Source: Escherichia phage mobillu. Taken from it: 64,000 bases of DNA. Shown piece after piece: positions 1 to 64,000 of this stretch (within the stretch, counting starts at the first letter, position 1; each line of letters starts with the position of its first letter). Location of the stretch: the sequence record MN850622.1; one strand, given 5' to 3'. The translations under genes and the position numbers were made by a program. The notes below the pieces were generated by a model. The model did no database searches. It saw only the letters and a program-made list of their open reading frames with translations, and was not told where the DNA came from.

Positions 1-54
1 GATATTGAATACGATTTTGATAACTTTGGAATTGTTTCTGGTGGTAAAGCTTAA
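1..54 (+). CDS. 3' end of an upstream CDS truncated by the window edge
   Basis: Open frame from position 1 ending at TAA 52-54 (..DIEYDFDNFGIVSGGKA*). Confidence 0.3.
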   Translation, partial: DIEYDFDNFGIVSGGKA

Positions 55-230
55 ATAATTCCTGTCTAATAAAGGGGAACGCAACCTCTCCTCATGAACG
101 TCGAGTCCTCTGAGTGATGTACCTTTTCCAACCTGTAATAAGGTCGAGCGCAATGCGGTAATGGGTTTACATAGCGAGTCGAAGGACCTAACATGTGCCA
201 CGGAATGGCCCAAACCTTAAGAGAAATAAT

Positions 231-770
231 ATGAGAACATTTTTAACTGGACCTTATCTATCCCTGATGAATGCTTTTACACACCATTCTGATGCTAGAG
301 TAGAAGAAATTTGTAAGAACGGTTATGTCCCACCGTTTGAAGACGTACTCAAGCAGTACTGTACACTTCGTTTAGACGGTGGCCGACAATCAGGTAAATC
401 AATTGCTGTGACTAACTTTGCTGCTAATTGGCTGTATGATGGTGGAACGGTTATTGTTCTTTCTAATACTTCAGCTTATGCTAAAATTTCTGCTGGCAAC
501 ATTGAAAAAGAATTTTCTCGTTATTCTAGCGACGATATTCGATTCCGTTTATTTACTGATTCTGTTCGTAGTTTTATTGGCAATGAAGGTTCTAAATTCC
601 GTGGATTAACGCTTTCTCGTATTCTGTATATAATTGACGAGCCTATTAAAGCTCCTGATATGGATAAGATTTACAATGTACATATTAAAACAGTCCAACA
701 CTGTTGCAAAAACAAATATTGCAACGGCGGTATTGCTCGTCCTCAATTTTTTGTGATTGGAATGCAATGA
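231..770 (+). CDS. hypothetical P-loop NTPase-like protein
   Basis: ORF 195..770; Walker A-like GGRQSGKS and hhhhDE (YIIDEP); start placed at ATG 231 (ATG 195 possible). Confidence 0.55.
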   Translation: MRTFLTGPYLSLMNAFTHHSDARVEEICKNGYVPPFEDVLKQYCTLRLDGGRQSGKSIAVTNFAANWLYDGGTVIVLSNTSAYAKISAGNIEKEFSRYSSDDIRFRLFTDSVRSFIGNEGSKFRGLTLSRILYIIDEPIKAPDMDKIYNVHIKTVQHCCKNKYCNGGIARPQFFVIGMQ

Positions 771-1075
771 TGACCACTATTGAAGTTTTTGAATATTGTT
801 ATAATAGCCCGGTATGCAATAAAAGGGCTCTTGTAGAAAATTATGAGATTTACCATTTTAAACCTAAACGATATCGTTTGACTAAAGGTCCGTTCGCAGG
901 TCAGCAGGTTCTTTGTACTGCTCCTAATGCACGGTTGATGACTAGTATTCCACATTTCAAAATGGAATTTATTGATGGGCCATTTAAGGGATTAATCACT
1001 CAAAGTTTAATGGCGTTTAATTCCAACCCATTTTTGATTAAAGAAAAAACTTGGATAAATTTATTTTCTAATTGA
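767..1075 (+). CDS. hypothetical protein
   Basis: ORF 704..1075; start moved to ATG 767 which overlaps upstream stop (ATGATGA coupling). Confidence 0.5.
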   Translation: MMTTIEVFEYCYNSPVCNKRALVENYEIYHFKPKRYRLTKGPFAGQQVLCTAPNARLMTSIPHFKMEFIDGPFKGLITQSLMAFNSNPFLIKEKTWINLFSN

Positions 1076-1081
1076 GGTTAT

Positions 1082-1444
1082 ATGAAAGCATATCAAATTC
1101 TTGAAGGCACACACAAAGGCACTATTTATTTTGAAGACGGTACTCAAGCCCGGATTATTGTCTCTAAGACTTTTAAAGAAGACGCTATTGTAGACCCAGA
1201 AATTTTCTACGGTTTGAATGCCCGTGAAATTGAAATTGAACATCAACCTAAAGTTAAAATTGAAGGTGGTCAACATCTGAACGTTAACGTTCTGCGTCGT
1301 GAAACTCTGGAAGATGCAGTTAAGCATCCGGAAAAATATCCGCAGCTGACCATCCGTGTATCCGGTTATGCAGTTCGCTTTAACTCTCTGACTCTGGAAC
1401 AGCAGCGTGACGTTATCGCTCGCACCTTTACTGAGAGTCTATAA
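1082..1444 (+). CDS. autonomous glycyl-radical cofactor (GrcA/YfiD-like; T4 Y06I-type)
   Basis: C-terminal 60 aa [58 protein letters not shown] matches enterobacterial GrcA as I recall it, including the RVSGY glycyl radical motif; RBS GAGG upstream. Confidence 0.85.
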
Positions 1445-1668
1445 TGGCTAAATTGATTATAGAAGGGTCTGAAGATGTTTTAAAATGTTTTGCCGCCTGG
1501 TTTAGTTGCTCAGGCGAGCAATCATTCATTGAATCATTTAGAATGGGTGATATTACTGGAAACTATCCGACAACTGATATCACTGTACGTGGATATGGTA
1601 TTAATGAGCCTATCCAATTGGTCGAATATGACCTTGCCGCCGATGAGGAAATTCCTTATGTCGATTGA
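1444..1668 (+). CDS. hypothetical protein
   Basis: ORF with TAATG start/stop overlap with GrcA-like gene. Confidence 0.5.
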   Translation: MAKLIIEGSEDVLKCFAAWFSCSGEQSFIESFRMGDITGNYPTTDITVRGYGINEPIQLVEYDLAADEEIPYVD

Positions 1669-1924
1669 AGATATTAAAGGCTACAAGCCACATACCGACG
1701 ATAAAATTGGTAAAGTGAACGCTATTAAAGATGCAGAAGTCCGTCTTGGATTGTTGTTTGATGCTCTGATTGAAGAAGCATATATCTTGAAAGAAAATGA
1801 AACAGAGCAACAAACCAAAGAAGATATGGATGCAGTACAGGCTCTTAAGTATGCTAAGCAACATCTAAAAGAAGCCAGCATGTGGGCCTGTCGTGCAGTA
1901 TTTCGACCTGAGGAAAAATACTAA
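1658..1924 (+). CDS. hypothetical protein
   Basis: ORF 1490..1924; start placed at ATG 1658 (MSIEDIK..) overlapping upstream stop. Confidence 0.45.
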
Positions 1925-2223
1925 TGGCTCAAATCCTATCAGGCTTTGGAACTCATTATGAAGCGTCTAGACGCATAACTGAAAGCAATCCTTTTGGCCT
2001 TGTTCCGAAGCACAAGAAAATTCAAAGCCTTGATGACTTTGAGAACCGCCTATGGGCCCTCTTTAATGAGTACAAGGCATATCTGAAAGAAGACGCTGAC
2101 GATTGTCTTGAAGAAGATGAGATTGCGTATTACGAACAACGCCTTGAACAGCTAAAGAACTTCCATCAGGTTCGTGACGAAGTATCTAAAGCAGTTAAAA
2201 AGTTAATTCCTTTCAAAGAGTAG
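1924..2223 (+). CDS. hypothetical protein
   Basis: ORF; TAATG overlap with upstream gene. Confidence 0.55.
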
Positions 2224-2270
2224 TTTACTTCTCCTCTAGTTGTGTTACTATAGACTTGTCAACTAGAGGA
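2223..2270 (+). promoter_or_regulatory. T4-type early promoter with embedded inverted repeat (PeSL-like)
   Basis: GTTTAC 2223-2228, TG-TTACTATAGA -10 region; 12-bp inverted repeat CTCCTCTAGTTG 2231-2242 / CAACTAGAGGAG 2259-2270 that includes the downstream SD. Confidence 0.55.
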
Positions 2271-2279
2271 GAAATCAAA

Positions 2280-2738
2280 ATGACTATCAATTCGGAAGTT
2301 TTTATCCGCCGTAATAAACTCCGTCGAATCTTTGAAACGGAGTTCCGCAAAATAAATGCCGGTATAAAAGATGCTGCAAAGTCTCTTGGACTACCAGGCT
2401 TTCATATCAAGTATTCTCAACATCTCTTAGATCGTGCCATCCAGAGAGAAATAGATGAGAATTACGTTTTTGAATTATTTCATAAAGTAAAAAATCACGT
2501 TAAAGAAGTTGCAGAATTTTTATCAATGCCGGCACGTCCGGATGTTGATGAAGATTTTGTCGAAGGTGTCGAATATCGCCCAGGCCGTTTAGAAATAACT
2601 GACGGAAATCTTTGGTTAGGACTTACAGTTTGTCGCGAAAATCCGGCATTCAAAATGAAGACTCTTCAATGCAGAATGGCTATTATTAACAGTAAACGAC
2701 TACCAGGAAAAGCTTCTAAAGCAGTGATTAAAATCTAG
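2280..2738 (+). CDS. regB: RegB endoribonuclease
   Basis: 152 aa; MTINSEVFIRRNKLRR...LKYSQHLLDRAIQREIDE...EYRPGRLEITDGNLWLG...LQCRMAIINSKRLPGKASKAVIK matches T4 RegB as I recall it; start at ATG 2280 after GAGGAG. Confidence 0.8.
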   Translation: MTINSEVFIRRNKLRRIFETEFRKINAGIKDAAKSLGLPGFHIKYSQHLLDRAIQREIDENYVFELFHKVKNHVKEVAEFLSMPARPDVDEDFVEGVEYRPGRLEITDGNLWLGLTVCRENPAFKMKTLQCRMAIINSKRLPGKASKAVIKI

Positions 2739-2746
2739 AGGTAAAC

Positions 2747-3289
2747 ATGAGAAAAGCACTACTCGCTGGTCTATTTGCTCTTTCATTATCAGCACATAGC
2801 TCCGAGCATACTTTTAGTAATGTCCAACTCGATAACTTGAATTATGCTTATCAGTTTGGGGAACAGTTTTCTAAGGACGGAAAATTTAAAACGCATGAAA
2901 ATATGCATAAGAAAGGGCTTGGATACATAATGGCCGCAATACTATGGCAGGAATCATCCGCCGGTATTAATTTTAAAGATAAGAAAGGTCACCATGCGTA
3001 TGGAATGTTCCAAAATTATCTACCAACAATGAGGGCAAGAATTAACCAGCTTGGTTATAATATGACTGATGCCCAAATTAAGAAAATGCTATCTAAGCGG
3101 TCTAATTCAGCCAGATGGGCTTATATCGAATTTTCTTATTGGTTAAATATACATAACGGGGATATAAGAAAAGCTATATCCTCATATAATGCGGGATGGA
3201 AGACAAGTGCTGGAAGTAAATATGCTTCTGAAGTCCTAGAAAAGGCTAATTACCTTAAATCAAATAAACTACTGGAAATAAAAGAATGA
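2747..3289 (+). CDS. secreted lytic transglycosylase-like protein (SLT-like)
   Basis: N-terminal signal peptide; ILWQESSAG motif resembling the SLT catalytic E-S segment. Confidence 0.55.
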   Translation: MRKALLAGLFALSLSAHSSEHTFSNVQLDNLNYAYQFGEQFSKDGKFKTHENMHKKGLGYIMAAILWQESSAGINFKDKKGHHAYGMFQNYLPTMRARINQLGYNMTDAQIKKMLSKRSNSARWAYIEFSYWLNIHNGDIRKAISSYNAGWKTSAGSKYASEVLEKANYLKSNKLLEIKE

Positions 3290-3633
3290 CCAAAATGTTG
3301 GCTTTAATAGTTAGCTTGGTTTCATTTAACGCTCTTGCTAATACTACATATACTGATGTAACGGAGTATACAAACAGAACGGCGTCTGATTATTGTGGTA
3401 AAAGTCAAGAGTGTAAAGTAGATTTTTCACAAAAATTGTTATACGCGTATAAAGACGGAGAAAAAGATGGGGCGTCTAGTAGGTTCAAGGCGTCTACCTT
3501 AATTAAAAGATACTATAAAAAATGGCAAATATTAGAATGCTCGGTGGCGGAACCTAAAGATAAGGCAGCATGCAATTCTATGGTGGACCGTCTAGTTGAC
3601 TCTTATAATAGAGGACTTGCAGCAAGTGATTAA
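3286..3633 (+). CDS. hypothetical secreted protein
   Basis: ORF with signal peptide (MTKMLALIVSLVSFNALA), 4 Cys. Confidence 0.55.
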   Translation: MTKMLALIVSLVSFNALANTTYTDVTEYTNRTASDYCGKSQECKVDFSQKLLYAYKDGEKDGASSRFKASTLIKRYYKKWQILECSVAEPKDKAACNSMVDRLVDSYNRGLAASD

Positions 3634-4093
3634 AAACTATATCAAGGGCGATATTGTCGCCCTGTTTTCTAAAGGTAATAATATTGCTCATGGGTGTAAT
3701 TGTTTTCATACAATGGGCGCCGGTGTAGCAGGACAATTAGCAAAGGCTTATCCAAAAATTCTTGAAGCAGATAAACTTCAAACCGAATTCGGAGACAAGT
3801 CTAAACTCGGGACTTATTCGGTTTATGAAAAATATTTTAAGACCCATAAAGCTTATTGCTTTAATCTTTATACACAGTTTGAGCCGGGACCTAATTTTGA
3901 GTACTCTGCTTTAATGAATTGTATAATAGAATTAAATGAATTCGGAAAGAATAAGATAACAAAGCCTGTAATTTATATGCCAAGAATTGGTGCAGGTATT
4001 GGTGGTGGAAACTGGGATGTCATCGAAGAGATTTTAGATACGTATTCTACTAAACTAGAAATTGTGATTGTTGATTGGGAACCGTTATTATGA
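3596..4093 (+). CDS. macro-domain protein (ADP-ribose binding/processing family)
   Basis: GDIV...N.AHGCN...GAGVAGQ and later GIGGG segments resemble macro-domain motifs; overlaps upstream ORF by 38 nt. Confidence 0.55.
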   Translation: MTLIIEDLQQVIKNYIKGDIVALFSKGNNIAHGCNCFHTMGAGVAGQLAKAYPKILEADKLQTEFGDKSKLGTYSVYEKYFKTHKAYCFNLYTQFEPGPNFEYSALMNCIIELNEFGKNKITKPVIYMPRIGAGIGGGNWDVIEEILDTYSTKLEIVIVDWEPLL

Positions 4094-4302
4094 ATATACA
4101 TTATCCACATCCATATGACCCAAAGAATAAGGCAGTAATTATTCGTCAATGGGAACGCATTTGTCGTACCAAATGTCCAATTAATAGTCCACATGATGTA
4201 GATAAAGACTACATCGGAACATTCGTTGAATATACCTTTATTGATAAGAAAGGCCGTAAACAACATGTAGAAGAATATTGCTTAAAGGTGACATGGCTAT
4301 GA
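4075..4302 (+). CDS. hypothetical protein
   Basis: ORF 75 aa. Confidence 0.45.
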   Translation: MGTVIMNIHYPHPYDPKNKAVIIRQWERICRTKCPINSPHDVDKDYIGTFVEYTFIDKKGRKQHVEEYCLKVTWL

Positions 4303-4505
4303 GTCAAACAAAAATTCTTACAGGTGCTAAATGCGAAAAATGCGAATGGCCTGTAGTTTTTGCTTTATGCAATGACGAAATGGCTTGTGATTTTGATTAT
4401 TGGTGTTACTGTTCGAACAAAGGTTGTAGCAATCATAAAGGTGAAGGGTTTTACTCAGGATTTTACCCTTACCCAGATTTCGTTAAAGAAGGTGAACCTA
4501 AATGA
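4293..4505 (+). CDS. hypothetical Cys-rich small protein
   Basis: ORF 4278..4505, start placed at ATG 4293; CEKCEW...C..C..C pattern. Confidence 0.45.
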   Translation: MAMSQTKILTGAKCEKCEWPVVFALCNDEMACDFDYWCYCSNKGCSNHKGEGFYSGFYPYPDFVKEGEPK

Positions 4506-4684
4506 AATTGACTAAAGAAGAGAAAACTAAACTGTTTGAACTTATCCATGACCTATTGGATGAGCAAGCAGCCACCAATGCGTATGATGAATATGCTCCT
4601 TTGACGGACGAAGAATATCAAGCATTGTTGGAATCATTTGACAGGAAAGAACAAGAACTCATTGACTACGTGAATTCACTATAA
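4502..4684 (+). CDS. hypothetical acidic protein
   Basis: ORF 60 aa, ATGA overlap with upstream stop. Confidence 0.45.
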   Translation: MKLTKEEKTKLFELIHDLLDEQAATNAYDEYAPLTDEEYQALLESFDRKEQELIDYVNSL

Positions 4685-4693
4685 GGGACTCTT

Positions 4694-5275
4694 ATGGCTA
4701 GTTTAATTTTTACCTATGCCGCTATGAACGCTGGTAAGTCTGCTTCATTACTTACTGCCGCACATAACTATAAAGAACGCGGCATGGGTGTATTAGTTCT
4801 TAAACCGGCTATTGATACTCGCGATTCAAAAGGTGAAATAGTCTCTCGTATTGGTATTCGTCAGGACGCCAATATAATTACAAAAGACATGGATATCTTT
4901 GAATTCTATAAATGGGCTGCAGCACAAAAGGATATTCACTGCGTATTTGTTGACGAAGCTCAGTTCTTAACTACTGAAAAGGTGTATCAACTTAGTCGTA
5001 TTGTTGACGTATACAATGTGCCGGTAATGGCATATGGACTACGAACAGATTTTAAAGGTAATCTATTTGAAGGTTCTCAAGCATTAATGGCTATTGCCGA
5101 TAAGCTTGTTGAACTTAAAGGTGTCTGTCATTGTGGTAAAAAGGCCACAATGGTAGCTAGAGTCACGGAAGACGGACTTCCAATTACAGATGGCAGTCAA
5201 ATTGAAATTGGTGATACCGATAGATATGTGTCATTATGCCGGAAGCATTGGAACGATTTGACAGGGTTGTTATAA
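4694..5275 (+). CDS. tk: thymidine kinase
   Basis: 193 aa; P-loop NAGKSASLL, VDEAQF, zinc ligand pattern CHCGKKAT...C; matches T4 Tk length and motifs. Confidence 0.9.
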   Translation: MASLIFTYAAMNAGKSASLLTAAHNYKERGMGVLVLKPAIDTRDSKGEIVSRIGIRQDANIITKDMDIFEFYKWAAAQKDIHCVFVDEAQFLTTEKVYQLSRIVDVYNVPVMAYGLRTDFKGNLFEGSQALMAIADKLVELKGVCHCGKKATMVARVTEDGLPITDGSQIEIGDTDRYVSLCRKHWNDLTGLL

Positions 5276-5278
5276 ATA
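5271..5278 (+). promoter_or_regulatory. candidate T4 late promoter (TATAAATA)
   Basis: Exact TATAAATA about 25 nt upstream of ATG 5303. Confidence 0.35.
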
Positions 5279-5302
5279 CTAATATCTAACCAAGAGGTAT
5301 AT

Positions 5303-5515
5303 ATGCAGCAATTAAACGAAAGACAACTTCGTAATCTTACTGTAACCCAATTGGATGAAATCCGAAGAGAATTAGGACATTCTATTTCTCATTTAAACGA
5401 GGATATCCGTCAAACTGGTTCTAAAGCTGATTATACACGCAAGCGCAAGCTGGAAAAATACCTCGCAGATGTTAAGGCCGTCCAAAGGCGAAAAATAAAT
5501 ACTGGCCAAAATTAA
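5303..5515 (+). CDS. hypothetical protein (rI.-1 position)
   Basis: ORF 70 aa with RBS AAGAGG. Confidence 0.5.
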
Positions 5516-5527
5516 CAGGAGGCCTAT

Positions 5528-5830
5528 ATGGCCTTAAGAGCGATAGCTGTCATAGCGATGCTGGGGTTTTTTGCAGCAACAACTCCTATCGTTGGTACTG
5601 CAAATATCGACCCATATTTTGATAACTTTATGGAATCAGGGATTAAAAACGTATATACTTTGTTTGAAATTCAAAATGTCGAGAATTCTGAAAAATTCTA
5701 TAAGTATATGGCAAAGCATTACAAAAATAGCCCCTGTGATGATGCATTTGAATGTCATGAACAAGGCATAAAAACTGCCAGACAATTTGCCGAGTTCATG
5801 AAAATAAAATTAGAGCCTACATCTATCTAA
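5528..5830 (+). CDS. rI: lysis-inhibition regulator RI (antiholin)
   Basis: 100 aa with N-terminal signal anchor; NIDPYFDNFMESGIKNVYTLFE...YKNSPC..FEC..G...FMKIKLE matches T4 RI as I recall it; synteny tk-rI. Confidence 0.7.
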   Translation: MALRAIAVIAMLGFFAATTPIVGTANIDPYFDNFMESGIKNVYTLFEIQNVENSEKFYKYMAKHYKNSPCDDAFECHEQGIKTARQFAEFMKIKLEPTSI

Positions 5831-5836
5831 TTTACT

Positions 5837-5865
5837 AGCCCCTTCCGAAAGGTTGGGGCTTTTTG
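5837..5865 (+). terminator. rho-independent terminator
   Basis: Stem AGCCCC/GGGGCT with inner CC-GAAA-GG, followed by TTTTT. Confidence 0.7.
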
Positions 5866-5875
5866 GCATCTATCA

Positions 5876-5927
5876 GTTTACTTCTCCTCAGGTTGTGTTA
5901 TAGTAAACCTTACTTACTAGAGGAGAA
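5876..5927 (+). promoter_or_regulatory. T4-type early promoter (PeSL-like)
   Basis: GTTTAC 5876-5881, TG-TTATAGTAA; inverted repeat TCTCCTC/GAGGAGA spanning the SD. Confidence 0.5.
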
Positions 5928-5931
5928 CGTT

Positions 5932-6111
5932 ATGTCACGTAAAGAAAAAATTTCTAAGTTAATGTTTTTGATTGAAGAGTACGCTAATGCGGTATCTGAT
6001 TGGGAAAATGCTCATGGTTGCGAAGATGGAGACATCGACATTAACAGAGCTATGAAAAAGATGGCTGACGCCCACACCGAATTGCAAATGTATGTTAACG
6101 AGATTATGTGA
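5932..6111 (+). CDS. hypothetical small protein
   Basis: ORF 5863..6111, start placed at ATG 5932 after GAGGAG. Confidence 0.5.
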   Translation: MSRKEKISKLMFLIEEYANAVSDWENAHGCEDGDIDINRAMKKMADAHTELQMYVNEIM

Positions 6112-6118
6112 GGATATT

Positions 6119-6325
6119 ATGCTTTACGATTATACTGGAAAATCTGAAGACGGTGTACTTGAGCTTTTACCTGAAAGCGCTGAAGATGATGATATGGTGG
6201 TGATGTTTTGTAAAAATGGACCTGGGGATAAGGGATGGATTTATCTTCGTCAAGAAAATGACTTAATTGTTTTGGACCCTAAACAAGTTGAAGAACTTTA
6301 TCAACATTTAAAACACAATCGGTAG
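6119..6325 (+). CDS. hypothetical acidic protein
   Basis: ORF 6092..6325, start placed at ATG 6119. Confidence 0.5.
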   Translation: MLYDYTGKSEDGVLELLPESAEDDDMVVMFCKNGPGDKGWIYLRQENDLIVLDPKQVEELYQHLKHNR

Positions 6326-6362
6326 TTTACATCTTGGTAGGACTATGTTATAGTAGTCCTAT
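6325..6362 (+). promoter_or_regulatory. T4-type early promoter (PeSL-like)
   Basis: GTTTAC 6325-6330, TG-TTATAGTAG; inverted repeat AGGACTA/TAGTCCT. Confidence 0.5.
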
Positions 6363-6382
6363 CAAAACAAACGGAGAACAAA

Positions 6383-6493
6383 ATGAAACTTTTGCTTATC
6401 GCTTATGTTGTAGTACAATACAATTATCCGATGTTTACTTATAACATGGTAAACGGCATAGTGAATCTTATTGAAACGAGTATGGTAAAATGA
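6383..6493 (+). CDS. hypothetical micro-ORF (36 aa, hydrophobic)
   Basis: ATG with RBS ACGGAG; below the ORF-track size cutoff. Confidence 0.25.
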   Translation: MKLLLIAYVVVQYNYPMFTYNMVNGIVNLIETSMVK

Positions 6494-6669
6494 CCCGTGA
6501 ACAAGCTAATAAATTGATGGACCTTATCCGTGACTTACGTGAAGCCGATTCAGATTTGAATGATGTAGCTTATCATGCGGTAAATGATAACGAAGACTTT
6601 TATGAAAATCAGGTTGATGCTTGTCTGAATGATTTGGTGAATTTTGTTGAAACTTTAATTGGTGAATAA
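6490..6669 (+). CDS. hypothetical acidic small protein (59 aa)
   Basis: ATGA overlap with preceding micro-ORF; below ORF-track cutoff. Confidence 0.35.
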   Translation: MTREQANKLMDLIRDLREADSDLNDVAYHAVNDNEDFYENQVDACLNDLVNFVETLIGE

Positions 6670-6670
6670 T

Positions 6671-7201
6671 ATGAAAACTGTAATTGAAACAACCGAGTTG
6701 TTTGGCGATTTATGTATCGAAAAACGTGGTTATGCTTACGTTCTGACACAAGAAGATGATGCTGTTACTATTCTTCCTATGGAACTGGACAAGATTTTGA
6801 AACTCAATCCGCCCGGCCATGCATCTGTAATTAACATTGATGAAGACCTTCAAGTTCGTTTTTATCACGGTCTTTATAGTGGGGTTAATATCGAAACAGA
6901 AGATGAATGCCTTTCTATCAATAATTGGAAAACATTCGTCACTAAGGTGAAAGAATTCATAGAATCTGAAACTGCCAAAAAGGCCAAACTTCAATGGGCT
7001 AAATGCCGTAATGCTTTTATTACAAATCAGGACCACCCTGACTATACAACAGTCCTAGGCGTTAATCCTTCTTATGAAGACGGTGATGTCGTAGTTATTC
7101 GCCAAATTGATGACCTTCGTCAGCATATCATTACATTAGACAAAGATGAAGCAGTTGCTCTTAAAGCTTATCTCGATTCTATTATCCCAACTTTGAAATA
7201 A
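6671..7201 (+). CDS. hypothetical protein
   Basis: ORF 6659..7201, start at ATG 6671. Confidence 0.55.
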   Translation: MKTVIETTELFGDLCIEKRGYAYVLTQEDDAVTILPMELDKILKLNPPGHASVINIDEDLQVRFYHGLYSGVNIETEDECLSINNWKTFVTKVKEFIESETAKKAKLQWAKCRNAFITNQDHPDYTTVLGVNPSYEDGDVVVIRQIDDLRQHIITLDKDEAVALKAYLDSIIPTLK

Positions 7202-7210
7202 GGAATTATT

Positions 7211-7684
7211 ATGATTATCAATGAAAACTCTTGGCACTTTAAAATTTATGCCGCGTTCAATAGTACATGGAATCGCCCGAAAACGTTGTGTGCTTATTTT
7301 TGGAAAACGTTAATCCCGGTATTGGCTGTTTCAATTATTGGATTTGCGATTTTAGCAGCAGTCACAATTATTGGCCAGGAAATTTTAACTAAATTCTTTG
7401 TTTTTAGCAGTCTATGGACATTAGTTCCGGCCTCAATTGGCGTAGGCATTTTAATGGTAGCAGTCATGGCTTTTATTGCTACCGGGTTGGTAATTGGTCC
7501 GTCTTGGTTGTTAGACAAATATAACGACAGAAAATATTATAAAGAAATTGAGTTCATTGCACAAAACCAAGAACGAATTAAAAATGGACTTGAACCTATT
7601 GAACGTAAGAAATCATTAATAGGTGAATACCTTAAAGCTCGTAAAGAAAAAGTCTGTCCTACTCTTGAATATAAGGCTAAATGA
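7211..7684 (+). CDS. hypothetical membrane protein
   Basis: Two to three hydrophobic helices (LIPVLAVSIIGFAILAAV.., LVPASIGVGILMVAVMAFIATGLVIG). Confidence 0.55.
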   Translation: MIINENSWHFKIYAAFNSTWNRPKTLCAYFWKTLIPVLAVSIIGFAILAAVTIIGQEILTKFFVFSSLWTLVPASIGVGILMVAVMAFIATGLVIGPSWLLDKYNDRKYYKEIEFIAQNQERIKNGLEPIERKKSLIGEYLKARKEKVCPTLEYKAK

Positions 7685-8670
7685 TGAAAACGATTGTTAA
7701 GGCTTACTTTGGTAGCCACCTTTATGGAACGTCTACTCCTGAATCTGACGTCGATTTTAAAGAAATTTATGTCCCTCATGCTCGTGATATCTTGACCGGT
7801 AACGTTAAAGAACACATGAGCAAGAACACGAATAACACATCTTCTAAGAACACAAAAGACGACGTGGACCATGAGTTGTATAGTCTCAAATATTTCTTTA
7901 AACTAGCTGCGGATGGTGAAACCGTCGCATTAGATATGCTTCACACTCCACAAAGTCTAGTAGTTAAATCTGATTTGCCTGATGTATGGAAGTATATTCA
8001 AGATAACAGGTCTCGTTTCTATACCACTAACATGAAATCTTATTTAGGGTATGTCCGTAAGCAAGCTTCTAAATACGGTGTCAAGGGTTCTCGACTGGCT
8101 GTTCTTCGTCAAGCCCTTAAACGTTCTAATGAATGGGGACAATACTTTGATAATGGTGCAGTAATTCGTTTATCACATATGAAGAATGTTCTGCCTGTAG
8201 GTGAATTTGCTTCATGGGTTGAAACCGAAAACGAGAAAACAGGTAAGCAAACATTCTATAATCTGTTAGACCGTAAATTCCAAGACACATTAACCAATAA
8301 AGAGTTCAATGCCATCCTGGTTAAACTGGAAGAGAACTATGGTGAACGTGCTCGTAAGGCAGAAGCCAACGAAGGTATTGACTGGAAAGCATTGAGTCAT
8401 GCATGTCGTGGTGGACTTCAACTATTGGAAATTTACAAAACCGGCGACCTGGTTTACCCACTTCAGGATGCTCCATTTATTCTCGATGTTAAGCTTGGTA
8501 AACATACGTTTAAAACTGTACAAGAATTCCTAGAAGATATCGTTGACCAAGTTGAACATGCGTCAGAACAAGCCGCTAAGAACGGTATGCAACAAAAAGT
8601 AGATATGAGTTTCTGGGATGATTTCCTTGAGCAAGTCTATCTCGAAAATCATAATTCTTACTATAAATAA
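7681..8670 (+). CDS. Pol-beta-superfamily nucleotidyltransferase-like protein
   Basis: N-terminal GS-x9-SDVD motif (YFGSHLYGTSTPESDVDF). Confidence 0.55.
   Translation: MMKTIVKAYFGSHLYGTSTPESDVDFKEIYVPHARDILTGNVKEHMSKNTNNTSSKNTKDDVDHELYSLKYFFKLAADGETVALDMLHTPQSLVVKSDLPDVWKYIQDNRSRFYTTNMKSYLGYVRKQASKYGVKGSRLAVLRQALKRSNEWGQYFDNGAVIRLSHMKNVLPVGEFASWVETENEKTGKQTFYNLLDRKFQDTLTNKEFNAILVKLEENYGERARKAEANEGIDWKALSHACRGGLQLLEIYKTGDLVYPLQDAPFILDVKLGKHTFKTVQEFLEDIVDQVEHASEQAAKNGMQQKVDMSFWDDFLEQVYLENHNSYYK
8663..8670 (+). promoter_or_regulatory. candidate T4 late promoter (TATAAATA)
   Basis: Exact TATAAATA about 32 nt upstream of ATG 8702. Confidence 0.35.
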
Positions 8671-8701
8671 ATAGATAAATAACCATTAACTTGAGGTAAA
8701 T

Positions 8702-8968
8702 ATGAAAAAATTAGTAATTGGTTTATTCGCTGTAATGATGGCATTCTCTGTTGGTGCTACCACGGGCGCAGGAGCTGATGGTAACCAGTCTTCTGGGCCT
8801 TCTAACGGTTCGGTAAATGCATCACATTCTCAGGGTATTGAGAATATCAAATCAAGCTATATTAATAGCACGGCCGGACAAGCAACTGAAGCATGGTCAA
8901 AGGGTCGAGTAGTTACTCGCTCTGTATTCTGTGATATGCCTAATTATGTTGCTAAGTGTGATAAGTAA
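8702..8968 (+). CDS. hypothetical secreted protein
   Basis: Signal peptide MKKLVIGLFAVMMAFSVGA; Gly/Ser-rich. Confidence 0.55.
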   Translation: MKKLVIGLFAVMMAFSVGATTGAGADGNQSSGPSNGSVNASHSQGIENIKSSYINSTAGQATEAWSKGRVVTRSVFCDMPNYVAKCDK

Positions 8969-8973
8969 ATGTG

Positions 8974-8993
8974 GGGACCTTCGGGTCCCTTTA
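8974..8993 (+). terminator. candidate rho-independent terminator
   Basis: GGGACC-TTCG-GGTCCC followed by TTT. Confidence 0.5.
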
Positions 8994-9019
8994 GGGGGTT
9001 AAAATATTTTTAAAAAGTA

Positions 9020-9056
9020 GTGTACATGCTTTTAGGATATGATACTATAGACCTAT
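9020..9056 (+). promoter_or_regulatory. candidate early promoter
   Basis: TGTACA -35-like, TACTATAGACC -10 region as in other cassettes. Confidence 0.35.
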
Positions 9057-9086
9057 CGAAACGAAATGAGTAAATTGGAGAATAAA

Positions 9087-10067
9087 ATGTTCAACGTTCA
9101 AATCAAAAAAGGTATCTATCGTAATAACGAAATCTCTGGTTCTTATGTTGCCACAAAGACCTGGTTCCCGGCAAAGCTTAATCCTGAATGTTCCCACTTA
9201 GGTGATGGTAAAATTTTCGTTATGATTGATGGATCTGAACGTGGAGTATGGGTCTTCAAATCAGACATCGTAATGGAAGGAGTTGAGACGTCACCAGTTG
9301 CAGTTGTTGAAAGCACTGAAGATATGAAAACTCGTATCAACAAACGCTTTAAAGTAATGAACATGATGACGAATGGCATTATCGATGGCAAAATTCGTTC
9401 ACTCATTATTTCAGGTGCAGCTGGTATTGGTAAGACGTATTCTCTGGATAAAGCACTTAATAATGCTAATGATAATGGTTTCATCAAATACAAAAGCATT
9501 AATGGTAAAATCTCTGGTATTGACCTTTACGAACAACTTTGGCTCAACCGTGATGCAGACAGCGTTCTCTTAATCGATGACGTTGACGTATTCTCAGATA
9601 TGGACATCCTGAACCTTCTTAAAGCAGCATTAGATACCGGAGATAAACGCAAAGTTTGTTGGAGCACTGCGTCATCTTATCTCGAGGATAAGGGTATTGA
9701 TAAAGAATTTGAGTTTGAAGGTACTATCGTTTTCATTACAAACGTTGATATCGATAAAGAGTTAGAACGGGGTTCGAAACTTGCTCCACACCTTCAAGCT
9801 TTAGTATCTCGTTCAGTGTATCTCGACCTTGGAGTACACTCTAATGAAGAGATTATGGTTCGAGTTGAAGATGTAATATTATCTACTGACATGATGCAGA
9901 AACGTGGTCTGACGGATGCAGAAACGTATAAAGCATTGTCCTGGATGAAGGCTAACGTATCTCGTCTTCGCAATGTATCATTACGTACGGCTCTTTATGT
10001 AGCAGATTTTATTTCAACTGATAAAGATGGTTGGGAAGAAATCTCGGAAGTTACTTTACTGAAATAA
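9087..10067 (+). CDS. AAA-type P-loop ATPase-like protein
   Basis: Walker A ISGAAGIGKTY, Walker B VLLIDDVD; start placed at ATG 9087 after GGAG (ATG 9066 possible). Confidence 0.6.
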   Translation: MFNVQIKKGIYRNNEISGSYVATKTWFPAKLNPECSHLGDGKIFVMIDGSERGVWVFKSDIVMEGVETSPVAVVESTEDMKTRINKRFKVMNMMTNGIIDGKIRSLIISGAAGIGKTYSLDKALNNANDNGFIKYKSINGKISGIDLYEQLWLNRDADSVLLIDDVDVFSDMDILNLLKAALDTGDKRKVCWSTASSYLEDKGIDKEFEFEGTIVFITNVDIDKELERGSKLAPHLQALVSRSVYLDLGVHSNEEIMVRVEDVILSTDMMQKRGLTDAETYKALSWMKANVSRLRNVSLRTALYVADFISTDKDGWEEISEVTLLK

Positions 10068-10205
10068 GCTTATAGGAAGTTCTGAGGTAACAAAAGCCAT
10101 AAAGATGAATAATCATATGGCTTACCTCAAAGAAGGACACCAGGAACCTACTGAGGGCATAGAAATATTTAAAAATAATGATGTACAAATCAAAGAGGAT
10201 ATGTT

Positions 10206-10493
10206 ATGGATTTTATGCAAAAAATTAAAGCCGCAGTCGAACTCTATGCTCATCGTATGGTTAGTTCTACAATGCAATATAGCGAGGAGGTTCGCCAGGA
10301 CTCTTCCTTGAAAGGAAAAACTAAAGCCTTAATTACCTTAGATCGTTTGCAAAAGAATGCCATAGAGATGCTCCAGTACGACAAGGGTGTATATAAGAAA
10401 GAACAGGAAGAGAAACTTAAATCTGAAAAATTAAAGAAAATCCCGAAGTCGGTTTGGTTCAGTGGAAAAAATACCGAAAAAAGTTTCTTTTAG
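10206..10493 (+). CDS. hypothetical protein
   Basis: ORF 95 aa with RBS AGAGGA. Confidence 0.5.
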   Translation: MDFMQKIKAAVELYAHRMVSSTMQYSEEVRQDSSLKGKTKALITLDRLQKNAIEMLQYDKGVYKKEQEEKLKSEKLKKIPKSVWFSGKNTEKSFF

Positions 10494-10495
10494 TT

Positions 10496-10533
10496 GTTTA
10501 CAAGGTCTATGGTTATGTTATTATAGACCTATC
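10496..10533 (+). promoter_or_regulatory. T4-type early promoter (PeSL-like)
   Basis: GTTTAC 10496-10501, TG-TTATTATAGACC; inverted repeat GGTCTAT/ATAGACC. Confidence 0.5.
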
Positions 10534-10551
10534 AACTACTGGAGGTAAAAC

Positions 10552-11079
10552 ATGAACGCTAAAGATATTTTCAACCTGGTGAATTATAACGACGGTAAAT
10601 TTAAATCTGAAGCACAAAGCAAGTTCTTTAATGACGTTGCTTATGGTAACGAGATTACCGTGGACGGAGGTCAGATTTTCAAATCTCGCTGGAATTGGAT
10701 TGTTATCATCGATTCAGTTGGAATTGTGGAAGTCTACAAAAACACTAACAAAAAACGTACATTATTCTGGTCTCGTGAAACTAACGAGCAGTACAAAAAG
10801 GATAAAGCATCTCGTTTATCCAAAGTAACCCAGGAAGATATCGAGTTTATCAAGAAAGATATCGAGATGTACGAAAATTTAATTGCTGAAGACCAGGCAG
10901 TACTCGATAAGTTTGATGAAATTAAAGCTTCTCGTGAAATCCCTGACTTCATGAAAGAAACAGTAAACGAACGATACGCTCTCACTTCAGAACGTATTGC
11001 AAACTATACAAAACAGAAAGCAGAACGTATTAGTACTCTTCGGAAATTTGAAGAACGTTTAAAGACGGTTCACGCATAA
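10552..11079 (+). CDS. hypothetical protein
   Basis: ORF 175 aa with RBS GGAGG. Confidence 0.55.
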   Translation: MNAKDIFNLVNYNDGKFKSEAQSKFFNDVAYGNEITVDGGQIFKSRWNWIVIIDSVGIVEVYKNTNKKRTLFWSRETNEQYKKDKASRLSKVTQEDIEFIKKDIEMYENLIAEDQAVLDKFDEIKASREIPDFMKETVNERYALTSERIANYTKQKAERISTLRKFEERLKTVHA

Positions 11080-11081
11080 AC

Positions 11082-11106
11082 GCTTTACCCAAGGACGGGT
11101 TATAAT
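11082..11106 (+). promoter_or_regulatory. candidate middle-type promoter
   Basis: GCTTTA (MotA-box-like) 12 nt upstream of TATAAT 11101-11106; contains CCAAGGACGG motif. Confidence 0.35.
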
Positions 11107-11141
11107 GGTTTTGAGTTCCAATTCAATCTGAGGAAATAGTT

Positions 11142-12137
11142 ATGAGCATTACATCTGATGCGGTAAAACATGAAATTAACGGTTTATGTGCTTCACAGAT
11201 TAAAGTGTGGTTTAAAGACCATAACGATCGCAGAGCACTTAATTATGAACAAATTGCTATCCAAGTTCATCAATTACTGGTTAGTAAATTTGATTTTCAT
11301 ATGCCGTCTGAAATCTATACTAATCTGCCGCGAGCACTTATTAAAGCGTGTAAAGGTTATGGAAAATCAATGGCTGATGGAATCTTCAGCGCGCTGAATA
11401 AACTTAACGTTCTGTCGATGATTAACTCTAACAACATCCTGCGTAATCTAGGACGTACTGATTTGTTCGGCCGTGAACAGTGTAAAATGCCTTTGAAATG
11501 GATTGTTGCTCATCTTAACGAGAACCAAACACGTTTTATGGCCGTAACAGCACGCTTACAAATGGGCCTAGATCGTCAGATGAACTTTAAAACTCATCCA
11601 CGTTATTCAGGTTCAACTGACTTTTATAAATGTGAGCTTCAAAAGGTCGGTGGCAAAACCGTCTTAGTAGTTCGTGTAACGTTTGAAGGACGACGTCAAG
11701 GATATTTTGACATAATCGGCTCTGGACTTAAACATTGTGGATTTATCGACGAAGTTGATATCAAGCGAGACGGCGTTGGATACCGTATTGGGTATGTTTG
11801 TACTCTTAAAGAAGAGATTTCAGGACCAGCTCCAGGACTAAAAGACGTTAGATATAAAGACGAGCTCGTTGAAGAAATAAAAGAAGTTGAATATGATATC
11901 AACCAAGAAGATGCTCTTAAAGACCTTATTGATGAACTGAACCAAGACGTTATTCCGGTTCAGAAATTTGAATCAAAACATGCTGAGCAAATCAAATACT
12001 TTGAAGCTTTGATTAACGAACTTAATGTAACTATTCAACAGACTGACGATGAAATCTCACGATTAGCAGGCTTAAACGGTAAAAATAAAACAGAACGAGC
12101 TAATCTTATTCAAGTAGTAAAACTTCTTAAGGAATGA
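11142..12137 (+). CDS. hypothetical protein with C-terminal coiled coil
   Basis: ORF 331 aa; C-terminal heptad-rich segment. Confidence 0.6.
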   Translation: MSITSDAVKHEINGLCASQIKVWFKDHNDRRALNYEQIAIQVHQLLVSKFDFHMPSEIYTNLPRALIKACKGYGKSMADGIFSALNKLNVLSMINSNNILRNLGRTDLFGREQCKMPLKWIVAHLNENQTRFMAVTARLQMGLDRQMNFKTHPRYSGSTDFYKCELQKVGGKTVLVVRVTFEGRRQGYFDIIGSGLKHCGFIDEVDIKRDGVGYRIGYVCTLKEEISGPAPGLKDVRYKDELVEEIKEVEYDINQEDALKDLIDELNQDVIPVQKFESKHAEQIKYFEALINELNVTIQQTDDEISRLAGLNGKNKTERANLIQVVKLLKE

Positions 12138-12166
12138 TGTACAACCAAGGATGGTTGGAGTATAAT
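12137..12166 (+). promoter_or_regulatory. early promoter cassette
   Basis: ATGTAC-AACCAAGGATGGTTGGAG-TATAAT. Confidence 0.5.
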
Positions 12167-12192
12167 AAATTTTTCAACATGAGGAATATAAA

Positions 12193-13152
12193 ATGGCTTT
12201 TATTACACGTAGAGAACTTATCAAAGAATTTACCTCGAACGCATATACTCCAGGACCTAATCCTATCCGTATGCCTGTAAAGACTCCTGAAGAGATTGAG
12301 GAAATCTGTTCATATTATGGGATTACTTCTCGTAAGTTTACTCAATTTGAATGCGTTACTAACACACCCGTTAAAGAGTTCATTAAAAATGGCGAGTTCA
12401 GCCGTTTATTGGCCAAACAGAAACTTCGTAATTTTTGTATTGGCGGTGAAGGACAATATTTCGCTAAGCAGTTCCGGAATAACCTTAACAATCTGATGGC
12501 CATTGCTTCTCGTATTCGTCCTCAAGCAATTAACATGAAACATTTGAAATATACTTACGATAAGTTGGAAATCATGGTTATCAGTGAGAACGAGTTCACT
12601 CTCACGTATAAACCTAAGAATGATAACGTTGCTCGTGTATTCCACCAAGCGTTGGAAGTGTTAGGTGATAATATTCACCAGATTAAAGCAATTTATTCTC
12701 GTGAGCTTAATATTATCAACCCTATCAAGAATAAGGGCCATATCGCTATCCAGGCTCGTGTATCTATTGGTAAAAAGGTTCCTGCGCCATGGTGGCACAA
12801 AGACTCCGAATATTATCAAAATCTTAAAAAGGAAAATGCATTGTTTGAAGCATCGCTTACTGGGACCCCAATTGAACAGGCCGAAGTCCTAAGTGCTTAT
12901 TCTACTTCGGGTAAATCAATGTTTAAAGGTTTGCCAAATGTGTGCAAACTGTCTGCAGTAAAACTAAATGTTTCTAATGACCTTCTTCCGGTCGAAGATT
13001 ACCATTACAATCAAATCAAGGCCACTATGGACCAACTGTCTGTTGAACTTGACAAAGCACAAGCTAAGCTTCGTGATGCTCAAAGTGTTGTAACGAATCT
13101 CCAGTTGCAGTATTCTAAACTTTTTAACGCAATGAATGCGTTAAAATCATAA
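12193..13152 (+). CDS. hypothetical protein with C-terminal coiled coil
   Basis: ORF 319 aa; C-terminal heptad-rich segment. Confidence 0.6.
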   Translation: MAFITRRELIKEFTSNAYTPGPNPIRMPVKTPEEIEEICSYYGITSRKFTQFECVTNTPVKEFIKNGEFSRLLAKQKLRNFCIGGEGQYFAKQFRNNLNNLMAIASRIRPQAINMKHLKYTYDKLEIMVISENEFTLTYKPKNDNVARVFHQALEVLGDNIHQIKAIYSRELNIINPIKNKGHIAIQARVSIGKKVPAPWWHKDSEYYQNLKKENALFEASLTGTPIEQAEVLSAYSTSGKSMFKGLPNVCKLSAVKLNVSNDLLPVEDYHYNQIKATMDQLSVELDKAQAKLRDAQSVVTNLQLQYSKLFNAMNALKS

Positions 13153-13156
13153 ATCA

Positions 13157-13186
13157 GTTTACAACCAAGGATGGTTGGAGTATAAT
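13157..13186 (+). promoter_or_regulatory. early promoter cassette
   Basis: GTTTAC-AACCAAGGATGGTTGGAG-TATAAT, identical 30-mer also at 55021. Confidence 0.55.
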
Positions 13187-13214
13187 GAATTTATCTTAAC
13201 GAGAGGAAAATATT

Positions 13215-14165
13215 ATGACACGTTCACATTACATTGAATACTTTGCAGGTCTTATCGCTAACGTTCATGCCCAACGTGCTTCTGGTGTACTAGGATTTGA
13301 TGTTCCACACCGAGATGTAGTAAGTGGTATTCTTCGAGATTTTGGTACATACGTAGGCCAAGAAAATCATATCTGTAAAGATACTCAAAATGCATATTCT
13401 CATTCATTAGGGACACTGCTTCAATGGTTCAAACGTTCTCGTTTATTATCTTCTACTGTAGCTCGCGATAACATTAAAAACTTTATGAAGCCGAGCTTTA
13501 TTAAATCTGTGACATCTAAAACCGATTTGGTTGAATTCACTATTGTTAATGATGTTAAAAAGACTCATTTGGCTGATTGGTTAACTACCATTCCTGAAAC
13601 TAAATTTGCCGATAAATTTGCTTGTGAATTCAATAACCAAGTGAATATGCTTTTTAAACATTCTCGTAAATTATTCACAGGCGGCGATTCTCGTACAAAT
13701 ACAGTTCATGCTAAAGATTGGGTTACTGCAGTGTTCAAACCAACCGGTAATGGTACCGCATCATTATCAATTGATATTCAGGTTCCTTATTATCACTCAC
13801 GTAATCTCGGCACCATGAAAGCTGAAGAAATTAAGAAGCACAATAAAACCATTCGTTCGCTGTCTTATAAACTTCGCATGATGTTAAGAATCATGGACGT
13901 GGTAGAAATGTATGATGAAACCGAAGATAATGGTTCAATGTTATACAGTTCTCGCATTCAAATTAAGTTGAAGAACCCTAACGAGTATAAGCCTAAGCCT
14001 ATTAAAGAGCCTAAAGCAGAAAAAGTTGATAACTTAAGAGAAGAACGCGAATATCTCAAATCTCGTCTGAAAGAAGTCGAAGCCCAGATTGCAGAACAAA
14101 CTAAATCGTTAAAAGCTCTGAATGCGAAAGCGGATGGTTTACGAAATGCCATTGAGGTGTTATAA
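13215..14165 (+). CDS. hypothetical protein with C-terminal coiled coil
   Basis: ORF 316 aa; C-terminal heptad-rich segment. Confidence 0.6.
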   Translation: MTRSHYIEYFAGLIANVHAQRASGVLGFDVPHRDVVSGILRDFGTYVGQENHICKDTQNAYSHSLGTLLQWFKRSRLLSSTVARDNIKNFMKPSFIKSVTSKTDLVEFTIVNDVKKTHLADWLTTIPETKFADKFACEFNNQVNMLFKHSRKLFTGGDSRTNTVHAKDWVTAVFKPTGNGTASLSIDIQVPYYHSRNLGTMKAEEIKKHNKTIRSLSYKLRMMLRIMDVVEMYDETEDNGSMLYSSRIQIKLKNPNEYKPKPIKEPKAEKVDNLREEREYLKSRLKEVEAQIAEQTKSLKALNAKADGLRNAIEVL

Positions 14166-14470
14166 TGAAACTACGTCTTTTAGAGGATATTGATATGAGC
14201 ACTAATCATGGCTTGGTTAAGTTTATTGACGATAGTTCAAAGATTGAATTTGTTCAGCGAGATAAAATCCACGGTGAAGAAGAGTTTGTTCCTCCGGCAT
14301 GGAACGAAATAATGAAAATGGTTGAACGACGTGAAAATGCTGCCAAATCGGCAGCAAAACATCCATGCCCGGAATGTGGAACTATCCAAGTCCAACTGGT
14401 TAACTGGACAACTGATAACTTGAAATTGAAATGCCGTAAATGCTTCCACAAATTTGAGAGAACATTATAA
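14165..14470 (+). CDS. hypothetical zinc-ribbon protein
   Basis: C-terminal CPEC-x17-CRKC; TAATG coupling. Confidence 0.5.
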   Translation: MKLRLLEDIDMSTNHGLVKFIDDSSKIEFVQRDKIHGEEEFVPPAWNEIMKMVERRENAAKSAAKHPCPECGTIQVQLVNWTTDNLKLKCRKCFHKFERTL

Positions 14471-14883
14471 TGAGATATAGCCTTCATTGTTTTATCGCAG
14501 CTTTAGTTTTTGCCATCATTCCATTCATTTGGAACAGCCAGAATACTTACATGGAAACTAAAGTAATTCCTGTGGAGGTAGTGGAATTAATCTCAGGTCA
14601 ATCTACAGGAAAATATTCTAAATTAGAATTTATTGCCGTCTATAAAGATGAGCAAGGACGAGTTTTTGACAGGCGTGTATCGCCATCGTTTTATACGCTT
14701 CTGAATAAAGGTGATACGATAGCTATAGAAATTCGTGAGATGGATATCAAACAAACTACTAAAGATAACTTGATTTGGTTCTTTGGTATGGTGTTGTTGG
14801 TTTCTATCTGTATCACAGGTTTTATTACATGTATTGTATTTGGCGTTGCATATTTAATCGATGAAAGGAAAAATAATGTTTAA
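14470..14883 (+). CDS. hypothetical membrane protein
   Basis: N- and C-terminal hydrophobic helices. Confidence 0.55.
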   Translation: MRYSLHCFIAALVFAIIPFIWNSQNTYMETKVIPVEVVELISGQSTGKYSKLEFIAVYKDEQGRVFDRRVSPSFYTLLNKGDTIAIEIREMDIKQTTKDNLIWFFGMVLLVSICITGFITCIVFGVAYLIDERKNNV

Positions 14884-15139
14884 AGTGTACGGGTATGACT
14901 CTACTATTCATAAATGCATTTATTGTGATAATGCGAAACGATTGCTGACTGTTAAGAAACAGCCATTCGAATTCATTAATGTTATGCCAGAAAAAGGTGT
15001 TTTTGATGATGAGAAAATTGCTGAGCTTCTGGTTAAGCTTGGACGTGAATCACAAGTCGGATTGACTATGCCTCAAGTGTTTGCTCCTGACGGAAGTCAC
15101 ATTGGTGGATTTGATCAACTGCGAGAATATTTTAAATGA
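14876..15139 (+). CDS. nrdC: thioredoxin (NrdC)
   Basis: 87 aa from ATG 14876; MFKVYGYDSTIHKCIYCDNAKRLL...GGFDQLREYFK matches T4 NrdC as I recall it (CxYC active site). Confidence 0.9.
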   Translation: MFKVYGYDSTIHKCIYCDNAKRLLTVKKQPFEFINVMPEKGVFDDEKIAELLVKLGRESQVGLTMPQVFAPDGSHIGGFDQLREYFK

Positions 15140-15351
15140 TGCTTGAAGGAACTGATTATATCCATGACTACCGTGGAAACGCGGTATATGTAGGTGATGA
15201 AGTTGCAGTTTACTATGGGTATGGAACTTTGATGACAGCCAAGGTTATTCAAATTAAAAATAATCGTGCTAAACTCGAAGTTTATTATTCTAATGGCGAA
15301 AAGTCTATTTCTAAATGGAAATACGGCGATTGCATGGTCAAACTGGGGTAA
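15136..15351 (+). CDS. hypothetical protein
   Basis: ORF 71 aa, ATGA overlap. Confidence 0.5.
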   Translation: MMLEGTDYIHDYRGNAVYVGDEVAVYYGYGTLMTAKVIQIKNNRAKLEVYYSNGEKSISKWKYGDCMVKLG

Positions 15352-15353
15352 AT

Positions 15354-15524
15354 ATGATTTACGATATTAGTGCAGCAAGAGCTCCATCAATGGTTACTAT
15401 TCCTGTTGAAGAATTAGATCGTCTTCAGAAAATTGAAGAGCTTCTTTGGGAAATTGAATCAGCTTTGCCGTCCGGACTAGAATCCTGGATTGATTATGAA
15501 GAGCTCAATAAACTCCGGGGTTAA
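15354..15524 (+). CDS. hypothetical small protein
   Basis: ORF 15315..15524, start placed at ATG 15354 after GGGG. Confidence 0.4.
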   Translation: MIYDISAARAPSMVTIPVEELDRLQKIEELLWEIESALPSGLESWIDYEELNKLRG

Positions 15525-15573
15525 ACCATGGTATTCGGCTCGATGGGAAACTGTCGAGCCAGACGTCGAAACA

Positions 15574-15603
15574 GTTTACAACGACGAAGAAACGTGTTAT
15601 GAT
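15574..15603 (+). promoter_or_regulatory. candidate early promoter
   Basis: GTTTAC 15574-15579 and TG-TTATGAT 18 nt downstream; preceded by hairpin GGCTCGA/TCGAGCC 15537-15560. Confidence 0.35.
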
Positions 15604-15652
15604 GAACCTACAGTAAACGATATGATTGATTTGGAAATGGGAAGAGATTATT

Positions 15653-15823
15653 ATGCAAGTTAAATTGTTATACCGTTTATTAAAAAGTGGCGAACACGAT
15701 TGGTATGTGTTGATTAAAACTGAACCAAATTTTTTCTCCGGACGACCATTTACGGTTCGACCAACTAAACGTCAGCTTCGCAAAGCGAAACGCACGCATC
15801 GCAACTTTTATAGAGGATATTGA
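15653..15823 (+). CDS. hypothetical basic small protein
   Basis: ORF 15626..15823, start placed at ATG 15653 after GGAAGAG. Confidence 0.4.
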   Translation: MQVKLLYRLLKSGEHDWYVLIKTEPNFFSGRPFTVRPTKRQLRKAKRTHRNFYRGY

Positions 15824-15824
15824 T

Positions 15825-16250
15825 ATGAATATTTCTGACACACGTGGTAAGTGGTTCAAGATTGTTAAAGATGACGAAGAACTCCAAGATAAGTTTCCTG
15901 AATTAAAGAAAGATACAATCATCAAGGTAATTGGTACTACGACCGAAGATGGTTATGGCGACCATGGCATTATTGAAGTGATGTTGAACACTGGTGAGAA
16001 ACTTTGCATCTATGACCGTGATACTTCTCTTTGGTGCTTCTGGGAATCACATTCAATAGATGAACTCGAAGAAATTGATTCGGCTGATATTGCGGATGTG
16101 CTAGGTAGTAAACTTGGTGAATTCGAAGGTGAACGAATTTCTTATGCATTAGCTAAATTAGCCGGACAAGAAAATAACGACGGCTATGAAGGTAACCTGA
16201 TGCAAGCAGCCGCAGAATACATTGAATATTTAGAAAGACGTTTAAGTTAA
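15825..16250 (+). CDS. hypothetical acidic protein (position of T4 pin)
   Basis: ORF 141 aa between nrdC and gene 49; no motif recognised. Confidence 0.55.
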   Translation: MNISDTRGKWFKIVKDDEELQDKFPELKKDTIIKVIGTTTEDGYGDHGIIEVMLNTGEKLCIYDRDTSLWCFWESHSIDELEEIDSADIADVLGSKLGEFEGERISYALAKLAGQENNDGYEGNLMQAAAEYIEYLERRLS

Positions 16251-16255
16251 TAAAT

Positions 16256-16284
16256 ACCCTTATCTATTTAAGGTAAGGGTTTAT
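16256..16284 (+). terminator. hairpin / weak terminator upstream of gene 49
   Basis: ACCCTTA-loop-TAAGGGT followed by TTAT. Confidence 0.4.
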
Positions 16285-16285
16285 C

Positions 16286-16759
16286 ATGTTATTATCAGGC
16301 GCAAAATATAAAGAAGAAAAACAAAAATTTTATGATGCACAGAATGGTAAGTGTCCTATTTGCCACCGTGAATTAGACCCTGATGTTCAAGGTAACCATC
16401 TTGACCACGACCACGAATTAAACGGGCCAAAAGCCGGTAGAGTTCGTGGATTACTCTGTAATCTGTGCAACGCAGCAGAAGGCCAAATGAAGCATAAGTT
16501 CAATCGTTCCGGTCTTAAAGGACGTGATGTTGACTACCTCGAATGGCTTGAAGCTCTTCTTGCTTATTTGAAACAAGATTATTCTGATAATAATATCCAT
16601 CCTAATTTTGTTCCAGACAAAACTAAAGAGTTCTCAAGACTAGGTAAAGAGGAAATGATGGCTGAGATGCTTCAAAGAGGATTTGAATATAATGAATCTG
16701 ACACCAAAACACAGTTAATAGCTTCATTTAAGAAGCAGCTTAGAAAGAGTTTAAAATGA
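16286..16759 (+). CDS. 49: endonuclease VII (Holliday junction resolvase)
   Basis: 157 aa; YKEEKQKFYDAQNGKCPIC..HLDHDHELNGPKAG.VRGLLCNLCN...GFEYNESDTKTQLIASFKKQLRKSLK matches T4 gp49 as I recall it. Confidence 0.9.
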   Translation: MLLSGAKYKEEKQKFYDAQNGKCPICHRELDPDVQGNHLDHDHELNGPKAGRVRGLLCNLCNAAEGQMKHKFNRSGLKGRDVDYLEWLEALLAYLKQDYSDNNIHPNFVPDKTKEFSRLGKEEMMAEMLQRGFEYNESDTKTQLIASFKKQLRKSLK

Positions 16760-18573
16760 CAATTGAAAAAGAAATTGAAGGATTGATTCATAAAACTAAT
16801 AAAGACCTTTTAAACGAGAATGCTAATAAAGATTCTCGTGTTTTTCCAACTCAACGGGACCTTATGGCCGGTATTGTGTCTAAACACATTGCCAAAAATA
16901 TGGTCCCGTCTTTTATTATGAAAGCGCATGAAAGCGGAATTATTCATTTCCACGATATTGATTATTCCCCTGCTCTTCCATTTACTAATTGCTGTTTAGT
17001 AGATTTAAAAGGAATGCTTGAAAACGGATTTAAGCTAGGTAATGCACAGATTGAAACTCCTAAATCAATTGGCGTTGCTACTGCAATTATGGCACAAATT
17101 ACTGCACAAGTTGCTTCCCATCAATACGGCGGAACGACTTTTGCTAATGTAGATAAAGTACTTTCTTCTTATGTTAAACGCACCTATGCAAAACATATTG
17201 AGGATGCAGAAAAATGGCAAATCGCTGATGCGTTGAATTATGCTCAATCTAAAACAGAAAAAGACGTATACGATGCATTCCAAGCTTATGAATATGAAGT
17301 AAATACTCTCTTTAGTTCAAACGGACAAACTCCTTTTGTAACAATTACATTTGGTACGGGAACTGACTGGACTGAACGAATGATTCAGAAAGCAATTCTG
17401 AAAAATCGTATTAAAGGTCTTGGTCGTGATGGAATAACTCCTATTTTCCCTAAGCTTGTTATGTTCGTTGAAGAAGGCGTTAATCTTTATAAAGACGATC
17501 CGAACTATGATATTAAGCAGCTTGCTCTAGAGTGTGCAAGCAAAAGAATGTATCCTGACATTATTTCGGTTAAGAATAATAAAGCTATTACCGGTTCTTC
17601 AGTTCCTGTTTCTCCAATGGGTTGCCGTAGTTTCTTGAGCGTATGGAAAGATTCAACCGGTAATGAAATTCTTGATGGTCGCAATAATCTTGGTGTTGTA
17701 ACATTGAATCTTCCTCGTATCGCGTTAGATTCTTATATTGGAACACAGTTCAATGAACAGAAATTTGTTGAGCTATTTAATGAACGAATGGATCTGTGTT
17801 TTGAAGCCTTGATGTGTAGAATTAGTTCCTTAAAAGGAGTTAAAGCAACTGTTGCTCCTATTCTTTACCAAGAAGGTGCATTAGGGGTTCGTCTTAAACC
17901 TGATGACGATATAATTGAGTTATTTAAAAACGGTAGAAGTTCAGTGTCTTTGGGATACATTGGTATTCACGAATTGAATATTCTTGTCGGTCGTGATATT
18001 GGGCAAGAAATTTTAACTAAAATGAATGCTCATCTTAAACAGTGGACTGAAAGAACCGGATTTGCTTTTAGTTTATATTCGACTCCTGCTGAAAACCTTT
18101 GTTATCGCTTCTGTAAACTTGATACAGAAAAATATGGAAGTGTAAAGGATGTCACTGATAAAGGCTGGTACACTAATAGTTTCCATGTTTCAGTAGAAGA
18201 AAATATTACTCCGTTTGAAAAGATTTCTCGTGAAGCGCCATATCATTTCATTGCGACAGGTGGTCACATTTCTTATGTTGAACTTCCTGATATGAAAAAT
18301 AACTTAAAGGGTCTTGAGGCCGTGTGGGATTATGCTGCACAACATTTAGATTATTTTGGTGTTAATATGCCAGTGGATAAATGTTTTACATGCGGAAGTA
18401 CTCATGAAATGACTCCCACTGAAAACGGATTTGTTTGTTCAGTTTGTGGAGAAAGTGATCCTAAAAAGATGAACACCATAAGAAGAACATGCGGTTATTT
18501 GGGAAATCCGAACGAACGAGGATTTAATCTCGGTAAAAATAAAGAAATCATGCATAGGGTTAAACACCAATGA
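16756..18573 (+). CDS. nrdD: anaerobic ribonucleoside-triphosphate reductase
   Basis: 605 aa; C-terminal zinc site C..C..C..C and glycyl-radical motif RRTCGYLG; uninterrupted reading frame. Confidence 0.95.
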   Translation: MTIEKEIEGLIHKTNKDLLNENANKDSRVFPTQRDLMAGIVSKHIAKNMVPSFIMKAHESGIIHFHDIDYSPALPFTNCCLVDLKGMLENGFKLGNAQIETPKSIGVATAIMAQITAQVASHQYGGTTFANVDKVLSSYVKRTYAKHIEDAEKWQIADALNYAQSKTEKDVYDAFQAYEYEVNTLFSSNGQTPFVTITFGTGTDWTERMIQKAILKNRIKGLGRDGITPIFPKLVMFVEEGVNLYKDDPNYDIKQLALECASKRMYPDIISVKNNKAITGSSVPVSPMGCRSFLSVWKDSTGNEILDGRNNLGVVTLNLPRIALDSYIGTQFNEQKFVELFNERMDLCFEALMCRISSLKGVKATVAPILYQEGALGVRLKPDDDIIELFKNGRSSVSLGYIGIHELNILVGRDIGQEILTKMNAHLKQWTERTGFAFSLYSTPAENLCYRFCKLDTEKYGSVKDVTDKGWYTNSFHVSVEENITPFEKISREAPYHFIATGGHISYVELPDMKNNLKGLEAVWDYAAQHLDYFGVNMPVDKCFTCGSTHEMTPTENGFVCSVCGESDPKKMNTIRRTCGYLGNPNERGFNLGKNKEIMHRVKHQ

Positions 18574-19040
18574 ATTATGATAGATTTTATCCTTGCGATT
18601 TTGTGAATGGCCCTGGTTGCAGGGTCGTTCTTTTCGTTACAGGTTGTTTGCATAAATGTGAAGGGTGTTATAATAAATCAACATGGAATGCTAGAAATGG
18701 TATTCCATTCACTGGTGAAACACTAGAACAATTAATTGAATGTTTGAATAATGATTATATAGAAGGATTGACTATAACCGGAGGAGACCCTCTCTATCCT
18801 GACAACCGAGATGTTATTCATTGCATTGCTCAAACAGTAAAAAATCTTTATCCCAATAAAAGCATTTGGTTGTGGACAGGATATAAGTTTGAAGATATTA
18901 AACAGCTAGAAATGCTTAAATATGTTGATGTTATTATTGATGGGAAGTATGAGAAAAATCTTCCGACCAAAAAACTGTGGCGAGGATCAGATAATCAGCG
19001 ACTTTGGTCAAATACCGATGGGGTGTGGAAACATGATTAA
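18570..19040 (+). CDS. nrdG: anaerobic RNR activating protein (radical SAM)
   Basis: 156 aa; CLHKCEGC radical-SAM cluster motif; ATGA coupling with nrdD. Confidence 0.9.
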   Translation: MNYDRFYPCDFVNGPGCRVVLFVTGCLHKCEGCYNKSTWNARNGIPFTGETLEQLIECLNNDYIEGLTITGGDPLYPDNRDVIHCIAQTVKNLYPNKSIWLWTGYKFEDIKQLEMLKYVDVIIDGKYEKNLPTKKLWRGSDNQRLWSNTDGVWKHD

Positions 19041-19150
19041 ATTGAATTACATTATGGATACTATAAATGATATGATTTTTCGTTTTGGTCCAGAATTTTA
19101 TTCGCAATATAGTTTAATGATTATCAATGCTTAGTTAATTAAGGGTAAAT

Positions 19151-19366
19151 ATGTACAAATTTCGTAAAGGTTTAGCTGATTTTCTTACAACTGTAACGTT
19201 CTTTTTGTTTATGGCAGTTGGAGCTATTTTTCTTATTCCTTTTACTGGTGTATTTTTCGTGATTAGTTTAATTTCTCCAGAAAAGGGTTTATCCTCCAGC
19301 GAATTCAATGAACGTTTGGACAAAATTACTAATAAACTGAATTCTGTTCTTGATAAAAAGGCTTAA
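19151..19366 (+). CDS. hypothetical membrane protein
   Basis: Two hydrophobic helices. Confidence 0.5.
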   Translation: MYKFRKGLADFLTTVTFFLFMAVGAIFLIPFTGVFFVISLISPEKGLSSSEFNERLDKITNKLNSVLDKKA

Positions 19367-19368
19367 TT

Positions 19369-19686
19369 ATGATTAGTTTTGAGCGGTATGTAGTAGAGAG
19401 TTGGAATGGTTTTGATATGTTCGGTAATGACTATTATTTCTATGAATGTAGTCTGAACCCAAGCTTCTGGGCTGGACGTGAACAAGACCTCGAAGAAATC
19501 AACGCTCGTGCCGATTTGTTAGGTGAACTGCCTACGGTTTATTTTACCTTTGATGAATCCGGCTTCGTTATCCAGGTTTATTTTCCTGAAGAAAACTCTG
19601 GTGAGGATTCTGTTAATCCTCCTTATTGGGCTTACCAAGGAATTATTTCTCGTGGAACAAAACTCGAACTTAAAGAACAAGATTGA
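19369..19686 (+). CDS. hypothetical acidic protein
   Basis: ORF 105 aa. Confidence 0.5.
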   Translation: MISFERYVVESWNGFDMFGNDYYFYECSLNPSFWAGREQDLEEINARADLLGELPTVYFTFDESGFVIQVYFPEENSGEDSVNPPYWAYQGIISRGTKLELKEQD

Positions 19687-19975
19687 AATTTATGGCATCC
19701 CTGAAGAAGTTGGACGTTGTCCAGGATGTTATACTGTTACAAAACTTTTAAAGGAGCTCAATGCTCCTTATACATTTTATAAAGTCCTCACTAATAATGG
19801 TAAGATTGAATATGACCGTCCTTTAATCGTATCTCTTGCTAAACGTGCAGGATTCACTTCACTTAATATTCGTTATCCTGTCATATTTTTAAATGATAAG
19901 AAACAAAAGAATATTGCAGAGTTTAAAAAGTCCTTGATTTCATTAGGATATGACTCTGATATCATAGAAGATTGA
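19652..19975 (+). CDS. nrdH: glutaredoxin-like protein (NrdH-like)
   Basis: Glutaredoxin fold signature KIEIYG...CPGC; no in-frame ATG near the domain, so start tentatively at GTG 19652; ORF-track 19523 start would overlap upstream gene by 164 nt. Confidence 0.55.
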   Translation: MEQNSNLKNKIEIYGIPEEVGRCPGCYTVTKLLKELNAPYTFYKVLTNNGKIEYDRPLIVSLAKRAGFTSLNIRYPVIFLNDKKQKNIAEFKKSLISLGYDSDIIED

Positions 19976-20084
19976 CCAGGTGCCGCCTGGTCTTCTTTAT
20001 CTCATTTCTAATATAATCCATTGGAATCTTCACTTCACTATCTCCTTGTGCCCCTCTCAAATCAAAAAATATTTTCATAAAACA

Positions 20085-20115
20085 GTTTACATCCTCAATA
20101 AATGTGTTAAGATTA
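20085..20115 (+). promoter_or_regulatory. candidate early promoter
   Basis: GTTTAC 20085-20090, TG-TTAAGAT 16 nt downstream. Confidence 0.4.
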
Positions 20116-20141
20116 AACCATCTACTATAGAGGAAAATAAA

Positions 20142-20324
20142 ATGACAATTGAAGATAAAGAAATTAAGGTTGACCAGTACTATTCTGTCAATGGTAATGC
20201 AGTACAGATAACCAGAGTTTCAAGCCTGGATGTTTGGTACCGTTCAATCAAATATCCAGAAATTGGCGAAATGCTTTGTGACCGTGGTATCTTCTGTTCA
20301 ATTGCGAAGGAAATTAAGCTATGA
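20142..20324 (+). CDS. hypothetical small protein
   Basis: ORF 19980..20324, start placed at ATG 20142 after AGAGGAAAA. Confidence 0.5.
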   Translation: MTIEDKEIKVDQYYSVNGNAVQITRVSSLDVWYRSIKYPEIGEMLCDRGIFCSIAKEIKL

Positions 20325-20569
20325 TTAGTTTAGATTCAAAGAAAGTTGTTCTAACCCTTAAAGTTAATGACGAGCGACCGGTATTCGTTACCATTTCCGA
20401 TTTGCATGTTGAAATTGCTAATGGCGTCCGTACTTATCAAACGTCTAAAACACATTGGGACTATATCCCGATGTTGACGCTTACTCAGCGTTTAGAATCA
20501 ATCGGTCTTAAAGACCTTTCAGTAAGTGAAGTGAATTTTATCAAACGCATTGTATCAATCAACCTCTGA
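20321..20569 (+). CDS. hypothetical protein
   Basis: ORF 82 aa, ATGA overlap. Confidence 0.5.
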   Translation: MISLDSKKVVLTLKVNDERPVFVTISDLHVEIANGVRTYQTSKTHWDYIPMLTLTQRLESIGLKDLSVSEVNFIKRIVSINL

Positions 20570-20576
20570 GGTACTT

Positions 20577-20870
20577 ATGGGTAAAACGTATCGTCGTAAA
20601 GATTTGAAAGTTCGTGATTATGACTATTTTGGTAAACGTAAAGCTCCTGACGGTGTTAGCCACAAAGACATGGTTGAAAACATTTTCCGCTCAGATAAAT
20701 GGAAACGTATGAAAGGCGTTGATTCCGAAGTCAAGAATGAAATGAATCGACAACTCCGCAAAGAAGTTCGTAAGTTGAAAAAAGATGTTTACAGTAAAGA
20801 AGATTATGATTATAATACTTCTCATACTGAAGCCAAACGTAAAGCTAACGAATGTTATCGTTACAGTTGA
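20577..20870 (+). CDS. hypothetical basic protein
   Basis: ORF 20550..20870, start at ATG 20577 after GAGG. Confidence 0.5.
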   Translation: MGKTYRRKDLKVRDYDYFGKRKAPDGVSHKDMVENIFRSDKWKRMKGVDSEVKNEMNRQLRKEVRKLKKDVYSKEDYDYNTSHTEAKRKANECYRYS

Positions 20871-20877
20871 GGAAATT

Positions 20878-21012
20878 ATGAATATCAAACGAATGCTTTT
20901 TAAGCAGGGATTATATACTTTAAATGTTAATCCAAAGGGTGATACAACTAAATGGTCCGTAAATGACTGGATTAAGTTCATCGATGAAAATGGGGCCTGG
21001 AACACAAAATGA
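20878..21012 (+). CDS. hypothetical small protein (44 aa)
   Basis: ORF 20785..21012, start at ATG 20878 after GAGGAAA. Confidence 0.35.
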   Translation: MNIKRMLFKQGLYTLNVNPKGDTTKWSVNDWIKFIDENGAWNTK

Positions 21013-21209
21013 ATCCTGAATCTATGTTATCGCAAAAGCTTCGTGAAGAACGTGCCGAATTCTTTGCCAATATGAAACTCAACGGCGTTGAGGATGAAGA
21101 CTTCTTACGCTGGTTCTGGATTTACAAATACAAAGAATGCCAGCACGCTGTACTACTGACTTGTGCAGTTATGTACGAAGGCTGGAAAGGCGCTAAAAAG
21201 TTCGGTTAA
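21009..21209 (+). CDS. hypothetical protein
   Basis: ORF 66 aa, ATGA overlap. Confidence 0.5.
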   Translation: MNPESMLSQKLREERAEFFANMKLNGVEDEDFLRWFWIYKYKECQHAVLLTCAVMYEGWKGAKKFG

Positions 21210-21272
21210 TAATGTACAACGATAGGAAGACATGTTATTATCTTCCTATCGTCTTAAAATGAGGAAAATATC

Positions 21273-21512
21273 ATGGCCCAAGAATTAGATTTTATCAAAT
21301 TCAAAAAACACCTCGACGTTAAAATTGGGGATTCAATTGTTAGGATTGAGTATGACATTTTAACAGATGCTATTACTATTAGTTGTGATGGAAATAGTTT
21401 CAGCTTCGATACAACCGAAAACAAATACCCAATCTATAAAGGCATCTTTGATATGGGTGTTGATATTACTCCACGTGATACAAATTACTTACTTTTCATG
21501 CTTAAAAAATAG
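21273..21512 (+). CDS. hypothetical protein
   Basis: ORF 79 aa with RBS GAGGAAAA. Confidence 0.5.
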   Translation: MAQELDFIKFKKHLDVKIGDSIVRIEYDILTDAITISCDGNSFSFDTTENKYPIYKGIFDMGVDITPRDTNYLLFMLKK

Positions 21513-21578
21513 TATACAAACTCTTGAGAGATGAGTATAATTCTCTCGTTGGATAATAAAATAACCGAGGAAAATAAT

Positions 21579-21911
21579 ATGTCTACTAAAATCAAAAACG
21601 TAGTTAATTCTTTCGCTTTCGATAAAGTTGTTGCTCTTCTGGAATCTGGCAATATTGTTACTCCTCAAGTTCTTGACGCATGGGAATTCCGTCTTTATGA
21701 AATCATGCAAAAACACAACCAGAAAATTGGACGTAATTCTATTCGTGAAATTCTAGTGCAATATATTCTTTCTGAATTTGACGTTGCTGCGTTTGGTGTT
21801 GAATCTAAAGCTTATCAGAAACATGAAATCTCTGAAAAGACTATCCGTCGTATGAAAAATCAACGTAAGAAAAAATTCGTTGACCTGAAAATTGTTAAGG
21901 CGGCAAAATGA
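21579..21911 (+). CDS. hypothetical protein
   Basis: ORF 21531..21911, start at ATG 21579 after GAGGAAAA. Confidence 0.5.
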   Translation: MSTKIKNVVNSFAFDKVVALLESGNIVTPQVLDAWEFRLYEIMQKHNQKIGRNSIREILVQYILSEFDVAAFGVESKAYQKHEISEKTIRRMKNQRKKKFVDLKIVKAAK

Positions 21912-22135
21912 GTGTATTAACAGAAACTTTGATTAATGACCTGCGTCTAGCTGGTTACGAAGTTGGTACAAATAGCCTAGGTCTTCCTCAGATTGAAGGT
22001 CCTGGATTTATTCTAGAATACGAATTCAAACAATGGTGGTTATATGCTACGGTTGACGATGCGTTGAATATTGATTTCGTTGACCAATTTGATTCGCTGG
22101 ATGCTGCTCTTGAAGCAGCAAAGGAACTAGAATGA
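21908..22135 (+). CDS. hypothetical acidic protein
   Basis: ORF 75 aa, ATGA overlap. Confidence 0.5.
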   Translation: MSVLTETLINDLRLAGYEVGTNSLGLPQIEGPGFILEYEFKQWWLYATVDDALNIDFVDQFDSLDAALEAAKELE

Positions 22136-22401
22136 AATTAACTCGAATCAGTATAACTGAAGAAAAGCTGGGCGAATTTTATGTTGACGAATACATGAAA
22201 GTCACGTATTTTCCATTCGTTAAAGGTGTTGGTTTTTGGGAAACTCATGTATCTCAATTAAACGAAGGCGACTATAACGAAACACATGAGAACTTTTTAG
22301 ATTTTCTTTATAATGCCGGTCTTACTGAGCTTTATATCGATATCCATGAGTTCAAACGTTTAATGGAAAAAGTGTTTCAGGCTTATTGTTTGCTCCGATA
22401 G
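22132..22401 (+). CDS. hypothetical protein
   Basis: ORF 89 aa, ATGA overlap. Confidence 0.5.
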   Translation: MKLTRISITEEKLGEFYVDEYMKVTYFPFVKGVGFWETHVSQLNEGDYNETHENFLDFLYNAGLTELYIDIHEFKRLMEKVFQAYCLLR

Positions 22402-22409
22402 TATCTCGT

Positions 22410-22452
22410 GCTTTAAGATAGGTCTCTAAATATTATGATATAATAGACCTAT
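22410..22452 (+). promoter_or_regulatory. candidate promoter with inverted repeat upstream of gene 55
   Basis: GCTTTAA, TATAAT 22439-22444; inverted repeat AGGTCT/AGACCT. Confidence 0.4.
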
Positions 22453-22473
22453 GAATTGAGCCAAGAGGTACTT

Positions 22474-23031
22474 ATGACTGAACAAAAACCTAAAAATAAC
22501 TATGTGAATAATAAAGAGCTTCTCGCCGCTATAATCGAGTGGAAAAAGGAGCTCTTAAATAATAAAGACCCAAACAAAATTATTCGTCAGAATGATACCA
22601 TCGGTTTAGCAATTATGCTTATCGCCGAAGGCCTGTCCAAACGTTTCAACTTTTCAGGATATACCCAGTCTTGGAAGCAGGAGATGATTGCAGATGGGAT
22701 TGAAGCCTCTATTAAGGGACTTCATAATTTCGACGAAACTAAGTACAATAACCCACATGCATACATAACTCGAGCTTGTTTTAATGCTTTTGTCCAACGT
22801 ATCAAAAAAGAACGTAAGGAAGTTGCAAAGAAATATAGTTACTTCGTTCATAATGTCTACGACAGTCATGACGATGATATGGTAGCGTTGGTAGATGAAA
22901 CGTTTATTCAAGACATCTACGATAAAATGACGCATTATGAAGAATCCGCTTATAAAGCTCCTGGGGCTGAAAAGAAGGAAGTTGTTAGCGATTCGCCTAG
23001 TTTGGATTTTTTATATGAGGATGACAATTGA
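22474..23031 (+). CDS. 55: late-transcription sigma factor gp55
   Basis: 185 aa from ATG 22474; ..[13 protein letters not shown]...[53 protein letters not shown] matches T4 gp55 as I recall it. Confidence 0.9.
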
Positions 23032-23230
23032 CATCTCTAACTACTTAGAAGAACCTTTTGACGAAGCAATCCCTTATTTGGTAAAACTGTTGGGTCGAGA
23101 ATTTAAAATTAATTTTGACATCGACCCTTTGAACCCACATGACGTGTCATTTTCGATAAATGGGACCCCAGTTGAATATGAGTTCTGTATTGAAGAGGAT
23201 GGGCGTTTTTATTTTAATTTAATGAGATAA
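23021..23230 (+). CDS. hypothetical small protein
   Basis: ORF 22937..23230, start placed at ATG 23021 (or 23015), overlapping gene 55 end. Confidence 0.4.
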
Positions 23231-23231
23231 T

Positions 23232-23555
23232 ATGACTACCGAGATTATTGAAAATAAAGAAGCAGAAGATGCAGTAGCTAAAATGCTACAAGAAATCCAA
23301 AAGAAAAATGAAGCTGAAGCACGTAAAAAATCTGAAAAGATTCTTAAAAAGAATCGTTTTGAACTAAACCGTCTTTATGCTCATGCTCAAGAAGCAGCAA
23401 TTCAAAACAACTTCGAAGCTTATGAATATGCTATTAAGAAATCTCGGGATATTCTACGACAACCATATAATGACAAGTTAATTAAAATCCAGTGGATTAC
23501 TACTCGTCAGGCTATTGAGGACATCATTAATGGCGCTAGTTCAAACAAAGTTTAA
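23232..23555 (+). CDS. hypothetical protein (coiled-coil, Lys/Glu-rich)
   Basis: ORF 107 aa. Confidence 0.5.
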   Translation: MTTEIIENKEAEDAVAKMLQEIQKKNEAEARKKSEKILKKNRFELNRLYAHAQEAAIQNNFEAYEYAIKKSRDILRQPYNDKLIKIQWITTRQAIEDIINGASSNKV

Positions 23556-23736
23556 ACGTCTGAAGCTGAACGCAGGGTTCACCATTAAATTGGGTGGTCC
23601 TCTTTGTGTTAAAATTTCCGAAAAGGAATATCACGACGGTTCTATTACAGAAATTTGTCCGCCTATTGTAAAGGCAGACCCAAAACAACTCGTGTGGGTT
23701 GATTCATTCCAAGTTAAGAAATGGTGGAAACGATGA
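23530..23736 (+). CDS. hypothetical small protein
   Basis: ORF 23515..23736, start placed at ATG 23530. Confidence 0.35.
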   Translation: MALVQTKFKRLKLNAGFTIKLGGPLCVKISEKEYHDGSITEICPPIVKADPKQLVWVDSFQVKKWWKR

Positions 23737-23775
23737 GAGAAATCGATTTAGGCATTTTCTGAGAGGTGCTTATGC

Positions 23776-23949
23776 ATGACGAACATCCCGACTTCTGAAA
23801 ATTTTGATAAAATCCGTAAAGGCAAAGCAGAAAGAATGAGACGTTTTAAAGAGTCTTATGATAAAGCTAAAGCCGAAGGAACTATTACGTACAAGCCCAT
23901 TCGATTTAAAAGTTCAAATGAGCCTCTGTACGGTGTACTATGTGGATAG
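23776..23949 (+). CDS. hypothetical basic small protein (57 aa)
   Basis: ATG 23776 with GAGAGG upstream; ends immediately before the terminator; below ORF-track cutoff. Confidence 0.4.
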   Translation: MTNIPTSENFDKIRKGKAERMRRFKESYDKAKAEGTITYKPIRFKSSNEPLYGVLCG

Positions 23950-23972
23950 GAACTCTTCGGAGTTCCTTTTTT
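23949..23972 (+). terminator. rho-independent terminator
   Basis: GGAACTC-TTCG-GAGTTCC followed by TTTTTT. Confidence 0.7.
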
Positions 23973-24018
23973 GCTTTATAAACGGATGATAGAATGAATT
24001 AACTAATGAGGAAATAAT

Positions 24019-25038
24019 ATGAAAATTTTGCACTTAGGCGACTTCCATATCGGAGTCAAACAAGACGACCCATGGGTTCAAGATATTCAACGTGATGGTA
24101 TTCAACAAGCAATTGAATACTCTAAGAAACACGGGATTAAAACTTGGATTCAGTACGGTGATTGGTTTGACGTCCGTAAAGCAATAACACATCGTACAAT
24201 GGAATTCAATCGTGAAATCGTTGATATGATTTCTAAAGCAGGCATTCACGTTCATGTCACGATAGGAAACCATGACATGGCGTTTAAGAATACAATAACA
24301 CCTAACACTGTTTCTGAATTGTTAACTCAATTTGAAAACTTTACTATTTACGAACATCCAACTACTGTAGATTTTGACGGATGTCTGATTGATATCGTTC
24401 CATGGATGTGTGAAGAAAATACAGGTGAAATCTTAGAGCACATCAAGACTTCTTCCGCCGCGTATTGTGTTGGGCACTGGGAATTAAATGGCTTTTATTT
24501 CTATAAAGGAATGAAGTCTCATGGGCTTGAACCTGATTTCTTAAAGACCTATAAACAAGTCTGGTCTGGCCACTTCCACACAATCTCTGAAGCTGCTAAC
24601 GTCAAATATATTGGGACACCATGGACCCTTACTGCAGGCGATGAGAACGACCCGCGCGGATTCTGGGTATTTGACACTGATGTTGAACGTATGGAATTTA
24701 TTCCTAATGAAACAACATGGCATCGACGAATCACTTATCCGTTTAAAGGCAAAATTAATTATTCTGATTATACTAATCTAGCCGTACGTGTTATAGTATC
24801 AGAAATTGATTCAGAGTTGACTAAGTTTGAATCTGAACTTGAAAAAGTAGTTCACTCTCTTCGTATGGTTTCTAAAGTTGATAACAGTGTTGAATCTGAT
24901 GACGACCAGGAAATCGAGATTAAATCACTTCAAGATATCATTAAAGAATATATTGACGCGATTCCAGATATCTCAGACGAAGACAGAGAAGCGCTGGTCA
25001 AATATTCCAACGAACTTTATATTGAGGCAACACAATGA
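24019..25038 (+). CDS. 47: recombination nuclease subunit gp47 (Mre11-like)
   Basis: 339 aa; phosphoesterase motifs LHLGDFH, GDWFD, GNHD, GHWE, GHFH; matches T4 gp47 as I recall it. Confidence 0.9.
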   Translation: MKILHLGDFHIGVKQDDPWVQDIQRDGIQQAIEYSKKHGIKTWIQYGDWFDVRKAITHRTMEFNREIVDMISKAGIHVHVTIGNHDMAFKNTITPNTVSELLTQFENFTIYEHPTTVDFDGCLIDIVPWMCEENTGEILEHIKTSSAAYCVGHWELNGFYFYKGMKSHGLEPDFLKTYKQVWSGHFHTISEAANVKYIGTPWTLTAGDENDPRGFWVFDTDVERMEFIPNETTWHRRITYPFKGKINYSDYTNLAVRVIVSEIDSELTKFESELEKVVHSLRMVSKVDNSVESDDDQEIEIKSLQDIIKEYIDAIPDISDEDREALVKYSNELYIEATQ

Positions 25039-25292
25039 CTTTAGATGAATTTAACAATGCTGGTCTCAGGCTTGAAGTTGAAATGGACGTTAAAGACGAT
25101 GATGGATTCGAGGACACTATCAAGTATTGGATTGAGCCATTACGCGTTGAAGGCAATGAAGTTAAAGCAGTTCATGTCTGCACCGACTGGGCTATTGAAT
25201 TTAGCTTTAATATAATGGACAACGATACTCCCGGCTCTATTCTTAAAATGGCTGAAGCGTGTATTGAGGATGCGTATAATGACGAAGACTGA
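25035..25292 (+). CDS. hypothetical acidic protein
   Basis: ORF 85 aa, ATGA overlap with gene 47. Confidence 0.5.
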   Translation: MTLDEFNNAGLRLEVEMDVKDDDGFEDTIKYWIEPLRVEGNEVKAVHVCTDWAIEFSFNIMDNDTPGSILKMAEACIEDAYNDED

Positions 25293-25518
25293 TTATGAAA
25301 TCCATCGTCATGAATTTAGTATTGGTGACGGTTATATTGGTATCGTTGAATGGACTGAGAATTACGAGGAATCAACTCCTCGTTTCTTTGGAACAATGTA
25401 TGTTACCTGTGAGTACGCACCAGGTGTTGTTATGTATGCAGAACTAGATGAATATTTTGCTGATAGAGATGGCATGTTAAAATATGTAGAGGACTTCATT
25501 CGAAGAGAATACATATGA
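25279..25518 (+). CDS. hypothetical protein
   Basis: ORF 25264..25518 begins with TTG in the track; ATG 25279 (or 25270) preferred. Confidence 0.45.
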   Translation: MTKTDYEIHRHEFSIGDGYIGIVEWTENYEESTPRFFGTMYVTCEYAPGVVMYAELDEYFADRDGMLKYVEDFIRREYI

Positions 25519-27203
25519 AATCATTTAAATTAAATCGTGTTCGTTATCAAAACATCATGTCTGTAGGTGGGAATCCTATTGATATCCAATTAGATAAAGT
25601 CCAAAAGACCTTAATCACCGGTAAAAATGGCGGTGGTAAATCTACGATGTTAGAAGCCATTACTTTCGGACTTTTCGGTAAACCATTTCGTGATGTTAAG
25701 AAAGGACAAATCATTAATAGCACGAACAAGAAAGAGCTCTTAGTTGAGCTTTGGATGGAATTCGATGATAAAAAATACTTCATTAAACGTGGCCAAAAGC
25801 CCAATATTTTCGAAATCTCCGTTGACGGTGTTCGTCTCGATGAATCTGCCAGCAGTCGTGACTTCCAAGAAGAATTTGAACGTAGCATCGGAATGTCATA
25901 CGCGTCTTTTAAACAGATCGTTGTGCTTGGGACGGCAGGGTATACCCCTTTCATGGCTCTTAGCACCCCTGCTCGTAGAAAACTTGTCGAAGACCTTTTA
26001 GAAGTCGGCACACTCGCTGAAATGGATAAAATCAATAAGTCTCAAGTTCGAGAACTTAATTCCCAGGGACAAGTTCTCGATGCCAAGAAAGATGGTATTA
26101 TCCAACAAATTAAGATTTATAACGAGAATATCGAACGTCAAAAGAAATTATCTGGTGATAATGTAGCGCGTCTACAGAATATGTATGACGACCTAGCCAA
26201 AGAAGCTCGTTCATTAAAAGCAGAAATCGAAGAAGCTAATGAGCGACTACTTAATATCGTTCTTGATGAAGACCCTACTGAGGCATTCAACAAGATAGGA
26301 CAAGAAGCATTCTTGATTAAATCTAAAATCGACTCATATAACAAAGTTATTAAGATGTATCATGATGGCGGTACATGTCCTACTTGTGCATCACAGTTGC
26401 ACCAGGGTGATCCTATTGTCTCTAAGATTACCGATAAGCTTCATGAATGTAATCACTCATTCGAGCAACTTACATGTCACAGAGATAATCTGAGTGTCCT
26501 AGTGGACGAATATAGAGCTAATGTTAAGACTAAACAGGACCTTGCATCTGATATTCGTACCAAGAAACAAGCAATGATTGCCACTATTGATAAAGCTAAG
26601 AAAGTTAAAGCTGCAATAGAGCAAGCCTCAGCAGAATTTATCGACCATGCCGATGAGATAGCTTTGCTTCAAAAAGAACTTGATAAAATCATTAAAACAA
26701 AATCAGATATCGTTCTTGAAAAATACCATCGTGGTATTATCACAGATATGTTAAAAGATTCTGGTATTAAAGGTGCTATCATTAAAAAATATGTGCCTCT
26801 GTTCAACAAGCAGATTAACCATTATCTTAAAATCATGGAAGCTGATTACGTGTTTTCTATTGACGAAGAATTCAATGAATCTATAAAATCACGTGGTCGT
26901 GAAGATTTTAGTTATGCTTCATTTAGTCAAGGTGAAAAGGCACGTATCGATATCGCATTGTTGTTTACATGGCGAGATATTGCTGAAAAGGTCTCTGGTG
27001 TTAAAATCAACACTCTGATTCTTGATGAGGTTTTTGATGGTGCTGTTGATTCTGAGGCTGTTAAGGCTATAGATACCATTCTTGGAAGTTTACAAAATAC
27101 TAATGTGTTCATTATCTCTCATCGAGACCATGACCCTCAACGTTATGGACAACATCTTCAAATGAGCAAAGTTGGACGATTTACGGTAATGACTGTTTCA
27201 TAA
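25515..27203 (+). CDS. 46: recombination nuclease subunit gp46 (Rad50/SbcC-like ATPase)
   Basis: 562 aa; Walker A GKNGGGKST, central coiled coil with CPTC zinc hook, signature FSQGEKARI, Walker B LILDEVFD. Confidence 0.9.
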   Translation: MKSFKLNRVRYQNIMSVGGNPIDIQLDKVQKTLITGKNGGGKSTMLEAITFGLFGKPFRDVKKGQIINSTNKKELLVELWMEFDDKKYFIKRGQKPNIFEISVDGVRLDESASSRDFQEEFERSIGMSYASFKQIVVLGTAGYTPFMALSTPARRKLVEDLLEVGTLAEMDKINKSQVRELNSQGQVLDAKKDGIIQQIKIYNENIERQKKLSGDNVARLQNMYDDLAKEARSLKAEIEEANERLLNIVLDEDPTEAFNKIGQEAFLIKSKIDSYNKVIKMYHDGGTCPTCASQLHQGDPIVSKITDKLHECNHSFEQLTCHRDNLSVLVDEYRANVKTKQDLASDIRTKKQAMIATIDKAKKVKAAIEQASAEFIDHADEIALLQKELDKIIKTKSDIVLEKYHRGIITDMLKDSGIKGAIIKKYVPLFNKQINHYLKIMEADYVFSIDEEFNESIKSRGREDFSYASFSQGEKARIDIALLFTWRDIAEKVSGVKINTLILDEVFDGAVDSEAVKAIDTILGSLQNTNVFIISHRDHDPQRYGQHLQMSKVGRFTVMTVS

Positions 27204-27257
27204 ACGCTTTAACACGATGTGGTTATAATGACCACATCAAATTAAATGGAGAACAAC

Positions 27258-27446
27258 ATGGAGTATTCAACTGGCCAACATCTTCTCGTTGTCCCTGAAA
27301 TTAAAAAATATGTTTTGACCAATACGTTTTCAGGTGAAGAACATATTGTTACTGAACAAATGCTCAAATCTGCTTTTAAAGATGAGTATAATAAAATAAT
27401 GTCTAATCGCAATTCCGCATGGACAGTTACCGACTTCTACGAATAA
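27258..27446 (+). CDS. hypothetical small protein (45.2 position)
   Basis: ORF 27246..27446, start placed at ATG 27258 after GGAGAA. Confidence 0.5.
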   Translation: MEYSTGQHLLVVPEIKKYVLTNTFSGEEHIVTEQMLKSAFKDEYNKIMSNRNSAWTVTDFYE

Positions 27447-27458
27447 GAGAGAAATAAT

Positions 27459-27875
27459 ATGTTTACTACTGCTAAAGGTTTTACCGCTGCTGATCTGAAA
27501 GTTACTTCTATCCGTACTGACGCTAACCCGCATAACCATAATCGTGTTCGTAAAGCATGGGTCCTGCATTGTGATGACGCAAGTGCTAAAAAACTCCAAT
27601 CTTTGCCACAAGAAACTCGTTTTATGATTTATGGTTTTATTGATAACGATGTATCTGATATGTGGATTCATCTGATGCGTAAGCACTATAAAGATTCTAT
27701 CGAAGCAGGTGCTAAAATCGTTCTTGATAAAGACGGTTCTGAACGCCTTGAAGATTTTTACTGTGTTGATGCCGACGAACAACTAATTGCAGCTGGCGAA
27801 ATTGTTGCTTCTAAAATTCCAGAATATATTGAATCACTGCCTGAAGCTATTAAAAAGCAGATGGTTGCTGCATAA
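27459..27875 (+). CDS. rpbA: RNA polymerase-binding protein RpbA (by position and size)
   Basis: 138 aa ORF between gene 46 and gene 45; assignment by synteny. Confidence 0.6.
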   Translation: MFTTAKGFTAADLKVTSIRTDANPHNHNRVRKAWVLHCDDASAKKLQSLPQETRFMIYGFIDNDVSDMWIHLMRKHYKDSIEAGAKIVLDKDGSERLEDFYCVDADEQLIAAGEIVASKIPEYIESLPEAIKKQMVAA

Positions 27876-27917
27876 TAAATTTGTTATAAACTTTGAATTG
27901 TCTTGAAAGGAAATAAA

Positions 27918-28604
27918 ATGAAACTGTCTAAAGATACTATCGCTATTCTGAAAAACTTTGCCTCTATTAACTCTGGCATTCTGCTGAGTCAAGGTAAATT
28001 TATTATGACTCGTGCAGTTAATGGCACCACTTATGCGGAAGCAAATATCTCTGATGAAATTGATTTTGACGTAGCACTTTATGATTTGAATAGCTTCTTA
28101 AGCATTTTGAGTCTAGTGTCTGATGATGCCGAAATTTCAATGCATACTGATGGCAATATTAAAATTGCAGATACACGTTCCACAGTTTATTGGCCTGCTG
28201 CCGACAAGAGCACCATTGTTTTTCCTAATAAGCCAATTCAATTCCCAGTGGCTTCTGTGATTACTGAAATTAAAGCTGAAGACCTTCAACAATTGCTTCG
28301 AGTTTCACGTGGTCTTCAGATTGATACAATTGCTATTACAAATAAAGACGGTAAAATTGTTATCAATGGCTATAATAAAGTTGAAGATTCAGGACTAACT
28401 CGTCCTAAGTATTCTTTGACTCTTACTGATTATGACGGTTCTAATAACTTTAACTTCGTAATCAATATGGCTAATATGAAAATCCAGCCAGGTAACTATA
28501 AAGTAATGTTGTGGGGAGCTGGTGATAAAGTTGCAGCCAAGTTTGAAAGCTCTCAAGTAAGTTATGTTATTGCGATGGAAGCCGATTCTACCCACGACTT
28601 CTAA
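27918..28604 (+). CDS. 45: sliding clamp gp45
   Basis: 228 aa from ATG 27918; MKLSKDT.A.LKNFA.INSGI...AEDLQQLLRVSRGLQIDTIAIT...EADSTHDF matches T4 gp45 as I recall it. Confidence 0.9.
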   Translation: MKLSKDTIAILKNFASINSGILLSQGKFIMTRAVNGTTYAEANISDEIDFDVALYDLNSFLSILSLVSDDAEISMHTDGNIKIADTRSTVYWPAADKSTIVFPNKPIQFPVASVITEIKAEDLQQLLRVSRGLQIDTIAITNKDGKIVINGYNKVEDSGLTRPKYSLTLTDYDGSNNFNFVINMANMKIQPGNYKVMLWGAGDKVAAKFESSQVSYVIAMEADSTHDF

Positions 28605-28679
28605 GTCAAAGCTTTACGTTTATTGTGATACGATTATGGAGGAGAAATCCTCCAGTTTAATGATAATGAGGAAAATTAC

Positions 28680-29642
28680 ATGATTACTATCAATTCCAAA
28701 GAACACATTCTAGAACAGAAATATCGTCCTTCTTCCATTGACGAATGTATTCTGCCTGCGTATGACCATGAAACATTCAAGTCTTTAGTATCTAAAGGAA
28801 AACTTCCTCATATTATTTTACACTCTCCATCTCCTGGTACCGGTAAAACAACCGTAGCAAAAGCATTATGTAATGATATCAATGCCGAAATGATGTTCGT
28901 CAACGGTTCTGATTGTAAGATTGATTTTGTGCGTGGTCCATTAACTGCATTCGCTCGTTCAGTCTCAATGGAAGGCAAGCCTAAAGTTATTGTTATTGAT
29001 GAATTTGACCGTAGTGGCCTCGCTGAATCACAACGTCACCTTCGTACATTCATGGAAGAATTCTCTAGTAACTGTTCTATTATTATTACTGCCAACAACA
29101 TCGATGGAATTATCGAACCGTTACGTAGTCGTTGTCGAGTTATCGAATTCGGACGTCCAACCGAAGAAGATAAAATCTCAATGATGAAGAAAATGATTCA
29201 TCGCATGGTTGAAATCTGTAAGAACGAAAATATCGAAATCGCTGATATGAAAGTTGTTGCAGCTCTGGTTAAAAAGAACTTCCCGGACTTTCGACGTACA
29301 ATTGGTCAATTAGACCAGTACTCATCTAAAGGTGTTCTTGATGCAGGTATTTTGTCGATTGTAACCAATGATCGTGGCACGGTAGATGATGTCATAGAAG
29401 CAATGAAAAATAAAGATATCAAACAGCTTCGTGCGTTAGCTCCAAAATATGCCGCTGATTATTCATGGTTCATCGATAAATTAGTTTCTGAGTGTTATGA
29501 CAAAGTTGCACCAGGTAAAAGTATTATTTCGCTTTATGAAATTGCAGGCGAAAATAATAAGTTTCATGGATTAGCAAGTAATATTGAATTACATGTTATG
29601 TATATGCTTCTTCAACTGACCTGCGAACTGACTTGGAAATAA
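28680..29642 (+). CDS. 44: clamp loader large subunit gp44 (AAA+)
   Basis: 320 aa; Walker [11 protein letters not shown], Walker [12 protein letters not shown] motif LRSRC. Confidence 0.9.
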
Positions 29643-29643
29643 T

Positions 29644-30207
29644 ATGAACTTATTTGATGATGCCGTCCAACTTAACGAGCACCAAATTGCATGGAAGTCT
29701 AACGACGCTGATGCGATTCAAAAATGTGCTGACATGTTTAAAGAAAAACCTGAGAATGAATTCTTTAAAATCATTAATGCTATTAATGAAAAGAAATCTA
29801 TGTCAATTGCTCAGGTCGACTACTCAAAATTTATGGTTGAGAACTCATTATCCCAGTTCCCAGAATGTATGCCAGCTGTTTACATGATGAACTTAGTCGG
29901 TTCTGAATTAAGTGATGAAGCGCACTTCAACTATATGATGGCAGCAATTCCGCGTGGTCGTCGATTCTCTAAATGGGCTAAACTAGTCGAAGACACTTCA
30001 GAGTTACTAGTTATCAAACTGTTGATGAAACGTTACACAATCAACATGAATGATGCTACCGAGTATAAGCGGCTCCTTGAAAAAAATAACAAGTTGCCAA
30101 TAGTCCTTAAAGAACTGAAGGCCATGGTCACTGATGAGTTTCTCAAAGAAGTTACAAAAAATGTGAAAGAACAAAAACAATTTAAAAAATTAGCATTGGA
30201 ATGGTAA
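29644..30207 (+). CDS. 62: clamp loader small subunit gp62
   Basis: 187 aa, immediately downstream of gene 44; synteny and size. Confidence 0.8.
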
Positions 30208-30209
30208 AA

Positions 30210-30578
30210 ATGATTGAAATTAAATTGAAGAACCCTGAAGATTTTCTGAAAGTCAAAGAGACTTTGACCCGTATGGGCATCGCTAATAACAAGGATAAAG
30301 TTCTTTATCAGTCCTGTCATATCCTCCAAAAGCAAGGTAAATACTACATCGTCCACTTTAAAGAAATGTTGCGTATGGATGGACGTCAGGTTGATATTGA
30401 TGGTGAAGACTATCAGCGACGTGATTCGATTGCTCAGTTGCTTGAAGACTGGGGATTGATTGTTATTGAAGACTCTGCTCGTGAAGATCTGTTTGGCCTT
30501 ACTAATAACTTCCGTGTTATCTCTTTTAAACAGAAAGATGACTGGACTTTGAAAGCAAAATATACAATTGGTAATTAA
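30210..30578 (+). CDS. regA: translational repressor RegA
   Basis: 122 aa from ATG 30210; MIEIKLKNPEDFLKVKETLTRMGIANNKDKVLYQSCHILQK.G.YYIVHFKEMLRMDGRQV...NNFRVISFKQK matches T4 RegA as I recall it. Confidence 0.9.
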   Translation: MIEIKLKNPEDFLKVKETLTRMGIANNKDKVLYQSCHILQKQGKYYIVHFKEMLRMDGRQVDIDGEDYQRRDSIAQLLEDWGLIVIEDSAREDLFGLTNNFRVISFKQKDDWTLKAKYTIGN

Positions 30579-30582
30579 AGCA

Positions 30583-30612
30583 ATGGGACTTCGGTCCCAT
30601 TTGGAGTATAAT
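30583..30612 (+). promoter_or_regulatory. hairpin plus -10 element upstream of gene 43
   Basis: ATGGGAC-TTCG-GTCCCAT hairpin 30583-30600 followed by TATAAT 30607-30612. Confidence 0.4.
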
Positions 30613-30659
30613 AAGTTCATCAACAAACAAAAGACAATAACTCGTCTAAAGGAAATTAA

Positions 30660-33371
30660 ATGAAAGAATTTTACTTAACGGTTGAACAGATTGGTGATTC
30701 AATTTTTGAACGTTACATCGATTCTAATGGCCGTGAACGTACTCGCGAAGTAGAATATAAACCATCACTGTTTGCTCATTGTCCAGAAAGTCAGGCTACG
30801 AAATATTTCGATATCTACGGTAAGCCGTGTACTCGTAAATTGTTCGCTAATATGCGTGATGCCTCCCAATGGATTAAACGCATGGAAGATATCGGACTTG
30901 AAGCACTTGGCATGGACGATTTCAAATTGGCGTATTTGTCTGACACTTATAACTATGAAATCAAATACGACCATACAAAAATTCGTGTGGCTAACTTCGA
31001 CATCGAAGTAACATCTCCGGACGGGTTCCCTGAGCCGTCACAAGCAAAACATCCGATTGATGCTATCACCCATTATGACTCAATTGACGACAGGTTCTAC
31101 GTATTTGATCTATTGAATTCTCCATATGGTAATGTGGAAGAATGGTCTATCGAAATTGCGGCTAAGCTTCAAGAACAAGGCGGTGATGAAGTTCCATCCG
31201 AAATTATCGATAAAATCATTTATATGCCGTTTGATAATGAAAAAGAATTATTGATGGAATATCTCAACTTCTGGCAACAGAAAACTCCTGTCATTTTGAC
31301 TGGATGGAACGTTGAGTCATTTGATATTCCATATGTGTATAACCGAATCAAGAATATTTTTGGCGAATCTACTGCGAAACGTTTATCGCCACATCGTAAA
31401 ACTCGTGTTAAAGTTATCGAAAACATGTATGGTTCTCGTGAAATCATTACATTGTTCGGTATCTCTGTTCTTGATTACATTGACCTTTACAAAAAATTCT
31501 CTTTTACCAATCAACCGTCGTATTCTCTGGATTACATTTCAGAATTTGAATTGAACGTTGGTAAACTGAAATATGACGGCCCTATTTCTAAGCTTCGTGA
31601 AAGCAATCACCAACGATATATTTCTTATAACATTATCGACGTGTATCGTGTATTGCAAATTGATTCTAAGCGTCAGTTCATCAACTTGAGCTTGGACATG
31701 GGTTATTATGCTAAAATTCAGATTCAATCTGTGTTTAGCCCAATTAAAACATGGGATGCTATTATTTTTAATAGCCTTAAAGAGCAGAACAAGGTGATTC
31801 CACAAGGTCGTTCTCACCCGGTTCAACCTTATCCTGGCGCTTTTGTTAAGGAACCTATTCCAAATCGATACAAATATGTAATGAGTTTCGACCTTACATC
31901 TCTGTATCCAAGTATTATTCGCCAAGTGAATATTAGCCCTGAAACAATAGCAGGAACGTTTAAAGTAGCTCCACTGCATGATTATATTAACGCAATCGCT
32001 GAACGTCCTTCAGATGTGTACAGTTGTTCTCCTAACGGCATGATGTATTATAAAGACCGTGATGGTGTAGTTCCAACTGAAATCACTAAGGTCTTTAATC
32101 AACGTAAAGAACATAAAGGTTATATGCTTGCAGCTCAACGTAATGGTGAAATAATTAAAGAGGCATTGCATAATCCTAATCTTTCTGTTGACGAACCATT
32201 AGATGTTGATTATCGTTTTGACTTCACTGACGAGATTAAAGAAAAGATTAAAAAGTTGTCTGCTAAATCTCTTAATGAAATGTTGTTTAGAGCTCAACGT
32301 ACTGAAGTTGCAGGTATGACTGCACAAATTAACCGTAAATTGCTTATCAACTCACTTTATGGTGCACTTGGCAACGTTTGGTTCCGTTATTATGATTTGC
32401 GTAATGCTACTGCAATCACAACATTCGGGCAAATGGCTTTACAGTGGATTGAACGTAAAGTTAATGAATATCTGAATGAAGTTTGTGGTACAGAAGGTGA
32501 AGCTTTCGTTCTTTATGGTGATACAGACTCTATTTACGTATCTGCTGATAAAATTATCGATAAGGTTGGTGAATCTAAATTCCGCGATACTAACCATTGG
32601 GTAGACTTCTTAGATAAGTTTGCACGTGAACGTATGGAACCAGCTATTGATAGAGGTTTCCGTGAAATGTGTGAATACATGAACAATAAACAACACTTAA
32701 TGTTCATGGACCGAGAAGCTATCGCTGGTCCTCCGCTCGGTTCTAAAGGTATTGGTGGATTCTGGACTGGCAAGAAACGTTATGCATTAAACGTGTGGGA
32801 TATGGAAGGCACTCGTTACGCCGAGCCTAAACTCAAAATCATGGGTCTAGAGACTCAGAAATCTTCGACCCCTAAAGCAGTACAGAAAGCTCTTAAAGAA
32901 TGTATTCGTCGTATGCTTCAAGAAGGTGAAGAATCATTACAAGAATATTTTAAAGAGTTTGAAAAAGAATTCCGTCAATTGAATTATATTAGCATCGCGT
33001 CGGTATCTTCTGCGAATAACATTGCTAAATATGACGTAGGTGGATTCCCGGGTCCTAAATGCCCGTTCCATATTCGTGGAATTCTGACGTATAACCGAGC
33101 TATCAAAGGTAATATTGATGCACCACAAGTTGTAGAAGGTGAAAAAGTATATGTTCTGCCTTTACGTGAAGGAAACCCATTCGGTGATAAATGTATCGCA
33201 TGGCCTTCTGGTACTGAAATCACAGATTTAATTAAAGACGATGTACTTCATTGGATGGACTACACTGTTCTCCTTGAGAAGACATTTATTAAACCGCTTG
33301 AAGGATTCACATCAGCAGCTAAACTCGATTACGAGAAGAAAGCATCTCTGTTCGATATGTTTGATTTTTGA
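30660..33371 (+). CDS. 43: DNA polymerase (family B) gp43
   Basis: 903 aa; exonuclease motif FDIEV, polymerase motifs DxxSLYPS, KxxxNSLYG, YGDTDS; N-terminus matches the RB69-type polymerase as I recall it. Confidence 0.97.
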   Translation: MKEFYLTVEQIGDSIFERYIDSNGRERTREVEYKPSLFAHCPESQATKYFDIYGKPCTRKLFANMRDASQWIKRMEDIGLEALGMDDFKLAYLSDTYNYEIKYDHTKIRVANFDIEVTSPDGFPEPSQAKHPIDAITHYDSIDDRFYVFDLLNSPYGNVEEWSIEIAAKLQEQGGDEVPSEIIDKIIYMPFDNEKELLMEYLNFWQQKTPVILTGWNVESFDIPYVYNRIKNIFGESTAKRLSPHRKTRVKVIENMYGSREIITLFGISVLDYIDLYKKFSFTNQPSYSLDYISEFELNVGKLKYDGPISKLRESNHQRYISYNIIDVYRVLQIDSKRQFINLSLDMGYYAKIQIQSVFSPIKTWDAIIFNSLKEQNKVIPQGRSHPVQPYPGAFVKEPIPNRYKYVMSFDLTSLYPSIIRQVNISPETIAGTFKVAPLHDYINAIAERPSDVYSCSPNGMMYYKDRDGVVPTEITKVFNQRKEHKGYMLAAQRNGEIIKEALHNPNLSVDEPLDVDYRFDFTDEIKEKIKKLSAKSLNEMLFRAQRTEVAGMTAQINRKLLINSLYGALGNVWFRYYDLRNATAITTFGQMALQWIERKVNEYLNEVCGTEGEAFVLYGDTDSIYVSADKIIDKVGESKFRDTNHWVDFLDKFARERMEPAIDRGFREMCEYMNNKQHLMFMDREAIAGPPLGSKGIGGFWTGKKRYALNVWDMEGTRYAEPKLKIMGLETQKSSTPKAVQKALKECIRRMLQEGEESLQEYFKEFEKEFRQLNYISIASVSSANNIAKYDVGGFPGPKCPFHIRGILTYNRAIKGNIDAPQVVEGEKVYVLPLREGNPFGDKCIAWPSGTEITDLIKDDVLHWMDYTVLLEKTFIKPLEGFTSAAKLDYEKKASLFDMFDF

Positions 33372-33411
33372 TATAATGCCAAGGACGGCCAACTAATTAA
33401 ATGAGAGAAAT

Positions 33412-34047
33412 ATGAAAACTACACCAATCACTATCGCTATTGACGCAATCGTAAAACAAGCTTCATCTCTTGCCACTATGGCTAAAGTAATTAGTCAAAA
33501 CCCTGCTCGGTATAATGCTATTCTTGAAACTCTTCGTCGCCCTGGACTGAGTAATTATGAAAGTCGTGTAATTATTACAGGTGTTGGTAAGAACGCTAAT
33601 ATCGCAACTAAAGCTTCCGAGACTTTTGCTTCACTAGGTATTCCTAGCATGTATTTGAACACTGGGCATTATTCTCATGGTGACGCAGGATTTATTGCAC
33701 CTAATGATGTATTAGTTCACATCAGCCGTTCTGGTAAGACTGAAGAAATGATAGGTGTTGCTAAACATCTTCGTATGATTCGTCCTCAGGTTAAACAGAT
33801 TCTGTTACATTGTAACCCTGACATTCCACAAGAATACGAAGCCCTTTTTGATTACTCTTTCTGTACAGGCATCGCGGTAGAGGTTGATGAGAATTCTCTG
33901 GCTCCGACCATGTCCACTACATTGTTGTTAGCGCTTATCGATACGTTTGCTATCAACCTTTCGTCTGAACGTGGATTTACCTCTAATGATTTCCTTAAGT
34001 TCCATCCAGGCGGTGCACTAGGTGCCATGTTACGAGGCGAACAATGA
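33412..34047 (+). CDS. SIS-domain sugar-phosphate isomerase (GmhA/KdsD-like)
   Basis: 211 aa; SIS signature VIITGVGKNANIA...HISRSGKTEE; single-domain size similar to phosphoheptose isomerase. Confidence 0.75.
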   Translation: MKTTPITIAIDAIVKQASSLATMAKVISQNPARYNAILETLRRPGLSNYESRVIITGVGKNANIATKASETFASLGIPSMYLNTGHYSHGDAGFIAPNDVLVHISRSGKTEEMIGVAKHLRMIRPQVKQILLHCNPDIPQEYEALFDYSFCTGIAVEVDENSLAPTMSTTLLLALIDTFAINLSSERGFTSNDFLKFHPGGALGAMLRGEQ

Positions 34048-34187
34048 AAGCAATAACAATAGGACTTTTACTATTGATGCTTGTCATGACTATCTACTGG
34101 AGCTTAACGGCTCCGGTAATGATTCCAACACTTGTAATTGGATGGATTATGATTGGTCTACAGGCAAAGTATGAATGCTTTAACTAG
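34044..34187 (+). CDS. hypothetical small membrane protein (47 aa)
   Basis: ATGA coupling with SIS gene stop; two hydrophobic segments; below ORF-track cutoff. Confidence 0.4.
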   Translation: MKAITIGLLLLMLVMTIYWSLTAPVMIPTLVIGWIMIGLQAKYECFN

Positions 34188-34228
34188 AATAGTGTACAAT
34201 ACTCCTACTTACCAATGAGGACTTCAAC

Positions 34229-35914
34229 ATGAAAAAAGCTGTTATTCTTGGTGCTGGATTGGCAACTCGTTTGTATCCAATAACGCATCATATTCCTAAG
34301 GTGCTTGTTAACTATAAACAAGACACTATTCTGAGCAATTTGTATACAATTTATTCTGACCTTGGCGCAGATGAAATTATTGTAGTAGTTCATTCAAAAT
34401 TTGCTGAAACTGTTCGAGCTTATTGTGAGCAAGAAGGGTTCAATGTGACTATTCGTACAGTTGATGAAGCGTATGGTTCTGCTTATGCTCTTGCTAAATT
34501 ACACAAAGATTTAGACGGCCATAATGTAATTGTTAACTGGTGTGATATTATTCCCGATTTTGGTTCATGGTCTTGGAATGTTAACGCAATCTATGTTAAG
34601 GGTGACGAATGTCGATATAATTTCGACGGTGAAAATATCACTAACGTAGGTTCAACAGGTGGTAATGTTGTAGGAATTTATCAGTTCAAAGACTGGGAAT
34701 TCTATATGGGTTCTACTGATGAGGAAATTCATGAATACTGCAAAGGACGTGATTTCGTAGAATTCCTTTACGGCAGCGCATTCAATAAATCAGAGCTTAT
34801 GAATATAATTGATTTAGGTGATATGCCTAAACTTGAAAAGGCTCATGAAGTTCGTGAACTTAATCGTAGTTTTAATGCAGTTGAAATTGGTGAAGAAACT
34901 GTAACTAAATTCGCATTAACCGAACAGGGACGAGCTCTTCAGAAAGATGAGATTTCGTGGTATTTGAAAGTGAAATCAGATTCAGTTCCTCAGTTAGTTT
35001 CTGTTAATGAAAATAACTTTGAAATGGAACGCATTAAAGGTAAGCCGGCATTTGAATATATTAAATCAAAATCAAGTCTTGCTCGTCCACAAATTATTGA
35101 TGCAATTTTAGATGCACTGAAATTCAGCACAGACACTTATTTTGTAAGTCCTGAAACTGTTCGTCGTGATTTCACTAAAGAATTCTATACGAAAGTTATT
35201 GATCGTTGTGAAAGCATTCAACCATTGATTGATTCATTTGGTAAAATCACACATGTGAACTACACTAAGATTGGACGTCTGAAGCCAATGCTGAAACAAG
35301 CTTTAGAACACCTTATTCGTTATCATAACCGTTCTCAGGGACAGTACTCTGTTATTCATGGTGACCCGAACTTCAGTAATACTATGATTACTGATAACGG
35401 CGAAGTCAAGTTTATCGACCCTCGTGGATATTTTGGCGAAACCAAGATTTACGGGCCAAAATTGTATGATGAAGCTAAAGTGCTTTATGCTGTTTCAGGT
35501 TATGATGAATTCAATGCTAATCCGACCTGGGGACAGTTTACTATTGATGAAACAACTTGTAATGTGACTATTAACATCAATCCATTAGTTTACAAATATG
35601 GAAAGATGAGTTCGTTTAACGAGTATCATCATTTGGCTGTAGCAATTATCTGGATTGCATTAGGTGGTTATTTCAAGAATAATCCACTTAAAGCGGTAGC
35701 CGCATATTATAAAGGTATGGAACTTCTGACTAAGCAATTACGTAACATGGGCCGTGTACTTCAAGACGGCTCTATTAGTTATGACGTAGCAGAACCTGTA
35801 ACGGCTACTCTGATTACAAAAAATCCTGGTAAATGGGTACTAACTGATAAAGAAACTGGTGTTTCCTATCGTCCAATCGGTGGCGATATCACTCATCAAT
35901 GGGAACGAATCTAA
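34229..35914 (+). CDS. bifunctional sugar-1-phosphate nucleotidyltransferase / sugar kinase (APH-choline kinase fold)
   Basis: 561 aa; N-terminal NTP-transferase signature AVILGAGLATRLYPIT..PK; C-terminal kinase motifs VIHGDPNFSNTMI and FIDPRGYFGE. Confidence 0.75.
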   Translation: MKKAVILGAGLATRLYPITHHIPKVLVNYKQDTILSNLYTIYSDLGADEIIVVVHSKFAETVRAYCEQEGFNVTIRTVDEAYGSAYALAKLHKDLDGHNVIVNWCDIIPDFGSWSWNVNAIYVKGDECRYNFDGENITNVGSTGGNVVGIYQFKDWEFYMGSTDEEIHEYCKGRDFVEFLYGSAFNKSELMNIIDLGDMPKLEKAHEVRELNRSFNAVEIGEETVTKFALTEQGRALQKDEISWYLKVKSDSVPQLVSVNENNFEMERIKGKPAFEYIKSKSSLARPQIIDAILDALKFSTDTYFVSPETVRRDFTKEFYTKVIDRCESIQPLIDSFGKITHVNYTKIGRLKPMLKQALEHLIRYHNRSQGQYSVIHGDPNFSNTMITDNGEVKFIDPRGYFGETKIYGPKLYDEAKVLYAVSGYDEFNANPTWGQFTIDETTCNVTININPLVYKYGKMSSFNEYHHLAVAIIWIALGGYFKNNPLKAVAAYYKGMELLTKQLRNMGRVLQDGSISYDVAEPVTATLITKNPGKWVLTDKETGVSYRPIGGDITHQWERI

Positions 35915-36300
35915 TGCACCGTGTAGAAAACATGCTTAATCTTTGTTTTGATGTCGATGATTGTATAACAGAGTGGAATAACAATCGTGATTACGTGAAC
36001 TTCAAACCAGACGTCGAAATGGTGTCTGCCATTAATGCCCTGTATGATGCAGGGCATACCATAACGCTTTACACTGCTCGCGGTATGAAGTCAGTAGGTC
36101 CTGGTCGTATAGCAATTGACATTCTCCCAAGTCTGATTCAGAACTTGGCAAACATTGGCTTGAAGTACCATAATTTGCTAACACATAAACCAGTATATGA
36201 TTGGATTATCGACGACAAAGCTATGCGTCCTGACGAATTCAAAGCTCTTATGAATAAAGGCGAATTCGAAACATTTAAATCATATAAACCAAATCTATAA
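35914..36300 (+). CDS. HAD-superfamily phosphatase
   Basis: 128 aa from ATG 35914 (TAATG coupling); HAD motif I FDVDDCIT near N-terminus; C-terminal WIIDDKA. Confidence 0.65.
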   Translation: MHRVENMLNLCFDVDDCITEWNNNRDYVNFKPDVEMVSAINALYDAGHTITLYTARGMKSVGPGRIAIDILPSLIQNLANIGLKYHNLLTHKPVYDWIIDDKAMRPDEFKALMNKGEFETFKSYKPNL

Positions 36301-36357
36301 TAATTTAAGTAAGACCTGCAAAAACCATCGCATCAATTAACGTGAGATGCAAAAAAA

Positions 36358-37518
36358 ATGAATACTTTTAAAATCGGAACGAATTTTGATTTAGCTCTTC
36401 TTGATAAAATCGTAGAGCTCAATAAAACTTATCCTAATAGCTTGATAAACGAAGTATACGGCTCTACAAGAGAAATGGCTTTTGTAGCAGCCAGACCTGA
36501 TTTTAGGCTTCCTGACGTTGACAAAAAGATGTTAGAAGATTACGTTAAACGTTGTAACGAATTAGGTATTTGCTTTAACTATACACTCAACACGATAAAT
36601 CCTGGTTCAAAAAGAGAACTAGTTGAGTGGAAGAAGAAAGCTATTCAGGATTATGTTCAGTATCTTTGGTCAATAGGCGTATGGCGTATTACTATCGCTA
36701 ACCCTGTTGTTATGGAAATTGTTCGTGAAGTCAATAAAGACATTGAGATTGAAGTTTCAACAATTCTACATGTCGATGCTGTAACTCAAATCAAATACTT
36801 GCATGACCAGTATAATATCAAAAAGGTCTGCTGTGGAATTCATAAGAACCGTTCAGTTTCTTTCCTGAAGCGTGCAGCAGAGTTTTGCAATAAGAACAAT
36901 ATAATATTTGAAGTTCTTGTAAATGAGTTCTGTTCTAATGCTGGTAAAGGGTATACAACACATTGTAGCTATCGTGACTCTTGCTATATTTTCCATAGTA
37001 CTGATGTTACAGCTGATGATGCTAAATCCTTAAACGGATATCCTATGCAGCACTGTATTAAAGCTCGTGATACAGACCCATTTAACTGGTTGAGAACTCG
37101 TTTTGTTCGTCCTCAAGATTTGAAACTTTATAATGATATTGGTATCACTCAATTCAAAGTTTCAGGACGTACAGGTAGCACAGACTACATTTTGAAAGTT
37201 CTTGAAGCATACGCTTCTGAAAAGTTTGAAGGTAATTTGTTAGAACTGTGGAAGCCTTTAGAGACTATTTTCACTCTTGAAAATGAGACCGAGTTTTCAC
37301 ATACGGTAAATATTGAAACCTCTTTGTTAGATGGCTTTTTAGAAAAAAGGTGGTTCAGACATCCAGATTTCGATTGTGCTAATGAAATCTGCGGGACGAC
37401 GTGTACATATTGTGAAAGATATTATAAACGTCAGTTATCTAAAAATGGGTTATCAGAAAATTCTATATCTATTATTGATATAACTAACTCTGATGACGCT
37501 TTGAGGTACCCAGAATGA
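36358..37518 (+). CDS. U32-family-like Cys-rich protein (tentative)
   Basis: 386 aa; layout YTLNTIN ... EVSTILHV ... IFEVLVNEFCSNAGKGYTTHCSY resembles U32 (PrtC/RlhA/UbiU) family; C-terminal cluster C-x4-C-x4-C-x2-C. Confidence 0.55.
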   Translation: MNTFKIGTNFDLALLDKIVELNKTYPNSLINEVYGSTREMAFVAARPDFRLPDVDKKMLEDYVKRCNELGICFNYTLNTINPGSKRELVEWKKKAIQDYVQYLWSIGVWRITIANPVVMEIVREVNKDIEIEVSTILHVDAVTQIKYLHDQYNIKKVCCGIHKNRSVSFLKRAAEFCNKNNIIFEVLVNEFCSNAGKGYTTHCSYRDSCYIFHSTDVTADDAKSLNGYPMQHCIKARDTDPFNWLRTRFVRPQDLKLYNDIGITQFKVSGRTGSTDYILKVLEAYASEKFEGNLLELWKPLETIFTLENETEFSHTVNIETSLLDGFLEKRWFRHPDFDCANEICGTTCTYCERYYKRQLSKNGLSENSISIIDITNSDDALRYPE

Positions 37519-37754
37519 TTTCTAGAAAAACTTTTAACCACCAACTTAATGAAGAGATTTTGACTATGAAAATTAACAGCAACGAACAAATTCTTAAAAA
37601 GGCCCTTATGGGCCTGTTTGAAACTAAAGCGGCTAAAGTGATTAAAGGACCTGTTCAATTGGAATACTACGCTGATGCATTTCTTCATAGTGTTCTTGGA
37701 AGTATCGATGCTGAAGCTTTACGTTATATCAACATTGTCAAGAAATTCAAATAA
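37515..37754 (+). CDS. hypothetical protein
   Basis: ORF 79 aa, ATGA overlap. Confidence 0.5.
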   Translation: MISRKTFNHQLNEEILTMKINSNEQILKKALMGLFETKAAKVIKGPVQLEYYADAFLHSVLGSIDAEALRYINIVKKFK

Positions 37755-37796
37755 GCTTTACGAATTGAGTATATAATAAATTGTATTGAGGTAAAC

Positions 37797-38513
37797 ATGG
37801 GAAAACATAACACAATGAAATATATCAAAGCCGCAGATTTTCAAACCGCATTTAAAGCAGTCAATCGTGAAATTTTAGAAAACCCGGAATTCGTAACTGA
37901 TTCTCGTATTGGACGTTGTAATGAAATTGGGTCTATGACAGTAGTTGTTGACACTCCATCATCATTCAAAATGACCGACCCACGTATTAACCGCATCTCT
38001 TATGAATACGCCGAAGATTTCTGGAAGTTTATGATTTCTGGTGGTACCAACGCAGAAGAAGCGTTTAAGGCATATCCTAATGTCGCTAAATTTATTTCTA
38101 AACCAAAATCAGATGTTTTGCCGGCGAACTTCAACACTTTCTACGGTCCTCGCATTGCGGCCCAATTACCAGCTCTTCTAAAAGAACTTAAAGAGAAGCC
38201 TAACTCCCGAAGAGTTGTGTTCCAAATTCTAGAAAGTTCTGATCAGGCTTTGCTTGATTCAGACGAAACGCTTGAATATCCATGTACTGACTCAGTGACT
38301 TATTATATTCGTGATGGTAAGCTTTATACCCACTGTCATATGCGTTCTCAGAACTGTGCTGTTGTTATGCAGTTGGATTTTTATCTCCAAGGAAAATTAC
38401 TTCATTATATCGCTAACGAATGTGGTGTAGAAGTTGGTGATTATACTCATACCATGGTAAGTGCCCATGTGTTTGAACGTGATTTTGATTATGTTAAAGG
38501 ATTCCTTGACTAA
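37797..38513 (+). CDS. 42: dCMP hydroxymethylase gp42 (thymidylate synthase family)
   Basis: 238 aa; PCTDSVTYYIRD ... HMRSQN segments correspond to T4 gp42 active-site region as I recall it. Confidence 0.8.
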   Translation: MGKHNTMKYIKAADFQTAFKAVNREILENPEFVTDSRIGRCNEIGSMTVVVDTPSSFKMTDPRINRISYEYAEDFWKFMISGGTNAEEAFKAYPNVAKFISKPKSDVLPANFNTFYGPRIAAQLPALLKELKEKPNSRRVVFQILESSDQALLDSDETLEYPCTDSVTYYIRDGKLYTHCHMRSQNCAVVMQLDFYLQGKLLHYIANECGVEVGDYTHTMVSAHVFERDFDYVKGFLD

Positions 38514-39412
38514 TGGCTATTTTCCGCGTACCAATCTTGAGTATGCGGTCTTATGAAACTGGACAGTATGCTATCCTTAAGGATGGCAACTTCCAACTTC
38601 ATTTGCACCGTGCTAATCCAGGTGATGTGATTACATATCCACGTAATGCATCTGATATTAAAGAATGCGAACGTCTTTTCCCAGAATTTAAGTTTGTTCC
38701 ATTATGGTATAAAGATAACGCGTATAACACTCGTAAATATTTCTGGTCTGAAAATGAATTTGTGGTTGATTCATTAATTGCTTATTATGATTGTGATTTT
38801 CTAATCACAGATATCACCGGATATGACGGTGCTTTTGATGTAGAATTCAATTTCAATATCACTGCAGACCCTAATAAACCACGTTTTTATATTGACGAAT
38901 TCTTAAAAACCGACATGTTGTCGGTTAATCGTTCACTTCAAACTACTGTGTTGAACGAACGTCAAAAAGAAGTGCTGGTTAACGCAGGTGCAGATGGTAA
39001 TAAGATTATCGTAACGCAGAAAGTTATACGTCCTTCCATCATGCAGCGTCTTGTAGGTGATTTGGCTCCTATTCATCTAGATGGTATTTTTCATCCATTT
39101 CGAATTAGCGACCCGTGCTATCGTTTTGAACAAGTGGTTGAATGTGCAATTCAATTAGGCCAACCGCTTTATATAACCGATCCAAATAATAGCTTCGACA
39201 GAAATAAGTATCCTGAAGAAGCGCTGATTCGAATTTTTAAACCAACTAAAACTGAGTACTATCAAATTCTTAAAGGACGTCCGAAAATTCAATATTTCGA
39301 AAATCCTGAAGAAGTATTCCATCCAGGTCTTGGTGAGTTCATCTACTTTAATGCTTTAATTTCTTCGCCGTATAATATACCTAAATATGAAGATGTCGTA
39401 ATCGAGGAATAA
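38513..39412 (+). CDS. hypothetical protein occupying the beta-glucosyltransferase locus
   Basis: 299 aa; no similarity to T4 beta-gt recognised; TAATG coupling with gene 42. Confidence 0.6.
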   Translation: MAIFRVPILSMRSYETGQYAILKDGNFQLHLHRANPGDVITYPRNASDIKECERLFPEFKFVPLWYKDNAYNTRKYFWSENEFVVDSLIAYYDCDFLITDITGYDGAFDVEFNFNITADPNKPRFYIDEFLKTDMLSVNRSLQTTVLNERQKEVLVNAGADGNKIIVTQKVIRPSIMQRLVGDLAPIHLDGIFHPFRISDPCYRFEQVVECAIQLGQPLYITDPNNSFDRNKYPEEALIRIFKPTKTEYYQILKGRPKIQYFENPEEVFHPGLGEFIYFNALISSPYNIPKYEDVVIEE

Positions 39413-39413
39413 A

Positions 39414-39962
39414 ATGGCTAAAATTATTTTAGTAGATGGCCCAGATAATGCTGGTAAAACAACTTTCATTAATGACATAATGGAAATTAGTGAAAGATAT
39501 GTAAAGATTGATTTCCCTAAACGAACAGTTGATGGGCGTTTCGATGTTAAGTCTCGAAATGAAGTTGGCTGCTTCGAAACGATGTTGAATTATTTAGACC
39601 CTACTAAGATTTATCTGTTAGACCGTGGATATATTAGTAACTGGGTTTATGGACGTATTCGACAAGATGCGGACTCGGTTCTTGACGTTTATGAACAGGA
39701 TTATGTTCGTCTTTGCCAAAACCATGATGTGTTCACAATTATTTTAACACGTAACGAAATGACTGAAAGTTTTGAAGACGACCTTATTACTTTGTCTTCA
39801 TTCGGTTTTAATACAGTCATTTCACATTTTGAAGAGTTTGCAATTCATAACAAAATCCAAACGTATCAATTACTTAATCATGATGGTGCTAACAAAGTTA
39901 TAGGATTTAATGCAAGCGAACGTAATTATTTGATTACAGAAATTATCAAATGGGCTCGTTAA
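39414..39962 (+). CDS. P-loop nucleoside/nucleotide kinase-like protein
   Basis: 182 aa; Walker A VDGPDNAGKTT; LDRGYIS resembling dNK/TMK family. Confidence 0.65.
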   Translation: MAKIILVDGPDNAGKTTFINDIMEISERYVKIDFPKRTVDGRFDVKSRNEVGCFETMLNYLDPTKIYLLDRGYISNWVYGRIRQDADSVLDVYEQDYVRLCQNHDVFTIILTRNEMTESFEDDLITLSSFGFNTVISHFEEFAIHNKIQTYQLLNHDGANKVIGFNASERNYLITEIIKWAR

Positions 39963-40060
39963 GAGCCATTTAAAGTTTTAAATGCTGTATAACCCTTAGT
40001 ATATAATCATCTTATCTTTTAAACATGAGTAAAATATAATGATGCCTATGGAAAAATACA

Positions 40061-41233
40061 ATGTCTGATTTAAAATCTCGTTTGATTAAAGCTTCTACTT
40101 CTAAAATGACTGCAGACTTGACTAAGTCTAAGCTGTTTAATAATCGCGATGAAGTCCCTACTCGTATTCCAATGTTGAATATTGCACTAGGTGGTGCACT
40201 GAATGCCGGGTTGCAATCAGGCTTGACTATTTTTGCTGCTCCTTCTAAACACTTTAAAACGTTGTTTGGACTGACCATGGTTGCAGCATATATGAAGAAA
40301 TATAAAGATGCAATCTGTTTGTTTTATGACTCAGAATTCGGTGCTTCGGAATCTTATTTTCGTTCAATGGGTGTTGATTTAGACCGTGTAGTTCATACTC
40401 CGATTCAATCGGTCGAACAACTTAAGGTTGATATGACTAATCAGCTTGACGCGATTGAACGCGGTGATAAAGTTATTATCTTTATTGACTCGATTGGTAA
40501 TACTGCATCTAAGAAAGAAACCGAAGATGCATTGAACGAGAAAGTTGTAGGTGATATGTCTCGTGCTAAGGCACTTAAATCTCTGTTCCGCATTGTGACC
40601 CCGTATCTGACTATTAAAGATATTCCGTGTGTTGCAATTAACCATACAGCAATGGAAATCGGCGGATTGTATCCTAAAGAGATTATGGGCGGTGGTACAG
40701 GTATTCTTTATTCTGCCAACACGGTATTTTTTATCTCTAAACGTCAGGTTAAAGAAGGTACAGAATTGACCGGTTATGACTTCACGTTGAAAGCAGAAAA
40801 ATCTCGCACAGTTAAAGAGAAATCTACTTTCCCGATCACGGTTAATTTTGATGGCGGTATTGACCCATTCAGTGGCTTGTTAGAAATGGCAACTGAAATT
40901 GGTTTTGTAGTTAAGCCTAAAGCTGGTTGGTATGCTCGTGAATTCCTTGACGAAGAAACAGGTGAAATGATTCGTGAAGAAAAATCATGGCGTGCTAAAG
41001 CTACTGATTGTGTAGAATTCTGGGGACCTTTGTTTAAACACAAACCTTTCCGAGATGCAATTGAAACTAAATATAAACTAGGTGCTATCTCTTCTATTAA
41101 AGAAGTTGATGACGCTGTTAACGACCTTATTAATTGCAAAGCAACAACTAAAGTTCCGGTTAAAACTTCTGATGCTCCATCTGCAGCAGATATAGAAAAC
41201 GACCTTGACGAAATGGAAGATTTCGATGAATAA
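40061..41233 (+). CDS. uvsX: recombinase UvsX (RecA-like)
   Basis: 390 aa; Walker A-like AAPSKHFKT, RecA core; matches T4 UvsX size and position. Confidence 0.9.
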   Translation: MSDLKSRLIKASTSKMTADLTKSKLFNNRDEVPTRIPMLNIALGGALNAGLQSGLTIFAAPSKHFKTLFGLTMVAAYMKKYKDAICLFYDSEFGASESYFRSMGVDLDRVVHTPIQSVEQLKVDMTNQLDAIERGDKVIIFIDSIGNTASKKETEDALNEKVVGDMSRAKALKSLFRIVTPYLTIKDIPCVAINHTAMEIGGLYPKEIMGGGTGILYSANTVFFISKRQVKEGTELTGYDFTLKAEKSRTVKEKSTFPITVNFDGGIDPFSGLLEMATEIGFVVKPKAGWYAREFLDEETGEMIREEKSWRAKATDCVEFWGPLFKHKPFRDAIETKYKLGAISSIKEVDDAVNDLINCKATTKVPVKTSDAPSAADIENDLDEMEDFDE

Positions 41234-41567
41234 TCTCGATGATTTAAATCTAGAAATCGTTGATGAATCCCCTTCTTCGGAAGGGGAAGACATTCGCAAA
41301 GAACGAGTGTTTAATGAATCTCTTAAAATTGTCCGTTCAGCAATGGAAAATGTCATTCAAGAGATTCTGATTACACTTGAAGACGGTTCCCATCATATAG
41401 TCTATATTACAAAACTAGACTGGGTTGATGGTAAAATCGTAATGGACTTTGCAGTTCTTGACCAGGACAGAAAAGCAGAACTTGCACCGCACGTTGAAAA
41501 ATGTGTTACAATGCAAGTACAACAAGCTTTTAATGAACGAACCAAGAAAAAATTTAAATTCTTTTAA
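41226..41567 (+). CDS. 40: gp40-like protein (head vertex assembly chaperone position)
   Basis: ORF 41205..41567, start placed at ATG 41226 overlapping uvsX stop; synteny uvsX-40-41. Confidence 0.55.
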   Translation: MNNLDDLNLEIVDESPSSEGEDIRKERVFNESLKIVRSAMENVIQEILITLEDGSHHIVYITKLDWVDGKIVMDFAVLDQDRKAELAPHVEKCVTMQVQQAFNERTKKKFKFF

Positions 41568-41576
41568 GGAGTTATC

Positions 41577-43019
41577 GTGGTAGAAATTATTTTGTCTCAT
41601 CTAGTATATGACCAGGCTTATTTTTCTAAGGTCTGGCCTTATATGGATTCTGAGTATTTTGAGCGTGGACCGGCAAAAAATGTCTTTAAAATTATAAAGA
41701 GCCACGTTAACGAATATAATGCAATGCCATCTATCAATGCGTTAAAGGTGGCTTTAGATAACAGTTCTTTAACTGAAGCCGAATATAAAGGAACTTCAGA
41801 CCTAATTGAAAAATTGGCTGATACTCCTGAAGACCATGAATGGTTGGTTAAAGAAACTGAGAAATATGTCCAGCAAAAAGCGATGTATAATGCTACATCC
41901 AAAATCATTGAGATTCAGTCTAATGCTGAACTACCTCCAGAACAACGTAACAAGAAAATGCCTGACGTAGGAGCTATTCCTGATATTATGCGTCAAGCAC
42001 TTTCAATTTCGTTTGATAGTTATGTTGGTCATGACTGGATGGAAGACTACGAAGCACGCTGGCTTTCTTATCTAAATAAAGCACGTAAGGTCCCGTTCAA
42101 ATTAAACATTTTGAATAAAATCACTAAAGGTGGTGCTGAAACAGGTACACTAAACGTTTTAATGGCCGGTGTTAACGTTGGTAAATCTTTAGGCCTTTGT
42201 TCACTTGCTGCAGATTATCTTCAAACAGGTCATAACGTTCTTTATATTTCTATGGAAATGGCTGAAGAAGTTTGTGCTAAGCGTATAGATGCAAACATGC
42301 TTGACGTATCACTCGATGATATCGATGATGGTAACGTATCTTATGCTGAATATAAAGCCAAGATGGAAAAATGGCGTTCAAAAACAACATTAGGACGTTT
42401 AGTAGTTAAACAGTATCCCACTGGTGGAGCTAATGCTAATACATTTCGTGCATTGCTTAATGAGTTAAAACTTAAGAAGAACTTTGTGCCATCTGTAATC
42501 ATGGTTGATTACTTAGGTATTTGTGGGTCTTGTCGTATCAGAGTTTACACTGAAAATAGCTACACATTAGTTAAAGCTATCGCAGAAGAACTTCGTGCAT
42601 TAGCAGTAGAATCTGAAACAGTTCTATGGACTGCAGCTCAAGTAGGACGGGCAGCATGGGATGCTTCGGATATGAACATGAGCGATATTGCAGAATCAGC
42701 AGGTTTACCAGCAACGGCAGATTTCATGTTGGCCGTAATTGAAACCGAAGAACTTGCACAAGCTGAACAACAACTTATCAAACAAATCAAATCACGATAC
42801 GGCGATAAGAATAAGTGGAATAAATTCCTGATGGGTGTACGTAAAGGCAACCAGAAATGGATTGAGATTGAGCAAGAAGGCATGAACACACCTAACACAG
42901 TAAATGAAAACGCAGGTGCTCAGATGCGTCAGGCAGAGGTGAATCGTACGGAACGCGTAGGTAAAGCCAAAGCAACACGTGCTGACCTAGATAGCTTAGC
43001 CAATGAGTTAAAATTTTAA
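41577..43019 (+). CDS. 41: replicative DNA helicase gp41 (DnaB-like)
   Basis: 480 aa; GTG start 41577 with RBS TAAGGAG; Walker A GVNVGKS; N-terminus MVEIILSHL.YDQAYFSKVWPYMDSEYFE matches T4 gp41 as I recall it. Confidence 0.9.
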   Translation: MVEIILSHLVYDQAYFSKVWPYMDSEYFERGPAKNVFKIIKSHVNEYNAMPSINALKVALDNSSLTEAEYKGTSDLIEKLADTPEDHEWLVKETEKYVQQKAMYNATSKIIEIQSNAELPPEQRNKKMPDVGAIPDIMRQALSISFDSYVGHDWMEDYEARWLSYLNKARKVPFKLNILNKITKGGAETGTLNVLMAGVNVGKSLGLCSLAADYLQTGHNVLYISMEMAEEVCAKRIDANMLDVSLDDIDDGNVSYAEYKAKMEKWRSKTTLGRLVVKQYPTGGANANTFRALLNELKLKKNFVPSVIMVDYLGICGSCRIRVYTENSYTLVKAIAEELRALAVESETVLWTAAQVGRAAWDASDMNMSDIAESAGLPATADFMLAVIETEELAQAEQQLIKQIKSRYGDKNKWNKFLMGVRKGNQKWIEIEQEGMNTPNTVNENAGAQMRQAEVNRTERVGKAKATRADLDSLANELKF

Positions 43020-43025
43020 TAAAAA

Positions 43026-43044
43026 GGAGACTTCGGTCTCCTTT
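43026..43044 (+). terminator. rho-independent terminator
   Basis: GGAGAC-TTCG-GTCTCC followed by TTT. Confidence 0.6.
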
Positions 43045-43048
43045 CGGG

Positions 43049-43078
43049 GTTTACATCTTCCTCTAGGCATGATATGAT
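43049..43078 (+). promoter_or_regulatory. candidate early promoter
   Basis: GTTTAC 43049-43054 and TATGAT 18 nt downstream. Confidence 0.4.
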
Positions 43079-43107
43079 GTACTTACACCAACCAAGAGGA
43101 AAACATT

Positions 43108-43482
43108 ATGAATATGTCTCAAGCAATTTTTACTGTAATCACCGAAAACACAACTGTTGAAGTAGTTTCTCCACTGGCAACCTACGTTATTCTTGCTCCT
43201 AAAACTATTGTATCTCGTATGGAAAACATGGGCAAACGTATCGTACAAATAGTTGGAGCCGGAAATCAAAAACTTGATTATCTACGAACCATCAAAGCTT
43301 ATGAACATTTCCAACTCGAAAAAGGTTCTCCTATCCAGGTAGAACTCGTAAATGGTGATATCGTTCGAGCAATGTTCCATCATTTCTATGCATTGAATGA
43401 CCCATCTAAAGCGGTTCGTTTAATTGCATACGACGCAAACCAAAACGAAATCAACGCAGATGTATCTAAATTACGTTTTTAA
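43108..43482 (+). CDS. hypothetical protein
   Basis: ORF 124 aa with RBS AAGAGGAAA. Confidence 0.55.
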   Translation: MNMSQAIFTVITENTTVEVVSPLATYVILAPKTIVSRMENMGKRIVQIVGAGNQKLDYLRTIKAYEHFQLEKGSPIQVELVNGDIVRAMFHHFYALNDPSKAVRLIAYDANQNEINADVSKLRF

Positions 43483-43531
43483 GTTTACTTCTCCAGTAGT
43501 TGTGTTATTATAGATCTATCAACTACTGGAG
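43483..43531 (+). promoter_or_regulatory. T4-type early promoter (PeSL-like)
   Basis: GTTTAC 43483-43488, TG-TTATTATAGA; 12-bp inverted repeat CTCCAGTAGTTG/CAACTACTGGAG. Confidence 0.55.
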
Positions 43532-43537
43532 AACAAA

Positions 43538-43855
43538 ATGAAAACCATCGATTGTAAAGCAGAATTTAAGATTTTTTATCACGGTTCAAGTAGTTCAGCT
43601 AACATCGAAAACATGCTTTGTCCTCCTGAAGAAACAGGAGTTCTGTCTGAAACTGGACGTAAGAAAAACTTGGATCGTGTATTCTTTACTGAAGATATCG
43701 GTTTAGCAAAGATTTATGCAGGACGAGCAGCACGCTCTTATGGAGGTGAACCACGTCTCTATCGAGTAATTTCTCCGGTAGATGTAGTTCAAATGAATGA
43801 TACTAAAGGCGCTACAGTTTATCACGCTGAATGGGCATTTTGCGAGGAAATATGA
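43538..43855 (+). CDS. hypothetical protein
   Basis: ORF 105 aa immediately upstream of and coupled to dmd. Confidence 0.55.
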   Translation: MKTIDCKAEFKIFYHGSSSSANIENMLCPPEETGVLSETGRKKNLDRVFFTEDIGLAKIYAGRAARSYGGEPRLYRVISPVDVVQMNDTKGATVYHAEWAFCEEI

Positions 43856-44040
43856 GCAAATTAACTAAAGTTACTTTTATCGGTTGGTTTAAAAGCGGTG
43901 AGATGTTCACTAAAGATATCATGTTATCAGGTGATCGCGAAGAAATCGAGTGGGTTACGGTACAACTTGCTGAAGTGAACAAAGCATTAGTTAAAGCATT
44001 TGTTAATGACGAGAAAGTTTTCGAAGCAGATTTTCGATAA
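43852..44040 (+). CDS. dmd: Dmd (discriminator of mRNA degradation; antitoxin against RnlA/LsoA)
   Basis: 62 aa from ATG 43852; ..KVTFIGWFK..EMFTK...AEVNKALVKAF..D.KV.E.D matches T4 Dmd as I recall it. Confidence 0.7.
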   Translation: MSKLTKVTFIGWFKSGEMFTKDIMLSGDREEIEWVTVQLAEVNKALVKAFVNDEKVFEADFR

Positions 44041-44052
44041 TTTTAAATAGCT

Positions 44053-44086
44053 GTTTACAAGCCCCACATACTGTGTTACTATCTTT
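44053..44086 (+). promoter_or_regulatory. candidate early promoter
   Basis: GTTTAC 44053-44058, TG-TTACTAT. Confidence 0.4.
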
Positions 44087-44110
44087 CTATCAACTACAGA
44101 GGAAATTGAA

Positions 44111-44479
44111 ATGAAAAAATTAATCGCTTTAGCAATGGTATTTGGATTAACCGGATGTGGTGCCCATGGCTTTATCCCTAATAATGTTGGCCAACTGATT
44201 TATAATCCGAATGTTAAACAGTACGACCAACCTAAAGTTGAAGTGGAAGACCCGGTTACTGTAGGTAATCGAATGATTCAAGCTGATGCCCATGCTCAAC
44301 GTTATCGTGACTCTGATACTGTAGCATTGTCAAAAGAACAGCGCGTTAAAGAACATTGCTTACAGGCTACTGAAATCGCATTCATTCGCTATGTTGAAAC
44401 AACCGGTAAAGAGCCTACCCAGAAACAAATCGCGAATAACTACGTCCAGTGTATTGAACGTTTAAACAAATTTAATTAA
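44111..44479 (+). CDS. hypothetical lipoprotein
   Basis: Signal peptide with lipobox LTGC. Confidence 0.55.
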   Translation: MKKLIALAMVFGLTGCGAHGFIPNNVGQLIYNPNVKQYDQPKVEVEDPVTVGNRMIQADAHAQRYRDSDTVALSKEQRVKEHCLQATEIAFIRYVETTGKEPTQKQIANNYVQCIERLNKFN

Positions 44480-44482
44480 TTG

Positions 44483-44516
44483 GTTTACACCAAAGTTAAA
44501 ATAAGATACTATAAAC
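44483..44516 (+). promoter_or_regulatory. candidate early promoter
   Basis: GTTTAC 44483-44488, TACTATAAAC downstream. Confidence 0.35.
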
Positions 44517-44540
44517 ATAACAAATCAAGAGGAAATTAAC

Positions 44541-44789
44541 ATGGAATTATTCGTAGCTAGTTCAGTAGCAGTTTTAATCGCAGGTATTGGTTCAATCATC
44601 ATTTACATGTTGCCTTGGGTAATCGCACTTATTCGTGGCACAAAAAGCACAACAGCAATCTTCTTTGTATCTTTACTCTTTAACTGGACGATGGTTGGTT
44701 GGATTGGAACTTTAATTTGGTCTATCATTGCCGAAAAGAAATCGGCTCAGCAGCCTCAACAAGTAATTATTATTCGCGAAAAAGAATAA
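44541..44789 (+). CDS. hypothetical membrane protein
   Basis: Two hydrophobic helices; 82 aa. Confidence 0.55.
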   Translation: MELFVASSVAVLIAGIGSIIIYMLPWVIALIRGTKSTTAIFFVSLLFNWTMVGWIGTLIWSIIAEKKSAQQPQQVIIIREKE

Positions 44790-44793
44790 ACTT

Positions 44794-44830
44794 GTTTACA
44801 TTATAGATGGACTATAGTATAGTAGTCCTA
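44794..44830 (+). promoter_or_regulatory. T4-type early promoter (PeSL-like)
   Basis: GTTTAC 44794-44799; inverted repeat GGACTA/TAGTCC. Confidence 0.5.
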
Positions 44831-44852
44831 TCAAATCAACTAAGGAGTTAAA

Positions 44853-45146
44853 ATGAAAAAGTTATCATTGGCAGCAATCTTACTTGCAGTATCATGTGCA
44901 CCGGCTCCAGTTACGGCAGGTTATGATAAAGACCTCTGTGAGTGGTCAATGACTGCAAATCAAGAAGATGTTGAACAACAAATCTTCTCTGATATCATGA
45001 ACATCACTAAACGAGACCGTCCTAATATGGTTAATAAAGTTGTTGAACAACTTAAGTCTGGCGGTATCATGCAGTACAACTATGTTTTGTATTGTGACCC
45101 TAATTTCGATAACAAAGATATCGTAACCGAAATCACAGGTGAATAA
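44853..45146 (+). CDS. sp: Spackle-like periplasmic protein (tentative)
   Basis: 97 aa with signal peptide; AGYDKDLCEWSMTA...YNYVLYCD resembles T4 Sp as I recall it. Confidence 0.5.
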   Translation: MKKLSLAAILLAVSCAPAPVTAGYDKDLCEWSMTANQEDVEQQIFSDIMNITKRDRPNMVNKVVEQLKSGGIMQYNYVLYCDPNFDNKDIVTEITGE

Positions 45147-45798
45147 TATGATTTATTATATGCACAAAAATGCGCCATTTAAATATGGTAAATTTCCTAA
45201 TGCACAATGTTATAATATAACGCCGAATGAAAATAATAACGGATACCATCTCGGTGTAATTTTTGTAATTGTTAAAGATAACGAAATAGTTGCCTGGGCA
45301 GATTTTAAAGGTACAACATATGATGTTAATCCTGTGCCTTTCACATATTACAATATAATGGATTTGGCATATGATTATAATTGGTTTAATCATGACACGT
45401 TGGCTCATATTGAAGGTGTAGGATTTGACATCTCTTATTCTAGCTATTCATTATGTCCTATGAGCCGAGCTCACGGTAAAGATGTATCATATCTTTCAAT
45501 TCGGAAACGTGTAAACTTCAAACGTAGTACAGAGTATGTTGGTGGACTCTTTGTTAAAGATAATAAAATAACCCGTATTAGTTATCCTCTAAGTGTAGGC
45601 CAAAAAGATGTTGATGTTGATTTGGACTTAACTGAAAATAACATTAATCGTATTGCTTCTGTATATTTTGATATCGATGAAAAAATTGTAGTGTGTGGAT
45701 ACGAATTACCACCTGAAGAAAAGGCCGAAGCAATTGAAGTCGAATTAGAAATTTCTGTTGATGACCAAATATTTAATGCATTTATGAATCGAGGTTAA
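45139..45798 (+). CDS. hypothetical protein
   Basis: ORF 219 aa. Confidence 0.55.
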   Translation: MNNMIYYMHKNAPFKYGKFPNAQCYNITPNENNNGYHLGVIFVIVKDNEIVAWADFKGTTYDVNPVPFTYYNIMDLAYDYNWFNHDTLAHIEGVGFDISYSSYSLCPMSRAHGKDVSYLSIRKRVNFKRSTEYVGGLFVKDNKITRISYPLSVGQKDVDVDLDLTENNINRIASVYFDIDEKIVVCGYELPPEEKAEAIEVELEISVDDQIFNAFMNRG

Positions 45799-45799
45799 A

Positions 45800-45997
45800 A
45801 TGACTACTGCAATTTGCACTGGTTCTAAAATTAGTGTTTTTACAAGTTTTGAAGATTATGAAGTTGTTTCAAAACACCAATGCCATATTAGCGTAAAAGC
45901 TAATGATGGTGTAATTTGGAATATTCCACAGTATGAAGGCACTACATATGAAGTCACAGATATAAATGGTGACAAAGCAATCTTTGTAATTGATTAA
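45800..45997 (+). CDS. hypothetical protein
   Basis: ORF 65 aa. Confidence 0.5.
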   Translation: MTTAICTGSKISVFTSFEDYEVVSKHQCHISVKANDGVIWNIPQYEGTTYEVTDINGDKAIFVID

Positions 45998-46016
45998 ATA
46001 TACTCAGGAGGTACCT

Positions 46017-46484
46017 ATGGGTATTATTAACACTGCAATAGATTCTGTTTATGCATATAAGTTTATTCGACTAATGCAAAAACCTTTTACTGAATGGAAA
46101 GCATACGAAGCCAAAATCATCGATGAACGTGGAAGTGTTCTTAAACGCCCTTCCACTCCTGAAGAGAAAGCGGCTTATACACCTTTTCATGCTTCAGTTC
46201 GTTCAATGAAGCGAATGATGAGCACTGTTCCAGGTCTTAATGGAATGGCCTCAATGATGTCTGCCTGGAGTGCTGTAGCTTCACGCTATAACATTACGGA
46301 AGAACAACAGAAAGAAATATTTAAAGAACTCCCTTTATTTGAGGATATGGTTGCTGGTGATTCAGGCGACAGTCCTCAAGCTATTGCATCAGGAACAACT
46401 ACAGGTGCAGTCGTAAATAAAGGTCCAGAACAAATTCCTTCCAAGAAAAGAAAGCGAATTAAAGTAAATATTAATAAGTTGTGA
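46017..46484 (+). CDS. hypothetical protein
   Basis: ORF 45990..46484, start placed at ATG 46017 after AGGAGG. Confidence 0.5.
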   Translation: MGIINTAIDSVYAYKFIRLMQKPFTEWKAYEAKIIDERGSVLKRPSTPEEKAAYTPFHASVRSMKRMMSTVPGLNGMASMMSAWSAVASRYNITEEQQKEIFKELPLFEDMVAGDSGDSPQAIASGTTTGAVVNKGPEQIPSKKRKRIKVNINKL

Positions 46485-46523
46485 TATGATGGCCTTATTA
46501 ATTTAAGGCCTCTGGAGAATACT

Positions 46524-47546
46524 ATGGCTGAATGGATAGATAATGAATTTGCTTATCGTGCGTTTTCTCACCTACCTCGTTTTAGACAAATCAATAATTC
46601 AAGCACATTTAAATTAACATTTCGATGTCCAGTTTGTGGCGACTCTCAGACAGATGCAATGAAAGCTCGCGGTTGGTATTATGGCGGTACTCCTGGTAAT
46701 GTACATTGCTATAACTGTCAATACCACAATACAATTTCCGGATACTTAAAGGAGTATGATGAAGAGCTTTATCGCGAATATCTAATGGAAGTTCGTAAAG
46801 AAAAAGCTAGAATGGAACCAAAGATTGAAAAGGTTCCTGAAGCTAAGCCAGAGCCAGAGAAAAAGACTATAAATTCTTTGCCGTCTTGTTCTCGTCTGGA
46901 CAAGTTGCCTGAAGAGCATCCTATTGTGAAATATGTTAAGTCTCGGTGTATTCCTAAAGAATCATGGAACAGATTATGGTTCACATTAGAATGGCCCAAA
47001 TTGGTCAACAAGATTCAACCTGGTACGTATAAGAAAGAGATTCCCGAACCACGTTTAGTGATTCCTATTTTTAATAAAGATGGTAAGGCCGAGTCATTCC
47101 AAGGACGTGCACTTCGTAAAGATGCTCCTCAGAAATATATCACTATTAAAGCGTTTGAGTCTGCAACAAAAATTTATGGTGTTGAACGTGTTAAGGAAGG
47201 GGACGTCTGGGTAATGGAAGGCCCTATTGATAGTTTATTCATACCCAATGCAATCGCTATTACAGGCGGCTCAATAGATTTAGATGTGGTACCATTTAAA
47301 GAACGTCGGGTATGGGTAATGGATAATGAACCTAGGCATCCGGATACTATAGCTCGCATGAAGCGATTAGTTGATGCAGGCGAACGTGTCATGTTCTGGG
47401 ATCGAGCTCCATGGAGATCAAAGGATGTGAATGATATGGTAATGAAAGAAAATGCAACACCACAAGAAATTTTAGAATATATGAAACAGAATATTTCAAG
47501 TGGGTTGCATGCTAAAATGAGATTATCTCGTTATTCGAAGATTTAA
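46524..47546 (+). CDS. 61: DNA primase gp61
   Basis: 340 aa; N-terminal zinc ribbon CPVCGDS...CYNC, TOPRIM segment VMEGPIDS...D.E. Confidence 0.85.
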   Translation: MAEWIDNEFAYRAFSHLPRFRQINNSSTFKLTFRCPVCGDSQTDAMKARGWYYGGTPGNVHCYNCQYHNTISGYLKEYDEELYREYLMEVRKEKARMEPKIEKVPEAKPEPEKKTINSLPSCSRLDKLPEEHPIVKYVKSRCIPKESWNRLWFTLEWPKLVNKIQPGTYKKEIPEPRLVIPIFNKDGKAESFQGRALRKDAPQKYITIKAFESATKIYGVERVKEGDVWVMEGPIDSLFIPNAIAITGGSIDLDVVPFKERRVWVMDNEPRHPDTIARMKRLVDAGERVMFWDRAPWRSKDVNDMVMKENATPQEILEYMKQNISSGLHAKMRLSRYSKI

Positions 47547-47740
47547 ACAAGCCCTATAATAGCAAAGGCCAAATCAACTACAGTATCCAATGGAACAGAA
47601 GGAACCATAACACCATGGGCAACTAACAATGGTGCAATCCCGAAGTTCCATGAAATAATGCCACCTACAACTATTGCAGCGATAGCAGTTTTCTTTTTAT
47701 TGCCTTTAATAGCGTTGATTAACGATGGAAGTTTAAACAT
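47543..47740 (-). CDS. hypothetical small membrane protein (minus strand)
   Basis: 65 aa; strong RBS TAAGGAG 5 nt upstream of ATG on minus strand; lies in a gap with no + strand ORF; two hydrophobic helices. Confidence 0.55.
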   Translation of the reverse strand: MFKLPSLINAIKGNKKKTAIAAIVVGGIISWNFGIAPLLVAHGVMVPSVPLDTVVDLAFAIIGLV

Positions 47741-47828
47741 GATATCTCCTTAGTTACCTATTATTTATTACGCTTTATAAAATTAATGTTAGAATTAACT
47801 CTCTTATACTGAATTGAAAGGAAAAATA

Positions 47829-48350
47829 ATGGCACACTTTAACGAATGTTCACAACTTATTTCTGGTGTTGATAAAGCAGAAGAAGCTTATTTTAATGCT
47901 CTGATTCACGAAGATAAAGACCCACTGCAGGTAATGCTTGATATGCAGAAATCTTTACAGGTTCGTCTGGCAAATGACAAGCCTGAACATAACAAACATC
48001 CTGATGAATTGGCCACTGCTGGCGATGTTGTTGATTGGCTGCGTAATCAGAAAGATTATATTGATGATGAATTTCGTGAACTGCTGACTTCACTTGGTGG
48101 TATGTCCAACGGTGAAAAAGCTGCCAGCTCTGTGTGGAAGCCATGGAAAGCACAACATGCTGAATATCGTAATCGTCGTATTGATGAACTGTCTCCTGAA
48201 GACCAGCTCGAAATTAAATTCGAAATGATTGATATTCTGCACTTCGTTCTGAACATGTTCCAAGGTCTGGGTCTTTCTGCCGAAGAAATCTTTAAACTGT
48301 ATTATCTGAAGAATGCTGAAAACTTTGCTCGTCAAGACCGAGGTTATTAA
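47829..48350 (+). CDS. 56: dCTP pyrophosphatase gp56 (MazG-like)
   Basis: 173 aa from ATG 47829; MAHFNEC...DPLQVMLDMQ...ETAGDVV.W...IDDEFRELLTSLG...SPEDQLEIKFE..DI.HFVLNMF.GLG...EEIFKLYYLKN.ENFARQDRGY matches T4 gp56 as I recall it. Confidence 0.85.
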   Translation: MAHFNECSQLISGVDKAEEAYFNALIHEDKDPLQVMLDMQKSLQVRLANDKPEHNKHPDELATAGDVVDWLRNQKDYIDDEFRELLTSLGGMSNGEKAASSVWKPWKAQHAEYRNRRIDELSPEDQLEIKFEMIDILHFVLNMFQGLGLSAEEIFKLYYLKNAENFARQDRGY

Positions 48351-48523
48351 TGGCTCGTTTAAATAAACGTCAGCTTAAGAAAGCTCATAAGAAACGTATT
48401 GACCAACTATTTAAAAATGATAACAGTGAGCTTATTTGTAAGCTCCTGTCTAATCAGCTTCAGCATGTTAGTCAATTATCAGACCATCTACATATGGTTG
48501 ATTGGGTTGCAAATGAAACTTGA
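48350..48523 (+). CDS. hypothetical basic small protein (57 aa)
   Basis: TAATG coupling with gene 56 stop; below ORF-track cutoff. Confidence 0.4.
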   Translation: MARLNKRQLKKAHKKRIDQLFKNDNSELICKLLSNQLQHVSQLSDHLHMVDWVANET

Positions 48524-48737
48524 TTTTTATGCATGGCAAAAAGCCGGGAGACCGGCTAATAAAGCATTCGGCTCTGATGGATATAATACTAGACTCCACT
48601 GGAAATTTAATACTCCAGATGATTATTCTCCGGTAATAATTAACGGTGATGTTGTTATATTAGCTAAATTCGGATATTTTATTGTACCGAAGAAATTCAT
48701 TATAAATACACCTGTAACTAAACAACAAAGGAGTTAA
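48513..48737 (+). CDS. hypothetical small protein
   Basis: ORF 48399..48737 in other frame; start placed at ATG 48513; alternative longer form would have hydrophobic N-terminus. Confidence 0.35.
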   Translation: MKLDFYAWQKAGRPANKAFGSDGYNTRLHWKFNTPDDYSPVIINGDVVILAKFGYFIVPKKFIINTPVTKQQRS

Positions 48738-48739
48738 TT

Positions 48740-48976
48740 ATGGGTGGTTATGTAAACATCAAAACCTTTACGCATCCTGCTGGTGAAGGTAAAGAAGTTA
48801 AAGGTATGGAAGTTTCTGTGCCGTTTGAGATTTATTCAAACGAACATCGGATTGCAGATTCTCATTACCAAATCTTTCCATCAGAAAAGGCAGCTTATTC
48901 TACTGTAGTTTCTGATGCAGCTGACTGGAAAACTAAGAACGCTGCAATGTTTACCCCTACACCAGTAAGTGGTTAA
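48740..48976 (+). CDS. soc: small outer capsid protein Soc
   Basis: 78 aa; GYVNIKTF...HYQ.FPSEKAAYSTV matches T4 Soc as I recall it. Confidence 0.75.
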   Translation: MGGYVNIKTFTHPAGEGKEVKGMEVSVPFEIYSNEHRIADSHYQIFPSEKAAYSTVVSDAADWKTKNAAMFTPTPVSG

Positions 48977-48984
48977 ATAATTTA

Positions 48985-49010
48985 AGGAATCCTTCGGGAT
49001 TCCTTTTTTT
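48985..49010 (+). terminator. rho-independent terminator
   Basis: AGGAATCC-TTCG-GGATTCCT followed by TTTTTTT. Confidence 0.8.
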
Positions 49011-49019
49011 GTTTCTACA

Positions 49020-49052
49020 GTTTACAACAACTAAAAACTGTGTTAAGATATT
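49020..49052 (+). promoter_or_regulatory. candidate early promoter
   Basis: GTTTAC 49020-49025, TG-TTAAGAT. Confidence 0.4.
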
Positions 49053-49077
49053 TTTACTTACTCAAGAGGAGAACAAT

Positions 49078-49305
49078 ATGTTAAATCGTTGGATTAAACC
49101 TAATAACACATTAGGTGCTTTGATTGCTCAAGAAGTTTCGTTGAAATACGGTCTTGGATATTACGATGATGTAGTCGTACACTCATTCATGATGGATGGT
49201 GAAGACGTCAAATTTAATGTCGAAATCCGTTGGGATGATGGTGGTGTTCGTTTTGTTCGAGGAACAATTAATGCTTACGATACTGAAGAAGTTGTTTGCT
49301 GTTAA
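49078..49305 (+). CDS. hypothetical protein
   Basis: ORF 49009..49305, start placed at ATG 49078 after GAGGAG. Confidence 0.5.
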   Translation: MLNRWIKPNNTLGALIAQEVSLKYGLGYYDDVVVHSFMMDGEDVKFNVEIRWDDGGVRFVRGTINAYDTEEVVCC

Positions 49306-49318
49306 GCCAGGCGAAGGT

Positions 49319-49519
49319 ATGATGCCTATTCCTGATACACACGAAAAAAGTTGGGAATATATCGGTGACGGCATGATGGAAGAAGTTGTTCGTCCAAAAA
49401 CAAAACATGTTAATGCTTCAAGCTCTTCAAGTTATAATCATTCATACGTATCGTCTTGGCCTGGTGATTCTGGGTCAAGTTATTCTGATTGTGGTTCAAG
49501 CTCAGGGAGCTGCGAATGA
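49319..49519 (+). CDS. hypothetical Ser-rich small protein
   Basis: ORF 49196..49519, start placed at ATG 49319; low-complexity Ser/Gly C-terminus. Confidence 0.35.
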   Translation: MMPIPDTHEKSWEYIGDGMMEEVVRPKTKHVNASSSSSYNHSYVSSWPGDSGSSYSDCGSSSGSCE

Positions 49520-49695
49520 ACAAGATAGTTAAATGGTTTAAAAGCTGGGACGATGGTGTCGGTCCGGAAGATTGGCTGGATGTTCTTGAAGAGAATATGG
49601 CTAAAGAATTCCAGAAACATGAAGAAAAGCTCGTCGAAGATGAAGGCGAACGTATTGTAAAACTTTATATGGGTGAACCATCGAGGAAATTATAA
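49516..49695 (+). CDS. hypothetical small protein
   Basis: ORF 49489..49695, start placed at ATG 49516 (ATGA coupling). Confidence 0.4.
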   Translation: MNKIVKWFKSWDDGVGPEDWLDVLEENMAKEFQKHEEKLVEDEGERIVKLYMGEPSRKL

Positions 49696-50159
49696 TGGAT
49701 GCTATGCTATTTAAAATGTATTTGCTTGAAGCCAAGTCATTTAAACATATACCAGTGGAAGATAAGACTCCACTAGAAATAGCTATTCTCATTAACAAAA
49801 GTCTAAATAATCCGCAATATATCGTAGAAGAATTCTGCAAATTGCAGATTCCTAAAGGTTACAAAATTCGTGTAGAGCGAGTTGGAGCTATTACTCGTTC
49901 TAAAAATTCTCCGTTTAGTCTTGAAGAAGGCATAAAGGACTTAGGTTATGAATCTACGGAAAATGCCGTTTATGCGAATCCTGAAAAGCGTTTAGACTTG
50001 TTTGAAAAGCGAGACCACAAGTATTTTGCCAAAAAATACTTTATTACATCATTAGCAGATTTAATCCATTTGCAACGAGCTATTTGGAAATTTTTTAAGA
50101 CAAAAGGTGTAGCGCTAGAAACATTCTCCGAGCAGCCTAGTTTTTATTTAGGTGAATAA
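49695..50159 (+). CDS. hypothetical protein
   Basis: ORF 154 aa. Confidence 0.55.
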   Translation: MDAMLFKMYLLEAKSFKHIPVEDKTPLEIAILINKSLNNPQYIVEEFCKLQIPKGYKIRVERVGAITRSKNSPFSLEEGIKDLGYESTENAVYANPEKRLDLFEKRDHKYFAKKYFITSLADLIHLQRAIWKFFKTKGVALETFSEQPSFYLGE

Positions 50160-50160
50160 T

Positions 50161-50340
50161 ATGGACCTTATGAGTATGTTTGACGAGCCTGAAGTTGAGG
50201 CTCCTAAAGTGCATCGTAGTGAACTTGTTGATGAACTAGATAGTATTATACAGCGTCATGGCTTTAGTTTACCATTAGATGTCCTGAAAGACCTCGCCTC
50301 TTATTATGATGACCCTCCACCATGGAGTCCATGGAAATGA
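50161..50340 (+). CDS. hypothetical acidic small protein
   Basis: ORF 50152..50340 starts with GTG in track; ATG 50161 preferred. Confidence 0.45.
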   Translation: MDLMSMFDEPEVEAPKVHRSELVDELDSIIQRHGFSLPLDVLKDLASYYDDPPPWSPWK

Positions 50341-50501
50341 AAGAGAAATTGAAAGAGAAATTCTTACTAGAAATCAAGGAAAAAGACTTTGAGACATGGT
50401 ATCGAATGGTGAAAGGGTTGACATTGCTTTTTAAAGCATCCTTATTCATGTTAGAACAACCTGGCCCTGATGGACCTTTAGTAGGAAAGCTTAAAAAGTA
50501 G
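50337..50501 (+). CDS. hypothetical small protein (54 aa)
   Basis: ATGA coupling with upstream stop; below ORF-track cutoff. Confidence 0.35.
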   Translation: MKEKLKEKFLLEIKEKDFETWYRMVKGLTLLFKASLFMLEQPGPDGPLVGKLKK

Positions 50502-50535
50502 TTTACATTCCCTCCTCTCGTGTTATGATAGGCTT
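50501..50535 (+). promoter_or_regulatory. candidate early promoter
   Basis: GTTTAC 50501-50506, TG-TTATGATAGG. Confidence 0.45.
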
Positions 50536-50556
50536 ATCTTTAAATGGAGGTCTATC

Positions 50557-51138
50557 ATGACATGTCAATCTGAACTTCAAGAACGTGAATACCTAACAAA
50601 TCTGATTGATAGCAAATTCACCCACCAAGAACAAAACATTCTCTGGGCTTGCACCGATTCTAAGGAAGACCCGGATTTCCACTATGAATTAGACCATCTT
50701 GTTCGTAAGCATATGACTTCTACAGTACCAGTAGAACTCTACCGTGGTGTAACTCCAGAAGAAGTAGAACGTCTTTCACTTCTTTCTGTTGGTTGCCATT
50801 GGTCTCCTGGACGAGTAACATCGTTCACAACTGATTTCAGTACAGCTCGTCAATTCTCCGGGAGATGGGAATATCAGACGTACACTATTCTTAGTCTCAG
50901 GAATGCTCCATTCATTTTTGATTACTACCAAAACATGATTAACATTGTACTCGCCGGAAAGAACCCTAAGCATGTTATGGAAGAAACGCGTGTTGACGTC
51001 CTAGATATGATTGAATCTGAACAAGAGTACATGGTCTCAGGTATCTCTAGATTTGAGATTGTGGAAATTGAAGACTTAGAATATGACCCTTTATCTCGAT
51101 TATACAAAATCATTCATTTGAAAATGTTGAATTTTTAG
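50557..51138 (+). CDS. modB: ADP-ribosyltransferase (ModB-like)
   Basis: 193 aa; R-S-E triad: LYRG, TSFTT (STS-type), EQEYMV; tandem with second ART. Confidence 0.65.
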   Translation: MTCQSELQEREYLTNLIDSKFTHQEQNILWACTDSKEDPDFHYELDHLVRKHMTSTVPVELYRGVTPEEVERLSLLSVGCHWSPGRVTSFTTDFSTARQFSGRWEYQTYTILSLRNAPFIFDYYQNMINIVLAGKNPKHVMEETRVDVLDMIESEQEYMVSGISRFEIVEIEDLEYDPLSRLYKIIHLKMLNF

Positions 51139-51196
51139 TGTACAAACTCTTCCAATGATGATACTATTACCTTTATCAACCACAGGAGAAACCTAA

Positions 51197-51805
51197 ATGT
51201 TTATGCCGTATAACGAGTGTGAAATTGAAGAAATTGTTCGTCGTGCTCAAAACCCCGAATATCAAGATGTATTGCAGTACGAAATTGATAGTCAATTCAG
51301 CGACATTGAACAAAGTGTACTGTGGCAGTGTATGGAAAACAAGCCAGACTGTATTCAACAGGAGTTAAGTTCAATCGTTCGTAGAAATTGGACGTCTTCT
51401 GTTCCTGAGACAATGTATCGTGGAATCTCTAAGAAAACTATGGCCGCACTCGATGATAAAGGCATTGGTAGTATTATTAAATTTGACAGAGTAATGAGCT
51501 TCAGCCCAGTGTTCGGTGTAGCACGTAACTTTGCTTCGTATAATTTTTACGGAACATTTAATATGTTCTGCATCAAAGATGCACCATTTGCTTTCAACTT
51601 CCGTGAACATATGCTTAACATGATTCTGGCTGCGCCATCTTGTGAGTTCAATGGAGCTTTCCCTGAAGCGACAAGACGGTCTAATGCTAGACTTATATCC
51701 GACGAATGTGAATTTATGCTCCCTATAGGGACTACACTGCGTGTAGATTCTATTATTCAAGATGGACGTTATACAATCTGGAATCTGTCTATTGTCAGTT
51801 ACTGA
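51197..51805 (+). CDS. modA: ADP-ribosyltransferase (ModA-like)
   Basis: 202 aa; MYRG, MSFSP, DECEFML triad elements. Confidence 0.65.
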   Translation: MFMPYNECEIEEIVRRAQNPEYQDVLQYEIDSQFSDIEQSVLWQCMENKPDCIQQELSSIVRRNWTSSVPETMYRGISKKTMAALDDKGIGSIIKFDRVMSFSPVFGVARNFASYNFYGTFNMFCIKDAPFAFNFREHMLNMILAAPSCEFNGAFPEATRRSNARLISDECEFMLPIGTTLRVDSIIQDGRYTIWNLSIVSY

Positions 51806-51957
51806 CTGAATTGGAATAACCGGATGGAACTCAGAACCATTATAACACATAAAAAATTAAAGCATTTTACGAAAAAAGAGTGTACACTACCTGAGGGCAT
51901 GATATTATAAGCTTATCAGCTAAATGACTTAACGTCCGTAAGACAGAGGAAAATATT

Positions 51958-52704
51958 ATGTTATCAAATAATAAAATTAACAAAATCAATCGTCGTCTTG
52001 ACCACACCAGAGCTTCTGCGAAGAGACGCTCTAAGGATTTTAACTTAGACTTTAATTACCTTAAAAACATTCTTGATCAAAAGGTCTGCGCTTACTCAGG
52101 TGAATCTTTCAATAACTCTGTTGAAGGTGAGAAATTATCCTTAGAACGTTTTAATAACGATATCGGCTACATTAAAGGTAATGTTATCCCGGTTAAGAAA
52201 AAATATAACACGGCTCGTTCTGATTTAACATTAGAAGAACTTATTGAGAAACGTGACGCTGTTGCAAGACGTATCGCTAATCCTTCTGCCCGTAAAGTAG
52301 AGAAACTTAATCTCGACGAGAAGAAATGGGCCCAAATTAAAAAGGTTTATGATACTATTTTAAAAATCCGAGCAAAACGTGAAAATCGTGTTAAGCATAT
52401 GGCGAACATGATGAAAAATCAACCTTTATCTAACGAATCTAAACTTAGAATTGTTGCTTTGAAAGCACGCATTAATGGCTCACATCAAGCAGAAGGCCAT
52501 GAACTTACTAAACTCAACGTTCTTCTTAAAGGCTCTGACTGGAAAACTAAAACTAAATTAACTGACGCTGAATCGCTTTTCGATACATATGATAAAGTTA
52601 TCCAAGGTCTGCAACGCTTTGAAAAGATTGGTTTCATTGGTAAATTAAAATTGAAACGTGGCTTACCACTTAGCGCATCATTATTCCAACTGATTAAAGG
52701 TTAA
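51958..52704 (+). CDS. hypothetical basic protein (srd position)
   Basis: 248 aa; position corresponds to T4 srd between modA and dda. Confidence 0.5.
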   Translation: MLSNNKINKINRRLDHTRASAKRRSKDFNLDFNYLKNILDQKVCAYSGESFNNSVEGEKLSLERFNNDIGYIKGNVIPVKKKYNTARSDLTLEELIEKRDAVARRIANPSARKVEKLNLDEKKWAQIKKVYDTILKIRAKRENRVKHMANMMKNQPLSNESKLRIVALKARINGSHQAEGHELTKLNVLLKGSDWKTKTKLTDAESLFDTYDKVIQGLQRFEKIGFIGKLKLKRGLPLSASLFQLIKG

Positions 52705-52706
52705 TT

Positions 52707-53018
52707 ATGGTTTATGTATATGCAATAGTTTATCGAGATATGGAAGGATTTACCGTCCCGGTTCCACTTGATGAGCATCGTCCTGCAGTATTTTTTAGAA
52801 AGGATATTGCAGATAAAGTTTTCGATACTTTGAAAACACAGTATAAAACAGATTTAAAAATGGGAGTTCTAAGAATGGTCGAAACTCCGCGTAAGTTCTG
52901 GTTTAATAAGCTTGAAATGAAACACGTTAAACTAGATGCGGAGACGCAAAGATTGTATCAACGAATCCTGGACACAGGCCGTATTGTTAGTATTCCAATT
53001 GCAGGGACTTTACGATGA
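52707..53018 (+). CDS. hypothetical protein (dda.1 position)
   Basis: ORF 103 aa. Confidence 0.5.
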   Translation: MVYVYAIVYRDMEGFTVPVPLDEHRPAVFFRKDIADKVFDTLKTQYKTDLKMGVLRMVETPRKFWFNKLEMKHVKLDAETQRLYQRILDTGRIVSIPIAGTLR

Positions 53019-54328
53019 CATTTGATGATTTGACTGAAGGCCAGAAAAACGCCTTCAACGTTGTTATGGAAGCTATTAAAGAAAAGAAACATCACGTAAC
53101 TATTAATGGGCCTGCTGGTACAGGTAAAACAACCCTTACTAGATTTATTGTTGAAGCTCTTATTTCTTCAGGAGAATCAGGTATTATTTTAGCAGCCCCT
53201 ACACATGCTGCTAAAAAGGTTCTAAGCAAACTTGCGGGTCAAGAAGCATCGACTATTCATAGCATTCTTAAAATCAACCCAACTACATACGAAGAAAACG
53301 TATTGTTTGAACAGAAAAAGGTTCCCGACTTAGCCTTGTGCCGTGTACTGTTATTTGATGAAGCGTCAATGTGTGACCGTTCTCTGTTTAAAATAATGTT
53401 AGCTAGTATCCCTAAATGGTGTACAGTAATTGGAATTGGTGACCGATGCCAGATTCGTCCAGTAGACCCAGGTGAATCAACTGCGTATCTAAGTCCTTTC
53501 TTCACTCACAAAGACTTTGTGCAATGCAACCTTACAGAAGTTAAACGTAGCAATGCACCAATTATTGATGTTGCGACTGATATTCGTAATGGCAAATGGA
53601 TTTACGATAAAGTAGTTGATGGACACGGTGTTCATGGATATACAGACCTTAAATCGTATATGATGAACTATTTTAACGTTGTTAAAACTCCTGAAGACCT
53701 TTTCGAAAATCGAATGATGGCATTCACAAATAAGTCGGTGGACAAGTTAAATTCAATTATTCGCCGAAAACTTCTTGAAACAGAAAAACCATTTATTAAA
53801 GACGAAGTCATTGTTCTACAAGAGCCATTTACTAAGACATATAAGCTAGATGGTAAAAATATGACCGAAATGCTTTTCAATAACGGGCAATTCGTTCGTA
53901 TTCGAGATGCTGTAGAAACGTCTACATTCGTTAAAGCACGTGGTGTTTCAGGCGAATATATGATACGATACTGGAATCTTACAGTAGAAACATATGGGGA
54001 TGATGAAGAATACATCCGCGAAGATATAAAGGTTATTTCTTCTGAAGAAGAGCTTTATAAATTCAATTTGTTTTTGGCTAAGACCGCAGAAACATACAAA
54101 TTTTGGAATAAAGGTGGTAAAGCCCCATGGAGCGAATTCTGGGATGCTAAACGCATGTTCACTAAGGTGAAGGCACTACCTGTATCAACCTTCCATAAGG
54201 CCCAGGGTATATCTGTTGACACGGCCTTTGTTTATACACCGTGTATCCATTATGCCGATTCAGAATTAGCCAAACAATTACTATATGTCGGCACGACTCG
54301 TGGTCGTTTTGACGTCCATTTTATTTGA
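53015..54328 (+). CDS. dda: SF1 DNA helicase Dda
   Basis: 437 aa; Walker A GPAGTGKTT, Walker B LLFDEASM; N-terminus MTFDDLTEGQKNAFN matches T4 Dda as I recall it. Confidence 0.9.
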   Translation: MTFDDLTEGQKNAFNVVMEAIKEKKHHVTINGPAGTGKTTLTRFIVEALISSGESGIILAAPTHAAKKVLSKLAGQEASTIHSILKINPTTYEENVLFEQKKVPDLALCRVLLFDEASMCDRSLFKIMLASIPKWCTVIGIGDRCQIRPVDPGESTAYLSPFFTHKDFVQCNLTEVKRSNAPIIDVATDIRNGKWIYDKVVDGHGVHGYTDLKSYMMNYFNVVKTPEDLFENRMMAFTNKSVDKLNSIIRRKLLETEKPFIKDEVIVLQEPFTKTYKLDGKNMTEMLFNNGQFVRIRDAVETSTFVKARGVSGEYMIRYWNLTVETYGDDEEYIREDIKVISSEEELYKFNLFLAKTAETYKFWNKGGKAPWSEFWDAKRMFTKVKALPVSTFHKAQGISVDTAFVYTPCIHYADSELAKQLLYVGTTRGRFDVHFI

Positions 54329-54337
54329 GAGAAAATT

Positions 54338-55015
54338 ATGAGCACTGATGTTATTATAGATTTTGAAACATTCGGCAATACATCAAAAGCGGCTGTTATT
54401 GACCTTGCGGTTATTGCATATAATTCCGACCCTGAAGTTGTTGAATCATTTGAAGAACTTGTTCAACGAGGTAAGCGAATTAAATTTAATTTAGCTTCTC
54501 AGAAAGGGAAGCGAGTTTTCGCTAAATCCACTATGAAATGGTGGAAAGAGCAATCGGCTGAAGCACGTAAAAACTTGGCCCCGTCTGAAGACGATGTCAC
54601 TACGCTTGAAGGCATTAAAATCTTTTTAGATTATTGTCGAGCTAATAAAGTTGACCAATGGAAATCACAGATGTGGTGCCGTGGTATGAGCTTTGACTTC
54701 CCGATCTTGGTCGATTTGATTCGTGACCTCTATCGTGATGAAGGTGTTCTTGAACCAGATATTGATACTGATAAATTAGAACCGGTTAAATTCTGGGCTC
54801 AACGTGATATTCGTACGGCAATCGAAGCTTACTCGTTGACACGAGGATTAAGTATGTGTCCATTACCGATGGGTACGCTAAAAGGATTCGTTGCCCATGA
54901 TAGTATTCATGATTGTGCTAAAGATATTTTGATGTTAAAATATGCTCAGCGTTATGCGCTTGGCCTTGAAGATGTCCCTGAGAATCCTGACCCATTAAGT
55001 GTAAAACAGCGATAA
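54338..55015 (+). CDS. dexA: exonuclease A (DEDD family)
   Basis: 225 aa; N-terminal IIDFETFG (DEDD motif I); synteny downstream of dda. Confidence 0.75.
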   Translation: MSTDVIIDFETFGNTSKAAVIDLAVIAYNSDPEVVESFEELVQRGKRIKFNLASQKGKRVFAKSTMKWWKEQSAEARKNLAPSEDDVTTLEGIKIFLDYCRANKVDQWKSQMWCRGMSFDFPILVDLIRDLYRDEGVLEPDIDTDKLEPVKFWAQRDIRTAIEAYSLTRGLSMCPLPMGTLKGFVAHDSIHDCAKDILMLKYAQRYALGLEDVPENPDPLSVKQR

Positions 55016-55020
55016 AACCG

Positions 55021-55050
55021 GTTTACAACCAAGGATGGTTGGAGTATAAT
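55021..55050 (+). promoter_or_regulatory. early promoter cassette
   Basis: GTTTAC-AACCAAGGATGGTTGGAG-TATAAT, identical to 13157-13186. Confidence 0.55.
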
Positions 55051-55081
55051 CTTTCTATCTTAACCAAACAGGAAAAACATT

Positions 55082-55576
55082 ATGAATATCAATACTACGG
55101 CTACTTACATCCTGAAAGACGAAAAACAAATCAACTGGTACGGTGCTTCAGTGCGAGCTTATGAAAAGTTTTGTGAAATTTTAGGTGCCACTCAAGGTAA
55201 TAGTTTCACTATTGTTAACTTCATCAAACAAGCTGAAGGCCCTTGGTTATTCTTAGAAATTAAAAATTCATACGGTACAATTTCTACTGCCGCCCTTCCA
55301 AGCACCGACTTTGAACTGTTGATTGAAGAAGTAGAACCTGTTAAAGACATCTGTATTGATATGGATATCGCTTGTATGTACGGTACTCTGATTAAGCCTA
55401 TTGAGCCTACTGATTTGTTGTGTAAATATGTTTCAATTCGACGACCGTTCGCTGGTCCAGTAAATGGCTGGGTGTCTGACCAGTGGATTGAAGAAGGTGT
55501 TGAACTTCTGAACGTTGTTCATGCAGGTGATTTTAGTGTAGTTCCACGTAGTGCTGTGGTTAATATCCTTAATTAA
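55082..55576 (+). CDS. hypothetical protein, paralog family member A
   Basis: 164 aa; C-terminal GWVSDQWIEEGVELLNVVHAGDFSVV shared with next two ORFs. Confidence 0.6.
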   Translation: MNINTTATYILKDEKQINWYGASVRAYEKFCEILGATQGNSFTIVNFIKQAEGPWLFLEIKNSYGTISTAALPSTDFELLIEEVEPVKDICIDMDIACMYGTLIKPIEPTDLLCKYVSIRRPFAGPVNGWVSDQWIEEGVELLNVVHAGDFSVVPRSAVVNILN

Positions 55577-55578
55577 TG

Positions 55579-55608
55579 TTGTACATCCAAGGATGGATGG
55601 AGTATAGT
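55579..55608 (+). promoter_or_regulatory. early promoter cassette variant
   Basis: TTGTAC-ATCCAAGGATGGATGGAG-TATAGT. Confidence 0.5.
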
Positions 55609-55638
55609 GAATTCAATTTAAACAAAGAGAGAGAAATT

Positions 55639-56094
55639 ATGATTGCTATTGGTGAAATTAAGCGTGTATCGTCTGCATCTCGTTCTAAAGCTGCAGGTCG
55701 TCTAGTTGAAGTGGTAGGACTTCGTACTAATGGTACTGGTCGTGTTAAAGAAGTTAAAGTTCGAATCATTCCTAGTTCTGGAAAAACTGAAACTCAGTAC
55801 GCTTACGTAAGTCCTAAATTTTTGGAAACTCATGTGAGCGCTCATTTTGCTTCTACTGAACCTAATGCACAGTTCAAATGGGCCCTTTGCAAAGGTGTTG
55901 AATTCCAGACTGATAAAGAATTTGACTTCATCGATGAATATGGTTATCCAAGCAAAACTGATACTATGTGTGGCTTCATTAGTGACCAATGGGTTGAAGA
56001 TGGTGAAAAGTTATACAATATCGTATTCTTAGGTGACTTCCGAGTTGTTAAAGAATCTGAAATCACTCGCTATGTGTCTCCTCGTAAAGCTTAA
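55639..56094 (+). CDS. hypothetical protein, paralog family member B
   Basis: ORF 55576..56094 begins inside the promoter; start placed at ATG 55639 after GAGAGAG; shares N- and C-terminal motifs with 56104 ORF. Confidence 0.6.
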   Translation: MIAIGEIKRVSSASRSKAAGRLVEVVGLRTNGTGRVKEVKVRIIPSSGKTETQYAYVSPKFLETHVSAHFASTEPNAQFKWALCKGVEFQTDKEFDFIDEYGYPSKTDTMCGFISDQWVEDGEKLYNIVFLGDFRVVKESEITRYVSPRKA

Positions 56095-56103
56095 GGAATT
56101 ATT

Positions 56104-56523
56104 ATGAATATTGTAAATCTCTCTACAGGTGATTACGTATATGTATCCGTTGCTTCTCGCTCTAAAGTTGCCGGGAAGTTGGTTGAAGTTCTTTCTGTGA
56201 GTGATCCGGTTTTTGGACGTAACGAAGTTAAAGTTCGTGACGCTGATGGTAACATTGGTTATGTCTCAAGCCAATTCATTGAACCAGAAGAAAAAGCGTT
56301 CAAATGGGGACTATGCAGATCAGTTTCTGTTGAAAAAGACCATGAATTCACTATTGCTGCGGCAACTGATGGAACACCGTGGAAAACTAAGCAAATCGCC
56401 GGATTTATTAGCGACCGTTGGGTAGAAGATGGTGTTAAGCTTTATAACATCGTTTTCGCTGGACAGTTCATGGTAGTTCCTGAATTCCAAATTAAAAAAT
56501 ATAGCCCAGCTGCTTTTGCATAA
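56104..56523 (+). CDS. hypothetical protein, paralog family member C
   Basis: 139 aa; SRSK.AG.LVEV and GFISD.WVEDG..LYNIVF.G.F.VV shared with member B. Confidence 0.6.
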   Translation: MNIVNLSTGDYVYVSVASRSKVAGKLVEVLSVSDPVFGRNEVKVRDADGNIGYVSSQFIEPEEKAFKWGLCRSVSVEKDHEFTIAAATDGTPWKTKQIAGFISDRWVEDGVKLYNIVFAGQFMVVPEFQIKKYSPAAFA

Positions 56524-56527
56524 AGTT

Positions 56528-56576
56528 GTTTACTTCTCCTCTGGTTTTGATATTATAACCATATCAACCAGAGGAG
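56528..56576 (+). promoter_or_regulatory. T4-type early promoter (PeSL-like)
   Basis: GTTTAC 56528-56533; 11-bp inverted repeat CTCCTCTGGTT/AACCAGAGGAG. Confidence 0.55.
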
Positions 56577-56582
56577 AATAAT

Positions 56583-57107
56583 ATGTTAGTTTACCGCGTA
56601 GAACGTAGTTTTTGTACTCAACGTGAATCATTACCAGGAATTGCTATCGAAGACGGTAAAGCCGTCAGAATTTGGGAAACCTCTTGGAATAAAGAACCTC
56701 GCTCGCCGTACGGTTGGTCGGGCACCGACAACTCTGAAGAAACATGGGAGTTCCTTGATAAACACGGAATACTCTCAGGTAACTTCTACCATCACGGCGA
56801 CAACTATAATGTCCCTAATCGTCCTACAGTAAATGAAGACAAACTCCTTGAACAAAATATCTTAAGATACCATAGAATTGAGTACACATTTGAATTGAGT
56901 GAAGATTGGGCTCAAGGGTTCTATTTTGGATTTGAAAGTGTTGACGCGGTTTATGCATGGTTTGATGACCAGGTGGATGTTGAACTCTTGAAAGCTAAAG
57001 GATACTACATCGCGGTCTATGAAGCACCTGATTTCATCCTCGGAAGTTGTCAATTAATGTTCAGACGTTCATTGGCAGAACAAGTTGATTTTATTTTGCT
57101 AAAATGA
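56583..57107 (+). CDS. hypothetical protein
   Basis: ORF 174 aa. Confidence 0.55.
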   Translation: MLVYRVERSFCTQRESLPGIAIEDGKAVRIWETSWNKEPRSPYGWSGTDNSEETWEFLDKHGILSGNFYHHGDNYNVPNRPTVNEDKLLEQNILRYHRIEYTFELSEDWAQGFYFGFESVDAVYAWFDDQVDVELLKAKGYYIAVYEAPDFILGSCQLMFRRSLAEQVDFILLK

Positions 57108-57141
57108 TGTACAACAACTATGGTCTATGATACTATAGACC
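57108..57141 (+). promoter_or_regulatory. candidate early promoter (PeSL-like)
   Basis: TGTACA, TACTATAGACC; inverted repeat GGTCTAT/ATAGACC. Confidence 0.45.
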
Positions 57142-57164
57142 TATCAAAACAAGAGGAGAATATT

Positions 57165-57392
57165 ATGAAACGTCAAATCATTAAAAACGTAACTACTGAT
57201 TCAAACATCGATGAGTTTGAAGATGTTCTGTTTAATCCTGATTTAGTTGTTGTACAGAAAAACTGGACTGAATTTTTATGCTACACTGAAGTGGTTTACG
57301 TTTACGAAAAACTCGGCGATGAAATGCCTATCTATGGTATCTTCCGTGAAATCACTGAAAATGGTACAACTTATTGGAAGGAAACTTACTAA
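57165..57392 (+). CDS. hypothetical protein
   Basis: ORF 57120..57392, start placed at ATG 57165 after GAGGAG. Confidence 0.5.
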
Positions 57393-57805
57393 TGGCTAAT
57401 AAATTCCGCGTTAACTCATGGTACCAATTTAAAGATAAACGTGCCCAAGAAGAGTTTATTAAAGACCACACTGATAATGGGATTTATGCACGACGTCTTG
57501 GCATGGAACCATTTAAAGTATTAGATGTTGACCATCTTGGTCGTCCTACTAAAATTGTGACATCTACTGGCACGGTTGGATACGCAACAGGCGGTGATAT
57601 CCTTGATGAAAACTTTATCTGGCTCTCCACGAATGAAGCAGAATTCTTTGACGAAGTTGGAAATCCATATCAAGCGTCCGAAGAGCAAGATTCTGGTGAA
57701 CTTGATGAATTGTCTGAATTTCCGGTGATGACGATTACTATCGAAAATAACGACCAGGCATGGTCTTTGTATCAAATGTTGAAAGCTCACTTTAAGGAAC
57801 AATAA
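57392..57805 (+). CDS. hypothetical protein
   Basis: ORF 57374..57805, start at ATG 57392 (TAATG coupling). Confidence 0.5.
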
Positions 57806-57984
57806 TGCCGTTATACGACTATAAATGTCAATCTGAAGATTGTGGTCATGAATATGAAAAAATTAAAAGAATTTCTGAACGAGAAAACGATGTTTGCCTT
57901 GAATGTCATCGTCTGTCTACTCGTCGGGTTTCTGCTCCTAAACATGTGAACGGTGGTTTTTACGACTTACTTAAGAAGGGTTAA
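57805..57984 (+). CDS. hypothetical zinc-ribbon small protein (59 aa)
   Basis: C-x4-C ... C-x2-H pattern (YKCQSEDCGH...CLECH); TAATG coupling; below ORF-track cutoff. Confidence 0.45.
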   Translation: MPLYDYKCQSEDCGHEYEKIKRISERENDVCLECHRLSTRRVSAPKHVNGGFYDLLKKG

Positions 57985-57986
57985 TT

Positions 57987-58409
57987 ATGGCTTTTAAAGG
58001 TTTTGAAGTTGGTAAGAAATATCGTATTATCAAAGGACAGGAAGATAATTTCTTGAGAATTCTTAATACGACTGGTAAACGTCTTAACACTACTCTGCAT
58101 ACAGTTTTATTATCAAGAGATTTTATTGTAGAAGAGATGATTGGTTATGGTGTTTCAATGATTGCCGCTGAAACCGATGGACCTGGACGTACAATCATTA
58201 GTATGCAAGGTGATATTCTAATTTACGGTGCAGAATTTAAATTCTTTGAAGAAGTTCCTGAATCAGATACAGCCGTAGATTTCAAAAAAGGCTCTATAGA
58301 ATTTGTTGATGGTTCGGTGATCGTATCAGGTGATGTGGTCATTACAGTTAAAAGTGAACAAGGGCGTTTGGCTGCAATTGATGCACTTCAGAAAATTAAA
58401 TTTAAATAA
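57987..58409 (+). CDS. hypothetical protein
   Basis: ORF 140 aa, followed by terminator. Confidence 0.55.
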   Translation: MAFKGFEVGKKYRIIKGQEDNFLRILNTTGKRLNTTLHTVLLSRDFIVEEMIGYGVSMIAAETDGPGRTIISMQGDILIYGAEFKFFEEVPESDTAVDFKKGSIEFVDGSVIVSGDVVITVKSEQGRLAAIDALQKIKFK

Positions 58410-58427
58410 GGGCTTCGGCCCTTTTTG
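58408..58427 (+). terminator. rho-independent terminator
   Basis: AAGGGC-TTCG-GCCCTT followed by TTT. Confidence 0.75.
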
Positions 58428-58472
58428 CTTTAGATTTCGGATGATAGAATACCTTCATAACGAGGAGACAAC

Positions 58473-60290
58473 ATGATTAAAAATGAAATTAAGGTATTGT
58501 CAGATGTAGAACATATTAAGAAACGTAGTGGTATGTATATTGGTTCTTCGGCTAAAGAAGCCCACGAGCGTTTTTTGTTTGGTAAATATCAACAAGTTGA
58601 ATATGTTCCTGGTCTGGTTAAATTAATCGATGAGATTATTGACAACTCGGTTGATGAAGCTATTCGTACATCATTTAAGTTTGCAAATAAAATTGATGTG
58701 CAAATTAAAAATAATCAAGTTTCGGTGGAAGATAACGGACGTGGTATTCCTCAAGGTTTAGTTACCGACCAAACAGGTGAACAAATTCCTGGACCTGTAG
58801 CAGCCTGGACTATTCCAAAGGCCGGTGGTAACTTTGGTGATGACTCTGAACGCAAGACTGGTGGTATGAACGGCGTCGGGAGTAGTTTAACTAATATCTT
58901 CTCTACGTTGTTTACAGGCATCACGTCAGATGGCGAAAACGAAATCACTGTTAACTGTTCAAACGGAATGGAAAACAAATCATGGTCTTCTAAGAAATCT
59001 AAAGGTAAAGGCACTAAAGTAATCTTCACTCCTGATTTCTCTTCATTTGAAGAGCATAATTTATCTCAAATTTATTTAGATATTACTTTAGACCGACTTC
59101 AAACATTGGCAGTCGTTTATCCTGATATCAAGTTCACATTTAATGGTAAAAAGGTTGATGGTAATTTTAAACGATTTGCTAAACAATTTGGCGAAGATAA
59201 CATCATTCAAGAAAATGATAAAGTCTCTATAGCATTCACAACATCACCAGATGGCTTCCGTCATTTAACTTATGTGAATAACATCCATACTAAAAATGGT
59301 GGTCATCATGTTGAATGTGTAATGGATGATATCTGTGAACATCTTTTGCCTGGTATTAAAAAGAAATATAAGGGTATTGAAGTCACTAAAGCTCGTGTTA
59401 AAGAATGTCTCACAATGTTGATGTTTATTAGAGACATGAGCAACATGCGTTTTGATTCTCAGACTAAAGAACGTTTAACGTCAACGTATGGTGATATTCG
59501 TAATCATATCCAATTAGATGCTAAGAAAATTGCTCAGGCACTTCTTAAAAACGAAGCCTTGATTATGCCTATTGTTGAAGCAGCATTAGCTCGTAAATTG
59601 GCAGCAGAAAAGGCTGCAGAAACTAAAGCAGCTAAAAAGGCAACTAAAGCTAAGGTTCATAAGCATATTAAAGCTAACCAATGTGGTAAAGATGCAGATA
59701 CGACATTGTTTTTAACAGAAGGTGATTCGGCAATTGGTTATCTCATTGATGTTCGTGACCGTGAACTACACGGCGGATTCCCATTACGTGGTAAGGTGAT
59801 GAATAGCTGGGGTATGTCATATGCTGATATGATGAAGAACAAAGAGCTCTTTGATATCTGTGCTATCACGGGTCTTATTCTTGGTGAAAAGGCAGAGAAT
59901 ACGAACTATCGTAATATTGCAATTATGACCGATGCCGATCATGACGGTCTTGGAAGTATTTATCCGGCTTTGCTTGCTTTCTTTAGTAATTGGCCTGAAT
60001 TGTTTGAACAAGGACGTATTCGCTTTGTTAAAACGCCTGTAATTATTGCACAAATTGGCAAAACTCAAAAATGGTTTTATACTGTAGCTGAGTATGAAGA
60101 AGTTAAAGATACACTGCCTAAGCATAGTATTAGATACATCAAGGGATTAGGCTCCCTTGAAAAGTCAGAATATCGTGAAATGATTCAGAACCCTGTGTAC
60201 GACGTAGTTAAACTTCCTGAAAATTGGAAAGAACTCTTTGAAATGTTGATGGGTGATGATTCAGAACTTCGTAAAGAATGGATGTCCTAA
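58473..60290 (+). CDS. 39: DNA topoisomerase II large subunit, fused gp39/gp60 form (GyrB-like ATPase + TOPRIM)
   Basis: 605 aa; GHKL ATPase motifs (DNSVDE, DNGRGIP, GGMNGVGSS) plus TOPRIM LFLTEGDSA and DADHDG in one continuous frame. Confidence 0.9.
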   Translation: MIKNEIKVLSDVEHIKKRSGMYIGSSAKEAHERFLFGKYQQVEYVPGLVKLIDEIIDNSVDEAIRTSFKFANKIDVQIKNNQVSVEDNGRGIPQGLVTDQTGEQIPGPVAAWTIPKAGGNFGDDSERKTGGMNGVGSSLTNIFSTLFTGITSDGENEITVNCSNGMENKSWSSKKSKGKGTKVIFTPDFSSFEEHNLSQIYLDITLDRLQTLAVVYPDIKFTFNGKKVDGNFKRFAKQFGEDNIIQENDKVSIAFTTSPDGFRHLTYVNNIHTKNGGHHVECVMDDICEHLLPGIKKKYKGIEVTKARVKECLTMLMFIRDMSNMRFDSQTKERLTSTYGDIRNHIQLDAKKIAQALLKNEALIMPIVEAALARKLAAEKAAETKAAKKATKAKVHKHIKANQCGKDADTTLFLTEGDSAIGYLIDVRDRELHGGFPLRGKVMNSWGMSYADMMKNKELFDICAITGLILGEKAENTNYRNIAIMTDADHDGLGSIYPALLAFFSNWPELFEQGRIRFVKTPVIIAQIGKTQKWFYTVAEYEEVKDTLPKHSIRYIKGLGSLEKSEYREMIQNPVYDVVKLPENWKELFEMLMGDDSELRKEWMS

Positions 60291-60312
60291 GCTCCTTCGG
60301 GAGCTTCATTTT
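60290..60312 (+). terminator. candidate rho-independent terminator
   Basis: AGCTCC-TTCG-GGAGCT followed by TCATTTT. Confidence 0.55.
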
Positions 60313-60332
60313 AATTTTAATAAGGCTTAATT

Positions 60333-61433
60333 ATGAAAGTTATGTTTATCCCATCTCGCGCAGTCCCATTTAACCCAGAACGTGTACAAGGTGGTCTTGA
60401 AGCAGTACATTTAAATGTGTTGAAATATCTTGTGTCCATCGGTGCTGATATTGATTATATCGGCTTTGATAATGACACGTTTGGTGACTGGAAGGTTAAT
60501 CATCATCCTGTTGGTCATCTGACTAAATTCAGTCTAGGTATGAGTTATACTATGGCTCGTAAGATTGTTGAACTAGCCGGCATTAATGAGTACGATTTCG
60601 TTGTTACAATGGAACCGACCAAACTAACCGTTCAGGCAATTAAAGACGCAGGTCTCTCTAAAGTTCATAAGAATTTTATGGCAACACCATTTGAACCAGT
60701 ATCTCGTGGCATTGTTCAAATTTGGGACCAGACTATTCAAATTCATAAGAACGGTGGTAAGAGTTATGCTCCTACTAAAGCCTTCCGTGAATTTGAACGC
60801 AAATATTGTTATATGACTTCAGGTCTGACTGACAAAATTGATTATGATTATTGGCGAGCAAATCCGTTGTTTGAAGCCGAAGATTATCCGGTTATTTGTT
60901 TGAATGATAAACCTGAAGTTCTTCCGGCGACTGATCTGATTATTAGTGCACAACGTTATGACACTAAAATGCGTCGTACTGATGTTGCTCTTGAAGCGAT
61001 TAAAGCACTAGGCGAAAATGGTGCAGGATACTGTCCTAGTAAATGGGCACCACCAGCTAAATATCCTGTTATTATTGATGCTCCACACAGTGAAATCATG
61101 GAACGTCTTAAAATGGCTAAAGCACTTATTAATACGTGTCCTGACACAGGTACGGTAGAGAATAGTTCTATTGAAGCCATCTCTAAAGGTGTCCCTGTAA
61201 TCCAGTTAGTTTTTAAGGATTATCCTCATGCGACATTCGAATACGACCCGGATACTGTGCGTGTAGAAATTGATTCCTCTACTCCTAAGAAAGAAGTAGT
61301 TGCGCTTTACACAAAAGCTGTATTAGAATTCACTGACACATACGAAGCTCGAGTTAAACGTGCTGAAGCAGTATGGAAGAAATATAATCGAGATGCAGTT
61401 GTTGCGATGTGGGATAAAATCTTCACAGCGTAA
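60333..61433 (+). CDS. GT-B fold glycosyltransferase (GT4-like); candidate DNA (hmC) sugar transferase
   Basis: 366 aa; N-terminal MKVMFIPSRA..GGLEAVHLNVLKYL and C-terminal ENSSIEAISKGVPVI resemble GT4 signature regions. Confidence 0.65.
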   Translation: MKVMFIPSRAVPFNPERVQGGLEAVHLNVLKYLVSIGADIDYIGFDNDTFGDWKVNHHPVGHLTKFSLGMSYTMARKIVELAGINEYDFVVTMEPTKLTVQAIKDAGLSKVHKNFMATPFEPVSRGIVQIWDQTIQIHKNGGKSYAPTKAFREFERKYCYMTSGLTDKIDYDYWRANPLFEAEDYPVICLNDKPEVLPATDLIISAQRYDTKMRRTDVALEAIKALGENGAGYCPSKWAPPAKYPVIIDAPHSEIMERLKMAKALINTCPDTGTVENSSIEAISKGVPVIQLVFKDYPHATFEYDPDTVRVEIDSSTPKKEVVALYTKAVLEFTDTYEARVKRAEAVWKKYNRDAVVAMWDKIFTA

Positions 61434-61525
61434 ATCCTGAATAGCCTGAGGCACTATTACACATAAGATGATAGATTATATGGTCTTTAGTAATAGTGCC
61501 CTAGGAATCTACTGAAGAGAATATT

Positions 61526-61726
61526 ATGAGAACATATAACGTGGACTTGGAACTTTTTGATAAAGCAGTGCTCCGGGAATTCCGGCTTATCCAAAGATTT
61601 TTTGATATCGAATCAGCAGAGTCCTTTAAAGAACGCTTTAAAGAAATTCGATATAAAATACAAACCGATACAGCTACTAAAGAAGAACTTCTTGAAGTAG
61701 CAGAAATTTTTAAACGTAACTTGTGA
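61526..61726 (+). CDS. hypothetical protein (rIIA.1 position)
   Basis: ORF 66 aa upstream of rIIA. Confidence 0.5.
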   Translation: MRTYNVDLELFDKAVLREFRLIQRFFDIESAESFKERFKEIRYKIQTDTATKEELLEVAEIFKRNL

Positions 61727-61738
61727 TGAGAGAAAAAT

Positions 61739-63952
61739 ATGATTATTGAAACGGCTAAAGAAACGATTATTGGTTCTGGTGGTAAAAGCACAGCATTTAC
61801 TATTCAAGGCAATAGCAAAGTTTATAAGATTTTGTCTAATGACCTTTATACAAACAAAGAATTGGCTTGTGTACGTGAATTAATCACAAACTGTATTGAT
61901 GGGCAAATTCTTAATGGTTGCACTGATAAGTTTATTGTTCAGGCACCAGGTCGTTTAGACCCACGTTTTGTAGTTCGAGACTTTGGTCCTGGTATGAGTG
62001 ATTTCACCATTCGAGGTAATGACGAAGAGCCAGGAATTTATAACTCATATTTTGCTTCAACTAAAACATCGAGTAACGATTTCATTGGTGGATTCGGACT
62101 CGGCTCTAAAGCTCCATTAGCATATACCGATACGTTTAACCTTACGTCTTATCACAACGGCGAAGTTCGTGGTTACGTAATCTACCAAGATGACACGGGT
62201 CCACAAATTAAGCCGACCTTTGTAGATAAGATGGGTCCTGATGACCGTACTGGTGTAGAAGTAGTCGTACCGGTTAACCCGGAAGATTTTGAAAAGTTTG
62301 CATCCGAAATTGCGTATGTTATGCGTCCTCTAGGTGATATTGCAGAAGTTCGTGGTGTTAAAGATATTAAATACTTCCCTGAATTTGACGATGTATATTT
62401 GGCCAAGGAAGCTCCATGGGGTGAACGCGGTAATATCATGGCTGTTTACGGTGGTATTGTATATCCAATCGGAAGTGTTATTAAAGAACAAACATGGATG
62501 ATGACGCGATGCACTACAGCTTATATTAAATTCCCTATGGGTGAACTAGATGTAGCTCCGTCTCGTGAAGCATTGTCATTTGATAAACGTACGGTAGCAA
62601 ATATCCATAAACGCGTTGCAGAAATCGATGCTAAATTGTTCGCTGAAGATTCTAAGAAATGGATTGATTGTAAATACCCACGTCATGTGTTCCGTGAAAT
62701 TGATTCTCTTGGCTATACCGCTCGTAAATACATGGAAAAGGCTGGGTCTAATATTGAATCACTGAAATACTCTAAAGAACAACTAACTTATTCTGAGTTG
62801 TACAAACGTTTTAAAATGGGGCCTGAGTGGTGTAATCTTGGCGTCGTATATGATATCGTTGAATCCCCTCGTCTTCGTCGTATTCGTGAAAGTGGTAGCT
62901 CAACGGCAACCATTTCAATTAACAGTCTGATTGGCATTAACATTAAAAACGTTGAAATTGTTATTGACGACGTTAAGGGACGCGTTCCATTAATGCGAGC
63001 TCTTAATTCAATTGAAATGTCTAAAGACGAGGTTAAATTAACTGGTAAAGTTCCACGCGGTTTTGGTAAAAGCGTACTATTCGTTGACCCTACAGACGAA
63101 GATGCAATGAAACTTCTGGAACGCCTTAAAGTTATCTTTGTTGGCGACAACATTAACATGTACAAGACTTCAGAGCTTTTACAAATCGTTAAGCCATGGA
63201 TTGAAGTCAGGAAACGAACTAATGAGCCTCGTCCTAAATCGCCAAGTGCTCATCGATTCTTTAAGAATGAAAACGATGTTTGGGTATCAGAAGACCTCTT
63301 TATTCCGGCAAGTGAAGCAGATGAAATCCAAGGTTATGCTATAGTTCGTAATCGTTCTAATGCTGAATGTCTTGATGCAGATAAAGGTTGGTTGAACTAT
63401 GACTCTAATTTCTTGACCCGTATTGCTGATTTGTCAGATATTAAAGAGTTCACTGTAGTCCGTCCACAGATTGCTAAGAAAGTTCGTAAACTTGGTGAAG
63501 TAGAATGCTTGTTCGAAAAATCAATTAATGACTATATTACGCTAATCGATAAAGTAGATTATGATGAGTATGTATCACCAAGTCGTAGAGCACAGCCCTA
63601 TCTAAACCATATTACTCGTAATGAAGAGCTTAACTTCCTTAGTAAGTATTTTAGCTCTAAGAACAAAGAAATCAGTAAAGATTTTGCAAAACTCTCCACA
63701 GTAAATAATCGCTGGGGATGGAATCGATTCGCAGGTGCTACTAATACAGACCTGAATAAGAAGTTAGAATTGTGTGCTAAAATTTTCGATAAGCTTAAAG
63801 ATAATGCTTACGATAATGATGATAAAATGGTTATTGAATTCGAAACCAATTATCATATTGTGACAGAATACATGGGACGACGTGGTACTCTTTCAAAAGA
63901 ACAGGTCGCTCAAATCGTTAAATTCATGAAGGCCGTGGAAGCGGCCAAATAA
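61739..63952 (+). CDS. rIIA: rIIA membrane-associated protein
   Basis: 737 aa; followed directly by rIIB start; N-terminal GHKL-like region; size and synteny. Confidence 0.85.
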   Translation: MIIETAKETIIGSGGKSTAFTIQGNSKVYKILSNDLYTNKELACVRELITNCIDGQILNGCTDKFIVQAPGRLDPRFVVRDFGPGMSDFTIRGNDEEPGIYNSYFASTKTSSNDFIGGFGLGSKAPLAYTDTFNLTSYHNGEVRGYVIYQDDTGPQIKPTFVDKMGPDDRTGVEVVVPVNPEDFEKFASEIAYVMRPLGDIAEVRGVKDIKYFPEFDDVYLAKEAPWGERGNIMAVYGGIVYPIGSVIKEQTWMMTRCTTAYIKFPMGELDVAPSREALSFDKRTVANIHKRVAEIDAKLFAEDSKKWIDCKYPRHVFREIDSLGYTARKYMEKAGSNIESLKYSKEQLTYSELYKRFKMGPEWCNLGVVYDIVESPRLRRIRESGSSTATISINSLIGINIKNVEIVIDDVKGRVPLMRALNSIEMSKDEVKLTGKVPRGFGKSVLFVDPTDEDAMKLLERLKVIFVGDNINMYKTSELLQIVKPWIEVRKRTNEPRPKSPSAHRFFKNENDVWVSEDLFIPASEADEIQGYAIVRNRSNAECLDADKGWLNYDSNFLTRIADLSDIKEFTVVRPQIAKKVRKLGEVECLFEKSINDYITLIDKVDYDEYVSPSRRAQPYLNHITRNEELNFLSKYFSSKNKEISKDFAKLSTVNNRWGWNRFAGATNTDLNKKLELCAKIFDKLKDNAYDNDDKMVIEFETNYHIVTEYMGRRGTLSKEQVAQIVKFMKAVEAAK

Positions 63953-63960
63953 GGAAACAT

Positions 63961-64000
63961 TATGTACAATATCAAATGCTTGTCCCAAGAAGAACAGTTA
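63961..64000 (+). CDS. rIIB: rIIB (5' end, truncated by window)
   Basis: MYNIKCLSQEEQL matches the T4 RIIB N-terminus MYNIKCL as I recall it. Confidence 0.6.

Follow-up and report, generated by a model that had tools for sequence, protein, structure and literature searches.

A predicted arabinosyl-5-hydroxycytosine DNA modification locus in Escherichia phage mobillu and its putative U32-family hydroxylase

Gene content and relatives of the locus

The window analyzed here is the 64,000 nucleotide stretch of Escherichia phage mobillu (MN850622.1), which carries a block of nine co-directional genes between those for DNA polymerase and UvsX (Table 1). An open reading frame (ORF) check of the window found all nine where a preliminary description had placed them, and the domain calls of that description hold in Pfam, NCBIfam and PHROG: SIS, NTP_transferase joined to a weak APH-like region, HAD, Peptidase_U32, Thymidylat_synt and P-loop kinase. 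The source is a Mosigvirus and not RB69 itself, as had been considered; nucleotide identity across the block is 97.8% to RB69, 96.5% to HY126 and 98.2% to Bas46. The Afh clusters of these three phages (gp45-gp55 in RB69) contain the same genes in the same order, and their proteins are 96-100% identical to those of mobillu with the exception of the 79-aa ORF. Two ORFs that sequencing errors have broken up in the RB69 record are uninterrupted in mobillu, and otherwise nothing material differs from the Afh clusters; two mobillu proteins also match structures attributed to HY126. The block recurs at full length and 95-99% identity in 153 phage records, so this arrangement is not due to chance.

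In phage T4 the interval between gene 43 and uvsX holds imm.1, imm, 42, b-gt and segA, and the block therefore lies in the imm/b-gt slot, as previously proposed. The imm gene is relocated in mobillu and no homolog of T4 b-gt was found in the window, in agreement with the reported absence of a T4-type glucosyltransferase.

Two of the nine ORFs are small. The 47-aa ORF is conserved within the cluster, and Yersinia phage phiR1-RT has a version with 41% identity in the corresponding position; the accessible literature assigns the ORF no function. The 79-aa ORF overlaps the U32 gene by ATGA, an arrangement of translational coupling, and has homologs in 162 phage records, with U32 always adjacent among the matches listed. 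In phiR1-RT this homolog sits between the U32 and chorismate mutase genes; the 79-aa ORF was itself considered as a chorismate mutase and rejected, as it lacks the catalytic residues of that enzyme. The reading frame is complete in mobillu, whereas HY126 and a few further records show it split or frameshifted.

Table 1. Features of the mobillu locus; enzyme names denote predicted roles
Feature	Position	Strand	Length	Homolog or remark
DNA polymerase	30660-33371			flank of block
D-arabinose-5-phosphate isomerase	33412-34047	+	211 aa	RB69 gp55
Hydrophobic ORF, two-TM-like	34044-34187	+	47 aa	phrog_3610, E=7e-27
Bifunctional arabinose-5-P 1-kinase / UDP-arabinofuranose pyrophosphorylase	34229-35914	+	561 aa	AfhE; RB69 gp52:53
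HAD-type phosphatase	35899-36300 (or start 35914)	+	133 aa (or 128 aa)	AfhF; RB69 gp51
U32-family Fe-S protein, putative O2-independent hydroxylase	36358-37518	+	386 aa	RB69 gp50; 13 Cys
Small ORF	37515-37754	+	79 aa	phrog_8601
5-hydroxy-dCMP synthase, ThyA superfamily, flavin/O2-dependent	37797-38513	+	238 aa	RB69 gp48
GT-B fold DNA arabinosyltransferase 1 (GT1)	38513-39412	+	299 aa	RB69 gp46:47; T4 b-gt position
Thymidylate-kinase-like P-loop nucleotide kinase, putative	39414-39962	+	182 aa	RB69 gp45
UvsX	40061-41233			flank of block
imm	44541-44786			relocated relative to T4
Second DNA arabinosyltransferase (GT2)	60333-61433	+		RB69 ORF003c/gp3; between topoisomerase gene and rIIA

Base, sugar and transfer steps of the predicted pathway

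Judged by its sequence matches, the block very probably encodes the pathway of DNA hypermodification with arabinosyl-5-hydroxycytosine (ara-5hoC) found in Mosigvirus phages, which is already published (Thomas 2018; Mahler 2025, Cell Host Microbe; He 2026, Nat Chem Biol; Lee 2026, NAR). This bears out the earlier proposal of a non-glucose DNA hypermodification fed by a phage-encoded route from a ketose-phosphate to an NDP-aldose. Arabinose has been chemically identified in the DNA of RB69, NP, Bas46 and HY126, and NMR and MS data place it in ether linkage to 5-hydroxycytosine, the hydroxymethylcytosine (hmC) assignment having later been called erroneous (PMC13326640, PMC13390438).

The ThyA homolog (Pfam Thymidylat_synt) matches PDB entries 9IQC/9IR2/9IQU, a protein that appears to be that of HY126, with E=8e-161 and 5 differences in 238 residues. 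It is 97.9% identical to the HY126 protein and 99.2% to RB69 gp48, versus 24.8% to T4 gp42. In an alignment numbered by E. coli ThyA the catalytic Cys is retained, N177 is replaced by D and L143 by E, both in common with T4 gp42, and D169 is replaced by N where T4 gp42 retains D. An N at this position is a published predictor of 5hodCMP synthases. Based on 18O2 labelling, flavin content and LC-MS, enzymes ~98% identical to the mobillu protein make 5hodC, and 18O2 labelling and flavin data are available for RB69 gp48 (PMC13326640). By sequence, then, this protein is classed as a 5-hydroxy-dCMP synthase and not as the dCMP hydroxymethylase of the preliminary description, and its near identity to the solved protein together with the D169N signature indicates a sugar ether-linked to 5-hydroxycytosine, not hmC. 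The model of Thomas 2018, in which a gp42-type dCMP hydroxymethylase leads to arabinose on hydroxymethylcytosine, is how RB69 DNA was first interpreted and can draw on the Thymidylat_synt domain, the synteny with T4 gene 42 and the two substitutions common to gp42; it is very improbable given the low identity to gp42, the N at 169, the close relation to enzymes making 5hodC and the NMR/MS ether link, and is contradicted by published work. The synthase would hydroxylate dCMP at C5 with flavin and O2, and kinases would then generate the triphosphate for incorporation by the polymerase. The P-loop protein, a putative nucleotide kinase, matches phrog_761 (thymidylate kinase, E=2e-45) and, weakly, an NCBIfam dTMP kinase P-loop model; RB69 gp45 is entered as 'nucleotide kinase' (PMC13326640). 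A homolog of this kinase lies directly upstream of a GT1-U32 pair in a distant contig (L015), and a weaker one occurs in L010.

Synthesis of the sugar donor would begin with the conversion of ribulose-5-P to arabinose-5-P by the isomerase, which carries a SIS domain (Pfam, E=2.8e-9) and matches PDB 3etn (E=1e-24), 5uqi and KdsD 2xhz (E=1.5e-18), NCBIfam KpsF/GutQ (E=1e-31) and KdsD (E=4e-30), and phrog_5670 'arabinose 5-phosphate isomerase' (E=3e-116), with no GmhA match in the NCBIfam search. This role has been proposed for the RB69-type homolog (PMC13326640). Arabinose-5-P would then be phosphorylated at C1 by the 561-aa enzyme through its kinase domain, the HAD phosphatase would take the 5-phosphate off arabinose-1,5-bisphosphate, and the N-terminal domain of the 561-aa enzyme would uridylylate the resulting arabinose-1-P to UDP-arabinofuranose. 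The two-domain organization is consistent with this scheme, as the N-terminus matches Pfam NTP_transferase (E=9e-10, residues 3-99) and the C-terminus gives weak APH/choline-kinase-like Pfam matches (residues 308-409); the protein also matches PDB 1jyk (E=2e-5) and sugar-1-P nucleotidylyltransferases in NCBIfam, and is 97% identical to its HY126 and 99% to its RB69 counterpart. The HAD protein, for which both candidate ATG codons (35899 and 35914) are present, matches the capsule biosynthesis phosphatase family TIGR01689 (E=4e-13) and phrog_1238 and is 100% identical to that of HY126. Although the precursor enzymes had been thought biochemically undefined, Lee et al. 2026 cite He et al. 2026 for kinase and pyrophosphorylase activities of HY126 AfhE and a Mg-dependent phosphatase activity of AfhF (PMC13326640). 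Sugar-arm activities have been demonstrated in near-identical homologs, and those of the base arm in homologs. The ribulose-5-P to NDP-arabinose route of the preliminary description stands and its NDP-heptose alternative does not: a cassette making NDP-heptose or another non-arabinose sugar for DNA shares the same isomerase, kinase, phosphatase and nucleotidyltransferase logic (GmhA/HldE/GmhB), and the HAD protein carries PHROG/GenBank labels such as 'phosphoheptose isomerase', but the idea is scarcely credible with a SIS protein of the KpsF/KdsD/GutQ type lacking a GmhA match, a kinase domain that is APH/choline-kinase-like and not PfkB, and arabinose as the sugar found in the DNA of the four phages.

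The 299-aa protein, previously regarded as unrelated, gave no Pfam or PDB sequence match. Its AF2 model (pLDDT 95.3) retrieves GT-B proteins in Foldseek, including MshA (3c4q, TMq 0.60), 7qsg (0.63), 6kih and UDP-GlcNAc 2-epimerases, as well as the HY126 glycosyltransferase 9ir0, and by this modelled fold it is a GT-B glycosyltransferase. GT2 matches PDB 9IQZ/9IR0, 'phage HY126 glycosyltransferase with UDP' (E=4e-247), and phrog_8302. GT1 would add the first arabinose and GT2 the second. These transfer steps have been proposed for RB69, where the GT1 homolog is the suggested initial transferase, a step without in vitro reconstitution in the literature, and gp3 is assigned addition of the second arabinose (PMC13326640); the present analysis confirms the fold.

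The pathway follows a logic common to the T4 hmC-glucose system, in which a ThyA-family enzyme modifies dCMP, kinases and polymerase carry the base into DNA and a GT-B transferase acts on the DNA, and both occupy the same slot from gene 43 to uvsX. The T4 components are the gp42 dCMP hydroxymethylase, the gp1 dNMP kinase and the alpha/beta-glucosyltransferases. However, T4 installs a hydroxymethyl group with methylene-tetrahydrofolate and uses host UDP-glucose, whereas the mobillu cluster would install a hydroxyl with flavin/O2 and use arabinofuranose from a phage-made UDP-sugar.

The U32-family protein and its putative anaerobic role

The U32 protein, which carries the GenBank label collagenase-like peptidase, matches Pfam Peptidase_U32 (E=7e-11) and is the best-conserved cluster protein across genera, with nine Cys invariant across 81 homologs. 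Its AF2 model (pLDDT 93) has the U32 structure 5d88 ('U32 peptidase') as top PDB match. In hhalign comparisons the homolog family aligns with UbiU/RlhA/TrhP (E=1e-12, probability 98%); C203/C209 fall on the canonical CX6C pair, and the match at the third and fourth Fe-S ligands is only approximate. The U32 proteins characterized so far bind 4Fe-4S clusters and have been tied to hydroxylation that depends on prephenate and not on O2, with direct in vitro hydroxylase activity not yet shown for any member (PMC10990095). The phage protein has in common with RlhA (annotated as 23S rRNA 5-hydroxycytidine C2501 synthase; ho5C2501), TrhP (tRNA ho5U34) and UbiU/UbiV (anaerobic ubiquinone) the Peptidase_U32 TIM-barrel, the Cys pair aligned to 4Fe-4S ligands and a KxxGR motif, and RlhA and TrhP act at C5 of a pyrimidine, as we infer for the phage enzyme. 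It differs from the E. coli U32 proteins in its low identity (14-23%), an extra invariant C-terminal CX4CX3CX2C motif and its setting in a DNA-modification cluster, where it would act on a deoxynucleotide or on DNA.

Chorismate mutase provides for prephenate synthesis. A gene for this enzyme occurs in 51 isolate phage records and adjoins U32 wherever coordinates were compared, and its catalytic residues are conserved in these neighbours. In 11 of 32 viral loci at greater distance (40-55% U32 identity), the gene beside U32 encodes either a chorismate mutase or a fusion of DAHP synthase with chorismate mutase. Coupling to prephenate synthesis, here genomic and seen in relatives, is a feature in common with U32 hydroxylases; no chorismate mutase gene lies in the window, where a 42-nt gap (37755-37796) follows the 79-aa ORF. 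Of 39 distant loci, 20 have a GT1 homolog close to U32, directly abutting it in about half of these, and a ThyA-like gene is found nearby in one of the 39, where it is a canonical ThyA. Neighbours in unrelated phage lineages include GT1, nucleotide kinase, dCMP deaminase, dNK/NT5C and dUTPase/DCD.

Together these similarities and neighbours suggest that the U32 protein may be a prephenate-dependent, O2-independent hydroxylase and offer an anaerobic route to 5-hydroxycytosine, supplying the 5-hydroxyl in a host without O2, where the ThyA-type synthase would be idle. Acinetobacter is a strict aerobe. An AfhE homolog is carried by 57 Acinetobacter records, yet no phage of this genus is listed in the summary of U32 hits, and from the one Acinetobacter locus compared, that of phage AbTZA1, U32 and the 79-aa ORF are cleanly missing. 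Phage DLP3 makes mono- to tri-arabinosyl-5hoC, and its published gene table contains no U32-like protein (PMC13326640). UDP-Araf can therefore be made and transferred without U32. In Dhakaviruses of E. coli, a facultative anaerobe, the arabinose genes occur with no U32 gene (IME08 is an example), so some phages of such a host can dispense with it.

The position of the U32 gene between sugar-arm and base-arm genes, the 5d88 match and the label 'sugar or heterocycle reductase' given to RB69 gp50 in Table 1 of Lee et al. (PMC13326640) would also fit a reductase or collagenase-like peptidase acting in the sugar arm or outside DNA modification. We regard this as unlikely, because no Acinetobacter phage surfaced in the U32 search and DLP3, with no U32-like protein in its published gene table, has arabinosylated DNA, because every U32 member characterized has a link to hydroxylation (PMC10990095), and because neither activity would account for the repeated occurrence of chorismate mutase or its DAHP-synthase fusion beside the gene. 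A prephenate-dependent hydroxylase of host RNA or another small molecule, serving host takeover and not DNA modification, is a distinctly doubtful proposition: rRNA C2501 and tRNA U34 are the sole known nucleic-acid substrates of the family, but the gene is embedded in DNA-modification clusters and adjoins GT1 and nucleotide-metabolism genes in unrelated phage lineages.

A hydroxylase acting on the DNA pathway would pair with the ThyA homolog in the manner of TrhO/TrhP, UbiI/H/F versus UbiU/V, and NrdAB versus NrdDG for ribonucleotide reduction in T4-like phages; the window also encodes the anaerobic reductase NrdD. TrhO and TrhP are an O2-dependent and O2-independent pair yielding the same tRNA product (PMC6599085), and such a pairing allows a pathway to work across the whole O2 range. 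The phage 5hoC pathway may contain an aerobic/anaerobic pair of this kind. The proposed anaerobic role of the U32 protein is possibly new, and the protein may already be treated in the 2026 paper of He et al. or the 2025 paper of Mahler et al. If the proposal is true, 5-hydroxycytosine formation could proceed in the anoxic gut.

The arabinosyl-5-hydroxycytosine cluster

[quoted passage not shown] Full-length copies (6.55 kb) with 95-99% identity occur in 153 phage records, every one from a Mosigvirus-like coliphage or a Shigella phage. Identity reaches 98.7% in the best match, and Bas46 (ChristianSchoenbein), RB69 and HY126 share 98.2%, 97.8% and 96.5%, respectively. Both the 561-aa and the 299-aa ORF are whole in the window and split in the RB69 record, where the splits have been put down to sequencing errors (Thomas et al. 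PMC6024577; Lee et al. PMC13326640). T4 holds imm.1, imm, 42, b-gt and segA in the equivalent slot, and imm is relocated in the window. A composition profile found nothing unusual across the block.

Arabinose was found in the DNA of RB69, a phage reported to lack alpha- and beta-glucosyltransferase, and arabinosyl-hydroxymethylcytosine was proposed, with ORF003c as transferase and ORF055c and ORF53_52c as UDP-arabinose genes (Thomas et al. 2018, PMC6024577). The hydroxymethylcytosine assignment was called erroneous in a 2026 paper on Mosigvirus NP (PMC13390438). An ether bond joins the sugar to 5-hydroxycytosine (Lee et al. 2026, PMC13326640), and mono- or di-arabinosyl-5-hydroxy-dC replacing dC is known in RB69, NP, Bas46 and HY126 (PMC13326640, PMC13390438). 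RB69 gp48, the ThyA homolog, binds flavin and makes 5hodCMP with oxygen from O2, as established by 18O2 labelling; gp55, gp52:53 and gp51 correspond to the isomerase, AfhE and AfhF, and the first and second arabinose are proposed to be transferred by gp46:47 and gp3, respectively (PMC13326640). HY126 AfhE is reported to be an Ara5P kinase and UDP-arabinose pyrophosphorylase, and HY126 AfhF a Mg-dependent phosphatase (He et al. 2026, as cited in PMC13326640). The cluster is already known, and the window carries a nearly identical version of a system that has been dissected by experiment. The preliminary description was right about the sugar logic; it assigned the wrong base, misnamed the ThyA homolog, missed a transferase and made a claim of novelty that is outdated.

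Features of the window that bear on the cluster and its surroundings
Feature	Coordinates	Strand	Family or structural match
NrdD	16756-18573		98-99% identical to annotated NrdD of related phages
DNA polymerase	30660-33371
Arabinose-5-P isomerase	33412-34047	+	Pfam SIS; NCBIfam KpsF/KdsD; structures 3etn, 5uqi, 2xhz
47-aa ORF	34044-34187	+
AfhE-like protein	34229-35914	+	Pfam NTP_transferase; weak APH/fructosamine/choline-kinase-like matches
HAD phosphatase, AfhF-like	35899-36300	+	NCBIfam TIGR01689 capsule-type, E=4e-13
U32 protein	36358-37518	+	Pfam Peptidase_U32, 42.2 bits vs cut-off 22.4
79-aa ORF	37515-37754	+
5hodCMP synthase, ThyA superfamily	37797-38513	+	Pfam Thymidylat_synt; PDB 9IQC/9IR2/9IQU
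GT1 (299-aa transferase)	38513-39412	+
Nucleotide kinase	39414-39962	+	PHROGs thymidylate-kinase family
UvsX	40061-41233
imm	44541-44786
AdfA (Anti-DarT factor A) homolog, full length	45139-45798		Pfam PF23813, E=1.5e-119
178-aa ORF, candidate dCTPase	47814-48350		weak dUTPase_2/PRA-PH matches
GT2 (second transferase, 366 aa)	60333-61433	+	PDB 9IQZ/9IR0, E=4e-247

All three enzymes for UDP-arabinofuranose (isomerase, bifunctional kinase/nucleotidyltransferase and HAD phosphatase) are present by domain and family matches, and the proteins are 97-100% identical to their HY126 counterparts. The earlier remark that the precursor enzymes are undefined has been overtaken by the account of gp55, gp52:53 and gp51 (Lee et al. 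2026, PMC13326640) and by the reported HY126 AfhE and AfhF activities. An NDP-heptose route (GmhA/HldE/GmhB), also entertained there, is excluded because the isomerase matches arabinose-5-P isomerase structures; the SIS protein matches KpsF/KdsD/GutQ alone and is not GmhA-type, and the weak Pfam matches of the kinase domain are not those of a PfkB-type heptose kinase. Between the isomerase and AfhE genes lies the conserved 47-aa ORF, strongly hydrophobic and kept in Yersinia phage phiR1-RT (41% identical); a putative membrane micro-protein is an odd fit inside a cytoplasmic nucleotide-sugar pathway.

The ThyA homolog differs at 5 of 238 residues from the PDB proteins listed in the Table (E=8e-161), and at the same number from the protein in the HY126 genome. 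It is 99.2% identical to RB69 gp48, about 25% identical to T4-type dCMP hydroxymethylases and 24.8% identical to T4 gp42. In a three-way alignment, D169 of E. coli ThyA is N in the window protein and is kept as D in T4 gp42, while both phage proteins carry N177D, E or D in place of L143, and the catalytic Cys. The 5hodCMP-synthase signature (N at 169, N177D, L143E) is thus complete, and D169N is the predictor of such enzymes (Lee et al. 2026, PMC13326640). The label of gene 42, or hmC-forming enzyme, does not hold, and the D at 169 of gp42-type hydroxymethylases, expected of a T4-type glucosyl-hmC system, is lacking. The absence of a T4-type glucosyltransferase was borne out for b-gt, the one query used, which has no tblastn match below E=1 in the 64-kb window. 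The 178-aa ORF is probably the gp56-type dCTPase that keeps dCTP out of phage DNA (RB69p028 in Lee et al.), and would then be a functional member of the pathway.

GT1 belongs to no family at the sequence level, and sequence searches with GT1 and the U32 protein against PDB chains found nothing, so structures were predicted for both. The GT1 model (AlphaFold2, pLDDT 95.3) has a GT-B fold and matches MshA, a mycobacterial mannosyltransferase, sucrose-phosphate synthase, UDP-GlcNAc 2-epimerases and the HY126 glycosyltransferase 9ir0 (Foldseek); the protein had been described as unrelated. The GT2 gene is flanked by the topoisomerase gene and rIIA. Both expected GT-B DNA arabinosyltransferases are therefore present, one in the cluster and one beside rIIA.

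GenBank and PHROG labels in relatives are widely wrong: the HAD phosphatase appears as 'phosphoheptose isomerase' and the U32 protein as 'peptidase' or 'collagenase'; AfhE goes under 'GlmU' or 'capsular polysaccharide biosynthesis protein', and the 5hodCMP synthase is entered either as 'dCMP hydroxymethylase' or as 'thymidylate synthase'. The AdfA homolog is a counter-defence protein unrelated to the cluster.

The U32 protein and chorismate mutase

The remaining interest is a testable hypothesis on the U32 protein and its chorismate mutase (CM) partner. Lee et al. label RB69 gp50, the U32 homolog, only as a 'sugar or heterocycle reductase', and they discuss the RlhA and TrhP/TrhO hydroxylation pathways without tying gp50 to them (PMC13326640). 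Full-text searches with He 2026 and Mahler 2025 outside their scope found no paper joining U32, CM and phage DNA modification, and none joining U32, arabinose, phage and cytosine.

Membership of the Peptidase_U32 family is supported by structure as well as by Pfam, as the top PDB match of the AlphaFold2 model (pLDDT 93.2) is the U32 protein 5d88 (Foldseek). Alignment of the family with single E. coli sequences by hhalign gave weak partial alignments only, and MAFFT with the E. coli paralogs put the Cys region out of register. A global hhalign run succeeded, in which a profile of 81 homologs aligned with UbiU/RlhA/TrhP over 281 columns (98% probability, E=1e-12), with the KxxGR motif conserved. 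The canonical CX6C Fe-S ligands of UbiU, C169 and C176, are matched by C203 and C209; C192, C203, C209 and C233 are invariant in the 81 homologs, and C233 falls 6 residues off UbiU C193. With C158 and a C-terminal CX4CX3CX2C at 340-352 the invariant Cys number nine, enough for two clusters. RlhA itself is annotated as 23S rRNA 5-hydroxycytidine C2501 synthase. [quoted passage not shown]

The U32 protein is also the best conserved of the cluster across genera, with 83% identity in a Yersinia phage and 79% in a Shewanella phage, compared with 82/72% for the ThyA homolog, 66/54% for AfhE, 65/48% for GT1 and 58/44% for the kinase. The U32 gene of Shewanella phage Thanatos-1 has an ATGA overlap with a gene of 85 aa, which encodes a type II CM (Pfam CM_2, 34.7 bits vs cut-off 27). 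The phage CM keeps EcCM residues R11, R28, K39, E52, S84 and Q88, and its top NCBIfam matches are all chorismate mutases. Homologs occur in 51 phage records and lie beside the U32 gene in every case where coordinates were compared; their hosts are Klebsiella, Serratia, Yersinia, Enterobacter, Edwardsiella, Erwinia, Shewanella, Pectobacterium, Providencia, Morganella and a few Escherichia.

No CM gene was found in the window itself. The 79-aa ORF was considered as a divergent CM and rejected: it has no BLASTP similarity to the Thanatos CM, no Pfam match and no catalytic residues, and phiR1-RT carries its homolog together with a true CM (gene order U32, 79-aa ORF homolog, CM, ThyA homolog). In the HY126 record (L019 5501-5739) this U32-coupled ORF is broken by a split or a frameshift, and its match is in two pieces or partial in several other Mosigvirus records (phi25-307, 172859UKE1, 348Ecol098PP, AV114 and EP02SG); it may be dispensable, or its breaks may be sequencing errors.

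U32 loci of uncultivated phages

Scanning IMG/VR with the U32 profile yielded 47 loci, 15 T4-like and 32 distant (U32 40-55% identical). CM lies between U32 and the ThyA homolog in 13 of the 15 T4-like loci. A CM-domain gene is near U32 in 11 of the 32 distant ones, five as DAHP-synthase/CM fusions (L046, L047, L049, L050, L060), and every distant-locus CM domain tested scored above Pfam cut-offs. DAHP synthase stands alone in a further locus (L010, 9145-9891). Through a DAHP synthase of their own, phages appear to drive carbon towards shikimate. We know of no description of such a viral carbon push.

Transferase and ThyA genes were counted over 39 loci, the 32 distant ones and seven from metagenomes. 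GT1 homologs are near U32 in 20, directly adjoining it in about half of these, and AfhE homologs occur in 17, mostly beside an isomerase homolog; a ThyA-like ORF lies within about 8-10 kb of U32 in a single locus and is a canonical thymidylate synthase. In many uncultivated phages, U32 appears to be the sole hydroxylase with a gene close to that of the transferase. Other neighbours are genes for dCMP deaminase, dNK, NT5C, dUTPase/DCD, UDG-family and radical-SAM/SPASM proteins. A nucleotide-kinase homolog is directly upstream of the transferase in L015, with a weaker one in L010. This company of U32 and a nucleotide kinase mildly favours a mononucleotide substrate, but RlhA and TrhP act on polymers.

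The phage contig L015 (Logan SRR33454321 contig, 5777-14179) encodes U32, a GT1 homolog, dUTPase/DCD and UDP-galactopyranose mutase, together with a TAGT-like glycosyltransferase and a Gly_transf_sug protein, and no ThyA-like gene is nearby. This gene content is suggestive of a hydroxy-pyrimidine modification, galactofuranosyl or other, that would start from a U32 hydroxylase. Radical-SAM/SPASM genes recur near U32 in metagenomic phage contigs (L008 12160-14360, L016 5972-7000, L007 1-249), and in L008 a second, very divergent U32 paralog (~22% identical) is beside one, an arrangement that may represent a UbiU/UbiV-like pair or a maturation factor.

Oxygen supply and a possible second hydroxylation route

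The only demonstrated source of the 5-hydroxyl needs O2, yet these coliphages inhabit a gut that is largely anoxic, and they encode an anaerobic ribonucleotide reductase. NrdD is present in the window, and a 156-aa ORF follows it in the NrdG position (region 16756-19040). On family membership and gene neighbourhood we lean, by a modest margin, towards the U32 protein being a prephenate-dependent, O2-independent cytosine-C5 hydroxylase. It would supply 5-hydroxycytosine once oxygen is unavailable, and the window phage, with no CM of its own, would rely on host PheA/TyrA for prephenate. The proposed two-route design is the same as that of TrhO/TrhP, UbiIHF/UbiUV and NrdAB/NrdDG.

Host range is relevant to this proposal. 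Acinetobacter is a strict aerobe. AfhE homologs occur in 365 phage records, 57 of them from Acinetobacter, and U32 in 221, all at least 80% identical; no Acinetobacter phage is in the U32 genus summary or among the matches listed for these 221 records. In Acinetobacter phage AbTZA1 the HAD gene adjoins the ThyA homolog, so that exactly U32 and the 79-aa ORF are missing. Acinetobacter is also outside the ten most frequent genera of 2913 NrdD-bearing phage records. A strict rule that U32 occurs only where the host is a facultative anaerobe is ruled out by the E. coli phage IME08 (Dhakavirus), which has no U32, and the variant architecture of this phage weakens any simple link between U32 and host oxygen. 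IME08 carries arabinose genes without an obvious arabinose-5-P isomerase, its kinase precedes the ThyA homolog, and imm is still beside the polymerase gene.

For relatives of this phage, the cluster is documented to protect against type II restriction, against Brig1-type glycosylases and against some CRISPR-Cas systems, and to bring sensitivity to GmrSD/BrxU-type enzymes. If the reading of U32 as a hydroxylase is true, arabinosylating phages of facultative anaerobes would have two interchangeable routes to 5-hydroxycytosine, one flavin/O2 ThyA-type and one Fe-S/prephenate U32-type, which would explain how the modification persists without O2 and would bear on phage therapy and phage engineering in anaerobic conditions. 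A U32 hydroxylase with DNA or DNA precursors as its substrate would be a first, and so would a virus that uses prephenate as oxygen donor; this chemistry would then extend beyond RNA and quinones to DNA, and the CM genes of T4-like phages would be accounted for. Many uncultivated phages would then depend on the U32 route alone, equipped with a CM or DAHP-synthase fusion of their own, a transferase of the GT1 type and, in some cases, a nucleotide kinase, and would form a broad set making glycosylated hydroxy-pyrimidines with no ThyA-type enzyme nearby.

What the first reader, a model, noticed from the sequence alone, without database searches (positions are those of the whole stretch)
34229..35914. 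Fusion of a sugar-1-phosphate nucleotidyltransferase with an APH/choline-kinase-fold kinase
The N-terminal 250 aa carry the GlmU/RmlA-type motif AVILGAGLATRL..PK. The C-terminal half carries VIHGDPNFSNTMI and FIDPRGYFGE, typical of the aminoglycoside-phosphotransferase/choline-kinase/anomeric sugar kinase fold. One polypeptide could therefore phosphorylate C1 of a sugar and then activate it as an NDP-sugar. The domain order and kinase fold differ from HldE.
Basis: partly seen in the sequence, partly recalled or inferred. Interest (0 to 1): 0.75.

Follow-up and report, generated by a model that had tools for sequence, protein, structure and literature searches.

The report
Phage arabinose kinase–nucleotidyltransferase fusion, already known
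This gene of an RB69-like E. coli phage really does fuse a sugar-phosphate nucleotidyltransferase to a choline-kinase-fold sugar kinase, but it is the already described enzyme that makes UDP-arabinose for decorating the phage's DNA cytosines, so the finding is correct and not new.

Summary
Window 34229-35914 (+) is a 561-aa ORF. Residues 1-207 are a sugar-1-phosphate nucleotidyltransferase domain and residues 210-507 are an APH/choline-kinase-fold kinase. All catalytic residues are invariant across 35 homologues down to 28% identity.

It is not new. The window is a Mosigvirus and the protein is 99% identical to RB69 ORF53_52c. Thomas et al. 2018 showed that to be one 561-aa gene and proposed it for UDP-arabinose synthesis. 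Lee et al. (NAR 2026) assign it the same two domains. They equate it with AfhE of phage HY126, reported by He et al. 2026 as a D-arabinose-5-phosphate kinase plus UDP-D-arabinose pyrophosphorylase.

One nuance: the adjacent HAD phosphatase acts between the two steps, as in the ADP-heptose pathway. The product feeds arabinosyltransferases that modify 5-hydroxycytosine in phage DNA. The database name "bifunctional protein GlmU" is wrong.

Side leads: the neighbouring U32-family gene may be an oxygen-independent cytosine 5-hydroxylase. A probable giant virus encodes all four pathway activities in one protein.

The parts
34229..35914 (+). 561-aa gene encoding the fused nucleotidyltransferase-kinase (orthologue of RB69 ORF53_52c, AfhE type)
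   Evidence: ORF. It is 98.2% identical in nucleotides and 99% in protein to RB69 ORF053c+052c. The exact protein is QHR72763.1 of Escherichia phage mobillu.
34229..34849 (+). N-terminal sugar-1-phosphate nucleotidyltransferase domain (residues 1-207)
   Evidence: Pfam NTP_transferase 8.8e-10. PDB sequence hit to LicC 1jyk at 2e-5. Foldseek hits to MurU, LicC, RmlA and HddC at probability 1.00. Invariant residues G10, R14, K24, D106, D195 and D198.
34250..34300 (+). NTP-binding signature GAGLATRLYPITHHIPK (residues 8-24)
34856..35749 (+). APH/choline-kinase-fold kinase domain (residues 210-507)
35357..35380 (+). Brenner catalytic motif HGDPNFSN (residues 377-384), with catalytic D379 and N384
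   Evidence: H377, G378, D379, S383 and N384 are invariant in 35 sequences. Position.
35414..35428 (+). IDPRG (residues 396-400); D397 is the metal-binding Asp equivalent to the DFG Asp
   Evidence: Invariant in 35 sequences. Position.
35750..35911 (+). C-terminal extension of about 55 aa (residues 508-561), of unknown role, present only in phage-type members
   Evidence: Present in the 20 closest sequences of alignment A1 and absent from the 14 most distant. Lower model confidence, pLDDT 64-87.
33412..34047 (+). SIS-domain arabinose-5-phosphate isomerase (RB69 gp55 orthologue); supplies D-arabinose 5-phosphate from ribulose 5-phosphate
   Evidence: NCBIfam KpsF/GutQ 1e-31 and KdsD 4e-30. 97% identical to RB69 gp55.
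35899..36300 (+). HAD-type phosphatase (RB69 gp51 orthologue, AfhF type). The start is at 35899, or at 35914 where TAATG overlaps the upstream stop codon.
   Evidence: NCBIfam TIGR01689 capsule biosynthesis phosphatase 4e-13, which is below that model's curated cutoff. 99% identical to RB69 gp51. Role taken from PMC13326640.
36358..37518 (+). Peptidase_U32-family protein (RB69 gp50 orthologue); cluster member with no assigned role
   Evidence: Pfam U32 7e-11. See Noticed in passing.
37797..38513 (+). Thymidylate-synthase-like 5-hydroxy-dCMP synthase (RB69 gp48 orthologue); makes the acceptor base
   Evidence: 99% identical to RB69 gp48. Function shown for RB69 gp48 in PMC13326640.
38513..39412 (+). 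Putative DNA arabinosyltransferase 1 (orthologue of RB69 gp46:47)
   Evidence: ORF. Position in the RB69 and Bas46 clusters. Assignment from PMC13326640 Table 1.
39414..39962 (+). Thymidylate-kinase-like nucleotide kinase (RB69 gp45 orthologue)
   Evidence: 99% identical to RB69 gp45.
60333..61433 (+). Second arabinosyltransferase (RB69 ORF003c orthologue); consumer of the NDP-arabinose
   Evidence: 98.6% identical over 366 aa. Proposed as the arabinosyltransferase in PMC6024577 and PMC13326640.

Best explanation
The gene encodes the AfhE-type bifunctional enzyme of the phage pathway that makes UDP-D-arabinofuranose. Shown here: the domain folds, the intact catalytic residues, near-identity to the RB69 protein, and the gene neighbourhood. 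Taken from the literature on close homologues: the chemistry. In that scheme the upstream SIS isomerase converts host ribulose 5-phosphate to D-arabinose 5-phosphate. The C-terminal kinase domain of this protein phosphorylates C1 with ATP, giving arabinose 1,5-bisphosphate. The translationally coupled downstream HAD phosphatase removes the 5-phosphate. The N-terminal nucleotidyltransferase domain then condenses arabinose 1-phosphate with UTP to give UDP-arabinose. Phage glycosyltransferases (38513-39412 and 60333-61433) transfer the arabinose to 5-hydroxycytosine in replicated phage DNA, which protects the DNA from host nucleases. The logic copies the ADP-heptose pathway (GmhA, HldE kinase, GmhB, HldE adenylyltransferase) but uses unrelated folds for both the kinase and the transferase.
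Against: No enzyme assay exists for this exact protein. The primary paper (He et al. 2026, Nat Chem Biol) is not in the library and the HY126 AfhE sequence could not be retrieved. The equivalence to AfhE therefore rests on the statement in PMC13326640, not on my own alignment. Table 1 of that same paper still lists the alternative step order (phosphatase first, kinase acting on free arabinose). Nucleotide specificity (UTP) cannot be read from the sequence. Thanatos TH1_060 gave no NDP-sugar from xylose 1-phosphate with any NTP. That is compatible with specificity for arabinofuranose 1-phosphate but is not positive evidence.
Confidence: 0.85

Rival explanations
1. Same enzyme and same product, but a different order of steps. 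The HAD phosphatase first dephosphorylates arabinose 5-phosphate to free D-arabinose. The kinase domain then acts as a plain anomeric kinase (arabinose to arabinose 1-phosphate), and the nucleotidyltransferase follows directly.
For: Table 1 of PMC13326640 annotates RB69 gp51 as 'dephosphorylates Araf5p to Ara' and the C-terminal domain as 'phosphorylates Ara to Araf1p'. The structurally closest kinases (maltokinase, N-acetylhexosamine 1-kinase, glucosamine kinase) act on unphosphorylated sugars.
Against: The text of the same paper, citing the HY126 biochemistry, gives the bisphosphate route. The phosphatase resembles heptose-1,7-bisphosphate phosphatase GmhB in their fold search. Several family-specific invariant basic residues in the kinase domain (R213, R326, R399, K417) would suit an anionic substrate, but this is inference only.
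Confidence: 0.1
2. A LicCA-like enzyme: choline (or another amino-alcohol) kinase fused to a cytidylyltransferase, making CDP-choline or a similar non-sugar donor.
Against: Conserved linkage and fusion with an arabinose-5-phosphate isomerase and a sugar-phosphate phosphatase. Mosigvirus DNA carries arabose-free? No: Mosigvirus DNA carries arabinose, not phosphocholine. Biochemistry reported for AfhE.
Confidence: 0.02
3. A GlmU homologue, as named in GenBank for phages mobillu, mogra and JK45 ('bifunctional protein GlmU').
For: Weak NCBIfam hits of residues 3-109 to GlmU-type models (best TIGR03992, 51.5 bits against a cutoff of 292). Database names.
Against: GlmU requires a C-terminal left-handed beta-helix acetyltransferase. 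No hexapeptide-repeat domain was found, and the C-terminal half is a kinase fold. All NCBIfam scores are far below their cutoffs.
Confidence: 0.01

Closest known systems
RB69 ORF53_52c (gp52:53) and phage HY126 AfhE: bifunctional D-arabinose-5-phosphate kinase / UDP-D-arabinose pyrophosphorylase
   Same: 99% identical to the RB69 protein. Same length, same two domains, same gene neighbourhood. Same proposed function.
   Different: Nothing of substance; about five amino-acid differences from RB69. Identity to HY126 AfhE itself could not be measured.
ADP-heptose pathway: GmhA (SIS isomerase), HldE (kinase + adenylyltransferase), GmhB (HAD phosphatase)
   Same: Same four-step logic: a SIS isomerase, a C1 kinase acting on a sugar phosphate, a HAD bisphosphate phosphatase, then a nucleotidyltransferase, with the kinase and transferase fused in one chain (own knowledge of the pathway; analogy also drawn in PMC13326640).
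   Different: The HldE kinase is ribokinase (PfkB) fold and N-terminal, and its transferase is cytidylyltransferase fold and C-terminal (own knowledge). Here the kinase is APH/choline-kinase fold and C-terminal, and the transferase is GT-A/RmlA-like and N-terminal. The resemblance is convergent, not homologous.
AmgK + MurU (MurNAc/GlcNAc anomeric kinase and MurNAc-1-phosphate uridylyltransferase)
   Same: The same two folds working in sequence. MurU is among the best structural matches of the N-terminal domain (4y7u, rank 2).
   Different: They are separate proteins, need no intervening phosphatase, act on a hexosamine substrate, and serve cell-wall recycling rather than DNA modification (own knowledge).
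LicC/LicA and the fused LicCA of Treponema
   Different: The substrate is choline, not a pentose phosphate, and there are no isomerase or phosphatase partners (own knowledge).
Bifunctional fucokinase/GDP-fucose pyrophosphorylase (Bacteroides Fkp) and Leishmania arabinokinase/pyrophosphorylase AFKP80
   Same: One chain combines an anomeric kinase with a pyrophosphorylase, and the Leishmania enzyme even acts on D-arabinose (own knowledge).
   Different: Their kinase is GHMP fold and their products are GDP-sugars in pyranose form. No GHMP domain is present here.

Membership tests
AfhE / RB69 ORF53_52c-type arabinose-5-phosphate kinase-UDP-arabinose pyrophosphorylase | N-terminal GT-A-type sugar-1-phosphate nucleotidyltransferase domain with the GxGxxR...K signature and acidic metal ligands | tested here: met
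   Pfam 8.8e-10; Foldseek; invariant G10, R14, K24, D106, D195 and D198
AfhE / RB69 ORF53_52c-type arabinose-5-phosphate kinase-UDP-arabinose pyrophosphorylase | C-terminal APH/choline-kinase-fold domain with an intact Lys, Glu, HxDxxxxN motif and metal-binding Asp | tested here: met
AfhE / RB69 ORF53_52c-type arabinose-5-phosphate kinase-UDP-arabinose pyrophosphorylase | Orthology to the described RB69 protein | tested here: met
   99% protein identity, collinear over 561 aa; same 90% cluster as RB69 ORF053c
AfhE / RB69 ORF53_52c-type arabinose-5-phosphate kinase-UDP-arabinose pyrophosphorylase | Linkage to an arabinose-5-phosphate isomerase, a HAD phosphatase, a TS-like 5-hydroxy-dCMP synthase and DNA glycosyltransferases | tested here: met
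   same order in Bas46, RB69 and Acj61
AfhE / RB69 ORF53_52c-type arabinose-5-phosphate kinase-UDP-arabinose pyrophosphorylase | Sequence homology to HY126 AfhE itself | not testable with these tools
   The HY126 genome and the He et al. 2026 paper are not held. Equivalence is stated in PMC13326640.
AfhE / RB69 ORF53_52c-type arabinose-5-phosphate kinase-UDP-arabinose pyrophosphorylase | Kinase activity on D-arabinose 5-phosphate and uridylyltransferase activity on arabinose 1-phosphate | not testable with these tools
   Requires enzymology
HldE | N-terminal ribokinase (PfkB) kinase and C-terminal cytidylyltransferase-fold adenylyltransferase | tested here: not met
   No PfkB or CTP_transf_like hit; different folds and opposite domain order
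GlmU (name given in several GenBank records) | C-terminal hexapeptide-repeat beta-helix acetyltransferase domain, and a score above the GlmU family cutoff | tested here: not met
   No Hexapep hit. GlmU NCBIfam models score 16-23 bits against cutoffs of 367-718. The C-terminal half is a kinase.
APH / choline kinase superfamily (protein-kinase-like fold) | Bilobal kinase fold with the Brenner motif | tested here: met
   The Pfam APH score is only 14.4 bits against a cutoff of 23.2, so this is a divergent member that Pfam thresholds do not capture.

The most novel reading that the evidence does not exclude
The fusion itself offers nothing new, but its immediate neighbour might. The Peptidase_U32-family protein at 36358-37518 lies between the sugar-activation genes and the oxygen- and flavin-dependent 5-hydroxy-dCMP synthase. 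It may be an oxygen-independent, prephenate-dependent cytosine C5-hydroxylase, like the U32 proteins RlhA (ho5C in rRNA) and TrhP (ho5U in tRNA). That would let these gut phages make the arabinose acceptor base during anaerobic infection. I could not read He et al. 2026 or Mahler et al. 2025, so this may already have been assigned.
Probability: 0.3. Interest if true: 0.6.

Novelty: already known. Interest (0 to 1): 0.2.

Why it matters
The enzyme supplies the activated sugar for arabinosyl-5-hydroxycytosine, a DNA hypermodification that changes how Mosigvirus and related phages fare against restriction enzymes, CRISPR-Cas and type IV systems. It is relevant to phage therapy and phage engineering. 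As a discovery it adds nothing: the gene, its two domains and its role have been published (2018, 2025-2026). The practical value of this check is threefold:
- It confirms that a tool-free reader recognised a genuine bifunctional enzyme.
- It shows that common database names for the gene and its neighbour are wrong ('bifunctional protein GlmU'; 'phosphoheptose isomerase' for the phosphatase).
- It raises two side leads, the U32 neighbour and the single-chain four-domain version in a probable giant virus.

Tried and rejected
- **Primary papers:** I tried to open He et al. 2026 (Nat Chem Biol) and Mahler et al. 2025 (Cell Host Microbe). Neither is held.
- **HY126 sequence:** I tried to find phage HY126 through taxonomy, a literature search and the protein's cluster members. 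Only the taxon name exists in the resources, so there is no direct comparison with AfhE.
- **PDB by sequence:** the search found relatives only for the N-terminal domain and no deposited AfhE-like structure.
- **Pfam on the C-terminal half:** this alone would not have established the kinase, because all hits are below gathering scores. Structure prediction was needed.
- **GlmU, HldE and GHMP-kinase (Fkp-type) membership:** considered and rejected on domain content.
- **U32 motif alignment:** a MAFFT alignment and BLASTP against E. coli TrhP, RlhA, UbiU and UbiV were uninformative at 14-23% identity. A small profile HMM aligned only the flanks of the essential E...C...C motif, so motif conservation remains unproven.
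- **Model coordinates:** these are not exposed to the scripting tool, so I could not measure active-site geometry or judge whether the two active sites face each other.

Full report
**Observation.** Window 34229-35914 (+) is a 561-aa ORF with an ATG start and a GAGGA ribosome-binding site about 8 nt upstream. Pfam finds NTP_transferase at residues 3-99 (E 8.8e-10, above the gathering score). For residues 308-409 it finds only sub-threshold hits to kinase-fold families: APH, fructosamine kinase, EcKL and RIO1. The only correction is that the nucleotidyltransferase domain is about 207 residues rather than 250.

**What the window is.** The upstream ORF is a T4-type DNA polymerase. Megablast of 33400-37600 finds 157 phage records covering at least 80% of the query, most at 95-99% identity. 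They are mainly Escherichia and Shigella phages, and the two records I opened, Bas46 and RB69, are both Mosigvirus. The exact protein sequence is QHR72763.1 of Escherichia phage mobillu. Against the RB69 reference the gene is 98.2% identical in nucleotides and 99% in protein. The single indel is an extra base in the RB69 GenBank record that splits the gene into ORF053c and ORF052c. Thomas et al. 2018 re-sequenced that region and showed the extra base to be an error. They also expressed the region as a single 561-aa product (PMC6024577).

**Folds and catalytic residues.** I aligned the protein with 34 homologues of 73% down to 28% identity.
- Invariant in the N-terminal half: G10, R14, K24, D106, D195 and D198.
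- Invariant in the C-terminal half: K227, E241, H377, G378, D379, S383, N384, I396, D397, P398, R399 and G400.
- The second set is the full catalytic constellation of an APH/choline-kinase-type kinase: ATP lysine, helix-C glutamate, Brenner motif HxDxxxxN and metal-binding aspartate.

**Neighbourhood.** The flanking genes are listed here in window order.
- 33412-34047: a SIS-domain arabinose-5-phosphate isomerase of the KpsF/GutQ/KdsD type (1e-31).
- 35899 or 35914 to 36300: a small HAD-type phosphatase. It overlaps the end of the fusion gene (TAATG at 35912-35916) and is 99% identical to RB69 gp51.
- 36358-37518: a Peptidase_U32-family protein.
- 37797-38513: a thymidylate-synthase-like protein 99% identical to RB69 gp48.
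- 38513-39412: a 299-aa glycosyltransferase candidate.
- 39414-39962: a thymidylate-kinase-like protein.
- 60333-61433: the RB69 ORF003c arabinosyltransferase orthologue.

The same order is annotated in BASEL phage Bas46, with the labels 'putative enzyme involved in UDP-arabinose biosynthesis'. It is also found in RB69 and in Acinetobacter phage Acj61.

**Mechanism.** Lee et al. (NAR 2026, PMC13326640) show that RB69 DNA carries arabinose linked by an ether bond to 5-hydroxycytosine, and that gp48 makes 5-hydroxy-dCMP using O2 and a flavin. They assign gp55 as the isomerase, gp51 as the phosphatase and gp52:53 as a nucleotidyltransferase (N-terminal) plus kinase (C-terminal). [quoted passage not shown] 2026.

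The best explanation is therefore this sequence:
1. Ribulose 5-phosphate is converted to arabinose 5-phosphate by the SIS isomerase.
2. Arabinose 5-phosphate becomes arabinose 1,5-bisphosphate through this protein's C-terminal domain.
3. The bisphosphate becomes arabinose 1-phosphate through the HAD phosphatase.
4. Arabinose 1-phosphate becomes UDP-arabinose through this protein's N-terminal domain.
5. The arabinose is transferred to DNA by the glycosyltransferases.

What I showed directly is the fold, the catalytic residues, the orthology and the synteny. The chemistry is taken from the literature on homologues. Table 1 of the same paper still lists the other order (phosphatase first, kinase on free arabinose), and I keep that as a minor rival.

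**Independent support.** Distant homologues of 890-955 aa carry HAD, SIS, NTP_transferase and the kinase region in one chain, in that order. One of them, P0085, aligns to residues 5-497 of the window protein at 35% identity, E 9e-81, and keeps the HGDxNFSN and DPRGYFG motifs. In Shewanella phage Thanatos, the 54%-identical TH1_060 is essential for propagation. It formed no NDP-sugar from xylose 1-phosphate with any NTP (PMC12838424), which fits a narrow specificity for arabinose phosphates but does not prove it.

**Comparison with known systems.** The two folds are those of AmgK/MurU and of LicA/LicC. LicC is the best PDB sequence match (2e-5). The GenBank name 'bifunctional protein GlmU' is wrong: there is no hexapeptide-repeat acetyltransferase domain, and GlmU models score far below their cutoffs. 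The PHROG and RefSeq label 'phosphoheptose isomerase' for the HAD protein is also wrong.

**Novelty and score.** The gene was recognised as a single ORF and linked to UDP-arabinose synthesis in 2018. Its two-domain nature was published in 2025-2026, and the enzymology of a homologue was reported in 2026. The finding is correct but already known, so I score interest at 0.2.

**Side lead 1: the U32 neighbour.** This gene has no settled role. PMC13326640 calls it 'sugar or heterocycle reductase' and never mentions U32.
- U32-family proteins RlhA and TrhP mediate prephenate-dependent, O2-independent C5-hydroxylation of cytidine and uridine in RNA (PMC6599085).
- The phage U32 gene occurs in 221 phage records. 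The listed ones are all from hosts I know to be facultative anaerobes (enterobacteria and Shewanella), and all are at least 80% identical.
- The NT-kinase in the same phages is only 42-73% identical.
- Acinetobacter phages carry the NT-kinase (57 records). Acj61 has the syntenic cluster with no U32 gene between the HAD and TS-like genes.
- This fits an anaerobic route to 5-hydroxycytosine. However, the essential E...C...C motif could not be aligned with confidence, the correlation is confounded by phylogeny, and the two key papers were not readable.

**Side lead 2: the four-domain fusion P0085.** It lies on a 103-kb contig between genes for Rpb10, a MutS-HNH protein and Rpb2. From my own knowledge, that context is typical of giant viruses of the Mimiviridae group. 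The contig's GC content is 40-55%, and its taxonomy was not tested further.

Noticed in passing
window 36358-37518 (+): Peptidase_U32-family gene (RB69 gp50 orthologue) between the HAD phosphatase and the O2-dependent 5-hydroxy-dCMP synthase. U32 proteins RlhA and TrhP perform O2-independent C5-hydroxylation of C and U in RNA. The gene is at least 80% identical in 221 phage records (listed hosts are enterobacteria and Shewanella). It is absent from the syntenic cluster of Acinetobacter phage Acj61. It may be an anaerobic cytosine 5-hydroxylase. Motif conservation (E185, C192, C203) is unproven.
   Followed up: partly
L003 8001-10781 (protein P0085); also P0088, P0089, P0092, P0091: Proteins of 890-955 aa fuse HAD, SIS, nucleotidyltransferase and APH-like kinase in one chain, which is the whole ribulose-5-phosphate to NDP-arabinose route. 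P0085 sits next to Rpb2, Rpb10 and a MutS-HNH gene, so it is probably in a giant virus or a viral insertion in a eukaryote assembly (GCA_013558355.1). P0091 comes from a eukaryotic transcriptome.
   Followed up: partly
window 35750-35911 (+), residues 508-561 of the fusion: A C-terminal extension of about 55 aa (consensus ...TKxPxKWxLxDxExxxxY...W...) is present in the 20 closest sequences of the alignment and missing from the 14 most distant. It is modelled with lower confidence, as short strands. Its role is unknown; it might dock a partner enzyme.
   Followed up: no
window 34044-34190 (+): A 48-codon ORF between the isomerase and the fusion gene encodes a very hydrophobic peptide (MKAITIGLLLLMLVMTIYWSLTAPVMIPTLVIGWIMIGLQAKYECFN). 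It is annotated as hypothetical in Bas46. The corresponding RB69 ORF054c is noted as similar to the T4 42-imm intercistronic region.
   Followed up: no
window 35899-36300 (+) and 34229-35914 (+): Misleading database names. The HAD-type phosphatase is labelled 'phosphoheptose isomerase' in PHROGs and RefSeq. The fusion is labelled 'bifunctional protein GlmU', 'UDP-glucose dehydrogenase', 'mannose-1-phosphate guanyltransferase' or 'capsular polysaccharide' in various phage records.
   Followed up: yes
window 37515-37754 (+): A 79-aa ORF overlaps the end of the U32 gene by 4 nt (RB69 ORF049c orthologue). It has no function assigned, and like U32 it is missing from the Acj61 cluster.
   Followed up: no
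L002 position 5127 (NC_004928.1 position 29126): By my alignment, the extra base that splits the RB69 gene falls at record position 29126. Thomas et al. 2018 cite C-29116. This is probably a typographical difference or an ambiguity in placing the base.
   Followed up: no

Follow-up and report, generated by a model that had tools for sequence, protein, structure and literature searches.

In E. coli, the U32-family protein RlhA (YdcP) is required for the formation of 5-hydroxycytidine at C2501 of 23S rRNA (PMC5727448; PMC6599085). Experiments on UbiU and UbiV have shown a [4Fe-4S] cluster in each subunit, bound by four cysteines of which one lies outside the canonical position (PMC6747719). UbiUV, TrhP, and RlhA depend on prephenate as oxygen donor or as a metabolite they require (PMC10990095; PMC6599085), and its role as the donor has been proven for UbiU/UbiV (PMC10990095). 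TrhP and TrhO occur together in facultative organisms, whereas anaerobes have the U32 route alone and aerobes have just the O2-dependent one (PMC6599085). No U32 protein has been directly shown to have hydroxylase activity in vitro (PMC10990095). Reconstitution has not yet been achieved, the obstacle being an electron acceptor that has not been identified, and in the case of ubiquinone the hydrophobic and non-commercial substrates add a further one (PMC10990095; PMC6747719).

DNA of RB69-type phages contains arabosylated 5-hydroxycytosine (5hoC), the hydroxyl of which is installed by a ThyA-like enzyme with flavin and O2 (PMC13326640). O2 dependence of the RB69 enzyme, gp48, was shown by 18O2 labelling, and together with a dNMP kinase the ThyA-like enzyme suffices for aerobic incorporation of 5hodC into DNA (PMC13326640). 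LC-MS and NMR analysis of RB69 DNA detected mono- and di-arabinosyl-5hoC only. Acinetobacter phage DLP3, whose cluster lacks the U32 gene present in RB69, has the same base, arabinosyl-5-hydroxycytosine, with even more arabinose than RB69 (PMC13326640). That a U32 gene resides in a phage modification cluster has been known since 2006, when RB69ORF050c was given as 'Peptidase family U32' (PMC1524935), and is hence not new in itself. A match of its product, gp50, to the structure 5d88 has also been reported earlier (PMC13326640). What is new here is the linkage of U32 to chorismate mutase (CM) genes, together with the pattern in which U32 and ThyA-like genes are distributed across phages. Full-text literature searches turned up nothing relevant that would tie DNA modification in phages to U32, prephenate, or chorismate mutase.

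The U32 gene and its cassette

The window analyzed here, a stretch of 64,000 nucleotides from Escherichia phage mobillu (MN850622.1), represents an RB69-like Mosigvirus, and its U32 gene (36358..37518, plus strand) is RB69 gp50. The ATG-to-stop reading frame encodes 386 amino acids and contains the three segments from which a sequence-only reading had proposed U32 membership, namely YTLNTIN (residues 75-81), EVSTILHV (residues 132-139), and IFEVLVNEFCSNAGKGYTTHCSY (residues 183-205). This proposal was borne out by profile searches and by fold. PF01136 scored 42.2 bits over residues 94-286, where the gathering cut-off is 22.4 (E = 7.3e-11), and a profile of the phage clade aligned with E. coli RlhA at 85% probability in HHalign (E = 5.8e-6). 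PF01136 is also precomputed for nearly all homologues among the matches listed, and PHROG 5757, annotated as 'peptidase', scored 886 bits. An AlphaFold2 model of the protein (pLDDT 93.5, pTM 0.91) showed a U32-type, TIM-barrel-like fold, with 5d88 (U32 protein MK0906) as the best Foldseek match in the PDB (E = 4.8e-7; TM 0.69, target-normalised) and generic TIM barrels below it. When the PDB was searched by sequence, neither the protein alone nor the clade profile found a meaningful match.

Within the family, the phage proteins form a separate clade that is orthologous to no characterized member. TrhP, RlhA, UbiU, and UbiV of E. coli all scored below 16 bits (15 bits or less) against the clade profile in hmmsearch. 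The NCBIfam UbiU equivalog reached 18.5 bits against a cut-off of 440, so that the phage protein is no orthologue of UbiU, and no other equivalog was matched. The HHalign alignment with TrhP (20% probability) covered the N-terminal half alone and was excluded from residue mapping. Copies with at least 80% identity were present in 221 phage records. Synonymous/non-synonymous codon differences amounted to 11/0 and 10/1 relative to two Mosigvirus relatives and to 159/42 relative to an 89%-identical Klebsiella-type phage; the U32 gene is under strong purifying selection.

Gene order in the window confirmed that the U32 gene is embedded in a sugar/DNA-modification cassette, whose members are all encoded on the plus strand. 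Upstream of it lie genes for an arabinose-5-phosphate (A5P) isomerase with a SIS domain (33412..34047; RB69 gp55 orthologue; Pfam SIS, 37.3 bits, and annotation in relatives), an AfhE-like bifunctional sugar-1-phosphate nucleotidyltransferase/kinase (34229..35914; gp52:53 orthologue; Pfam NTP_transferase and weak kinase-family matches; PMC13326640), and a HAD-type, AfhF-like phosphatase (35899..36300; gp51 orthologue; NCBIfam TIGR01689, 49 bits; PMC13326640). Downstream, orf79 is followed by the ThyA-like 5-hydroxy-dCMP synthase (37797..38513; gp48 orthologue; Pfam Thymidylat_synt, 56.9 bits), DNA arabinosyltransferase 1 (GT; 38513..39412; gp46:47 orthologue; PHROG 3891; PMC13326640, Table 1), and a thymidylate-kinase-like (TMPK-like) nucleotide kinase (39414..39962; gp45 orthologue). 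The kinase was assigned from the Bas46 annotation 'putative thymidylate kinase' and Table 1 of PMC13326640, and had no Pfam match at E ≤ 0.001. The sequence-only reading had assumed hmC-type chemistry for this locus, but the published base is arabinosyl-5-hydroxycytosine (PMC13326640). The link to CM had escaped that reading. In all 15 T4-like IMG/VR loci, U32 occupied the same cluster position. Genes for the anaerobic reductase NrdD/NrdG are likewise found in the window. A promoter and terminator scan of positions 33200..40200 returned fewer promoter-like sites than shuffled sequences did and was therefore uninformative.

The small gene orf79 (37515..37754; 79 amino acids; PHROG 8601) overlaps the U32 stop codon by 4 bp and is under relaxed selection (4/4 and 3/3 synonymous/non-synonymous codon differences). 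It fills the slot that is held by CM in most other genera; in Yersinia, Pectobacterium, and Serratia phages, a homologous small ORF exists in addition to CM and is situated between it and U32. Its identification as a diverged CM was rejected: it had no CM_2 match, and the phage CM profile gave 0.1% probability in hhalign.

Essential residues and putative metal sites

The core U32 signature, a putative [4Fe-4S] site, extends from E190 to C233 (36925..37056, plus strand), as judged by HHalign and MAFFT mapping and by conservation. E190, C203, and C209 align with E161, C169, and C176 of RlhA in HHalign, and with E162, C170, and C177 of TrhP, residues which are essential in vivo in both enzymes (PMC6599085). 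MAFFT agreed with this mapping for both cysteines and shifted the glutamate by one column. E190, C203, and C209 are invariant in 110 clade members. Residues of the signature region including C192 and C233 are invariant in 110-121 members with identity down to 47%, and nine cysteines are invariant across 121 homologues.

The spacing of the phage cysteines, C-x5-C-x23-C (C203, C209, C233), is unlike the family Fe-S pattern CX6CX15CX3/4C, of which UbiU and UbiV possess displaced variants (PMC6747719). MAFFT matched these three cysteines to Fe-S ligand columns, whereas HHalign and MAFFT differed in the third ligand. Since the canonical fourth column is occupied by Arg237, we put forward two invariant residues, C192 and C158 (codon at 36829..36831, plus strand; C158 conserved in 121/121), either of which could act as a displaced fourth ligand, by analogy with UbiU C232 and UbiV C39.

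A C-terminal four-cysteine cluster, also pointed out in the sequence-only reading, is indeed present; its spacing had been given as x4-x4-x2 and is in fact C340-x4-C345-x3-C349-x2-C352 (37375..37413, plus strand). Each of the four cysteines is conserved in 121/121 homologues, and the model is of high confidence here (pLDDT about 94-96). No counterpart was found in the MAFFT-aligned region of the E. coli U32 enzymes, and the C-terminal 96 residues alone matched no Pfam domain at E ≤ 10. This motif may constitute a further metal site, housing another Fe-S cluster or structural zinc.

Linkage to chorismate mutase and distribution relative to the ThyA-like gene

A CM_2 chorismate mutase gene is located between the U32 and ThyA-like genes in seven of nine sampled T4-like lineages (33-45 bits, GA 27) and in 13 of 15 T4-like IMG/VR loci, and the AroQ catalytic residues are invariant in the phage CM proteins. 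The 51 phage records retrieved by tblastn for phage CM were all T4-like phages of Enterobacterales or Shewanella and belonged to the same genera as the U32 carriers, while CM was not found in three sampled clusters lacking U32. In Shewanella phage Thanatos-2, the U32-CM pair has been relocated together elsewhere in the cluster. The window's own genus, Mosigvirus, is without chorismate mutase, which counts against the explanation proposed below. Elsewhere in the window no convincing CM was found, the best six-frame match being fragmented and scoring 16 bits.

More distant relatives were surveyed in 33 non-T4 viral loci of ~20 kb each (~10 kb on either side of U32). Among the viral contigs of distant jumbo phages (45-55% identity), standalone CMs lie immediately downstream of U32 and DAHP-synthase/CM fusions adjoin it; with the DAHPS-CM fusions included, CM adjoins U32 in 10-12 of the 33 loci. 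The CM link recurs independently in the distant contigs. We also considered that the DAHP_synth_1 domains might be KDO8P synthases, an identity which would have tied them to A5P, not to shikimate. This was rejected on the basis of 125-164 bits with DAHPS models versus 30-56 bits with KDO8PS models.

The ThyA-like gene was present in all 15 T4-like loci and missing near U32 in 32-33 of the 33 non-T4 loci (six-frame translation, E ≤ 1e-4, within the ~20-kb loci). A GT homologue (cluster c1, 77 bits) was found near U32 in 23 of these 33 loci, an AfhE homologue beside it in 16, and an A5P isomerase homologue (cluster c5, 86 bits) in 9. One distant layout comprises genes for an NTP pyrophosphohydrolase, a TMPK-like kinase, a GT, U32, and a DNA polymerase, which has the apparent logic of a nucleotide-replacement pathway. 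Other U32 homologues adjoin genes for dCMP deaminase, TMP kinase, UDG, NT5C, and dNK. Eight cellular or MAG copies of U32 originated from Erysipelotrichales, Lachnospiraceae, Romboutsia, Bacillota, Tannerella, Phocaeicola, and BRC1, all of which we take to be obligate anaerobes, and in none of the eight loci was a ThyA-like gene found near U32.

Cultured U32-bearing phages among the matches listed all infect Enterobacterales or Shewanella. The ThyA-like gene was detected in 373 phage records, including those of Acinetobacter (57) and Rhizobium (20) phages, in which, as in phages of Agrobacterium and Pseudomonas, it occurs without U32. Clusters without U32 are found in Acinetobacter phages Konradin and DLP3, Pseudomonas phage PspYZU05, and E. 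coli Dhakavirus Bp7; thus, U32 is an accessory and probably condition-specific rather than a core component of the modification system. The ThyA-like gene is present without U32 in E. coli Dhakaviruses (Bp7, for example) and in some phages of Enterobacter and Serratia, which implies that U32 is not obligatory for phages of facultative anaerobes. The data fit a pattern in which phages of facultative anaerobes possess both enzymes, phages of aerobes only the ThyA-like enzyme, and anaerobe-assigned phages and contigs only U32. Such a distribution fits a second way of making this same 5-hydroxypyrimidine, one that does without O2.

Proposed oxygen-independent hydroxylation and known systems

On comparative evidence, we consider it probable, at roughly 0.6, that the phage U32 protein is an O2-independent, prephenate-dependent pyrimidine C5-hydroxylase, which backs up or replaces the O2-dependent enzyme without adding a modification step. 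As a predicted Fe-S enzyme, it would hydroxylate C5 of a cytosine deoxynucleotide without O2, most probably of dCMP, which would place the reaction at the level of the mononucleotide rather than of DNA. Prephenate would give the oxygen atom, as in the reactions of RlhA (ho5C in 23S rRNA), TrhP (ho5U in tRNA), and UbiU/UbiV (ubiquinone). The resulting 5-hydroxy-dCMP would then join the route of the ThyA-like product via the kinase, the DNA polymerase, and the arabinosyltransferases. Because the ThyA-like enzyme requires flavin and O2, both enzymes might form an aerobic/anaerobic pair, comparable to TrhO/TrhP, UbiIHF/UbiUV, and the T-even NrdAB/NrdDG, that would keep fully modified DNA in production for a phage of facultative anaerobes in the anoxic gut. 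In most relatives, prephenate would be supplied by the phage's own CM encoded beside U32; Mosigvirus, including the phage of the window, has lost CM and would rely on host PheA and TyrA. The same base in RB69, with U32, and DLP3, without it, is as expected for a conditional redundancy of this kind. In distant phages the target base could be uracil and not cytosine, since dCMP deaminase genes neighbor U32 there.

It is tempting to speculate, albeit with less than even confidence, that phages of anaerobic bacteria obtain 5-hydroxypyrimidine DNA chiefly by way of the U32-CM module, which would probably also be the older route, and that the enzyme acts on a free, soluble deoxynucleotide. Numerous uncultured jumbo phages infecting gut Bacillota and Bacteroidota would then glycosylate a U32-made hydroxyl on their DNA bases and, by means of the DAHPS-CM fusions, would boost the host shikimate pathway to supply the organic oxygen donor. 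The enzyme itself would become the first hydroxylase of the U32 family amenable to reconstitution in vitro, as well as the first known to function in DNA rather than in RNA or quinone metabolism.

Linkage to CM would suit any prephenate-dependent hydroxylation, the characterized RlhA and TrhP work on RNA, and the family profile aligns best with RlhA. The phage protein might thus be a U32-type hydroxylase with another substrate, introducing an extra modification of the base or the arabinose, or modifying tRNA U34 or rRNA C2501 to tune translation during infection. We regard this as unlikely. The finding of mono- and di-arabinosyl-5hoC only in RB69 DNA, and of the same base in DLP3 without U32 (PMC13326640), leaves the additional base or sugar modification step suggested by the sequence-only reading unsupported. 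U32 is always located among genes for GT, dNTP pyrophosphatase, nucleotide kinase, dCMP deaminase, and DNA polymerase, and one layout (layout C) retains it together with nucleotide and GT genes where sugar-activation genes are not nearby. Moreover, a role independent of 5hoC would leave unexplained why U32 turns up in precisely those places in which the ThyA-like hydroxylase is absent.

Still less probable is a redox or accessory function, either as a sugar or heterocycle reductase, the label given to gp50 in Table 1 of a 2026 paper (PMC13326640), or as an Fe-S electron-transfer partner regenerating the reduced flavin of the ThyA-like synthase. The latter enzyme holds FMN loosely and requires it in reduced form (PMC13326640), up to two putative metal clusters are found in the U32 protein, and the U32 and ThyA-like genes of Klebsiella phage Clarke_MM3 directly adjoin each other. 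However, such a partner would have no ThyA-like gene nearby in 32-33 of the 33 distant viral and all eight genome or MAG loci, phages of aerobes run the ThyA-like enzyme without U32, and heterologous gp48 is active in E. coli without gp50 (PMC13326640). The repeated independent linkage to CM and DAHPS-CM fusions would also be left unexplained. A U32 'collagenase-like' peptidase, processing for instance phage or host proteins, is suggested by the historical name of the family and by many GenBank records reading peptidase, collagenase-like protease, or U32 peptidase, yet it is hardly credible given an invariant Glu/Cys set of the hydroxylation and Fe-S type rather than a protease catalytic set, a context of nucleotide and DNA-modification metabolism in every locus examined, and a CM linkage without rationale for a protease.

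If the U32 protein indeed acts as an O2-independent C5-hydroxylase, this would explain how phages that left folate-based 5hmC for O2-dependent 5hoC chemistry replicate in the anoxic gut, which is relevant to the Mosigviruses now in use in phage therapy. Prephenate-dependent U32 hydroxylation, known to date for rRNA, tRNA, and ubiquinone, would thereby reach DNA precursors and viruses as well, and the U32 mechanism could ideally be settled on a protein that is small, consists of one subunit, and acts on dCMP. From the clusters of U32, GT, and AfhE genes in uncultured jumbo phages, we would predict that anaerobic microbiomes harbor glycosylated hydroxypyrimidine DNA as a large reservoir yet to be sampled; the same clusters point to viral auxiliary metabolic genes of a possible new class, directed at the shikimate pathway.

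The best structural match of the phage protein, MK0906 (PDB 5d88), is to our knowledge the only solved U32 structure. It is an archaeal protein of 247 amino acids that shares 11% identity with the phage protein and is without a counterpart to its C-terminal region. RlhA belongs to the same Pfam family and, of all E. coli paralogues, gives the best profile match (HHalign, 85%), and its essential glutamate and two cysteines are kept in the phage protein. The proposed phage product is likewise 5-hydroxycytosine, and dependence on prephenate and Fe-S would be shared (PMC5727448; PMC6599085). However, RlhA has 653 amino acids and acts on an rRNA residue, whereas the phage protein has 386 and its proposed substrate is a deoxynucleotide or DNA. 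The phage protein further differs in its own C-terminal four-cysteine motif, in its cysteine spacing, and in Arg237 at the position of the CX3C fourth ligand. UbiU and UbiV are also U32 proteins serving as an anaerobic alternative to flavin monooxygenases, but they form a heterodimer that acts on a lipid substrate with UbiT as an accessory, in contrast to the single phage polypeptide with two candidate metal sites.

The ThyA-like 5hodCMP synthases (RB69 gp48, DLP3 gp80, and the HY126 enzyme) resemble the phage U32 protein in proposed product and pathway position, and the synthase is encoded in the same cluster, two genes downstream of U32. They are experimentally characterized enzymes within the thymidylate synthase superfamily that use flavin and O2, whereas U32 has a TIM-barrel fold and is proposed to use Fe-S and prephenate. 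The closest logic is that of TrhP and TrhO, in which a prephenate-dependent U32 protein and an unrelated O2-dependent route lead to the same 5-hydroxypyrimidine, ho5U34 of tRNA (PMC6599085). The phage U32/ThyA-like pair would follow the same three-way distribution, although its O2-dependent partner is a flavin-dependent ThyA homologue and not a rhodanese like TrhO, its proposed substrates are DNA precursors instead of tRNA, and a dedicated CM is frequent in the phages.

The U32 gene of the arabinosylation cluster

The gene at 36358..37518 (+ strand, ATG start) encodes a 386-aa protein which the sequence-only reading had assigned to the peptidase U32 family from three sequence segments, all of them present in the ORF. 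Profile searches support this assignment. Pfam PF01136 (Peptidase_U32) matched residues 94-286 with 42.2 bits against a gathering cutoff of 22.4 (E = 7.3e-11), and PHROG 5757, annotated as "peptidase", matched the protein end to end. NCBIfam returned a weak UbiU match alone, with 18.5 bits against a cutoff of 440, so that no named enzyme qualifies as an orthologue.

The window is 98-99% identical to genomes of Mosigvirus, RB69-like T-even phages (e.g., JK45, APCEc01, and Bas46). The gene order is DNA polymerase, arabinose-5-phosphate (A5P) isomerase (33412..34047), AfhE-like nucleotidyltransferase/kinase (34229..35914), HAD phosphatase (35899..36300), U32, a 79-aa ORF (37515..37754, + strand), the ThyA-like gene (37797..38513), glycosyltransferase (GT; 38513..39412), a TMP-kinase-like gene (39414..39962), and uvsX. 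Thus, the U32 protein corresponds to RB69 gp50. Its gene is the most constrained of the cluster, with synonymous/nonsynonymous codon differences of 11/0, 10/1, and 159/42 in three comparisons. At a distance from the cluster, GC skew was close to zero in the 2-kb bin 12001..14000, compared to values of +0.03 to +0.18 in the rest of the window, and three ORFs of similar size (316-331 aa) are located at 11142..14165.

A Pfam U32 match of RB69ORF050c was already on record in 2006 (PMC1524935), and RB69 gp50 is not mentioned in the 2018 arabinosylation paper. In 2026, a NAR paper revised the chemistry: DNA of RB69 and of Acinetobacter phage DLP3 carries arabinosylated 5-hydroxycytosine (5hoC), not hmC, and the flavin-binding ThyA homologue RB69 gp48 puts the hydroxyl on dCMP, with the oxygen taken from 18O2 (PMC13326640). 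In that work, gp50 appears only in Table 1, as "Sugar or heterocycle reductase" with fold match 5d88 and without discussion, and the DLP3 cluster gp76-83 lacks U32 (PMC13326640). Full-text searches of the accessible literature retrieved no report linking phage U32, prephenate, or chorismate mutase (CM) to DNA modification. U32 membership of gp50 was already known; the functional reading proposed here appears to be new within the accessible literature. Its basis is that U32 is linked to CM and to DAHP-synthase/CM (DAHPS-CM) fusions, is distributed reciprocally to the O2-dependent hydroxylase, and is widespread among uncultured phages of anaerobes.

Conserved residues and predicted fold

A large protein database search retrieved 268 U32 homologues, with identities of 76-87% for T4-like phage proteins and 47-58% for a big metagenomic group. 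Nine cysteines (C158, C192, C203, C209, C233, C340, C345, C349, and C352) are invariant across 121 sequences, among which C177 is 98% conserved; E190, R206, H213, R237, R251, K267, and R271 are likewise invariant in the clade. The C-terminal Cys cluster perceived in the sequence-only reading is present, but its spacing is C340-x4-C345-x3-C349-x2-C352 instead of x4-x4-x2. This segment had no Pfam domain match and is a candidate for a second Fe-S cluster or a zinc site.

Published ligand sets of U32 enzymes are C169/C176/C193/C232 in UbiU and C39/C180/C193/C197 in UbiV, with the general pattern CX6CX15CX3/4C (PMC6747719), and E162/C170/C177 of TrhP and E161/C169/C176 of RlhA are essential in vivo (PMC6599085). 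When the clade profile was aligned to RlhA with HHalign (85% probability, E 5.8e-6, 207 columns), E190, C203, and C209 mapped to RlhA E161, C169, and C176. MAFFT selected the same two cysteines and placed C233 in the third-ligand column and Arg237 in the fourth canonical column. Judging from UbiU and UbiV, C192 or C158 is a plausible displaced fourth ligand of the putative Fe-S site. The AlphaFold2 model (pLDDT 93.5, pTM 0.91; disorder limited to the last ~20 residues) best matched the U32 protein MK0906 in the PDB (5d88; E 4.8e-7, target-normalised TM 0.69), followed by generic TIM barrels.

Linkage of U32 to prephenate synthesis

By tblastn, U32 was found in 221 cultured-phage records, all with at least 80% identity, and in several of these the following gene carries a chorismate mutase annotation. 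Pfam CM_2 (gathering cutoff 27) gave 33-45 bits for the small ORF that separates U32 from the ThyA-like gene in Enterobacter Entb_45, Serratia LC53, Shewanella Thanatos-2, Klebsiella CP-p-KP-21072, Pectobacterium PM2, Yersinia TG1, and Proteus phiP4-3. Counterparts of the AroQ catalytic set, which we take to be Arg11, Arg28, Lys39, Glu52, Ser84, and Gln88 in E. coli EcCM numbering, are invariant in the alignment of these phage CMs. The U32-CM pair occupies a different cluster position in Thanatos-2 and therefore moved as a unit. Entb_45 CM matched 51 records in tblastn, all from T4-like phages of Enterobacterales or Shewanella belonging to U32-bearing genera, with no match in other phage types, and CM was not found in the three U32-less clusters examined. 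Prephenate is the product of chorismate mutase. It has been proven to donate the oxygen in the case of UbiU/V (PMC10990095) and is a metabolite required by TrhP and RlhA (PMC6599085).

In the window, the 79-aa ORF, overlapping the U32 stop codon by 4 bp, was considered as a chorismate mutase and rejected. Its homologue is an additional small ORF that separates U32 from CM in phages of Yersinia, Pectobacterium, and Serratia. The 79-aa ORF is fast-evolving (synonymous/nonsynonymous differences of 4/4 and 3/3; 87-99% identical among Mosigvirus phages, with a frameshift in some records). As CM was not found elsewhere in the window either, it was lost in Mosigvirus, as in one Klebsiella lineage. 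An antisense 85-aa ORF (37431..37688, - strand) overlapping the 79-aa ORF is probably spurious. Serratia phage LC53 has an insertion of a putative homing endonuclease between phosphatase and U32 (L002:4352-4990; L numbers denote homologous loci), and other homing endonucleases break up neighbouring genes in related phages, e.g., PspYZU05 and phiP4-3. Klebsiella phages Clarke_MM3 and CP-p-KP-21072 (L016/L017) have a rearranged cluster lacking A5P isomerase after the polymerase, with the TMP-kinase-like gene directly upstream of U32; Clarke_MM3 lost both the small ORF and CM.

An IMG/VR scan yielded 48 loci, 15 T4-like and 33 on other viral contigs (up to 295 kb; U32 identity 40-55%). CM is adjacent to U32 in 10-12 of the 33 non-T4 loci, in some as a standalone gene immediately downstream and in others as a DAHPS-CM fusion (L047:8411-9430, L048:9-968, L050:7302-8354, L051:8332-9384, and L061:11079-12194). 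With NCBIfam scores of 125-164 bits for DAHP synthase versus 30-56 bits for KDO8P synthase, the fusions group with the DAHP synthases. They are apparent viral auxiliary metabolic genes boosting shikimate-to-prephenate flux.

Clustering of neighbour proteins at the non-T4 loci showed U32 to be surrounded by homologues of the pathway genes in the window, with a GT (cluster c1, 77 bits to the product of 38513..39412) in 23, an AfhE-like enzyme in 16, and an A5P isomerase (86 bits) in 9, besides a second GT, TMP-kinase-like kinases, and NTP pyrophosphohydrolase. Three layouts recur: GT, isomerase, AfhE, (DAHPS-CM), c3, U32 (layout A); U32, CM, GT, AfhE, c3, GT2 (layout B); and primase, SSB, NTP pyrophosphohydrolase, kinase, GT, U32, DNA polymerase III alpha (layout C). 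Genes for dCMP deaminase, TMP kinase, UDG, NT5C, deoxynucleoside kinase, and nucleoside deoxyribosyltransferase were found beside other U32 homologues. The conserved ~200-aa protein c3 (16 loci; e.g., L058:16570-17169 and L060:9280-9939), encoded always after AfhE-like or directly before U32, had no match in Pfam or PHROG and may be a functional analogue of AfhF phosphatase or a U32 partner. Layout B loci L053-L064, on 200- to 295-kb phage contigs, carry paired RimK-like ATP-grasp/NlpC-P60 fusions just upstream of U32-CM-GT-AfhE (e.g., L055:5867-7630, - strand). In two Bacillota-type contigs, U32 has a highly divergent paralogue ~4 kb further downstream (L010:13227-14360 and L070:13224-14357), located after a radical SAM/SPASM gene and amid NT5C, a PnuC-like transporter, deoxynucleoside kinase, and nucleoside deoxyribosyltransferase; this region may be a different nucleoside-modification island.

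Reciprocal distribution and proposed function

A profile of the 5-hydroxy-dCMP synthase, searched against six-frame translations, detected the ThyA-like gene in 15/15 T4-like loci and gave a single weak match (L037, 16.6 bits) in the 33 non-T4 loci (575 kb). L037 contains the sole thymidylate-synthase-family gene at non-T4 U32 loci (L037:5491-6357; PHROG 160, 237 bits), probably an ordinary ThyA. Thus, the distant phages possess the arabinosylation toolkit and U32 without a ThyA-like gene within ~10 kb on either side of U32. A genome collection added eight U32 loci (Erysipelotrichales, Lachnospiraceae, two from Romboutsia, a Bacillota MAG, Tannerella, Phocaeicola faecalis, and a BRC1 MAG), all from lineages of obligate anaerobes; three have layout B, and none has a ThyA-like gene in view. 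The ThyA-like gene was found in 373 cultured-phage records, including phages of Acinetobacter (57), Rhizobium (20), Agrobacterium, and Pseudomonas. These four groups are absent from the U32 tblastn matches, none of which fell below 80% identity, and in Acinetobacter Konradin and Pseudomonas PspYZU05, whose clusters were inspected individually, the ThyA-like gene comes immediately after the phosphatase gene.

The distribution is thus tripartite: phages of aerobes have the O2-dependent enzyme only, phages and contigs assigned to strict anaerobes U32 only, and phages of facultative anaerobes both. This pattern has exceptions, since U32 is also missing from E. coli Dhakavirus Bp7 and from some phages of Enterobacter and Serratia. 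In Bp7, a 178-aa P-loop kinase-like ORF (L005:6468-7004) occupies the U32-CM slot of other genera, and a recognisable A5P isomerase was not found in the cluster.

We propose, with a probability of roughly 0.6 and on comparative evidence, that phage U32 hydroxylates a pyrimidine deoxynucleotide at C5 in an O2-independent, prephenate-dependent reaction. This best explains the distribution, the repeated linkage to prephenate synthesis, and the conservation of hydroxylase-essential residues, considering also that the sister enzyme RlhA makes 5-hydroxycytosine, the same base as in the phage DNA. U32 would supply the hydroxyl that arabinosyltransferases decorate. T-even phages destroy dCTP, and because of this strategy and the neighbouring dNTP pyrophosphatase, kinases, and dCMP deaminase, a mononucleotide would be the favoured substrate. 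Alternatively, U32 may act on DNA, since RlhA and TrhP act on polynucleotides, and in some distant phages the target base could be uracil. In line with the proposal, the window encodes NrdD (16756..18573; Pfam NRDD, 570 bits), next to Endonuclease VII (16286..16759), together with the radical-SAM activase NrdG (18570..19040), so that this phage already has the means to make dNTPs anaerobically. In T4, 5hmC is classically made by a folate-based route that does not need O2; only 5hoC phages would need a backup.

Action of U32 on a different substrate, in an extra modification or on RNA, seems unlikely, considering that the base is the same in RB69 and in DLP3, which has no U32, and that the genomic context is consistently DNA-precursor metabolism. 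We regard a role as reductase or flavin-regenerating partner of the ThyA-like enzyme as still less likely, as it leaves the chorismate mutase linkage unaccounted for and U32 occurs without the ThyA-like gene. Peptidase activity, with the historical name as its sole support, is highly improbable.

If phage U32 is indeed a prephenate-dependent hydroxylase, the U32 enzymes would extend to viruses and to a new class of substrates, in a one-subunit form that has an additional Cys cluster and a prephenate supply of its own. The predictions of this proposal are sharp and inexpensive, and the phage protein could provide the U32 field with its missing soluble-substrate model. The distribution of the ThyA-like and U32 enzymes in phages follows the same pattern as that described for TrhO/TrhP and UbiIHF/UbiUV.
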